NCBI RefSeq assembly: GCF_964204865.1
Contig: NC_135263.1
Location: 4,712,001-4,776,000 of the forward strand
Direction of reading: 5' to 3'
Length of the DNA: 64,000 bases
Origin: Styela clava
Lineage: Eukaryota
The stretch's first letter is position 1. Each line of letters begins with the position of its first letter. The notes under the pieces were generated by a model. It had not been told where the DNA came from, made no database searches, and saw only the letters and a program-made list of their open reading frames with translations. Of this stretch, positions 1-64,000 are shown in pieces. The position numbers were made by a program, and so were the translations under genes.

Positions 1-3000
1 GAGAAAAACCTTGATCCATAATGACGGAGTATCAAGAAAGTCAATTTTTGAAAAATGTTACATAGTGCATAGTTTTACAGCGGCAATTTATATTTTTAAA
101 ATGAATTGAACCTTGAAAACAATATCTCGGCCAAGAGTTGAGTCATTATTTTTCACCCAACGTATCAAATGTATGACTAAGTTGAATGCATAAGCAAATG
201 CAACCATGAATCATTGTTTAGTGAAAGTGAATTATTGTTTCTTAAATTGTAAATTCAACCATGAACACGGTCAAAAACATACATATTGGTATACTGTAAG
301 TAATTTATCACATTGCGTTTTAATAATCGTTTTCCTAATGATCGGGGAGACCAAATAGGCGAAGTCTGATAATATTTACAACCGAATTAAGTGTGACTCA
401 GGCTTGAGAAAACATTCGACCACGATTCCCGACCCCAGATTGGAGGTAATTTTGATCCCAACAAATTTTGATGAAAAAACCTTTAGCGAAAGCAAGCCTT
501 GTTTAATGGTCTGTTTTGAGTGTTCTCAGTCAACTTGAAGCTTTTTGAGTTCTAGAAATTTTGAATTTAATTAGCGCCATTATTGACTGTCTTGAGGTTT
601 TGGCTCCAGCTCTGAGAATTTCGGTGAAACAACTTCGGCGAATGCAAACTGCTCTTATAGTCTTATTAAGGAAAACTCCTGGAAAATAATGATGACTATC
701 CTTCACAAAAAACAAAATGTTGGGTGACATGCTCATTTGAACCTATTTCAACCAAAGATAATGAGGCGCTTTTCTATTCATTGTGTAAAAAATAACAACA
801 GACAATTGTGTCACAGAATCGTATCGATGCCACAAGACGTGAGGGATTAAATTTCAGGAGTCAATTAACAGTCAGACACGATTGTTTGATAACAATCAAA
901 AACAACTTGTTACAAAGCAAATTAACACACGAGGGAGCTATTTTTAGTCGATATTCTCCCGATATAAACGCTATTTACAATATCAAATTTCTCAATGATT
1001 TTAATTTAATCTAGACTTAATTTTATATTGCAACAATTTATTTATAATTTTGTATTTGGTTTTGCCAGAGTGTAAGTGCTGTGCTGAGACTGTTATTAAT
1101 AATGGTTAATAATAATAAAATAGGGACTGGTAAAAATCTCAAAATACCCATCATCTATGGAAATGGTTTTTGATATTGGAAATATCAGAAAAAAAAATTT
1201 GCTTAAATCAAGGCCACATGCACTTTCTCATGAATTAAGAAAACTCATCTCTCAGTGAATTTAGGGCCGACCCCTAATGATCTAACAGCTACCGAATCTA
1301 TACAAAGTCAATTGTAATAATGGAGAAGCAGTTTGGAACTGACGTTACTAAATTAGGTTAGTAAAATGTGATGCAACATTTTGAATGCCTTGAACCACCT
1401 ATTATAGCAATTCTGATTCTTGTTACAATATTCTTGCATTCATTACACAGAAAGAGAGAAGGAGTACTATGTCATTATAATAAGCTAAATATCACTATTA
1501 TTTTCACGAAATGATTTTACATATTATGATTATAATAATCAATGAATACTTTGGGGATAATAACATTCAGTTATTGATCAATACAGAGAGAAAAGAGTAG
1601 TACCTCATTTTAATAAACCAAATATTTTTTTTTTCAAAATTAGTTGAAATTTCCATAATATGACCACTATTCGGATACGAAAATGAATGATAATGTTACA
1701 ATAAACAGCTATGAAACTTATTCTTGAAAAAAATAATCAATGAATAATTTGCGGATGAAAACATTCAGTTATTGATCGATACATTTTTAGATTTCCTGCA
1801 AAACTGATACCGAAACTAGAAAAATAGTAAAGTGAAAAAAGTTATTTTTAGAAAAACCTAACATGTGATCGTGGGAATAGTCCAAGCTATAGAAAGACTG
1901 TATGGAATGAAATATACTTTCATGAAAGGTTATAAGTTGCACAAAATCTGTGCCGTCTTTCTGATGCTATAAACAGATATGTTGAAAAGGAATCAAATAT
2001 CAGAATGATGGTGCATCCAAAATTATCACCTGTAATACTTGATAAGTAATGAAAATCAGAACACTTTATACATTTAATAAGAATCATTCTTTTATAGAAA
2101 TACTATAACTTGTGCAAATTTCTTAATTTAATATGGATAAATTTATAACATATTTAATGTTTTATTTCCAAAACAATATTTTATAAATATTCATAATAGC
2201 AAGTAATACAGTATTGACAGTCTCTGGCTAAAAATACCTCATTGAGCAACAAGCAGCATATTGAGTTTTGAAAAATTGGAGAGATCGGCGGGGTGAATTG
2301 ATTTGGAATGAAGTTAAATTCCAAATTAATGCTACTTGAATGTTTATTTGATAATTTGTATGTTCCAATTAATCCATTTGTTTGTATTTTGATCGGAAAC
2401 CCATTATTTATGCAACATTTTACTGAATTTACATTTTAGCAAATAACCACAATTTTGAAGCAATATATCAGTTAGGTTTATTCAATTTCAGCTATTATTT
2501 TGAAATTGCAAAATTACAAAATACCGCTTTTGCTGTGAAAATATAGTTTTTCACAATTAATTGAATTCACAGAAGAATTTACAAAGGTAAGTTGTCATTT
2601 TCCTGAAAACAAATCCATATTATGTATATTATTAAGATTAGGATTGCATAACACCAAATTAAACACCAACATTTAATGTTAGTTTCAATTAATCTAAATG
2701 GGTATATTTTACAACAAAATAAATTTATACGTATGCCTTACTTCTCAGCATAATAAGGATTTCAGTGAGGCGGTGGGATTTTAACCACATATTTTTACCC
2801 TATGGTGCTAACATACCAGCACTTGCATTCTACACTTTAACTACTAGGCCACCATATTGCTGTTTAAATCATAAATCATCAAACTTATATTGAGCAGTCG
2901 AATATTGTATGTCTAATGGAGGCAGATATTGGTCAGACAAAATGATAAAGAAATATATTTGTGTAAGTGTGTAGCAAGAATCGCATAGAATATTATATTG

Positions 3001-3577
3001 TAAAATTGGACTTGAAGCCATAATATATCCATTAATTAGTAATTATAGTTAATAAAACATTGCTTGTTCAGCAAATTCCACAAATAAAGATGTCAAATTC
3101 TTTCAGAACAAAGCAGTTACATCACTAATCGTTTTTTTTTTACAATTAGGATGAGAGAGTATCAATTAGACCAAGAGCGCACATTTTGACCACGCATTGA
3201 ATTAATTTATTAATAGAACAGTATATAATACCAGACTAATAATAAAGTGATCACATTTAGTATTAATGTTGCTAGAGCACAACGTTACATTGATGAAATG
3301 ATGGAGCTCAAAAATATAAATAAGAAAATGAGTTTAAATAATAGGTATGCAAATGAGGTTTACTCGTAAAATAACTTACAAAAAAAAAAAATTTTATCAT
3401 AGGTGACTTGTTTATATTTCAACAAAAAAACATAATTATTCAACAAAAATAAAATTATAAATCATACATATTTTTTCAAATCATAATGAATGGAGGAAAA
3501 AAAATTGTGTAACCAACTTCACAAATATTATTTGTACTTATTCGTACAAGACATGATAAAAACCTCATAAAAAGTCA

Positions 3578-17611
<14,034 letters not shown>

Positions 17612-19899
17612 TTCTCAAAGTACATTCCAGAACGAAGGTTATAATTACCTGCCTAGGTAGCTAGATTGCATTGCTATTAAAGTATGATAATTCACCTAAT
17701 CTATGCTGGAAAAATGAGGAAAACAGTTTCTGGTTTGCACGAACTAAAGTTAAAAGTAGGGCCCTGGATATAAAATACAGTAAGTAAATTAGATTTTCCG
17801 AAATGGATTGTCATAATACCATTTTAGGCATACAAAGCCTAAATTTGATCGAAATGTACTGAATACTTGAAATGACAAAGAGTAGAAATGAAAGTGACAC
17901 ACAATATGACATCCTATAAACTAAGAAATACTTGATGATATTCGTAATACAAAAATATATCAAAATATCTTTTTCTGTCTCTTTGAGTAATTATTATATT
18001 GACAAGAAGACAATTTCCCATTACTTAAAAAAATTGATGAATTAATACAACTCAGGACTCAACCATTCGAAATCAATGAAGCATAGCTCGCCAGAATAAT
18101 ACCATCTTAAATAATGTGTAGCAGAGCTGCATGGTTCCACTTCATTGACTACCACATTAAAATAAGATTCATACCAAACAGACTGGACTACAATAATGAC
18201 AAAAATGACATTTTCCTCTAATCTGCACTTTCAAACTCATTTACTTAGAAGATACAAAACTGTTGCTTTTTATATCATGTGAAATATTCTAACTTATTCT
18301 TAGTAATACTAATACGTAGACTAATGTTTATTCCAATTTTTCTTCTGGGCCAATCGTTTCTAGATAATCGATTCTTAATCATTAAGCAACAAGTCTAGAA
18401 AATATCTCTAGAGACAAATTAGAAGGGAATAGATGCATCAATAAAAACCTTGCTCAGCTGAAAACGACCTAAGGGAACTGAATGCAATTTGGTAATTTCT
18501 CCGAGATGATTAAACCATACTATTAAATAGTAATTTAAACTGTAAGTGTTATTGAATACTACATTTATTAAACGTTTAAGAATATTAAAATTCAGTTGAA
18601 ATGGAATATATTGGGTCATACTCATACCCCTAGGATTTGGTATGAAAAATCGTGAAAAATGAATATAATTTGAAAAGTTCCTTTAAGAAATAGAATAAAC
18701 TAAAGTATCAGTTGTAAATGTTGCAAGTGTTTCAAATTTCTAGTTGCAATACTCTATGAATAACCCACAATAGATATTTTCACTCTTGTTTCAGCATACA
18801 TGGATAATACAGATTGACCGCCTCTAGGGCATAGAAAAAGGATAATTAGTTGAATTAAAAAAAAACGATTATCAGCATAAAATATTGTTTGAACCCGCCA
18901 ACCTGAGCAAGCGCGCACCTAATGCTACTATCTAATAGAAACCAGATAAAACTTCTTTGCACACAACACAGTTCCAGAAAATCTATTTTCTTCCATGCGT
19001 AAGTTACAAATGCATTGTATTGAAATCTAAACTTTGTAGCGTAATTACCCTCTTAACAAGAATACTTTGCGGTTTAAATTGATTTATATGCATAACTGAA
19101 CAACAAAAGTCTATCATGTTACTTCACATTACGTTCACTCCAATGCTTATGAGCTATTGATTATAGATCAAGTATTTGAAAGGTGAGACAGTTGACGAGA
19201 CTTGAAGTGCGCATTCTAGGATATTTATTTATTTTTTATTATTTATATGAGTTAAGTTTATTTCGGCTCCATAATCAGCATAACAAATGATAAGATAATT
19301 AATTGATAACTGATTATAAAACCAGGATAGCAAACAAAACCTTAGGTAATGTTCAAAGCGTACAAAATATAAGTTGAAAGGTTTTGCCAAAGACAAGCGG
19401 AATTGATTTTTAAATTTATTTTAAAAGTCAGAATGATTAATTCAAAATAAATAAAAATATTGCAAAAAGATTTAATATAGACATTTTGTAATATATGGAT
19501 ATTGATCTAAAAATCAATTTAGGCCATTAATCATGTAATCCTAAAAAAATGCTTAAATGGCTTCAATTAGACTACATTGGAAAGAACTAAGCGGTATCTT
19601 TTCAATGATAAAAACTGCCTAGGACGCAATCCTTTTAGTCTAAGACCTGAAAACGAAATGCAATATCTGAATATTAGGCAATATCTTTTGGGATACAGAA
19701 ATAGATTTAAGGTTAATTAAGACTAACAAAATTGTTATAAATAATATTATTTATATAATTATTTATAAATTTTTATTTTCTGTCTTTGTTATCTTCTCAA
19801 GTTGATTAGACCTAAGGTTTGAATACAAATTTTTTTAAAGTGCCGTCATCGTCTTAATGATTCACAATTTCGTTAATAAATTCTGCGATCTCAAGTCCA

Positions 19900-20697
19900 A
19901 TTTGGTTTTCAAATCCACTAAACCAGTGAACACTCAAGCTTAGCACTGCGAGCATAGCATTCTGATGAATTGCAATATAAACTTCTCAACCCTAATTTAA
20001 AATCTAGTAACGAAAACGTGTTCTCTAAAAATTATATAACTTTCAAAAACAGGTCGTGACGAGATGCACCAAGCCATCGACCAAGCCGCTAGCAAACAGA
20101 TTAGCAAGTGCGGCGTTGCAAAGCGAGCAACTCTCACGAAATGAGAACGAAGAGACAAAATTTTGGCATAAACCACATCCGCGAGATGACGCCCATGGGT
20201 ATTTATGAAAGAGCCATAAAATTTGTTTTGTGGTGCAAAATTTTAAAACTATTTAAACCCATTTTTTTAACTTTCTAGTTATCGAAAAAAATGAAGTATT
20301 GCGAAAACTGTACAATTAGAACGTAAAAATTTGTAAAAAATCTGTTAAAAGTAAAACTAATTGTCGGACAAAAGATACGCATCGGTGGTCATAATTGTAG
20401 CATGTAATTTTGATAGTTGTCAGATATACAGAAATTTAAATTTTTTAAATTTGCAATTAAGTAACAAATCCCCAACAGACTTGCATAAAATTGATGTTTC
20501 CATAATTGTATTTTTTTTTTTTTAATTTTGGAAACTTATCAAAAATTTATAATGTTACTTTTAGTAAAAATTTTGCAAGGATGTCAAATGTGATTTACTC
20601 CAATCTGGTAACCCTTCCCTAAATCGACAAAGTTTTAATATCTGTCTTGCTAAATTTCGCCGTTTTTTCGTCATTTTGTGATTCAATTTTACACAAA
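19900..20697. promoter_or_regulatory. Probable bidirectional promoter region between PPP1R16 (-) and RRS1 (+)
   Basis: Head-to-head start codons at 17611 and 20698; local CpG/GC-enriched patch at ~20050-20200. Positional inference only. Confidence 0.4.
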
Positions 20698-23600
20698 ATG
20701 GAGGAAGTTGCTGCGGATGCGTCACAACTATTAAAAAATATAACTGAAGAGGAGAAAGAAAAATTAAAATCTATCACTGTTGAGAAAGATATTGACCTCG
20801 AATTCGACCTGGGAAATCTTATTGCAACGGACTCCAATTTACTGGATTCACAAGCTTTCAAGTAAGATACATCTAATATTATACTGCTGTATTAGTGAAC
20901 AAGTTTTAAAGTAAACAGTATATGGAAGAACAATTTTGTTTCTTTACTTTTTTTGCTGTTGATTCTCAATACCAGATTTTTCTTGTACTGGTATAATCAA
21001 GTTATATTAAACTTATACTTACAAATAACTGATAAACTACATACCTATCTATTTAAGTATACGTTTATTTCGACTCCATAATCAGCATAACAATAAAATG
21101 ATTGGTAAAAAAAATGATGATTATGAAATCAGGAGAGCAAACAAAACCTTAGATAAGGTTTAAAACGTACAGAATGTATACAAGATGGAAGGTTTTGCCA
21201 AGAAAAAGTGGTACGTGTTCACTTACCTAAAATAATGGGAATATTTCACACACGCTCACACGCACCCACACTCACAACCATACAGAAGTTATAAATTACA
21301 TACGGGTAATTTAAAAAAATAAATAAAAATTACTTGCCACACCATATTAATAAATTTATAACGTTTGCCACTGCCGAATTGATAGATTTTATAAATGGGA
21401 GTGAACAGTAGAGATGAACTTTTATGAAAAATGTATTGCCAAGCAGATTATAGTTATGGAATTACTCAATCTCATTCCAGGAATTTACTGTCTAAGTTGC
21501 ACGTTTTTCTCTTTTTGAGGATAGTTGCATTTTTATACCATTTGCTAGCTCAGTAACTTGTCAAATTTGCATCATGAATTGATCTTTTGTACAATAAACA
21601 AAATGGAATCGTCAGCATAATAAATCTCGCAAAATGACCTTGGGTCTAGTGTAGTTTAGTGCCTCTTTAGTACTTCTAGTGGACGTGGAATAACTATTTT
21701 TGCATATTTTATTCCCAACACTACCCGACGACAAAGCTTTCTCGGTTTAGGGTAAGCATCTACACGGTGGGAATAACTGTTCGTGTATTTTTCCGTGTCT
21801 TAACGTGTTACAGTGAAGTCATCATGGTGACATAATTTTTGGATGACGTAGTCAAATGGGGGGTAGGAATTACATATGCAAAAATTGTTGAACTAATCCC
21901 TTGTACTATACCAGACCCACCTGCTCAACTTAATTAAAATAAATTGGTTTAGAATGCTATTTGGCTCTAAACAACCCCAGCATCATTTTCATATAAAATT
22001 TTTGAGCCATGTTTACAAGCCGCCACTTTTTAGTGTTTCCCAATTCTAATCAGCTCCCTTGGCACTGGTCCTTTGCATAATCGCACATTCCGTTCGCATC
22101 AACTGGCCATATAAGGGAACGGTGTTTACTGAATGTGTGCCTAGTTTTTGTAGTCATACAAATTATCAGTTTTCAATCATTTTTTTCAGGCAAAATTCAG
22201 AAGACTACATCAAGAAACTAACAAGAGACAACACACAATTGCTATTTAATGAAATATGGAAAGTGAGAAAGTTGTTTTTGTTTTAATATTTGCAACAGAG
22301 AATTGGCAATACTAAATAATTATTATACTTGAATGATTTTGAATTGGGTAATCAAGTCCATGCATCCGAAAACGAATAACTGACTAACTAAACTATTCCC
22401 ATACCCGACATGGACTGGTAACCGGACGGAAGGGTGTGGTTCACCATATGATTAAGCTGTGTTATAAATATATAAATCCTCCCCTATCCTATTGATTTTA
22501 TTGAGAAAAGAAATCACTGTTGTGGAGTCTGGTCCTGGTGATATAAAATCGGACTCTTAGTAATGTGATTTGGGTTCTGACATATCAGAATTTGATTCTT
22601 TTATGGTCATCTTTAATCTGTAGTGTAAAAAGTTTCAATCTCGTCTTTTAACCTGAATATCAATGAAGGATAAATGGCAACATTAGTGCTTCATTGATAA
22701 TGTTGTAAAATTAATAATTGCTATTTTTGTTTTACAGTTACCAGTTGAACGAGTACAAGAAGCCATAGTTGCCAAGGTATAATGTAAAAAATAATTATTT
22801 GTTATGGGCATTCCCGTAGCATGTGTACCAGGTTAGGGTTAGGCCATAATTTTATTCTGATTTTTCTTATTTTAGTTCTTTTACGAGTTCAGGACTGTCC
22901 GTGTGAGACAAGTAGATATACCCCCTGCCCATAGGTTTCAGTCCCTTTACACAACTTGATGTAAAGTAGGCAAACAAAATTAGTTACCTCCATATTGGTA
23001 CACACACTTCTAGATGCACTATACTCTCATGATTAATTTAAATCTAACCTTGAGTTTACAATCTTGTTTGAAAATCAAATGAGACGTTTTGCTCAGAACA
23101 GGGCTGTAAACAGGTTGCAATTCAAACTCAGATCAATTGAATTTTGATTATGTTTGCATAAGGATCAGTGGTGAGCTGCAGCCGAAACGCACCGGTAGGC
23201 TACCTAGTTTTGGTTGTTAAACATTTAATGGCATTTGCGCTCCTGTTGTTGGAATAAAATTATGTCATGGGGAGTCCCGTTTAACTTAGTTAATAACTGT
23301 ACGGTTTGTTACGGTCATAGTACGTTTTCACAAGTTAGGTACATACTGGTTGTTACAATTTTTCCATCTCATCACTGATAAGGATGCCAATATCAGTTAT
23401 GGCTATTAGTCATTTGTATTAATAAAGCCATTGTCCGCTTGTCAATGATCATTTTGTATGTAAAAACTTCTGCTTTGTAGAGTTTCCACTTAGTTATTTT
23501 TCTGACAGGGATAACTTGAATTGTTTCAAGTTTTTTCAACTGTCATCTATTAATAATTGCAGAGATAACCTTGTATAAAGCTCTTAAAACTTCTTTTTAG

Positions 23601-26600
23601 CACACTTTATACTAGAGCAGGAGTGTGCAACAGGCAGCCCGTGGGCCACAACCCGGGCCGCCAAGCCTCTTTGTGTGGCCCATGTCAACACTCAGATTTT
23701 CCCCCTTCAAGCATGAATTTCTTATACGACGTTTTATTTTTTGAAAAGTCGCTCACATGGACAAAAATACATAATTTTTTTTTTCTGCGTTAGATCTTTC
23801 GCCATTTTGCCTGGTACTTTTATTACTGTAAGGCTGAGCGATAGCCGCATGCTCTTCTCATTGTGTGGCCTGGCTAGATGATGAAGTTGGTAATATGGCC
23901 CACTAACAAAAAATGTTGCAATGTTGCACACCCTTGGATCAGGGCTGGGGAGCTGGTTCGAAATCATGATGACTCCGGCTCCAGCTCCGGAGTCGCAGTC
24001 TATTCAAACTTTAGCTCCAACTCCGGCTCCGGAGCTTCATTTTTTTTTTGCCGGAGCTGGCTCCAGCTCCGGCTCCATAGCCATTATCAGTAGTGCAGCC
24101 CAATAACGCATTTTGCTAATTGTTTTCTAAGTGTGACATGTTATTTAGGCTGTAAACACCCTTCAAGTCGGTGTCATGATAATTCCTTTTTGTTCCTGCA
24201 TGTAACTTGTGAATCCACTGAGAGTTATTATATGCTGTATTTCCGGGCGAATCGGTCTACCCAGCATAGAAGGGTTTTACATATAACCCCACAATAAGAC
24301 GGGAAGGAAAATCGGCTTCTGGAATGGTCGCAGCGTTTGCGAATTCGGAAAAATAGCTCATAATGACTTTTTCTACCACATAATATTTAACCCATAATTA
24401 CTGTCTTTTTATTTTAATTTAATTGTTTTCAACATAACTGGCAATCATGCCGGCCAAATAAAATCTGTCGTGGGCCATTCTAAAGCAAAACTTATGGTGT
24501 TTTCTGTTTTATTTTTAGTATTTTATAATGTGCTTTTTAATCAGGAAAATTTGGTTTGCGTATTGACTTCTTTATTTATCTTAGAATTTCATCACCGATG
24601 ATTATGTAATAACTCGTGTTCTCACAAATATGGTGCGCGACACAAAACATATGTCTCGAGAAATTGTGATTAAGGGAAAAATAAACACTGAAATAAAAGA
24701 TGTTATGGCCTAATGTTTATGGCGACTAAAACAATTGACGCTTTTCACGAAATGCAACGCACATGTGATAGTAACGACAATAGCCCTTCAACTCATGATA
24801 ATTTAAACTGGCCTGACGGGGAGGCAGTATTTTATGGTCCAAATTGAATAAGCAGACCCAAAATAATGGAAATTACCATCGTCACCCAATTAGATGCCGT
24901 CCCCCTCTCCCAAATCAGGCCAAAAGTTGGTTCTAGAATCGAGGCGTTTTCATAATTATCATCAATGAGATGTTAAAGATAAATTTGCAAAAATCAATTC
25001 GCAAGCCGAATTTCCACATTGGAGAGTTATTATAAGATACTAAAATGAAACGGAAAACAGAAAAACACTATAAACTTTGTTCTAGGAGACTCCCAACAGC
25101 TAAAAAAAATGCCTTGTTAATCTCATTATTTTTTTTGCCTACGACATATTATTTACCGGTTGACTTATACAGTCACCATACAGTCAATAAATCTAAACGC
25201 AATCGATCTTACTCGCGATATACTTTTTATATATTCAAAAAATAACAACGGAAATTGATGAGACCTTTCTCCAGAACATGCTATGTTATGGATCAAAACA
25301 AGATATAATGGGGCACTTTGCCATACATTTTTATGCCAGGTGACTGCTGCGGAGCATTTTAGAGTAGTTAAACCTTTCTTTTGTCGTAAAACGACTCAAT
25401 CTCGAGATACGTTGAACAGAATTGAAGACATTTGAAATGGATTGGATATTCAACGCCACGAAAAAATCATAATATGTTACATGGAAATTCCAAAATCACT
25501 ACTTCGAAAATCCCTGGCCATTAGGGTTTTTGAGCTTGACCGCAATCATGAAAAATTGCAGCTTAGTGGAAATGAGAATCAAAATTTTGATAAAAGTGAA
25601 CCGCTTCAAGTTTTGATACTAAACTTTCAAACATACAGAATAACTGGAAACTTTTTGAAAAATATTAAGAACTAAAATTTTTAAAATGAATTATAAGCTG
25701 AAAAGAAAAGATTTTATCATTTGTAACGCTATCAGAAAAAAATTATAAATTTGGAAACCAAAAAATGAGATATTTAGGAGCTGGAGCCACTAAATTTTTG
25801 GTAGCTCCAGCTCCGGCTCCAGCTCCATCTGTTATGAAAAGCTTGGCTCCAACTCCGGCTCCATCAAAATGTAACGGCTCCATGGCTCCAGGCTCCGACT
25901 CCAGCTCCGGCTCCCCAGCCCTGCCTTGGATAAGAGACTTTGCCTTGAGCAAACTAGCCACCCTTTCATCAATAATAATGTTCCTACTTATTGTTGTTGT
26001 ACTTTGAGAGCTAATCTTCTGTAAAAAAACTGAATTTTTTTCATCATTATCAAGTATAATCAAGTTTTATTGAGTGTTTATATTGTTTTTTTCAGTTGCC
26101 TGATTGTACAACGGTATTACCAAGAGAAAAGAAGGTAAAATATTAACGAATGTTTACAATTTAATAAAGTGGCAATTTCATATTTTATTTCTTTTCTAAT
26201 ATTTACTTCTTATTTTTAGATTCCAAAACCAAAACCTCTGACTAAATGGCAACAGTATGCGCAGTTGAAGGTAAATAATTATAGTTTATGCAACACAGTT
26301 GTAGAAAGAATTCTTTATGCTTCCAGACCATAGGTTCTCAAAGTGCCCCATATTGAGTCCGCGGGAGAAACCTAGGGGCTCTGTGAGCTATTTGTTTACT
26401 CCTTAGAATACTGACTTGGCTAATTTTGTAACTGTCCAAGAAAAGCAATAAATACATCTGAGTCATTAAAAAAGTGATTTTAATTTACCCAGGAACATTA
26501 ATTGGTGTGTAACAAACTAACAATGTGTTTTTTGGTTTTTATTTTATAAATTCATTGTGAAGCTCTGTGAATAATATCTCTTCACGGGCTTCATAACACC

Positions 26601-29600
26601 AAAAGTTTGAGAACCCCTGCTTCAGACTATGACCTGGTATTGGGTGAATATTATAAAAATATAAAAACAGAAAACAATTACCGGTAATTTATTTAGGCCA
26701 TAGAAAAACTTGATAATATACTATTCTGTTACTTTATAAAGTATTTTCAAAACTGGTATATGAAATACACTCATATTTGAATAAGATATTTTTCTTTGTT
26801 TACATGTAATTAATGAATAGGTAATATTGAGTTTAATTTAAAAACAATAATATTTATTATGTTTCAATTAACAGGGAATTCAAAATAGGAAAAGAGGTGC
26901 AATGGTTTGGGATGAAACCGCCAAAGTAAGTTATTTATGTAAGCTGTAAGATCATAATAGTTTTGGATAAATTATTAGTAAACCTTACTCACATGGTCAT
27001 GGATAAAACTTCTAGTTTCAAAACTGTAGCCTATATGATTTACATATTTATCCTGGGAGAGAGAGTCTATAAGACGGCTTAATCATATGATGTACCACGG
27101 CTTCTCATCTAGTTACCAGTCTATGTCAGATTGAGGGATTAGTTAGCCAGCACTTTGTTTACGGAAGCATGGACTTGATGGTGGAGGAAGCTGTAACCGA
27201 CCAGCGGTTACATGAACCGTCCTACGGTGGTGAGGTGTCCAGCAATCCTCTCGCACATTACTATCCTCATATGGAACCCATGCAGGCAGAGGTGCGGTGG
27301 CAAGCGTCTTCCTAATGCTTAGCACATTGCACCACACTGCCGGGCACTCTCTCATCTTATTCTGGCTGATATTGCTTACTTCAACTGGGGTTTACATTAG
27401 CAAGACAACTTGTTACCCATACAATATAAAATCGTGTAAGTTTTGTCCATCTCTAAGCTTCGTCTAATCTGTTTATAATAGTTGGTCTTTGTTTTAGCTA
27501 CAGCCGTAATGGAAGAGATTGGTCAAGTTTTAACAAATCGTTACAGTTGGCCATTCAAAGTCTGGCTTTGCTATATCTTCTGCTAGTATTAAGTCTTAAG
27601 AGTGAAGGTATGAACTGAAAAAAAATAGAATAAATTTTTTTCCACAGGATTGGAAACCAAGATTTGGTTACAAGAGAGCAAATGATGAATCAAAGGAATG
27701 GGTTCTCGAAGTTCCAAGTAACGCAGGTGAGAATAAAACTAGAAAACCTTTGAATGTTCGGTATTCCCGAACGATTCCTGTAATAATGCTTTTATCCTGT
27801 TTATTATTCATGCTGATTGTAAAGTTGCGATTTGCTTTGGTAAATGATACTTGATACTTAAATGATACTAAGGGATACTGAAAATGTTTCACATATGGAA
27901 AACCATGGCCTCTAAGACATTTATCAGTTAGATGATCGAAATGGTGCCATTTTACACTTCAAATCAAGAATATAGTTGTACACTATCGTACACCATGTTT
28001 CGGTGACTTTGCATCAGACCGAAGTAAGATGTCTTCAGAAAACCATATTTGAACAGCGAATAGCAGTCATATAAAAATGGTAATCGCAAGATGAATTTGT
28101 TCGCAAAAGGGGAAAATGAGTTATTTACTTAATAACAATTGTGAAGCCAAGGTGCAAACTCATCACTGAAGATCCATCCCCCCGTGTAACGCCAACTTAC
28201 AGTTAATCGAAACTTTATTTCTTCGGCACTCTAGATCCATATGAAGATCAGTTTGAAAAGAGATCAAAAGCAAAGAAAGAGAGGGTTGCAAAGAATGAAC
28301 TACAAAGATTGCGTAATATTGCTAAGAGAACAGGAAGACCAATGCCTGGTGCTGGAGCAGTCACAGGCAAAAAACAGTCTACCAAAGAGGTGGGGTATCT
28401 TTTTTGCCACCTGGGTTGTGGAGTTCAAACTCCTGACTGACGATTATTTGGTCTGGCTTCTTTGAGGAAACCACGTTTTGAAAGAAAAACTGTGGCTTTG
28501 AATGCTCGTTTGTTGAGAATAGACTTGATGGTGTTTCAGTTTCTATAGAGAATTATAATTTTAATTAGTACCATTAGAAGTCAAAAACCTGATATCTCTG
28601 ACTACATTAAATTTAAATTCTTTTTTGTCTTGGATGTATGGCTCTAGCCTTAATATCATTAAAAATATGTTAAACCAGTGGTTCCAATCATTTATGGCTT
28701 GTGGCCCTCTTCTGCGGGCTTTTAGCACACCTGGCCTGCCTGTTTATCAATTCACTGGAATTTATAATGGTGTTTTTATTGGTAGATTTCATATCCCATT
28801 ATGTTCAAACAATTCATACTTAACAATTTGAGAACAGCTTGTGAAATAACCTTATAAAGTAATGAAACTAGGAAGGTCGTGGAGTTTTTTTGTAAAGTGA
28901 AAAGTAAAATCAGTTTTGCGCCTCGAACTTGGAAAAGCTGTGCTAAACAGTCAAATTTGGTTTCATAGTCCTTATTGCCACAGATAAGTAAAGTGGTCCA
29001 TATTCAAATAGTTTATATCCTAGAATTTTCTGTCGGAATGCATTACCATTTTGAATATTAAATATATTTATTTCTCAGAAACTTATTTGCCAGAACTCCA
29101 CCAGGATATCTTACTTGAACCATGATTTGCAAAAATAGAGAAAATCTTTGAAATTATTTGAATTGCATTAATTGCATTGAAATGAGTATTTCAATTATTT
29201 GGACAGTCTGAGTATGCTGCGGAAGGTTATTGTGAACAAATATTTTGTTTTTTAGCTTGAATCTCAATTTCATGTTGCTAAAAGATCAACAGCTTCTTTG
29301 GGAAGATTTGAAGATAAAATAGTAAGTATATACATATTCTTTATATTTAGTATAATCAAGCAAAAGTATTGTATTGACTGCGACGAGAGAGACTGCACAC
29401 TGAATTATAAATTTAAGTCAAAACGGGAAAAAAAATAATACAGTAATTGGTCGTTAATAAGATTTCTGTATTTGTCATGGGAGAAAAAAAAATGATAAAG
29501 CGGCCTAATCATATGGAAGACCGTGGGTCACCCCTGGTCAGGGGTCCATGTCGCAGTCACATATAGTAGTAGTTAACCAAATGCCTGTTTCAGATGCATG

Positions 29601-31787
29601 GACTTGATCACTGTTAAGTGTGAGTCACTTTACAAGACTGATAGCGGCTTCTGGATATCCTCACATAGGTACACATGCTATTTATGAGCAATGATAAATA
29701 TAATATACAAGGTGTCCATAGCATCCCTTTATAATTTCAATTTTGTTATGAAGTCCGTTCTCAATATATCTTAACCAAGTTTTGTGTTTTTTTTAATCAG
29801 TGATTGTTCAAGTATTTTTACTTCATTCAATACATCTGTGACAGCCAAAACAATATTATGGTATCGATGAATTCCCTTTGCGATTTTAAAAATATTTTAA
29901 GGCTTCATGGACACCCTATATATATATATAAATATAATAAATACATTATATTAATGACAAAAGAAAATGAGATGAAATGAAAGTTAGCTAGGATATAGAG
30001 TAATTTTCAAAGCGATATGACTTTTAACATATAGTTGAGTTTGTTTTAACCGCTAGCTTTTCATTGGTGACTTATTTGGAATGTCCAAGAATAAATCGAA
30101 TATCAAAGTTCATGTGGTATATATTTCATAGTAAATTCTTAAATTCAACATTAATAATAACCCAGAATACTCCCATAACCCAAACTTCACTTCATGGCTT
30201 TCAAAAATAAATTGCTACAATTTTAATGTTATCGAATTATTTATGTGGAATAAGTTTTAAAGTGATATGAATTTTGACATATATTTGAGCTTGTTGCAAC
30301 TGCTAGCATTTCATTGGTAACTTATTTGAGTGACTTGCAATTGCAATGTTATTGATTATTTGGGGCTCTCTAAGTATGCGAACCAAGATGGCGGACATCG
30401 GAATGTAATATGTGTACTAGGTTAGGGTTAGGCCATAATTTTAGGTATAAATACTACGGGAGGCTCTTGGCTAGTCTTCGAACTGATTATAGGACTAAAA
30501 TAAGGAAAATTGGAAAAAAATTATCGCCTAACCCTAACCTGTTACCCATGTTACGTTCCGATGTCCGCCATCTTGGTTCGCATACTTCGGGAGCACCGAT
30601 TATTTACTTGGTGGATTCTTTGTGAGTGAGAAGACTGTTTTTACAGAAGAAAGTGGAATAATACATGTTTATTTTCTACTTCAGAAAAATGAGAAACCAC
30701 AGCGGAATATGGGCAAAAAGAGAAAGGTGAGTAATTTTATATTAAGTATAGAATTGACTATAATCTATTTTAATGCGGACTTCATCAATTTTCTAACTGT
30801 TCGGTTCACAACCATTTTGAGGTGGGTCACAGAAAAGTGATATAGTCATATTTGTCATAGTCAATTTTTGCATCCGCTCAGACACGTTGTTCGCACAGAC
30901 ATTTATTTCTGGAGTCAAGGGGGAAACATCCATTATAAAGACAGTAAATTCGAATTTATTTCTATATCTTTTTTTTAGTTCGATCCAGTTGTGGGAAGTC
31001 TTGAAACAGAAAAAAGCAGACAACTCAAGATTTTGAGTCAGTTAACGAGTAATCAACCTAAGTTAAATAAAGAAAAAGCTGCAAATAAGATTATTCATGA
31101 GGAAAATAAAAGGTGAATTTTGTTTTATTTTTGCTTACTTTATTCATATGCAGTCTAATTTTGAGTTCGCAGGTTTCAAAAAAGTGTTATTTTAATTTGG
31201 CCTTATACCTACTCCTCCATAGTTGTCTCTTATGTGAGCCATTGTGGAAGTTTTTGCCTGACACCGACGGTTCGCAAGGGATGTTCAAAATATATAAAAT
31301 TGAAGGTGAACATAAATCCATCAAGATCTTGTCAACGGGAAGTAATGTGAGCAATTAATAAAGTGGCAAAATTTAGGTTAAAACAAACAGGAAAAAATAT
31401 GAATGTTTCGCTTGCTGACACTCCTATCTTTGACTTAAAATTGTTGGTGGTGGTTAAAGGTAAAAGCGGTAAAAACATGCTCAACAAGAACTGCACAATG
31501 GGGGTTGGTTGTGACATTACTTTGTATTTAATTCGGTTATATGAAAGTATAATTTATCAAAGTACCTCTGGTTCAACTGTGCACATCTTTGCTCTATTCA
31601 ATGATTATTAAACCCTGCTGGTGGGCTGGCATTTGTTTATCCACTCTGATCTTATGACACCATTCATTTCAATTTCAGTCGTGAGAGCGATAAACCGAAG
31701 GGCCAAAGAAAAGGTGGCAAAAATCAAAGAGGGAATAAGAAATTCAATAAAAGAACTGGTGGGAAACCAAAGACAGTAAAAACTTAA
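20698..31787 (+). CDS. RRS1: Ribosome biogenesis regulatory protein RRS1, 12 coding exons, 333 aa
   Basis: Exons 20698-20861, 22190-22262, 22738-22776, 26096-26134, 26220-26270, 26875-26925, 27648-27726, 28235-28389, 29256-29321, 30685-30726, 30979-31112, 31679-31787 sum to 1002 nt, all GT-AG and in frame. RRS1 motifs: EKDIDLEFDLGNL, RDNTQLLFNEIWKLP, LPREKKIPKPKPLTKWQQYAQLKGI, WKPRFGYKRAND, KKERVAKNELQRLRN, STASLGRF. Confidence 0.95.
21060..21630 (-). mobile_element. Decayed LINE (non-LTR retrotransposon) 3' fragment
   Basis: Minus strand reads TATGCTGACGATTCCATTTTG (YADDSIL, RT catalytic motif) at ~21600-21620 and a W-N-like ORF2 tail near 21470-21485. The 3' terminal ~150 bp recurs at ~19255-19392. 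Confidence 0.6.
22350..22490 (+). mobile_element. SINE 3' fragment
   Basis: Reverse complement of 62920-63030 ('atcaagtccatgcatccgaaaac...catacccgacatggactggtaaccggacg') with a tatcct tail. Confidence 0.65.
22806..23020 (-). mobile_element. MITE family A, near full-length copy
   Basis: Family core in reverse; imperfect TIRs (gcatgtgtacca / tggtacacacac); contains ggttagggttagg. Confidence 0.75.
23618..23936. mobile_element. hAT MITE
   Basis: TIRs caggagtgtgcaac / gttgcacacccttg; same terminal type as 8214-8708. Confidence 0.75.
23940..25923. mobile_element. 2.0 kb non-autonomous hAT-type transposon with (G/A)GCTCC subterminal arrays, RRS1 intron 3
   Basis: Perfect 14-bp TIRs cagggctggggagc / gctccccagccctg; perfect 8-bp TSD ccttggat (23932-23939, 25924-25931); hexamer arrays ggctcc/agctcc at both ends. 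Confidence 0.92.
26329..26619. mobile_element. hAT MITE
   Basis: Ends cataggttctcaaa / tttgagaacccctg; degenerate TSD ttccagac / cttcagac. Confidence 0.7.
27033..27345 (-). mobile_element. tRNA-derived SINE copy in RRS1 intron 6
   Basis: Colinear with 62870-63211 over ~310 bp; B-box region partly deleted. Confidence 0.8.
28676..28940. mobile_element. hAT MITE
   Basis: Ends cagtggttccaa / ttggaaaagctg; TSD tgttaaac / tgctaaac. Confidence 0.7.
30361..30597. mobile_element. MITE family B (long TIRs, related to family A)
   Basis: ~70-bp TIRs: 'aagtatgcgaaccaagatggcggacatcggaa...ggttagggttaggc' versus 'gcctaaccctaacc...ttccgatgtccgccatcttggttcgcatactt'. Confidence 0.85.
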
Positions 31788-31826
31788 ATGAGAAAATGGT
31801 TGTAATGAAGACTGGTGAATTATTCA

Positions 31827-32130
31827 ATGCAGCTTGGTATCAAAAGTGGATCCGGGCGTCATGGAGCTCTTGATTTCTAGGGCCCTGTGGTGGTCATTAT
31901 TTGTGGTAGAATTCCAAAAAAGTGGTCGCACCTTGAGCATGTATTCTGCCCTCGTACATTTGTACACATTATCTGTTAAAGATGACTGCCAGCGGCTAAA
32001 TTTGAATTAGTGTCTTATGTGCTATTATTTTTGTTCAAGTTTGCTCAAAGTTAGGTTTCTGGCCCTAAATATAAAATTAGGAAGAGTAGGCTACTAATGA
32101 TAGAACTGCTGATGTACCAAAGCTGTGCAT
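31827..32130 (+). other. Candidate structured RNA element in RRS1 3' UTR
   Basis: Nested complementary segments: 31827-31842/32110-32130, 31866-31871/32082-32087, 31878-31884/32061-32067, 31888-31898/31981-31991, 31905-31912/31943-31950, aaatttgaat/gttcaagttt. Many are G-U pairs, valid only on the + strand. Confidence 0.45.
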
Positions 32131-32457
32131 AGGTTATGTGTAGTTTTTTAACCTATTTTTATCTGCTATTATTTATTTTACAATTTTGCTCAAAGCTAGG
32201 TTTCAGGCATTCAATCGCTCTTGTCTCAGTAAATATAAGAGATTGATATTCCAAAATGAGCAAATAAATGAATTCATCTTTTCCCCTCCGGTATTCGAAA
32301 AACATTATTCGCCTTTTAATTCTACCACTTCTGCTATTAAATAAATTACAAAAAAATCTCAATCATGATATATTTTTTCAAACACAAGAACAGTTATCAG
32401 ATAAATATTTATTTTGAAAACTTACAAATCTGAAATAGGGCATTATGTCACATATAT

Positions 32458-32600
32458 GGGCGCTCCAGAAGTGTGTGTACATACCAATATGAAGTTTACA
32501 TCAAGTTGTGTGTAGGTACTGAAAGCTATGGGGTATGTTTACTAAGGAAAATCTGAATAAAATTATGGCCTAACCCAATACACACACTACAGGAGTACCC
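32458..32600 (+). mobile_element. MITE family A, internally deleted copy
   Basis: TIRs gggcgctccagaagtgtgtgta / tacacacactacaggagtaccc around a shortened core. Confidence 0.75.
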
Positions 32601-33284
32601 ATATACGACCCCATTGATAATGAGCCAGAGATTCGGAGTGACTCGGTGAAATGTCTCTTTAAATATTTGATTTGAAGGTTGGCTCATTCCCCAATAACGT
32701 TTCATTTATAACATAAGTATAAAGTATTTATTTGAAGAGATTGCTAATTATAATAGGGTTTAATTTCAACAGTCTTTATGTTGCAATTGCAAAACAATAC
32801 AGATAAGATTTTATAAAAAAAATAATTGCAGTAACACCCATATATATATATATAAGTGCAAAAAGGATATAATAGCCATTATATTTCATACTTTACTGTA
32901 ACTGACGAAAATGGAACCTCTTCGGAACTGATTAATCATCTGGTAAGGCAAGATCGTGGTTAAACCGACTGCTAAGGTTGATATAGCGGAGCGTAGTTTA
33001 TAAATTGGCTTAGTAGCAATAACTTCTTGAGCAAGGCCGTAAATACATTCCAAACCCTAGAATACACAATTCTCTGTTTGGGTTTGCTCTTTGATTCAGA
33101 ATAATTGTAGAGTAAGCTTCTACATTTTGAAGATTTCATTGCGGCTTATCAATTTATCGAATGTTTTGGGTAAACTTGAAATATAGATAAAATATTGAGA
33201 ATTGAGGACATTATTGTGATGTGCTAGGCCGACATCAATTTACCCTGATAAATGTGATTGAACAGAAACAAACACTTGAGCATA

Positions 33285-34889
33285 TCAGATATTTCTGAAA
33301 CTGTCTGGTTGCTGATCATCTTTAAAACTGTTATGAAAAGAAACCGTTTCATTTGCAGATTTATATTCAACTCTTTGTTCATCGCAACTCGCTGCTATAT
33401 CAGCTATAACCTTAGTGCCCAAGTTATCAAGTGCAAATGCCGTAGCTCCAAGATTCACTGCGGCCCCCATGGCTAGATTTGTGGCTTCCGCTGCATCTGG
33501 TCCATATTTATATTCCATATTCTTAACTGTTGCTGTGGTAACGGCTTGGGCAATAGTTGAGCCGGCTTTTTCCAGTTCTGTCCAGATTTTACCGAATCCT
33601 GCAAGCCCCGATTTCACCACTTTTATCGCACCGTACACATTAGTGCTCGTATTTTCTGGGCTATCTTCTATTGCCTTCGTGAAATATGGGGCAACTTGTT
33701 GACCAACTGAAGTTGTGACCGAACATAACCACTGAATCAACCAATTTTTTACCCGGACTGTGGTATCAGCTGCATTGTATGTATATTCAAGGCCTCTTTT
33801 GATATATGGATTGACCGTTACTTTCCCTTCTGCTGGGGTCAACTTTGCTTTAATATTGTTTGCACTGCTTTCAACTAAATTGGTAGCATAGTCTGTCCCA
33901 TTTCGGACATGTTGGGACAAAGCGGTCGCTCCATTTGTTACCGATGCTGCCATGCGGTCACTCATGCTTGGCGGAATGTAATCATCCGCTTCTGAAAATG
34001 CTCCTATAAATTCTGATAAATCAACAAATCCTTCGTCTGGATTTTCAATTTGAAAAGCAGCATAAGTTTGAAGAATATTCTCGAACATTTCCACATACTC
34101 TCTCGACACATTGCTCGAAATTACGACCCCTATTGCGTACCCTTCTTGAATTCCATCTTCTGTGCACTTGGGGAACATATAGGCACCGTTCGCAGATTTC
34201 AAAACCGGCATCTGGTTATTTGCGAGTGGATACACCCAGTCTCCGACTTGAAGTATAGCTTGAGGTCCTCCTGGTGTTACAGAATCTTCCTTCAATAATA
34301 CAATTTGTAAGGATGCTGGGTAAGACGGAGGCATTGATTCTACTTGGCTCTCTGCTGAGACAAAATATATTTGTGCGCCACTCTCTATAGATAAAAGTGG
34401 ATCGGCCATAATGTCACTATCGTGGAATTGGGGACCAGACTGAGATGAAAGTGGGTCGTGTAGAGAATATGAAGGCGGGCTTTCGGGCTGTGGAACATCG
34501 TGATTAACTGGTTCATCAAAAGATTGTAAATGATAAATTCTCTGTCTTATATTAGCTATGGTTGATATGATCTGTTCTTGCATCTGCCTGGCTTGTTCCC
34601 ATCCTGCACTGGATTGTTCAAAATCGTGGATATTGTGTCTCAAACCATTCTCACTATGTCTCAAAGCCTGAAGATAGAGTGCCATAGCGTCTGCGTTGTT
34701 GTTTGCATCATCTTGTGCCAAAGCCTGCGAAGCTAGAGACACTGATTTAGCATGGCATGATCTGATTTCGTTGAGTATTTCGTCAAAGGCTGGAGGTGCT
34801 GACGGTCGAATTACTTGCTGTGCCATGGCTTTATAGTTTGAAAAATATACTGTCACCCCGATATACCAAGTTACTGCCAAATTACCCAT
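33285..34889 (-). CDS. SPART: Spartin-like protein, paralog A (MIT domain + senescence domain), uninterrupted CDS
   Basis: 534-aa ORF; the start may be MAQQ at 34826. N-terminal MIT-like helices (ALAQDDANN...ALYLQAL...WEQARQMQEQ), PPSY motifs, 'LQVGDWVYPL...PVLKSANGAYMFP', senescence domain 'GLAGFGKIWTELEKAG...YKYGPDAAEAT'. Confidence 0.88.
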   Translation of the reverse strand: MGNLAVTWYIGVTVYFSNYKAMAQQVIRPSAPPAFDEILNEIRSCHAKSVSLASQALAQDDANNNADAMALYLQALRHSENGLRHNIHDFEQSSAGWEQARQMQEQIISTIANIRQRIYHLQSFDEPVNHDVPQPESPPSYSLHDPLSSQSGPQFHDSDIMADPLLSIESGAQIYFVSAESQVESMPPSYPASLQIVLLKEDSVTPGGPQAILQVGDWVYPLANNQMPVLKSANGAYMFPKCTEDGIQEGYAIGVVISSNVSREYVEMFENILQTYAAFQIENPDEGFVDLSEFIGAFSEADDYIPPSMSDRMAASVTNGATALSQHVRNGTDYATNLVESSANNIKAKLTPAEGKVTVNPYIKRGLEYTYNAADTTVRVKNWLIQWLCSVTTSVGQQVAPYFTKAIEDSPENTSTNVYGAIKVVKSGLAGFGKIWTELEKAGSTIAQAVTTATVKNMEYKYGPDAAEATNLAMGAAVNLGATAFALDNLGTKVIADIAASCDEQRVEYKSANETVSFHNSFKDDQQPDSFRNI

Positions 34890-35629
34890 TCATCGGGTTT
34901 TATTGCGCCTACTTCTGCCCGATATACGTGGCCTAAAGCCCGCTATATCATTTCCCGGTAATTCACCTGCATGTAAAATGAGTCTTAAAAAGGGGATTTC
35001 CCTTTGAATCTTGTGATCTCTGAAAATGACATCACCATTCGTCAAGCGTCACAGCTATGAGCCTATGATTCAGCTTTCAAAGCTTTGTTTAGGCTGCAAA
35101 CACCATCGAGATGTCATCCACAAAAAATCTGCATATCGATAAATAAATTAATGGACATAAACGAGGAAAAGTCAAGAATGAAAAGAGCAGACCAAACCAA
35201 TCAAGAACTTGAAATGAAAAATTGAAAATTTTTATCTGAATCATTTAAATTTTTAGACCAATATATCACATTTTTTTTTTATATCAAACTCATATGAATC
35301 TAACACAATTAGAAAACTTTAGTTGCTTGTTTTGATCATAAATCATGTACGGAGACCAGTTGACCTAGTTACAACCGCGAGATGTCAGACGTCAGCAATT
35401 TATTTTCTTCGTTCGAGTGTTGCCAGATTTTATGATCATTAATACATCAATATATATTTTTAAAACACATCTTGTACGAATAAAACAAAAAATGTTATTT
35501 CCAAGTGTGAAATTATTGTTAATAAAGGAATTTTGATTTAAAAAAAGTAATGCATGCGCTCTATTATCCACCGTATCTGCATTGATTTCAAATATTTGAG
35601 TGATTGTGGCAAAGGTTTATGTAGGTCGT

Positions 35630-35680
35630 AGAATGCAGTCGGTTTCAGTTCGGTCGGCGCCATTTTTTTTTCATAATTGA
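35630..35680 (+). promoter_or_regulatory. Likely core promoter with YY1-type motif between spartin A (-) and symplekin (+)
   Basis: 'ggcgccatttt' (YY1 consensus CGCCATNTT) at ~35656-35666 in a GC patch between head-to-head genes; a possible donor at ~35740 and an acceptor 'atttcag' at 36967 lie downstream. Confidence 0.4.
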
Positions 35681-37024
35681 GGCGTTTATAAAAATATCTG
35701 AATTTCAATTGCCTATTATTTATTTATCGTTATTTAAAGGTATTTATTATTTTATTTATTCTTCAAAAATTGATCAATCCACACCAAGGAACTATAAAAA
35801 AAAATTTTTACGGAAATTATGAATTAATGTGGAATATTTTTCCCTCAAAAGTCAGATAGTGTATCTAGAATTAGATTTATTGCTGGAAATGACTTGTGTG
35901 TTATAGAAACAGAATTAGTATCACATTTGTTCATGAATTGTCCATTTGTAAAACAATACCGTAGGCCTAGGTATATGATTACCGTATGCAGGTAGGCTAT
36001 GTTTCCTGATTATCGTGAAAATAACTGGCAGAAACAATTTAATTGATTATGAAACTTGTGTATTATTACATTTGAGTCCCCCTTATCATGCACATTTATT
36101 GAATGTAAAAAAAATGATATTATTTTGTTTAACGATAACGAACTCACTAACGCTAGCGATCTCTCACATATCGGGATCGTTACGCCGAGTAAAACAGCTT
36201 GCTCGATTTCGATTGATTGTCTGTGCGTCTTGGATGACAGTTAGTACTGTAGTATACCTCGGATGGCCTTATTACATTACTGTGGCATCGTAGTGCAGTA
36301 GTGAGTGATATTTTTTTGGCGGATTTTGCGGAATAAACACTGTAACTGCTTAAATAACGCCAAACAGTAGTACCATGCTCAATTATTATTTTTAAGATTA
36401 GTTATGCGAATAGTCAGCTGATAGTTTACATAGACTTCGGAAGTGAAATATATAACATATATTTTTGACATATTGTTTTGTTGAAATTTGTAGTTATGTA
36501 TGTATGGTTATTACAGTAGGGCACACTTTCCAAATTCCAAGAATGTCCCGTTGGTTCAATAAAATAAACACTTCTATGTGTCTCAGAAACGAGGGGCATC
36601 GTGCTCAACGGCAGATGCATCTTATTGGGCCATGCTTGTCTCGATAATAATCTACATTATTCCTGGCCGTCACATGATCTAAATTCCCATTATTTGCTAA
36701 AAACTCTAAAATGTCATGGTGAAAAAAAAATTTTCTTTTAGTAAATCGGATTATATTTTCCTGAGGAACTCAATGATGACGTTTTCTAGCTACTTCGTAG
36801 TTTTTTGTGCAGCTTCATTTTACTATATTTTCACCTATTATTAGAGGTGACAATGTCCAGACGTCCTTTCCCTTGTTTATGGGATTCTTTGGGACGAGAC
36901 AATGTCTCTCAATCTGTAAGGTGTGCTGTACTGTATAATGATACTAATCAAACCATTCACATTTCAGATCCGTTACCTAACATCCATATATTTGACCTAA
37001 TATTAATTTATTCCCATCACCAAT

Positions 37025-40000
37025 ATGGGGAAACCCAAAAAAACTGGTACAAAATCGCAAAGGTCATCAAATTCCAAAGACCAAGATGATGAGTCAGCAT
37101 CTTCTCATCAGTCAACATCAGAAAGAGTAATTGATCTGTTAAATCAGGCTTCTATGGCCTCAACGGACCCTGACAAAGTTAACAAACTCAAACAAGTTCA
37201 GGAATTAATTGTGAATAAAGAACCAGCATTACTGGATAGTTTTACTGATGAAGTTCTAGCATTCCAAGCTGATAGGTCGCATGACGTTAGAAAATTTGTT
37301 GTCGGATTCATGGAAGAGGCGTGCAAAAAAGATAATGAACTTCTCATGAAAGTAATGGCGAATTTAAATTTATTACTCGCTGATACCAATGCGAATGTCA
37401 CTAAAAAACTCATTCAGTCTATGACACAGTTATTTAGAATTGTGATCTATTGGTTAACAAAGGGTAGTTTCATCTCTGACAGTCATAAAGCTTGTTGGAA
37501 AGTGACATGCAATATTCGAGATCATATTTACGAATTACTGGATTCTGTCAATGACGGAGTCCGAACCCAAACTGTCAAATTCGTTGAAAAAGTGATCTTG
37601 ATTTTGTCAGAGATACAGCGAGGATCAGAGGTACCTAAGAAAACAGAACCTGCGTCTTCTATTGATGAGATTCCATTAAACCACGCATTACTAAAACGGG
37701 ATGAACTAAAAGCAGACGGAGAAAAAGCTCTTCAGAAATTGTTGGGTTTTATTGCTAATCCTGCTATATCGAGCGTTAATCTTATGGCAGCCATGGGAAC
37801 CTTATCAGCCATCGCAAAGCAAAGACCACAATTTATGGGAACGGTAGTACAAGCATTTGAAGCATTACATGCAAATTTACCACCAACACTGGCAAAAACT
37901 CAAGTCGCGAGCGTGAGAAAACATTTGAAAATGCAACTAATGAACATGTTACGGCTTTTTTCATCAACACAATATCATCCACAAATTACCAATCTACTTT
38001 ATGACTTGGGTACGACATCATCTGAGATAGCAAAAAATATGCCGAAATTGTCACAACGCCAAAGTGCCGGTAGCTCGCGAAAACGTAGCCCGGATGAAGA
38101 TAAAGGAGAGGGGAGTGGAAATAAAAAAATGAAAAAAGAGGTGAACGAATATGATGATGATGTTGAAATAGGACCTTCTACGAGCTCAGCACCTGCCCCT
38201 GTCCCATCAGAACCTGTGGTCAATCAACACAGTGTTGCTATTGATATCACAGCTAAACAGTTAGTCCCTTTATTATCACCAGAAAATGTCGCTAATTTAG
38301 TATTATTGAGCATGGTTATGTTGCCCGATAAAATGCCAGACGCGTTTCAAGCTTCATACACCCCTATTGAATCCGCGGGCACAGAGGATCAGATCAGTCA
38401 TTTAGCGAGATTACTTTCTATACAAATGACAGCCATGGGTGTCGGATCTGGAGTGCAAAAAGCTGCTGAAATGGCGGCGGAAGAAGACGCAAAAAAGAGA
38501 GAAAAGAAGTTAGAAGAAGAAGGAAAACAGAAATTACAAATTCAAACTGTTATAGGAGGAACAACAAAACCAACACCAGTTCAAGAAGACACTGCTCAAG
38601 ATAAATCGAAGAAAAATATCGAAGCAATGATATCATCTCAGACAGTCGTACCGAACCGTGGTTTGCCTCGCAGAATCCAGGGTTTTCGATTAGAAAGTAT
38701 CACTACCCCTCTCGATTTAGACACAAAAGATAAAATCATCAAAAATGCAGTTTTGAGAGTCTTGAGATCAGAACAAGCTGCTAACGCTGCTGGAGTTCAT
38801 GCCCAATGGTCAAAAATTTTAACCAGTCTTGTGGCACAGTTTGGTGGAGATCTTCATAGAGCTTTAGCAATGTTTATTTTAGAAGATATTAGGAATCGTT
38901 CTTCCCTTGCATTTGCATGGTTGTATGAAGAATTCAATATATATTTAGAAAACAGTCGTGGCTCGAATGACAAATCTGCACAAGAAAATTACGATGCCTG
39001 TCTGACAGGACTTTTACAAGGATTCAGAGAAAAACCAGAAACACGAGACAGTCTTTTCAATAAATTGGTAATGCAGGCACCTTTGTTAACTGATGGGGCG
39101 ATAAAACAAGTCCGTTTGTATTGCGAAGATGAAAAAAGATCACAATCGGGAATTAAACTTGTTAAGGACTTATTGCATTACAGAATAACGAGAAAAATGC
39201 AGTTTCTTCGTTTATTACTTGATCTTTGCGTCAGTAAAAATGAAAGTACCCAAACCGAAGCTGTTGAATGTATAAAATCAATTTTCCTACAAATTGAATT
39301 ACAGGATTTCATCCGAACATATGCTGTCACTCATCTTGAATATTTATCAAACTCCGCACCACCTTTGACCCTAGTCCCAGAGGGAACACCGGTAGATGCT
39401 AAATCAACATGGACGGAAACCCAAATGAAACAATGCATGACGTTATTTCTCGCTTTGCTACCGTTGGATCATAATTTAATCGAAACACTTGCCGAAGTTT
39501 ATGTAAAAACAAGCGCAGATGTGAAACGAGTTGTCTTACGAATCCTTGATAAACCTGTGAGCCAAATGGGAATGGAATCGCCACAATTATTGCGCCTCGT
39601 TGAAGGATGTCCAAAAGGTGCGGAGACTCTTGTTACTAGAATGTTGCATATACTTACAGACAAGACCCACCCAACTGTAGAACTGGTGCAGCGTGTCACA
39701 GACTTGTATGCAAAACGCGTCCCTGATGTACGTTTCCTTATACCAGTCTTGAACGGTCTCGAAAAGAATGAAGTTTTAAAAGCTCTTCCGAAGCTTGTTC
39801 GATTGAATCCTCCGGTGGTGAAAGGAGTATTTAATCGATTGCTTGGAGTCAATAGAGGACAACAATCCGAACCATCTGTGAGTTCTCTGTCACCTGTGGA
39901 GTTACTGATCGCACTTCATAATATGGATTCAAATACTGCTGATGTGAAAAGTGTAATAAAAGCTACAAGTTTATGTTTTGCTGAAAAAGCAGTTTACACA

Positions 40001-40879
40001 TCGGAAGTTTTGGTTACTGTTATCAACCACTTGGTGGAGCAAGCAGAAATTCCGACTCTGTTAATGAGAACGGTAATTCAGTCCTTGATCACTTATCCAC
40101 GTTTATCAGGTTTTGTTATGAATGTTCTTCAAAGATTAATTTTAAAAAAGGTTTGGGAACAAGAAAAAGTATGGGATGGATTCATAAGATGTTGTCAGCG
40201 TATGAAACCCCAGTCGTTTCAAGTGTTACTACAGCTTCCTTCCGTGCAATTATCTTCTGTTTTCGATTCCGCGCCGGAATTACGGGAACCTATGTTGCAA
40301 TACGTAGAACGCTTTACTCCGCAACAAAAACTTCACGTCAATAAAGACGTGCTGGCGTTGTTAGAACGGAAACCAACTCGAATTGAACTGGAAAAAGCTG
40401 TAACTTTGACTATTCAACAACAAACTGCGGAACTTGCTCTCACCGTTGCTGAACAGCAAGCCAGAGAAGAACAACAAAAGATGGCCGAAGAATATGATAG
40501 AATCCAGAAAGAAAAAGAACAGAGTGAAGCTAAAACAAAACTAATCGATGAACAGGTAAAAAAGGCGGCAAAAATGCTTCAAGAACAAGAGGAAAGAACG
40601 AAAGCACTCGAGCTGTTCCAAAAACGTGGATTCACCAACGTTAAAATGGAAACGAACGAAGAAAATGTTGCTCGAGGAGGATTTCCCACTGCAGCTCCGG
40701 GTCCGTCTCAAGTTGTTGCACCAGGGATTAGCTCGACACCAATGTCCAGTGAACAACAACAACCACAGCAAATGAAATTGACAATGTCTACTGATGCAGA
40801 AGTTCCACAGGGGAACAGAGATCGGCAGCGTAGCGGTACTCCTACGTTAGATGAAGCACCAGAGCCAACCATTACTTGA
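37025..40879 (+). CDS. SYMPK: Symplekin (CPSF / histone pre-mRNA cleavage complex scaffold), uninterrupted 1284-aa CDS
   Basis: Motifs '[29 protein letters not shown]', '[19 protein letters not shown]', '[19 protein letters not shown]', '[18 protein letters not shown]', '[14 protein letters not shown]', '[12 protein letters not shown]..YPRL', '[17 protein letters not shown]' are typical of symplekin. Confidence 0.97.
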   Translation: [1284 protein letters not shown]

Positions 40880-41874
40880 ACTCAATTTTATATTTACTAT
40901 AATTAGCTTTATTTTTGCTCTTTATGCTCAACCGCCAGATTTTGACTCGCCAGATATGAAATTTGTAAACATTACAGACACGTCAGACTCGCTTGTTTTA
41001 GGGGTATTCATGATAAAATTATTTAGGTGATATCATGGTCACTAGGTTTTTGTGGATTAATATTGTATTTTGACATTAAAGAATTTTGTTTTTGTCAACT
41101 ACCATCTGTTAGCTCCAGAACTTTGTATTCCAACTGATTTTCGAACCCAACGCTATGGATGCCGATTTAGGAAAGAAAAGTGTGCTTCTTTTCTGGAATA
41201 TTTACAGTTAAATTTAACAGTGTTTAATTTATAACAATTGAGAATGTCTGCTATTGAATATCAGCAAAACATTTCATTTTTTCAATTCTTTGTTTAACAT
41301 TTTTAATCGTGTGATTCAGCTATCCATGTTCATGGCTTATTTGTGTCTGTACCATGCTCTGCATAATCTGTTTTAATTAATCTTTCCTGCGTCTACAAAT
41401 GGTTCAAGAAATTATTTCAGTGACAAATTTCAATTCAAATCACATTGAATGAATGACATTTTCAACCATGATTCCAATTCTTACGATGTCCATATTTGAG
41501 AATTCTTATAACTTTTTCAATTTACGAATGTTCAAAATTTAAATCTTAATTTTTTAAATATTTATTCCAAAAAAACTACAGTATGTTTTGTTAGTAAAAT
41601 TATTACTGTATGCTTTATTAAGTTAAATTTCGACGATGTGATTTTGCTGCATAATACATCCATTTAGAATATCAATATGGCATACCAGTAATTCTGAAGT
41701 GTTGAACTTTATAGATAAGAATTTACAGATGCTTTACTTCACATACCCTTGTGTTTCATTTAACCAAAAGATTCCTTAATCTGACTTGCCAATTTTCTAA
41801 TGTTCCCTTTTCCCTTTTTTTTCAGACAGTGATATAATTATTACATATTAGATAGATTACAGTTTGGCCTAAAA

Positions 41875-44121
41875 ATGGCCGCCCCTCGTGCCATGAGAGA
41901 CAATGATACTGCTTTATGGCTTCATAATAAGCTGGGTTCCGCTGAGGAACTCTGGGTTTCGTCAAGTATTGGAGGAATTATAAAGACTGACACAATTGAC
42001 AATATATTCCGCTGTTTTTCTGTCTTATCGACAACAGTAAAAATGAAACTTTTATTGGGAATATTACATCTTCCTCGGAGAAGTCTAGAAGAGATGAAAC
42101 ATACTATTGATGGGCTAGTGGAACTCGCTTTAGACGACGGCGACCAGTGGGTAAAACTCGTTGCCAACGTGGTAAAAACTTACCCAATGAGGTGTAAGTT
42201 GAGTCTTGATTTAAGCTCAAATCAAATCGCGGAAAATGTCATTCACCAGTTGGAAGAAAAAGTTCGGGATTCTGATGTTTTTGCAACTTTGCCTTTAGAG
42301 TGTCAATACGTTAATAAAAATGCACTTCAAAATTTGGTCGGTAATCAACCCCCTCCGCAGAGACATTTTGCGCTTAAAAGAAAGCCGAAGTCCGCTGCAT
42401 TGAGAGTGGACTTGATGCAGAAGTCAACTAATGCGTCAAGTCAAGTTAAAAAGGGTGTATCGAACAAAATGGTTCCTGTAAAACATAGAGACATGACAAG
42501 AAAGCTTTCGGATGCAAGTCCTATGAGGGGAATACCAAAAACACCGGCTGGTGCACATCGAGCTGAAGGATTCAGGACGCAGTCGACTCCAGGCTCTCAC
42601 ATGACACCTGGTGGGGCTGGCAGAACAGCGTCGAGATTTTCATCAAGAGCAGAGCGAGGAACAAAATTGCTGGATATTTCTGAGCAACCTCTCGGAATTC
42701 GAGAACAGAAAAGACGAAAGAAGCAACAGCAGGAAGATGACAGTTCACAGCAGACTCAGCCTGAAGAAAAAATGGACGAAACACCGGAGTATGCCGCTGG
42801 TCTCGTCCCTCCAACAATGGCACAATCTACTGCACCCGAGGAAGAGCCATCGGTTCCAACAGATGCAAATGATGACACAGATGAGGCAGATGAAGATCAA
42901 CAAGAAGAAATGGAGGATGAAGATGAATACTCTGCTCATTATAGCCCTGCAGAATCACCAACCAACAAAATGCCGGTTAATTATAGTTCTATTGACCAAG
43001 AAGAAATGCCTGCCCCGCCTTCAGCCCCACCCCCTGAACCAACTAAGAAAAATCCGCCAATTGAAAAACGTCCTTCGATTGAAGATTATCCTGTATATGC
43101 AATGCCTGCAACACCTTCGCCGTATTTTAAACCGACGCCAACTCCAGCTCATATTATTACTTCTCCTTCACATTCTAAACCGGCTTTATCAAGTCCGAAC
43201 ACCCCATCTTCTCACACCTCATCATCTAGCACTTCATCTAGCAGTCCTTCCCCCGCTCGCAGAACGCAAGAGCAACCAACAAATATTCCGAGTCCAGTAA
43301 GGGTTATGCAAAGCCCACAAATCACACAGAATAAGCAAATCAGTCCTGTGCACTCTCAACCCCAGCAGACAAATTTATCACTTCCAAAAAACACTCAAAA
43401 CTTTCCTCAAGTACCAAGGTTCTATTCCCCACCTGTACAAAACCAGCCAAGATTACATACCCCTTCTCAGCCCCAGATTTCACAACAACAGCAGCAGCAA
43501 GTCTCAATACAACAACCAACAACGGTGCTACATGGTTACCCTGCAGGAATTTATCGTACTCAAGTACCGGTGCGACCTGGAATGCCTTATATTGTATCTC
43601 CTAATATGGTGCAACGTAGCGTACAAATCCCTGCACAAACTATAAGATTCGCTCCTTCCGCAAACGAAGGACAAATTCGAAGTTCAATTCCCGGCTTACA
43701 AACAGCTGTTTCGAGTAACCTACAACACCAGTTACAATTACAGCAGCATGCTCAACAGCAGGCTGCTGCAGCAGCAGCTCAGCAAGCTGCACAGCAAGCC
43801 CAACAACAGCAGCAACAGAAAAAGACTTTGACACTTACACATGAGCAGTGGTACCAAGCACAAGAAATGTTCCGAAACGCTAACAGACTAACTAGACAAG
43901 AGAAGTCGATTATATTAGGTTTTATGGCGGGGTCAAGGGACAACCCCAACCCAGATAAGGGTGATGTGGTGCAAATTACTCTCTCTGAGCATGAGCAAAC
44001 TGTACAGAACCCTGTTGGTGGAAGCTTGATTCCTGTTGTGGTTGAAACTTATTTTGAAATGAATTATAGGACTGGTACCACTGCTAAAAAACAAAGATTA
44101 AAACAAGTAGTGGCTCGGTAG
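41875..44121 (+). CDS. NELFA: Negative elongation factor A, full length, uninterrupted 748-aa CDS
   Basis: N-terminus 'MRDNDTALWLHNKLGS', 'LPLECQYVNKNAL', 'HFALKRKPKSAALR', 'KLLDISE'; C-terminus 'AQEMFRNANRLTRQEKSIILGFMAGSR...FEMNY'. Confidence 0.96.
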   Translation: MAAPRAMRDNDTALWLHNKLGSAEELWVSSSIGGIIKTDTIDNIFRCFSVLSTTVKMKLLLGILHLPRRSLEEMKHTIDGLVELALDDGDQWVKLVANVVKTYPMRCKLSLDLSSNQIAENVIHQLEEKVRDSDVFATLPLECQYVNKNALQNLVGNQPPPQRHFALKRKPKSAALRVDLMQKSTNASSQVKKGVSNKMVPVKHRDMTRKLSDASPMRGIPKTPAGAHRAEGFRTQSTPGSHMTPGGAGRTASRFSSRAERGTKLLDISEQPLGIREQKRRKKQQQEDDSSQQTQPEEKMDETPEYAAGLVPPTMAQSTAPEEEPSVPTDANDDTDEADEDQQEEMEDEDEYSAHYSPAESPTNKMPVNYSSIDQEEMPAPPSAPPPEPTKKNPPIEKRPSIEDYPVYAMPATPSPYFKPTPTPAHIITSPSHSKPALSSPNTPSSHTSSSSTSSSSPSPARRTQEQPTNIPSPVRVMQSPQITQNKQISPVHSQPQQTNLSLPKNTQNFPQVPRFYSPPVQNQPRLHTPSQPQISQQQQQQVSIQQPTTVLHGYPAGIYRTQVPVRPGMPYIVSPNMVQRSVQIPAQTIRFAPSANEGQIRSSIPGLQTAVSSNLQHQLQLQQHAQQQAAAAAAQQAAQQAQQQQQQKKTLTLTHEQWYQAQEMFRNANRLTRQEKSIILGFMAGSRDNPNPDKGDVVQITLSEHEQTVQNPVGGSLIPVVVETYFEMNYRTGTTAKKQRLKQVVAR

Positions 44122-47100
44122 TATTTTACATATAAAATAAAATTATTGCAATTCTTACAAAAGTGTTTAAATGTAGTTGTCTTCTTGTCATATCGTTGAA
44201 GCAAAGGTCTGTGTGAAAGTTTGATGACTTTTCTCTGCAGTTTCGAATTTGGAGAATAGATATTCTGATCAATGGAATAGCTCACTTAAAATTATAACAG
44301 AAAGAATAGTATTCAAAGATAAATCTGTATGGCTTTTCGAATAATTGTCAACGAGTTTTAAATTTATAGCATTGGAAAGCCTCATTAAGTCCTTTCAGCT
44401 AGCCCTGCTGGAATATACAGGAAATTTGAAAATACGACAAACATCATATCCCGACCACCCTGAGTTATTAGTTGTAATAATTTTGCCAGACTTTCACAAG
44501 CTAATTTTCTTACGGAAAAATCCCTGGGAGCGCATAAACATTGGCCATTGTGGCCTTTGATTTGTTTAGTACGAAACCTAATAACTATTGAATGAATAGT
44601 TATATATTTCACTGCCATTTCATGTTACTGTAACTTACGAAAGTCTGTCATTATTGGTGCAAAACAACGGTATGTAAAAGATTACCCAGGGCAGTGGGGT
44701 TCAACCTTTATTCTCTTGTCGATAGAAATCTTAGGCCCACAAACCTTTATTAAGATTTTCGAGTTTCGTAAAAATGTTAATATAAACAATACAGTAAAAG
44801 TGTCAATGACCAAACTAATCTTCTTGTTTATTTAATAATAGCTTGTCAAGTTGAACTTCCATCCTTGGTTCTCCAGCCATACATGTTTCTTCAGGCCTAC
44901 TGTAGGCCCAACAGAAACTCCAGACTCATTTTAAAAATCCTGACTGATTTAAAAAATCCTCAAGCCCACTTGGACCACCTTGAAAAAACACTGACTTAGG
45001 CATATAAAAGTGGAATATTGCGCCAATTTGAATCTTTATACTGAGTAAAGATTATTATAGACTTTGTTTCAATGAAACTTAAAAGCAATGTTATCTGCAG
45101 AAGATTCATTTCAAAATATCTGTGCTTTTTTGGTAAAATTAGCCATTTTTGCAGTTTATCTCTGACAGAAATACCAAATGGATAAAATGCTTGAGACACA
45201 ATTCATGATGTTATTATAATGATCTATGAATTTTATTGTGAATCATGATTTTTTCACCCAATCTCAAATGCCTGGACAAAATTTTTGGACATTTAAACAC
45301 ATCAACAACCCTTACTATTGTGCATTCTATGGGAAGTTTTTTATTTTATTTGATTTTGTTATTTCTTTATCATATTTCGATTCTGCCATACTTATTTTTT
45401 AGAATTTTTTTATATAAAAGTTCGGGATTCTGATGTTTTTGCAACTTTGCCTTTAGAGTGTCAATATGTTAATAAAAATGCGCTTCAAAATTTGGTCGGA
45501 AACAACCGCCACCGCAGAGACATTTTGCGCTTAAAAGAAAGCCAAAGTCCGCTGCATTGAGAGTGGACTTGATGCAGAAATCAACTAACGCGTCAAGTCA
45601 AGTTAAAAAGGGTGTATCGAACAAAATGGTTCCTGTAAAACATAGAGACATGACAAGAAAGCTTTCGGATGCAAGTCCTATGAGGGGAATACCAAAAACA
45701 CCGGCTGGTGCACATCGAGCTGAAGGATTCAGGACGCAGTCGACTCCAGGCTCTCACATGACACCTGGTGGGGCTAGCAGAACAGCGTCGAGATTTTCAT
45801 CAAGAGCAGAGCGAGGAACAAAATTGCTGGATATTTCTGAGCAACCTCTCGGAATTCGAGAACAGAAAAGACGAAAGAAGCAACAGCAGGAAGATGACAG
45901 TTCACAGCAGACTCAGCTTGAAGAAAAAATGGATGAAACACCGGAGTATGCTGCTGGTCTCGTCCCTCCGACAATGGCACAGTCTACTGCACCCGAGGAA
46001 GAGCCCCCGGTTCCAACAGATACAAATGATGACACAGATGAGGCAGATGAAGATCAACAAGAAGAAATGGAGGATGAAGATGAATACTCTGCTCATTATA
46101 GCCCTGCAGAATCACCAACCAACAAAATGCCGGTTAATTATAGTTCTATTGACCAAGAAGAAATGCCTGCCCCGCCTTCAGCCCCACTCCCTGAACCGAC
46201 TAAGAAAAATCCGCCGATTGAAAAACGTCCTTCGATTGAAGATTATCCTGTATATGCAATGCCTGCAACACCTTCGCCGTATTTTAAACCGACGCAAACT
46301 CCAGCTCATATTATTACTTCTCCTTCACATTCTAAACCAGCTTTATCAAGTCCGAACACCCCATCTTCTCACACCTCATCATCTAGCACTTCATCTAGCA
46401 GTCCTTCCCCCGCTCGCAGAACGCAAGAGCAACCAACAAATATTCAGAGTCCAGTAAGGGTTATGCAAAGCCCACAAATCACACAGAATAAGCAAATCAG
46501 TCCTGTGCACTCTCAACCCCAGCAGACAAATTTATCAGTTCCAAAAAACACTCAAAACTTTCCTCAAGTACCAAGGTTCTATTCCCCACCTGTACAAAAC
46601 CAGCCAAGATTACAGACCCCTTCTCAGCCCCAGATTTCACAACAACAGCAGCAGCAAGTCTCAATACAACAACCAACAACGGTGCTACATGGTTACCCTG
46701 CAGGAATTTATCGTACTCAAGTACCGGTGCGACCTGGAAAGCCTTATATTGTATCTCCTAATATGGTGCAACGTAGCGTACAAATCCCTGCGCAAACTAT
46801 AAGATTCGCTCCTTCCGCAAACGCCATTCTCCAAGGACAAATTCGAAGTTCAGTTCCCGGCTTACAAACAGCTGTTTCGAGTAACCTACAACACCAGTTA
46901 CAATTACAGCAGCATGCTCAACAGCAGGCTGCAGCAGCAGCAGCTCAGCAAGCTGCACAGCAAGCCCAACAGCAGCAGCAACAGAAAAAGACTTTGACAC
47001 TTACAGGTGAGCAGATGTACCAAGCACAAGAAATGTTCCGAAACGCTAACAGACTAACTAGACAAGAGAAGTCCATTATATTGGGTTTTATGGCGGGGTC

Positions 47101-48609
47101 AAGGGAAAACCCCAACCCAGATAAGGGTGATGTGGTGCAAATTACTCTCTCTGAGCATGAGCAAACTGTACAGAACCCTGTTGGTGGAAGCTTGATTCCT
47201 GTTGTGGTTGAAACTTATTTTGAAATGAATTATAGGACTGGTACCACTGCTAAAAAACAAAGATTAAAACAAGTGGTGGCCCGGTAGTATTTTACATATA
47301 AAATAAAATTATTGCAATTCTTACAAAAGTGTTTAAATGTAGTTGTCTTCTTGTCATATCGTTGAAACAAGGGTCTGTGTGAAAGTTTGATGGCTTTTTT
47401 CTGCAGTTTCGAATTTGGAGAATAGATATTCTGATCACTGAAGACCTCACCCAAAATAGTAACAGGAAGAATAGTATTCATAGATAAATCCGTATGGCTT
47501 TTCGAATGAATGCCACCGACTTTTAAATTTATAGCATTGGGAAGCCCCATTAAGTCCTTTCAGCTGGCCCTGCTGGAATATACAGGAAATTTGAAAATAC
47601 GACGAAAATCATGTCCCGACCACCCTGAGTTATTAGTTGTGATAATTTTGCCAGACATTCACAAGCTAATTTTCTTACGGAAAAATCCCTGGGAGCGCAT
47701 AAATATTGGCCAATGTGGCTTTTGATTTGTTTAGTACGAAACCTAATAACTTTGTCTCATGTTTTTGTTGGATTAATAACTATTGAATGAATAGTTATAT
47801 ATTTCACTGCCATTTCATGTTACTGTAACTTACGAAAGTCTGTCATTATTGCTGCAAATTATGTGAAAGATTACTCAGGGCAGTGGTGTTCAACCTTTAT
47901 TTTCTTGTCGATAGAAATCTTAGGCCCACAAACCTTATTAAGATTTTCGAGTTTCGTAAAAATGTTAATATAAACAATACAGTAAAAGTGTCAATGACCA
48001 AACTAATCTTCTTGTTTATTTAATAATAGCTTGTCAAGTTGAACTTCCATCCTTGGTTCTCCAGCCATACATGTTTCTTCAGGCCTACTGTAGGCCCAAC
48101 AGAAACTCCAGACTCATTTTAAAAATCCTGACTGATTTAAAAAATCCTCAAGCCCACTTGGACCACCTTGAAAAAACACTGACTTAGGCATATAAAAGTG
48201 GAATATTGCGCCAATTTGAATCTTTATACTGAGTAAAGATTATTATAGACTTTGTTTCAATGAAACTTAAAAGCAATGTTATCTGCAGAAGATTCATTTC
48301 AAAATATCTGTGCTTTTTTGGTAAAATTAGCCATTTTTGCAGTTTATCTCTGTGACAGAAATACCAAATGGATAAAATGCTTGAGACACAATTCATGATG
48401 TTATTATAATGATCTATGAATTTTATTGTGAATCATGATTTTTTCACCCAATCTCAAATGCCTGGACAAAATTTTTGGACATTTAAACACATCAACAACC
48501 CTTACTATTGTGCATTCTATGGGAAGTTTTTTATTTTATTTCATTTTGTTATTTCTTTATCATATTTTGATTCTGCCATACTTATCTTTTAGAATTTTTT
48601 TATATATAA
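42258..48609 (+). repeat. ~3.2 kb tandem segmental duplication (units ~42258-45415 and ~45416-48609)
   Basis: Both units carry the NELFA 3' CDS, 3' UTR and the spacer up to ~28 nt before the YAE1 ATG. Junction 'agaatttttttatataa|aagttcgggattc' has AA microhomology. Confidence 0.95.
45416..47287 (+). pseudogene. NELFA: 5'-truncated NELF-A duplicate; open from ATG 45572 (= Met181 of the full-length copy) to the stop, 571 aa
   Basis: Starts abruptly at about codon 129 of copy 1, has a 1-nt deletion near 45500, then is open to the stop. The track's start at 45557 is TTG. Pseudogene versus expressed short isoform is unresolved. Confidence 0.75.
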
Positions 48610-48636
48610 CCTTTATAATTACCGGTACAAAGCATC

Positions 48637-49281
48637 ATGAACAGTGATGACGATGAGATGGACCAAGGTTCGGAATTAGAATTAATGTCGCAAGAATGGA
48701 ATAAAATTTGTCAAAATCGATTTAAAGAAGGTTTCGTTGACGGGACCACAGTCGGACAGAAGCAGTCATTACAAGAAGCGTTTAACGCCGGTTTTCATCA
48801 AGGATTTTTGTCAAATTTTCTTCTGTCAAAAATTAGAGGAATTTTGAGTGCGTTGTTAGCGTATCAAGTTTCATATGAGGGGCATCCAATAACTGACGCT
48901 ACGTTACTAGAAACACACTCTCTCTTGGAAGAAATTGAATCTTTAGAAACAAATGCGGTAGCAGAAGAGTTTTTAAAAATGTCTTTGCATCAAAATAGCC
49001 AATCACAGTCTGTCCCTGATGAAATCATCCAATCGTTTTCCGCTTCAACGAGTTTACACCCATCAAACAATTCTGCTCAAACTTCAAACAAAATTGGCAA
49101 TGAACCAGAACAGGCGTCAGAAATTCAAGATATTGATTTAGAAGGGGCGAAAAATTTAACTATAAAACAAGTGAATGCAATAATTCTTCAGTGCCCTCCC
49201 ATCATGAAAAGTGTTAATCGTTGTAAAAATATTTTAAAAAGTTTGAATTGGACTGATGCAATGATTGATAGTTTGTTATAA
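48637..49281 (+). CDS. YAE1: YAE1 homolog (ABCE1 maturation factor), uninterrupted 214-aa CDS
   Basis: 'QEWNKICQNRFKEGFVDGTTVGQKQSLQEAFNAGFHQGF...IRGILSALL' is the Yae1_N G-x3 repeat motif and fits YAE1 better than LTO1. Confidence 0.85.
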   Translation: MNSDDDEMDQGSELELMSQEWNKICQNRFKEGFVDGTTVGQKQSLQEAFNAGFHQGFLSNFLLSKIRGILSALLAYQVSYEGHPITDATLLETHSLLEEIESLETNAVAEEFLKMSLHQNSQSQSVPDEIIQSFSASTSLHPSNNSAQTSNKIGNEPEQASEIQDIDLEGAKNLTIKQVNAIILQCPPIMKSVNRCKNILKSLNWTDAMIDSLL

Positions 49282-49389
49282 GGAACACATTTATTCTGTA
49301 TATTCTAGCACTGTCTGATCACTTTGATCTCCCAGTATTATACTGTACTAAGCATGACATGAAGCCTATATTATGAAAAAGGCCTAGTG

Positions 49390-49946
49390 CAGTACTTCCC
49401 AACCTTTGCAATTCTTGAAGTATTGTATTATCATTTCTTTGTGCGACCCACAATGAGATGTTGATATATATGATAAAAGGAACAATGTATCCCCATGCAA
49501 TTTACTATTAATGCGAAACTTGAGCTTGCATATTGTATATTATCAGATCAAGTCAAGGCTTGATTGGAGACGAGCTCACACGCAACGCAGCTTTAACACT
49601 CAGCAAATTGTGCTTTTGGCTCAAAGCAATACCATGCCTCAAATGAAAGCACATTTGATGTAATCAGACAAGCTTTCCTTTTACTTTGTTAGGGTGTCAA
49701 ACAAAGTTAGGGTATTAAAATAACGCATATTTACTGTCCACACAAATTCAACAAATTACTGATCTGCCTAGTCGCCTACCTGCCGTTTCCAAACTGAAAA
49801 TATTAACGAGATGCAATGCATAATTATAATTGTTTCGTAATAATAATGCCACAATTTCCCGATGTAATAGAAAACTGTATGTAACATTTGGAAATACCTG
49901 CGGCTCATTTTGATTGGCTTTGCGACCCACTGGTTGGGAAGCACTG
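49390..49946. mobile_element. hAT MITE
   Basis: TIRs cagtacttcccaacc / ggttgggaagcactg; degenerate TSD gcctagtg / gtctagcg. Confidence 0.75.
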
Positions 49947-51827
49947 GTCTAGCGGTGAAACTTTACTGTGCAGGTATCACAAATTTCATTTACGTCCCTG
50001 GTTCAAATCCCTTGACACCACCTCCTCTGAATATTGATTGTGTATTCAAATTTAGCTTGCTACTAATCAGTTTGTCTTTTTGGCAGTTTTTAAATTGTTT
50101 TTGAGCATTGTGCATAGGCTCTTCATTCGCACTAGTATATAAACGTTTTATGACTGTATATCTTACCAGCACTTGTTGAGCAATTTTCTTTATTATCACA
50201 TTTTACAAAATCATAATATAAATACTCATGGAAGCACCATATTATTATTTGAAATCAGTGTCTTGATGTGACATTCGAGCCTAACAGTGCTTGCTCATTA
50301 GAGATAAATAACGTGATCCAAAAGGGATTTATCCAGATTGATATCCTCGTAAACTAGGTATAGAGAAAATGTGTTAGTCAGACCCAGGGCTTAGAAAATT
50401 CATACTCAACTTCAAGCCATATCAAAAGTGACTCCTGATTGAGAAAATTGAGGTAGATTTGGACTCAAGCTCCCAACTATACAAACTTTTGCGTATGCGA
50501 GCTCAGCTGAGTCGGGGGCCTTTTCAGTTTTCTATTATCACCATAACGAATTTTCCACACATACCCAATTCACCACACCTCTGTTTCGGCACAATTTTTT
50601 CTTGTTCAAAATTAGTGATAAATGTATATAAATTCCCTGAGCATGACGTCACATGATCTCTATTTATGATAAACTTTGTTTGCAAAAATCTGATCAACAA
50701 CCTGTAAATACCCGTTCTATTGAGCACAGTAACAATTCAATTTTTCGTCTTTTTTGTATTCAAGATGTTCAGTTCAGCAATAAACAAAGTGCAATTTTGA
50801 AGAAATTATGAGAAACAATAAATTGATAAAGACAGTACAAAGTAGCTTTCAAAGTTAGTGTGTTTTATAGGGTCAGTATATATTTATTCATATCCGTTCA
50901 ACACCCATTGACATTCAGTATGTTGCCTATGCAGCTGACAAGGGACTCTGTTTGAGGAAAAATTGACCAGTTGACCACCATTCCATGCCCTTGGTAATTG
51001 CTTTATATAGCTGTTCATCATACTGGGACACAATCAGGGAACCCTGCTCTAGAACTATTTCAATGTGGTTCAAGTTCATATGGAAATATGTCCAAATTAT
51101 TGACATATGTCTTGTTAGTTAGTGATGAGTCAAGCAGCAGCTTTATTGTTGGAAAACCCAACGAAATGCACCGGCGCTCAATTGTTGAATATGCAATATT
51201 TGACCAATATAATAATGTAATGTAAAGAAGAAACTGTTTATAAAGTAACATTTGTGTATATAAGTACTGTTTCTATATTAAAAGGGAACAAATATTAGTA
51301 CAAATTACAAATATATTAGTGTAAATATATTTATTCTTTTGGGTAGACCTGAAAACCATGGAATAAATACGAAAATTTTTGCGAATCAGTGCTCTGCTCA
51401 CTAAGCAGATTCCATATCCAATTTTGCAACAAGCAAAAAAAAATCATAAGATTGTTGAAATCAGCCATATGGCACACTATTACCCAAAGAGCTTATATCA
51501 ATCTTGGAGAGATTAATTATTTTTGCCCATCTAGCCATTAGGCTTTGTCATAGAATTCCTTTGCTCGCATCACTGGATCACAATCCCCAAATTGGCCTTA
51601 AATCTTACAACCAAATGTATTTACTCCGGCACCATTAAGTCAGTAACTTCTCAGAAATGAGAGTGTATTTTGAGTGATTTTGTTCAGTCTTGCTTTTAGC
51701 AAATTCAGTTGAAAATGCCTGAAACTATGGTAACTATATATGGCTACAACTGGGCATATAGCTAATCAGATATGGTAGGAACTTTATGATTAGAGACAGA
51801 TAATAATTTACTACTAGCAAATTTCTG

Positions 51828-53354
51828 TCAATGTTTATTAGGCTTATCATTTAACATGTTTGATTTTGTACATTTTGAATTATCTTCTTTTGCTTCTGCT
51901 GAATATTCTTTTAAAACAGCTTTTCCTGTGTCTTTTGCAGCTCTTTTTGCAATCGCTTTTAGTCCAAGATTATCGAGATTGAATGCGGTTTTGCCGACGT
52001 TAACAACTGATCCCATTGCATGGCTTGTAGCAGTACCAGCCTCCTGTCCATATTTCAGCTGGACGTTCTCTACTGTGGCAGATGAAACTGATCGTGCAAT
52101 AGCTAAACCGGATTTTTCCAGTTCTGCCCAGACTGTACCGAATCCAGCCAGTCCAGCACCAGCAACTTTGATCACGCCATCCATTTTAGATTCTCCTTTT
52201 TGGTCTTTTGATGTTACCGAATCTGGTAAAACTTTTTTACTATAATCCTTAACATGTGGGGCAATTTCTTGACTTACTTTGCTTGTTATAGCACATAGAC
52301 CATCGACCAAAAACCTACTGACTTTAACAGTTGCTCTTGATGCTTCATGGGTGTAATATAACCCCTTTTTAACAGTTGGGTTTACTGTAGAAGGCTCATC
52401 ATTTGGTGTTATACTTTCTTTCAATTTATTTGACCCCTTTTTTATCAGATCTGTTGTAATTTCTGCTCCCTTATTGAGGCCGTAGCTCAACCATTCAGCA
52501 CCCGTTTGTATACCACCAACAATTTTATCACTTATAGACGATTCCTCCGTAACATGTACAGAATCGGACAAGTTCAAAACATCTTCTCCTTCAGCGATTT
52601 CTTGTGAACGAAACAGTGCCAAATTCTGCAGGATATTCTCGAATGTTTCTACCAACCCTGGATCTATTTCACTAGATATTACTATGCCAATGGAACCAGG
52701 CGATATGCCACCAGATGTGCGATTCGGAAACACATAAGCACCATTTGACATTTTTAAGGCCGGTGTCTCACCGCTTACAAGAGGGTAAATCCAATCCGAA
52801 ACTTGCACAAATGCTTGTCCAGTGCTTTCTAGGACATGGACTTTCAAGAACGTAGGATAAGAGGGTGGGGTCGTCCCTACTTCTTGATCCGCAGATACGA
52901 AAAATATCTGGACACCGCTTGGGATGGCAAGTAGTTCCAAAGCACCAGACATGTCATACATTTCCTCCGCTGCGACAGATAATGATTTATGACCTTCTGG
53001 TAATGCTGAAGAATAAGTAGGAACATCCGGTGAGTTGTTATAACTATGAGCATCTGCATTAGATTCCTGAATATCATAAAGTCTTTGCTTTGTTTTTACT
53101 TGTGCTTTAAGCATATTTTCTTGTTGGCGTTTTGCAACTTCCCATTCGGCTCCAACATATTCTGGCCCAGTAATATCCACCCTTACTCCATCTTCTAAAA
53201 ATTTCAAAGCCTTCATATAAATTTCAACAGCAAGGTTTGTATTTCCATTTTCATCAGCTTCCAGAGCATTCCCAACGAACGTCATAGAGTTTTGATAACA
53301 TGCATTGATTTCACTTAACTTATTGTAATCTGCACTTTTACCACCAGTTGCCAT
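51828..53354 (-). CDS. SPART: Spartin-like protein, paralog B (MIT + senescence domain), uninterrupted 508-aa CDS
   Basis: 'ALEADENGNTNLAVEIYMKALKFLEDGV...EWEVAKRQQENM' (MIT), 'AFVQVSDWIYPL', 'GAEWLSYGLNKGAEIT', 'GFGTVWAELEKSG...KYGQEAG...FNLDNLGLKAIAKRAAKDTG'. Confidence 0.92.
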   Translation of the reverse strand: MATGGKSADYNKLSEINACYQNSMTFVGNALEADENGNTNLAVEIYMKALKFLEDGVRVDITGPEYVGAEWEVAKRQQENMLKAQVKTKQRLYDIQESNADAHSYNNSPDVPTYSSALPEGHKSLSVAAEEMYDMSGALELLAIPSGVQIFFVSADQEVGTTPPSYPTFLKVHVLESTGQAFVQVSDWIYPLVSGETPALKMSNGAYVFPNRTSGGISPGSIGIVISSEIDPGLVETFENILQNLALFRSQEIAEGEDVLNLSDSVHVTEESSISDKIVGGIQTGAEWLSYGLNKGAEITTDLIKKGSNKLKESITPNDEPSTVNPTVKKGLYYTHEASRATVKVSRFLVDGLCAITSKVSQEIAPHVKDYSKKVLPDSVTSKDQKGESKMDGVIKVAGAGLAGFGTVWAELEKSGLAIARSVSSATVENVQLKYGQEAGTATSHAMGSVVNVGKTAFNLDNLGLKAIAKRAAKDTGKAVLKEYSAEAKEDNSKCTKSNMLNDKPNKH

Positions 53355-54966
53355 CTTTATAAATAAATATTAAACACTCTTGCACATAATAAAATAATAG
53401 TTTTTCAATTAGATAGTAAATTGGGAAATAATCGTTTCGTTTCCATGTTTCGGTTTTTTAATTTAAATCCCATCCCCCCAAATATAAATATGAATAATAT
53501 AATAAAAATCTAAACAAATACAAATTAATACCATTAGCATGATGTCATTAATTTAATATATTCCAATATTATGTCCACAGGAATTCAGTTTATTCACTAA
53601 CTGAAAAACAGTAACTAAATCCCTCCATCCGCCCTTCCTAATTGCTATGATAAATCGGCGGGGACTCCCCTATAAACATCATAATCACGTGCACAAGCGC
53701 GTGACGATAATCGATATCCTGTTTTATGAGAGAAAGAGATTTATTGCCACAAAACAAAGTCAACATTATTATAAACATAATACAATAACGAAAATATGTC
53801 AGCGGTAATGACAGTGATTGATTATTGCGGACATGCCCAATGATAAGATTTTCGCAAAAAGCATTTTTTTATTGGGCATTGACCGGGATAAAAATGGAAT
53901 AATAGGGACGAGAAATAATATCATCACAGATTCAGCATTATAGCGAGCGCATGAAGAAAAGTATCATTTCCCACCTCAATTAGTTCACGAGAAGAATACA
54001 GGAAAAAAAATTGTAATAAGCACATGAAATGGATGTTTCCCCCGATTTTGATGCTTATTTTGACAGTGTTTCTGCTGATAGTCGCTTATAAAATGGTTTA
54101 CATATTTAAAACTTCTATTTTTATTAAAATATTCAACCACGTGCAATTTTAGCCCAGTGGTTTAACTATCTCTGTGGTTTAACGCTGCAATTCCTGATTA
54201 TTGCACCTAAAGTAAGGCGCGTCGGAAGAAAGAATGACAATCAAGCTATTTGTTTTGAAACTGATTTTTGGAAACACAAATAAAAACTGACAAATAACAC
54301 GCAACACTACGAAAACAACGCAATGTTTACAACCACGATTAAATATCTGTCTGAACGGAAGAAATATCCGAGTACCACAAATTACAATAGTTACGTCCTT
54401 GTTAACTTATTGATGATTAGCCTTTGTTACGACAATAAAAAGGAAATCAATCCCGGCGGAAAAAAAGTATTACAATAAAACATTTGTTCTCAAAGTGGGG
54501 TCCGCGGTCGCATAGGGGTCCGCGAAGCGATTCTGGGAGGACCGCGAAGCAACCGACACAGAAGCACTGCTGTGATGGTTTTCATAAGAGAGAGTGCTGA
54601 AAAAAGTTTTGATATTTTTTGTAAAAAATAAACAGTTCTCTACAAGAAGTAAAACATGATTTAGGGCCCATTCACACCAACGCAGTGCGTTGCGTTATAT
54701 TTTGACGCAGATGCAACGCAATGCGCTGAACTTGTTCACACTGCGTTGCGTTGACGCATGTCAAAAGGTCAAAAGGCCCGTATTTTGGATCAGGAACTTG
54801 ATAGGCATTGTGTTTAAGAGCAGAGTAGGTAAGACAGCTGTTGTTTGGATATAAATTTGAGACGTTTTGGCGATTGTATAATGCCGTTGTATATCAATGA
54901 TAGTTATTATTTTCAAAACAATGAAAAATGTACAATGATTTTTATACAGATTGATTAGATATCGGT

Positions 54967-55941
54967 ATGGCAGGTATGGACTTAGAACATCTCATAGTTG
55001 AGGTCAGAGAAAGGAAGTGTCTTTACGCTGTAAAAGAAGCAGCCTACGGGGATACAATTAAAAAGGGAAAGGCGTGGGAAGAGGTCGCAGAGGCGTTGGG
55101 AAGAAGTGGTAAGAAAATGAGTATGAGCCTAGAATAGTTATCTGTTACTATATTGCATCTAAAACCAATTAGGAAGAAATTAAGTAAATGCAAGATAACA
55201 GAATAAACTTCAAAGTTAATTGCTTTTCAGTGACAGATTGTAAGACCAGATGGAGATCTACAAAGGATAGGTATAGGAAAGAGAAAAGAAGGGAATCAGA
55301 GGCTACGAGGAGTGGGGCAGCAGCAGGGGGATATAGAGCATGGAAGTTCATGGAGGTGCTAAAGTTCCTAGACGAGCACGTCGACTTTCGAACGTAAGTA
55401 TTATTTGCTTTCGTAACAAACGCAATAATATTTCTAATCCCTACCCCACAGTATCAACGGTCGCAAATGACTGACTGACTACTCCAGATCTCGGAACCCC
55501 AAACTATGACCATGTAACTTACTCTTTTCCAAAGAACGTCTTCAAATATTGACGAGGATGTCACTCTTGTGGTGCTCCAAGATGGAAATAATGTCCAAAT
55601 GAGTGGTGAAGCTGACAACTTACCTAATATGAACACCAGTTGCACTACATCAGCATCTGATAAAGATGCACTTACAAAAGCGACTGATCTTGACGAAACT
55701 ATCATGAGTCTTGTCAACAAAGGTATTTAATTCTAAAACCTTTCCATGAGGCATATTTGTGTCACACAAATGATTTCCAATCTAATAATCATACCTTTAT
55801 TTACATACAGAGAGTGATGATGCTGAAAAATTTGCATTGAGCCTCGTAGATACTCTACGCAGGCTACCAGTACAACGTTTGCAACTTGCGAAAATTAAAA
55901 TTCATGAGCTTCTGTACAACATCGAATTTGGGGAAATATAA
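54967..55941 (+). CDS. Harbinger DNA-binding protein: MADF (Myb/SANT-like) domain plus C-terminal BESS-like motif, 207 aa, 4 exons
   Basis: Exons 54967-55108, 55231-55393, 55535-55722, 55811-55941 (624 nt, in frame): MAGMDLEHLIVEVRERKCLY...KGKAWEEVAEALGRSVTDCKTRWRSTKDRYRKE...WKFMEVLKFL...DDAEKFALSLVDTLRRLPVQRLQLAKIKIHELLYNIEF. Confidence 0.88.
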
Positions 55942-55978
55942 TTTACTTGGAACACATTGTTTTCAATTATTGATTATA

Positions 55979-56199
55979 TGGTAATCCTGAAGTATGTGAA
56001 CGAAGATGGCAGACACCGAACTTAGTATGTCTACCAGGTTAGGTTTAGGCAAAATTTTCAGGTACAAATACTAAGGGAGTCGCTTGTCTAGTCCCCGAAC
56101 TAAAATAAGGAAAATTGGAATAAATTATGGCCTAAACCTAACCTGGTAAACATACCAGGTTCAGGTGTCCATCTTGGTTCACATCCTTAGGGAGTACCA
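55979..56199. mobile_element. MITE family B copy between the two Harbinger stop codons
   Basis: Long imperfect TIRs, colinear with 30361-30597. Confidence 0.8.
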
Positions 56200-56267
56200 A
56201 ATATACTAGCATATCAGATTTGTAATACCTCTGCAGTTCAGTAATCATCTATAAAATTGTTAAAAGA

Positions 56268-58674
56268 TCAGCAATGGTGCCATTGCCAGGGCACAGCACC
56301 TTCCCCTGCAAAGTAGTTGGCAAAGGTGTTGCGAACAGATTGTGCGCTCTGTGTTGCACGGCCACCACTCCCGGGTATGTCATGCAGCAGTTGAGTGGAC
56401 ACTGTAATATTATCGTCAACTGGTGCAGCCCCAGCAACATCTCTTCTCAAAAAATTGTGTAGGCAGCATGTTGCCTTTATGACAGAGTCGATATTGCTGG
56501 GCTTCAATGGTATTGGTCTGTGATAGACTCTCCACTGATTAGCTAAGATGCCAAATGTGCTCTCTACCATTCTTCTTGCCCGCGATAGGCGATAATTAAA
56601 GATTCTTTTCTCCTGCGAGAGACCATTGCCAGGAAATGGTCTCATCAGATTTTCTTTCAAGGGAAAGGCTTCATCCCCAATGAATACGAACGGAACAGTA
56701 GGTCCATCCGTTACTGGCAATGGCCTGAAAATAAATTTGCCCTATTTAGCCAGAAATACAAAATGAGGTTTAGGTAGGAGGTTTTTCTGCATAAACATGC
56801 TTCATTTTTATGGGTTATTACTAAGTTGTTAAAATAATAAGCCTTTATTACTTAGGTGTAAAGAAAAATCATAGCCTGTTTCGTTATAGAAAAAAACATC
56901 AGCAGTCATTTTCAAGTCTAGGTGGACTACTAGCTTAAATAACCCACCTTGGTGAGGGTAGACTCAAGGTTCCATTCTGCAGGCGACGGCCAAAACATGA
57001 GTTCGCAAATATTCCCCCATCGCTTGCTCTGCCATAGGCGCCAATGTCCACCGCAAGAAATTTATAACTGAAAAATATGAATTTCATTGAATTCTTGATG
57101 GCACTGTTTGGAATAAATGCCCATGTATAATCCACATAATATTGGGAAATAATTGGTTTCTAATTTATTTAGCCATTCATAGAAAGCAACCACAAGTGGT
57201 AAGTTACAAAAATTGTTTACCTATGAATACAAATTAGTGTGATACAAAATCAGGTTTAATATTTACCATGCATCAACGATAGCCAGGAGCACAATGCTAT
57301 GCGTTTTTTTGTAATTGTAATACAACGATCCAGCATTGCTAGGACATTTAACAACAACATGCTTTCCATCAATAGCGCCCAAACAGTTTGGAAATTGCCA
57401 TTTTTTGTGAAAAACATCGGCAACCTCAGTCCATTCGGAACAACTTGATGGGAATTTGAGGAAATCCCCTCTCAATGCATCCCATATTGCAGAACATGTT
57501 TCTGAGACAATGTTGCTCACAGTTGATATGCCAAGACGATAGCTGTTAGCTATAGTTCTATAGCTATCGCCAGTAGCTAAGAATCTGAAAAAATGAAAGA
57601 TAAAGTAAAGCAATTGACACATTATGTAATAATAAATAACAAAATATGCTCATGTGTGAATGAATTTATAAATAATAGTCTATCATAAAATGGAAACATA
57701 TTTTTATATGCGGCCAATGGCAAACACGAGTGCACATTATTATCAGATACAAGCTGATTACTGTGATGTTTATCCCTGGATATACAAATGTTTGTATTTG
57801 CTATCTGAATAAGTGTTTCTTAACCTGTTATATCATAGACATAAACTTCTGAATAGCTCATCCATATTTTTGGTTTCACAAAGTGATATAATGAACCGCT
57901 TTTGCTAACTTATCAGCTAATGTACCTCAATGTTACTGCAATTCTCTCTTCTGGTGGTATCGGCTTCCTGAATGCTGTAGCTTGTTTACTTATAACAGGC
58001 CCAACTAAAGTTATTAAAATTTGAAAGTCTTCGACTGACATGCGGAGGTAGGTCTCAAAATAGCTTCTCCTCTCCAATCTCATCTCTTTCAAAAGCCTGT
58101 GGTACTTGCCTGTTAACGTTACAATATTCAGATATTTCCCGTTAAGGTACCGGTAATCATTCAATATGATATATATTTTCAAACCTCTCAAATACTACTT
58201 TTTGCACTAAAATGAGCTGTAGACTATCAGTAGAGGGTACCGTAATACTACAGTACTATGATAAGCACTGTCCAGACTGTCAGAACACCTTTCAGCTTTT
58301 TAACTACTGAACTAGATCAAATACCTGAATACTGGAATATGGCACCGGTCTAAAGGGCTAGTATGGTATGTTAACTGTTAAATCTAGAACCATGTAAGTA
58401 GCAAATTCTGTTTATTACAAACGGCTAGAAATACGGTGCAGTCGTATACGTACGGTACCGTACCCAGGTACGGTACCGTACCGTACTGGGGTACGGTAGG
58501 CCTACCTACTGCTGTACTGTGAAAATACTGCAATACTGGTACCGTACCTCTAGTCTCTCTTCTCTGCAAAATAGGATGCACCCACCACCTTCTTCTTTTG
58601 CATCTATTTTTTTTATCCTTGCGTCTTTTCAGCCACAACAGTAATCCCAATTTTTGATGTTTGCTCAAAGCCAT
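56268..58674 (-). CDS. PIF/Harbinger DDE transposase (HARBI1/ALP1-like, DDE_Tnp_4), 401 aa, 5 exons
   Basis: Exons 58674-58548, 58109-57926, 57584-57267, 57067-56948, 56724-56268 (1206 nt, in frame, no internal stop): RRWWVHP, YLRMS, ERIAVTLRFLATGDSY (HTH), FPNCLGAIDGKH (D), YYNYKKTHSIVL, GRASDGGIF, IGDEAFPL (D), FNYRLSRARRMVESTFG (E), LHNFL. Confidence 0.95.
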
Positions 58675-58952
58675 CGCCAAACCACAGAACAAAGCACCGG
58701 AACTCAACTCAAATCTCAGACAACGCAGCGCGTCAACGCAAAGGAATGTTTCCTCGAGAATTCGTTGCGTTGACGCAGTGCGCCAAAATGATGCGTTAAC
58801 GCAACAACGCAAGTTTACTTAAACAATTAAAGAATAACGCACTGGTGTGAACAGATGTGAATGGGCCCTTACATGACATAATCATTTGCATGATGAAACA
58901 AAACATTGTTTTCTGGCGCTTGCCTCTGACACCCTACTCGATACTAAAAAAA

Positions 58953-60328
58953 ACTATTTTCCCAAACTATGGGTCACGAATCCGGATGGGTCGCGTGAAG
59001 ATTTTCCGGGGTCGCCTTTTTTGATCATGTTACATCCGAATACGTTGTTGACCCGCTCGTACGCGAATTGGATTTATTGCAACAATGCAAGTCTGCGAGA
59101 AATTACGTTTTTTTTTATCAGAGTCGTCCAGCGTTTATCACACTGTGTGTCGCAAGAGCTTCTCAGGTGTGCCGCGGAGCTTTTTGAAATTTTAGAAAAT
59201 AAGCTATTCGTATTACACATAGACAAGCATGCAACGGGAAAGCTTGTGAGACTTGAGTATATAGTATTAGACATGTAATATAAATACAATTGCCCTTACG
59301 TTGTAGTAAGAGTGATTTTCTACTATTACTGAAATTAAAAGCAAAAAAGGGAGCGACGGAACCTCATTTCAGTTGCTTCTCAAAACAGACACACACATCG
59401 CATTAACATTTGCAGAATATTTTGTTTAAAGATAACTTTATTTTGTTACAAGTGTGCCGCAGAATATTTTTCATTCGCCAAGTGCGCCGTGAGCAAAAAA
59501 AGTTCGAGAACTACTGGTGTAGCCGCTTGGTTGTGGAATATACAAAGCAAAGTTGCTTTATTTAGCGGAGTATTGGCACTTAGGTTTCGATCAGTTTCGA
59601 AAGCACTTTGTTAATTTGCGCACGTGTTCAAAATCCACGAGTCGGCTGCGTGTTTTGTCCACATCGACCCCACAAAAAAGTGAACATTTTCGTATTGCAA
59701 TATTTCGTATTTAGGTGTTTCATATATAATTTCGACGCGTTCCGAGCATTCAAACACAAAATCACAACAAGTTCCAGCATAATAAAAAGCACCTGGAAGA
59801 TGTGATTCCGTACACGTTTTCCCTATTTTACTCTAATGCTCTGTTTTACTTTAAAATCAATAATGGAGCAATCTGTAATATGTTAACATTGTACTAAAAT
59901 TAATAAAGACACTGTTAGAATATACTAAATAAGATTGGAAATTTATGTATGAAGAAGCATCTTACTATTTTCGAAGTATATATATATATCATAAGCTTTC
60001 TTACAATCTACCACGTTTATCAAGTCCGTCTATGTTTTGCCAAGGAACCGTTATGATTCTGATTTAAAAGATTTTTACATTGTGGTTTTCATACGAAGTC
60101 ATGAGTTATCAAATCTTCCTAAGTTCCTCCGTTTTCCGGCGCATTGCCGGACTCGTTCCTATATTTTTGGTCCAATGTACACCGGCAACGTCCAGTTCCC
60201 ATTGAGTTAATTAAAATGATGAACAGTAATGATTTCTGAAGTTGCTCAACGTTTGTGGGGTCGCGAGTATCTGTGGGCTTTGATTTTATGAAAATTGGGG
60301 TCGCGAAAAAAAAGTTTGGAAACCACTG
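58953..60328. mobile_element. Degraded hAT MITE, itself containing a MITE at ~59129-59517
   Basis: Ends 'ctattttcccaaactatgggtcacg' / 'ggggtcgcgaaaaaaaagtttggaaaccactg'; inner element 'cagcgtttatcacactgtgtgtcgc...gtgcgccgtgagcaaaaaaagttcgagaactactg'. TSDs are not clean. Confidence 0.55.
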
Positions 60329-60929
60329 CTTTAGTGGACCGCGAGTCCTCAAAAAAATTGCAGGGGTCCGTCAAACAAAATTTTTCGAAAAGTTTGAGAA
60401 CCACTGCAATAAAAGGACGCGAACTCACACTTTCTTTATTAATAGGCTTACTATACGTCCCGACGAGTGAGCCAAAAGTCCCGCATTTGCGTTCAGCCAT
60501 CCAGCATAATACACGATCATGTTCACGTTACTGTTGTTGCTGTGTAGCGCAACGCTAGCGTACTTACTGAAGGTGAATGTGGTATTTTGTCTGTTTCGTT
60601 GTTTCCCGCTAACATTGTTAGCGAACGTATCACATGAAAATCAATTCTAATTGGTCCTGTTCGGACATTCGTGTGAATGTAACATTGAACAACGTTTTTT
60701 TAAAGGTGTTATCTACACAAAAGCATGCTTGGGCGAATAAGTAAATTCTCAATGCTCGAAAACGGCAAACTATTTCATTATTATTTATCCCTTTTGCTGT
60801 ACATAAAAAATCTAAACTTGGATCATTTGTATCGTTAGCGTCTATTCCTTTCTATTTTTCGAACTGAACCCGATATTTAGACAGAGAATATGCGCATGAA
60901 CTCTCGATGACAATAAATATGGTCAACGA

Positions 60930-61495
60930 AGACAGCCGGGATGGCTTGAATGTAGGCCTATGTAGTAAAATCGGAAACTGTAAAGTTACAGGAGGGGTCC
61001 CGCTTCGAAGTCAAAAAATTTGTTGCAGTGACTTCTAGATAGCAAATGCATAGACATGTTCGGATTTTGCAAAGATGGCTCTGAAAGTGCTCATTCCCTT
61101 TGCTGCAATAACCTACGAGTGCGAGGCAGCTTTTTCCACTATACTCAGTAGTGGGATTCAGTCGGTTCGCACCGGTTCTATAGAACCGTCTCACGGAATT
61201 TTATGAAATCAGCAAACCGGTTAGCATTACTGGTTACTGTCAATGTTAAGTTTGTAACAGAACCGGCTGAAAAATATGACTTTTGTGAAGGAACCGGCTG
61301 ACAAAAAATTTGAATCCCACCACTGACTATACTTCATATCGAAACAGACCGGGTGTCACACATGACATAAAAGTTGCGCTTTCCAAAACCCAACCCAAAA
61401 TATATGTTTTGTTTTAGTGCACAAGGCCGGGAATCATTAAAAAATTGCAAGGGGTCCGTTATTGGATTTTGTTCAAAAAGTTTGCAAAACCACTG
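60930..61495 (+). mobile_element. 3' remnant of a hAT (Buster/Charlie-like) transposon
   Basis: With the inserted MITE removed, 61081 onward reads LKVLIPFAAITYECEAAFSTILHIET (hAT dimerization-domain motif); right TIR tttgcaaaaccactg ends at 61495. Left end not found. Confidence 0.65.
61146..61325. mobile_element. 180-bp hAT-type MITE inserted in the transposase remnant
   Basis: TIRs cagtagtgggattca / tgaatcccaccactg; perfect TSD actatact (61138-61145, 61326-61333); aaccgg subterminal repeats. Confidence 0.9.
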
Positions 61496-61503
61496 CGCTA
61501 GGC

Positions 61504-62588
61504 CAGTGGTTCCCAACCGCCGGTCCGCGAAAAATTTCGTTGTTTGTATATGATCGTCTCAATCGCTTTACCGAAGACGAAGTTGCATTGTTTATTACGC
61601 AATTTCTCTTCCTCCGTCATATTGCGACATCTTGGCGCCGAGTAATCATACTTTTCGCTTTTTCGGGTCTGATTCATCGCGAATACGCTCCATCAAATCT
61701 CGCAAGATTCAGAAACCTAAAAATCAGCACGCGTTCTTTTTCTGTTCTACGTGCTTATCCTGATTAATATGACCATCCGAATAAAACGTTATGCATATTT
61801 CTTCCTTTAAACCGGAAAACAGTCAGGAAGAGTATAATATGAACTTGCCTGGTACCAAGTTACCTTAGTCATTAGTCATTGTAATGTAAATTCATTTTAT
61901 TTGACGCATCGATCAACTCCAGAGTGATATGACGAACCCGATGAAAAAGCTTGATTAAAATTGTGATTCTACTTCACAGTCCAGATTCGACAAGAAACAC
62001 TGTCACAATTTTGGATATATACATCTCTTGATAACGAATACCCATCGCTAGGTAATCTGGCAATCAAACTGTTGTTCGTATTTTCAACCAGTCAATGCGT
62101 TATGCGAAAAAACGTTTTCACCAACATCAATTCGATTGCACGCCGCTGCAGAGCTACGTGTTGTATAAACTTATTTGAGGCCTCGTTAGAAATTCTATAT
62201 TGGAAACGAAACAGCAGCAAAATTCTCACTAGAGTTAATTGTGTTTGTACATAATTTGGCAAGGTACATGTTTTTTATGTGAGATGTTTTATGCTTGCTA
62301 TTCTTACGCATAATGAGTGCCCAGCACTGCATTTTATTACGCAAATATTATTTTATGCTTCACCTATTTCAATTTTGGCCGGCACATTATCTGATACTTT
62401 TTCTTCGTGTGAGATGTTTTCAAGTGAGCCTTTTTGTCTAGAAACATATTGAGTGGAGTGCCCGATATTGCATTATATAACGCAAATATATGTTATTCTT
62501 TTCTGTTCCGGTCATTTCAATTTTTTGCCGGTCCGCGATTATATTTAATTTTAGCGGTCCGCCAGGGTAGGAAGGTTGGGAACCACTG
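61504..62588 (+). mobile_element. 1.1 kb internally deleted hAT (Buster-like) element
   Basis: Perfect 15-bp TIRs cagtggttcccaacc / ggttgggaaccactg; perfect TSD cgctaggc (61496-61503, 62589-62596); transposase remnant FWIYTSLDNEYPSLGNLAIKLLFVFSTS at ~62010-62095. Confidence 0.9.
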
Positions 62589-62869
62589 CGCTAGGCAATC
62601 ACGCCGCCCAAAATATCCCAGATACCTTTTTGGAAAAGACCATGAAAAAAAAAGGTCGATTATTATCACGAATCCGGTATTTGTCCGCCTTCTCGCCGTA
62701 ATTCTAAATCCATGGTGTAGGGCTCTGATGGCTACAACATTTTTTCTATAAAAGGCCTCTTTACGTTTTTGTAATGAAATACGGCCATCAGTGATACCGA
62801 AGTGTTTATGAGTTATGCTTATTCGAAGAAATGGTTTATATATAATATACGTCATTCCGCCTGAAACTT

Positions 62870-63211
62870 AGGATAGGATATGATTTACATATTTGTACCG
62901 GCGGAGAGGAAAGGTAATAAGACGGCCTAATCATTTGGCGAACCACGGCCTCTCGTCCGGTTACCAGTCCAGGTCGGGTATGAGATCAGTTAGCCAGTTA
63001 TTTGTTTTCGGAAGCATGGACTTGATGGTAGAAGAAGCCGTAACCGACCAGTGGTCACTTGAACCATCCTACGGCGGCGAGGAGTCCAGCAATCCTCTCG
63101 CACATGATCATCTCCGCATGGGATTCGAACCTGCGATCCCACGAAGGGTAATCAGAGTTGCGGTGGCGAGCGTATTCCTAACGCTTAGCACAATGCGCCA
63201 CACCGCCGAGC
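62870..63211 (-). mobile_element. tRNA-derived SINE, near full length
   Basis: Minus strand begins gctcggcggtgTGGCGCATTGTGctaagcg (A-box-like), has GGTTCGAATCCC (B box) and ends in a tatcc tail; 3-4 further copies in the window. Confidence 0.8.
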
Positions 63212-63443
63212 ATTTCATGAAATGTTAAAATTCATAAGAATTGACTGACTGGTGGCCATTTTTTGAAATCGAATATACAGTCAGGGCACTGGGAATCGAT
63301 ACCCTGTTTCTTTGGAAATTACCATAAGTCGGAATAAACATTACCTACACGGCATATGTTTACTCTTCTTATTATCTCGTGTGTATTACTAAATCTTGTG
63401 CCGCAACGGACAACAAGGTTTATTTATATTTTATTTCACGCAG

Positions 63444-63675
63444 AACTGACGTTTCGTCAGACCAATGACATATAACAACATGATGCGCAACTGCGGCTTT
63501 TTCTGCCGGAGATCGTATTCGACAGCACGCTTCAGTGCACATACTTTGTGCCTCTAGAACGAGTGGCTGTATCGCCACCAAGGCATTTAGAGATGGAGCC
63601 TGTGCCTGCTTTAACGGTCGTTGTCGATTTTGATAATGTTTTAGAAAGTGGAGTTGGGAAGGAAATCGCAAGAAC
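63444..63675 (+). other. Possible exon of an unidentified gene
   Basis: GC-richer segment bounded by acceptor 'ttttatttcacgcag' and donor 'gtaagt'; open frame ending MEPVPALTVVVDFDNVLESGVGKEIAR. No family recognised. Confidence 0.3.
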
Positions 63676-64000
63676 GTAAGTAAATACAATTTTTGTATCC
63701 TACATAACCTACCGGCCTGGTATCACACTACCAAGTGCCTGTGCTGCTAATACCATAGACCTACTAGTTGCTCATTTCTGCATTTGCCAAAATTGCTTTT
63801 ATTTTGAATGAGAGGCTGACCCCTGGATGTTTCAAATAGTAGTTTATGTAGATGTTAAGTAATGTTAAGGCAGGAATTATATACGGTACTTGTTTATTCG
63901 GGAAAATTGCTTTTTAGGCTGACTTGCAATAGTTTATGTAAACATATTTATATTAGTGCTGCATCCTAAAACTAACTAGCCTAAATGGGTAATATCAGTT

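What the first reader, a model, noticed from the sequence alone, without database searches (positions are those of the whole stretch)
33285..53354. 20-kb block of housekeeping genes with no CDS introns next to intron-rich genes; candidate SYMPK-NELFA-YAE1 operon
Seen: spartin A, symplekin (3.85 kb), NELF-A, YAE1 and spartin B have no intron in the CDS, while the adjacent RRS1 and PPP1R16 are heavily split. TE density is low in 37-49 kb. The three + strand genes are about 1-1.3 kb apart and each has a pyrimidine-rich splice acceptor 45-60 nt before its ATG (36967, 41825, 48592). Known: vertebrate SYMPK, NELFA and SPART are multi-exon, and tunicates resolve operons by SL trans-splicing. Inference: region-wide intron loss, for example a polycistronic cDNA recombining back into the locus, with the acceptors being SL sites or surviving 5'-UTR introns.
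Basis: partly seen in the sequence, partly recalled or inferred. Interest (0 to 1): 0.75.

Follow-up and report, generated by a model that had tools for sequence, protein, structure and literature searches.

The report
Intronless sea-squirt gene cluster, part operon
Five neighbouring housekeeping genes of the sea squirt Styela clava have no introns, and two of them (symplekin and NELF-A) look like one of the leader-spliced two-gene units already known from the sea squirt Ciona, so this is a good example of a known pattern, not a new one.

Summary
Spartin A, symplekin, NELF-A, YAE1 and spartin B are each one uninterrupted ORF with the expected Pfam domains. None has another copy elsewhere in the genome. 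The block is repeat-poor, and the neighbouring RRS1 and an ankyrin-repeat gene are split into small exons. The organism is Styela clava: the symplekin ORF is identical to a database entry of that species.

Public RNA-like contigs add two points.
- One NELF-A contig starts exactly at the predicted acceptor (AG 41824-41825). It carries 9 extra letters that, with that AG, equal the last 11 letters of the exon of a tandemly repeated spliced-leader gene on another chromosome.
- One RNA contig runs unbroken from the symplekin coding region through the whole 945-base spacer to 41818, 7 bases before NELF-A's first exon base.

That is the "no intercistronic DNA" layout published for Ciona operons, where single-exon genes are also over-represented.

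YAE1's membership is untested. A recent 3.2-kb tandem duplication, which made a truncated second NELF-A, lies between NELF-A and YAE1. Symplekin is split into many exons in another ascidian, so its intron loss is derived. A one-step loss through a polycistronic cDNA is untested and cannot explain the opposite-strand spartins. The scan holds many similar operon candidates elsewhere in this genome.

The parts
33285..34889 (-). Spartin A, single-exon CDS (534 aa as listed; the real start may be the ATG near 34826, MAQQV...)
   Evidence: ORF; Senescence domain 1e-28; only paralog is spartin B
36966..36967 (+). Candidate acceptor AG 58 nt before the SYMPK ATG; use not shown. It could be a leader site, or the end of a 52-nt 5'-UTR intron (GT at 36916)
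   Evidence: Sequence; scan; the RNA contigs start only at 36992 or later
37025..40879 (+). Symplekin, single-exon CDS, 1284 aa
   Evidence: identical to a Styela clava symplekin-like entry; single copy in the genome; RNA contigs colinear
40880..41818 (+). Spacer covered by RNA, read as a long SYMPK 3' UTR that ends beside the NELF-A acceptor
   Evidence: X2 contig of 3057 nt spans 38741-41818; X1 and X6 contigs reach 41744 and 41687; the only poly(A) signal is ATTAAA at 41075; no repeats
41824..41825 (+). Spliced-leader trans-splice acceptor of NELF-A (shown)
   Evidence: X2 contig starts here with 9 loose letters that, with the AG, equal the last 11 nt of the leader-gene exon
41875..44121 (+). 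NELF-A, single-exon CDS, 748 aa
   Evidence: identical to a Styela clava entry; the only other copy is the tandem partial one
42258..45415 (+). Tandem duplication, unit 1 (NELF-A codon 128 onward plus the downstream spacer, up to 13 nt past a YAE1-type acceptor at 45401-45402)
   Evidence: the junction is read in DNA run X10 as a loose end at 42258 that equals 45386-45415
45416..48605 (+). Tandem duplication, unit 2; holds a 5'-truncated NELF-A (1-nt deletion at 45499, ORF 45572-47287, 571 aa)
   Evidence: identity 97.9% in the CDS part and 96.9% in the 3' part; its marker deletion is seen in DNA run X10 but in 0 of 3 RNA-like runs (table 4, place 42345)
48591..48592 (+). Candidate acceptor AG 45 nt before the YAE1 ATG; use not tested
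48637..49281 (+). YAE1, single-exon CDS, 214 aa
51828..53354 (-). Spartin B, single-exon CDS, 508 aa, convergent with YAE1

Best explanation
This is a repeat-poor cluster of five single-exon housekeeping genes in Styela clava. Symplekin and NELF-A form a Ciona-type, leader-resolved two-gene unit. Transcription starts in the 2.1-kb divergent spacer shared with spartin A. Symplekin mRNA carries a 3' UTR of about 940 nt that ends within a few bases of NELF-A's unpaired acceptor. NELF-A mRNA is made by joining the spliced leader at AG 41824-41825. Shown: the leader junction, and RNA cover up to 41818. Inferred: that one primary transcript carries both genes. YAE1 may be a further downstream cistron, but a recent 3.2-kb tandem duplication now lies in between. 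The spartins are separate units on the other strand. The lack of introns is derived, at least for symplekin. It fits the published excess of single-exon genes in ascidian operons and most likely arose by reverse-transcript-mediated intron loss, gene by gene or in several steps.
For: Leader: the motif built from the loose letters occurs 164 times in the genome against 25 for the reversed control, mostly in an array with 1634-bp spacing on C8. The array unit reads ...GTTGTATTAAG followed by GTAAGT, downstream of a TATA-like box. The NELF-A contig of run X2 begins at 41824 with those 9 letters before it. No second NELF-A locus exists that could be a DNA retrocopy. Abutment: an X2 contig covers 38741-41818 without a break. 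In the spacer, X1 depth is about 9-14 against 18-21 in the SYMPK CDS and 9-15 in NELF-A. RNA depth is about 0 upstream of SYMPK (36700-36900), where DNA run X10 has 33. There is no AATAAA or ATTAAA within 40 nt of 41818, as in 16 of 18 Ciona operons (PMC1488885, passages). In Ciona, operon genes abut directly, and 38% of operon genes are single-exon against 15% of other genes (PMC2760879, section 10). Derived intron loss: metagenome contigs closest to Phallusia symplekin carry it as at least 9 separate exon matches.
Against: No RNA contig among those listed bridges 41818-41826, so no polycistronic precursor was seen (44 pieces were not shown). The leader junction rests on one contig of one run. 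Contigs cannot show a poly(A) site, a strand or single molecules, and the runs are only guessed to be RNA. X1 and X6 cover stops 80-140 nt before the acceptor. An earlier follow-up in this scan judged a similar seven-gene cluster in this genome to be probably separately transcribed (s1-825796). For YAE1: AATAAA lies 15 nt after the NELF-A stop, and the duplicate's marker is absent from the RNA contigs.
Confidence: 0.6

Rival explanations
1. These are independent genes. Each of the three + strand genes has its own promoter. NELF-A is a monocistronic gene that happens to be leader-spliced, as about half of Ciona genes are. The spacer RNA is a long symplekin 3' UTR that overlaps NELF-A's promoter and outron.
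For: No bridging contig was seen. In trans-splicing animals most trans-spliced genes are monocistronic (PMC1488885 introduction). An earlier follow-up on a like cluster favoured separate genes. ATTAAA at 41075 could end part of the symplekin mRNAs early.
Against: Stable RNA reaches 41818, so polymerase that makes symplekin mRNA must cross NELF-A's acceptor. Spacer depth is as high as NELF-A's own, too high for an outron.
Confidence: 0.3
2. One-step loss: a spliced but unresolved polycistronic cDNA recombined back into the locus and erased all introns of SYMPK, NELF-A and YAE1 at once.
For: All three + strand genes are intronless and the spacers are kept. Symplekin lost at least 8 introns relative to another ascidian. 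Recombination of spliced mRNA copies into the same locus is a discussed route of intron loss in tunicates (PMC4122922, passage).
Against: It cannot cover the two spartins on the other strand, which are both intronless and only 38% identical. Single-exon genes are common in Ciona operons in general. Nothing here dates the three losses.
Confidence: 0.1
3. Retrogene cluster: the genes are processed retrocopies that landed here and replaced their parents.
For: The CDSs are intronless and no parent copy is left in the genome.
Against: No leader remnant lies at any 5' end (0 matches in the window at up to 3 mismatches). An intact acceptor sits where a copy of a mature mRNA would carry the leader. 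No A-rich tract lies downstream of SYMPK, NELF-A, YAE1 or spartin A; the one tract 1.07 kb past spartin B is at the background rate.
Confidence: 0.07

Closest known systems
Ciona intestinalis leader-resolved operons without intercistronic DNA (Satou et al. 2006, PMC1488885; Satou et al. 2008, PMC2760879)
   Same: Same-strand neighbours. The downstream gene is joined to the organism's single leader. The upstream RNA reaches the acceptor. No AATAAA lies close to that end. The genes are single-exon, including the first one. The functions are housekeeping.
   Different: A different ascidian order (Stolidobranchia). The leader sequence is this species' own. The upstream 3' UTR is long, about 940 nt. 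No poly(A)-adjacent cDNA or dicistronic cDNA was seen here, whereas Ciona operons 41 and 43 have both.
Caenorhabditis SL1-type operons with little or no intercistronic sequence (as cited in PMC1488885)
   Same: The downstream acceptor abuts the upstream 3' end, and the ordinary leader is used.
   Different: Those operons have a canonical AATAAA upstream (per PMC1488885). The phylum is different and the origin independent.
mRNA-mediated intron loss (recombination with a reverse transcript), as discussed for tunicates in PMC4122922
   Same: All introns of a gene are gone while it remains the only copy at a locus with intact flanks.
   Different: The mechanism is inferred only. No reverse-transcript footprint can be shown.

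Membership tests
Ciona-type SL-resolved operon | Neighbouring genes on the same strand | tested here: met
   SYMPK, NELF-A, the truncated NELF-A and YAE1 all lie on the + strand
Ciona-type SL-resolved operon | The downstream gene's mRNA carries the spliced leader at an unpaired acceptor | tested here: met
   Met for NELF-A: one contig of run X2 has 9 letters plus AG equal to the leader exon's end. YAE1 was not tested.
Ciona-type SL-resolved operon | [quoted passage not shown] | tested here: inconclusive
   RNA contig cover reaches 41818, 7 nt before exon base 41826, but a contig end is not a mapped poly(A) site. For NELF-A to YAE1 this was not tested.
Ciona-type SL-resolved operon | An unresolved polycistronic transcript exists | tested here: inconclusive
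   No listed RNA contig bridges 41818-41826 in X1, X2 or X6. Contigs drop rare forms and 44 pieces were not shown.
Ciona-type SL-resolved operon | No canonical poly(A) signal within 40 nt of the upstream 3' end (16 of 18 Ciona cases) | tested here: met
   The only signal in 40880-41825 is ATTAAA at 41075
Processed retrogene | A leader or 5'-UTR copy at the 5' end, a poly(A) relic at the 3' end, and a parent gene elsewhere | tested here: not met
   No leader-like sequence in the window; no A-rich relics; no other copies
Symplekin / NELF-A / YAE1 / spartin protein families | Pfam domains above the gathering score over the expected parts of the protein | tested here: met
   The closest named relatives are ascidian symplekin and NELF-A.

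The most novel reading that the evidence does not exclude
The unit is a growing operon caught in the act. Its introns were erased together through a spliced polycistronic cDNA. Then an internal tandem duplication placed a NELF-A lacking its N-terminal domain 13 nt behind a copy of YAE1's leader acceptor, creating a new cistron. In addition, symplekin is itself the scaffold of the cleavage/polyadenylation machinery, so the choice between ending its own mRNA at 41818 and trans-splicing NELF-A a few bases later could act as a feedback switch between a 3'-end factor and a pausing factor.
Probability: 0.12. Interest if true: 0.65.

Novelty: new member of a known kind. Interest (0 to 1): 0.36.

Why it matters
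Satou et al. 2008 state that the reason for the excess of single-exon genes in ascidian operons, especially as first genes, is not clear. This locus offers a compact case in a second ascidian order. It has a first gene that lost all of its introns (at least 8 of them relative to another ascidian), a mapped leader junction, and an upstream RNA that runs into the acceptor. It also holds a recent internal duplication that can show whether a new cistron behind a copied acceptor gets expressed. In my two searches of the held library I found no operon or spliced-leader study of Styela clava.

Tried and rejected
- **Linkage in relatives by contig length.** I looked for relatives in which symplekin, NELF-A and YAE1 share a contig by matching the contig lengths listed in the protein searches. 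Symplekin relatives lie on Logan contigs of 6337 and 9262 nt, NELF-A relatives on 4224, 2448 and 3152 nt, and YAE1 relatives on 1189, 1873 and 62469 nt. None match, so there is no evidence of linkage from this route.
- **Metagenome scan.** It gave only symplekin pieces. Neither spartin, NELF-A nor YAE1 is on those four contigs, so synteny in another ascidian stays unknown.
- **Rfam.** It found nothing in the window or in the leader-gene unit.
- **RRS1.** The family search at the default threshold found nothing; it needed E up to 10.
- **Gene name.** PPP1R16 could not be verified.
- **Genome-wide sample.** I could not take a random genome-wide sample of long ORFs, so the background comes only from 200 kb near the window.
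- **SYMPK 5' end.** It was not resolved. The X1 contig starts at 36992, and the pieces laid at 36741-36926 carry unlike sequence on both sides, which points to a repeat.
- **Paper supplements.** They were closed and I did not ask for them. The operon lists in the supplements of PMC1488885 and PMC2760879 might say whether Ciona symplekin and NELF-A are operon partners.
Full report
**What is in the sequence.**
The window holds six long ORFs between 33.2 and 53.4 kb:
- spartin A, 33285-34889 (-), 534 aa
- symplekin (SYMPK), 37025-40879 (+), 1284 aa
- NELF-A, 41875-44121 (+), 748 aa
- a 5'-truncated second NELF-A, ORF 45557/45572-47287 (+)
- YAE1, 48637-49281 (+), 214 aa
- spartin B, 51828-53354 (-), 508 aa

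Pfam confirms the names: Senescence domain in both spartins, SYMPK_PTA1_N plus Symplekin_C, NELF-A_N and Yae1_N. The truncated NELF-A copy has no Pfam hit. The symplekin and NELF-A ORFs are 100% identical to database entries named symplekin-like and negative elongation factor A-like of Styela clava. This verifies the species that earlier notes of this scan had named.

A search of the whole assembly finds no second locus for symplekin, NELF-A (apart from the tandem partial copy) or YAE1. Only the two spartins match each other, at 38-41% identity. These ORFs are therefore the organism's only copies, not extra retrocopies.

**Surroundings.**
- **RRS1.** The four genome-wide candidate pieces of the RRS1 family all lie in this window. 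They are in order on the + strand at 22188-22265, 26220-26270, 27645-27737 and 28234-28320 (each is weak, E 0.001 to 0.4, and the default threshold gave none). RRS1 is therefore split over several kb.
- **Ankyrin gene.** On the - strand a gene with small ankyrin exons (9426-9590 clear, 13788-13952 weak) and an N-terminal exon at 16817-17185 is also split. Its identity as PPP1R16 rests only on a weak likeness to the MYPT1 N-terminus (E 0.24).
- **Repeats.** BLAST of the window against 234 kb of the same genome marks at most 3% of any 2-kb bin from 34 to 54 kb, and up to 35% in the flanks.
- **Long ORFs nearby.** In 200 kb sampled within 200 kb on either side of the window, only 5 ATG-ORFs of at least 200 aa occur. 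Three are transposon proteins (Pao, TNP-like, hAT) and two have no family. The 20-kb block holds 6. The block is thus a real local cluster.

**A feature this finding's text does not mention.**
The stretch 42258-45415 is repeated head to tail at 45416-48605. Identity is 97.9% in the coding part and 96.9% in the 3' part. The unit runs from NELF-A codon 128 to 13 nt past a copy of YAE1's acceptor.

The junction is read in DNA run X10: its loose end at 42258 equals 45386-45415. X10 depth also roughly doubles over the duplicated part, so the duplication is not an assembly artefact. X10 may, however, be the very sample that was assembled.

The distance from the full NELF-A stop to the YAE1 ATG is therefore 4515 nt, not about 1.3 kb. 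The copy has a 1-nt deletion at 45499 and an open frame of 571 aa from 45572. Between the two copies pN/pS is 0.26, from 17 synonymous and 15 non-synonymous codon differences.

**RNA evidence.**
One run search gave 9 RNA-like runs from three studies and 4 larger, DNA-like ones. All are Logan contigs, and "RNA" is the tool's guess. I laid X1, X2 and X6 (one from each RNA-like study) and X10 (DNA-like) on 36700-42700.

The RNA-like runs behave as RNA. Depth upstream of symplekin (36700-36900) is 0, 0.12 and 3.3, against 33 in X10. No joint was reported, so symplekin, its downstream spacer and the first 826 nt of the NELF-A coding region are colinear with the genome.

Two results matter most.
1. 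An X2 contig of 971 nt begins at 41824 with 9 further letters that lie on nothing in the stretch.
2. An X2 contig of 3057 nt covers 38741-41818 in one piece. That runs from inside the symplekin coding region through the whole spacer, stopping 7 nt before NELF-A's first exon base (41826).

X1 and X6 contigs cover the spacer to 41744 and 41687. Their depth there is about half that of the symplekin CDS and about equal to that of NELF-A.

**The leader.**
I built a 13-letter motif from the nine loose letters, the AG and a GT donor. It occurs 164 times in the genome against 25 for the reversed control. Most copies lie in a - strand array on C8 (4.13-4.55 Mb) with 1634-bp spacing. Three units read in L011 are identical around the site. 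Each has a TATA-like box, about 30 nt, an exon ending ...GTTGTATTAAG, then GTAAGT and a stem-like stretch.

The same exon end also heads several dispersed repeats (L001-L010), which agrees with earlier scan notes on leader-linked retrotransposons. The NELF-A contig therefore carries the last 11 letters of the spliced-leader exon, joined exactly at the predicted acceptor. A chance match of 9 letters is about 4e-6. No DNA copy of NELF-A elsewhere could explain it. NELF-A is leader trans-spliced.

**Comparison with what is known.**
- **Abutting genes.** In Ciona intestinalis, operons were defined as same-strand pairs less than 100 bp apart, and full-length ESTs showed that the genes abut directly (PMC2760879, section 10 read in full).
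- **Upstream ends.** The upstream poly(A) site lies at the acceptor or 2-6 nt before it, and 16 of 18 operons lack AATAAA within 40 nt (PMC1488885, passages).
- **This locus.** The only signal in the spacer is ATTAAA at 41075, and the RNA cover ends 7 nt before the exon. The symplekin/NELF-A pair fits that layout.
- **Single-exon genes.** The same Ciona paper reports 38% single-exon genes in operons against 15% outside, and 60% among first genes, and calls the reason unclear.

The pairing of intronless genes with an operon is therefore published. This locus is a new example in another ascidian order. Two searches of the held library found no paper on spliced leaders or operons in Styela: "spliced leader" with "Styela" gave 0 papers, and "Styela clava" with "operon" gave 20, none of the 10 listed being relevant by title.

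**What is not shown.**
- No listed RNA contig bridges 41818-41826, so a two-gene precursor was not seen. Contigs cannot show poly(A) sites, strands or single molecules.
- The symplekin acceptor at 36966-36967 is unconfirmed. The X1 contig starts at 36992. A 52-nt intron (GT at 36916, branch-like TACTAAT at 36943) or a TATA-like start are equally open.
- Against a simple link to YAE1: AATAAA lies 15 nt after the NELF-A stop.
- Also against it: the 1-nt deletion that marks the second copy is seen in DNA run X10 (6.55 of 10.4 depth) but in 0 of the three RNA-like runs (table 4).
- Also against it: the duplication junction appears as a loose end only in X10.
- Weakly for a longer NELF-A 3' UTR: the X1 contig that starts at 42373 is 1896 nt long. 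If colinear, it would end about 147 nt past the stop. This is an inference, because that part lies outside the laid stretch.

**Is the lack of introns derived?**
A scan of JGI metagenome contigs with an alignment of six ascidian symplekins gave four contigs. L034 and L035 match Phallusia symplekin best (87% and 64% over the aligned parts, against 67% and 56% for Styela). They carry the gene as separate matches:
- two on L034
- nine on L035 (1185-1301, 1505-1606, 1922-2047, 2394-2585, 2948-3145, 8386-8532, 8685-8939, 11013-11339, 11653-11826), spread over 10.6 kb

L032 also breaks after the "FMEEA" motif. So in at least one other ascidian symplekin is richly split, and the Styela state is a loss.

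None of the other four genes lies on these contigs. The contigs of the closer Logan relatives could not be fetched. Timing and synteny of the losses therefore remain open.

A retrocopy origin is unlikely. No leader remnant lies in the window. An intact acceptor sits where a copied mRNA would carry the leader. No A-rich relics lie behind four of the five genes.

A single polycistronic-cDNA event is not excluded for the three + strand genes. It cannot explain the two spartins on the opposite strand, which are both intronless and old paralogs.

Using the Ciona frequencies as a rough guide (my arithmetic): about 19% of genes are single-exon overall, so about 3e-4 for any five in a row. A few such runs would be expected per genome by chance alone, and more with operon clustering. 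The scan's notes list many similar candidates elsewhere in this genome (unchecked leads).

**Verdict.**
The YAE1 link and the one-step mechanism are untested. This is a new member of a known kind, of moderate interest.

Noticed in passing
window 45416-48605 (ORF 45572-47287): The truncated NELF-A copy lacks the NELF-A_N domain and sits 13 nt behind a copy of YAE1's acceptor. pN/pS against the full gene is 0.26 (17 synonymous, 15 non-synonymous differences). Its marker 1-nt deletion and the junction are seen in DNA run X10 but in none of the three RNA-like runs, so there is no sign of expression so far.
   Followed up: partly
G000 C8:4.13-4.55 Mb (L011) and L001-L010: A spliced-leader RNA gene array has a 1634-bp unit. 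The same leader exon end also heads several dispersed repeats of at least three kinds. This fits leader-linked retrotransposons or retrocopies of trans-spliced RNAs. Rfam has no family matching the unit.
   Followed up: partly
window 36741-36926: RNA and DNA contigs match short pieces here with unlike sequence on both sides. That suggests a repeat family right upstream of symplekin, in its likely promoter region.
   Followed up: no
window 36916-36967: A possible 52-nt 5'-UTR intron of symplekin: GTAAGG donor, TACTAAT branch-like site 19 nt before the AG. A TATAAT lies at 36934. Neither reading could be tested.
   Followed up: no
L032-L035 (JGI metagenome contigs): Ascidian host DNA, closest to Phallusia and Ciona symplekin, is present in two or three JGI metagenome samples. 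It could serve for further gene-structure comparisons.
   Followed up: partly
window 54664-58868: Harbinger-type transposase ORF pieces lie on the - strand next to spartin B, as another note of this scan says. One arm of a repeat at 55967-56204 resembles 30349-30603.
   Followed up: no
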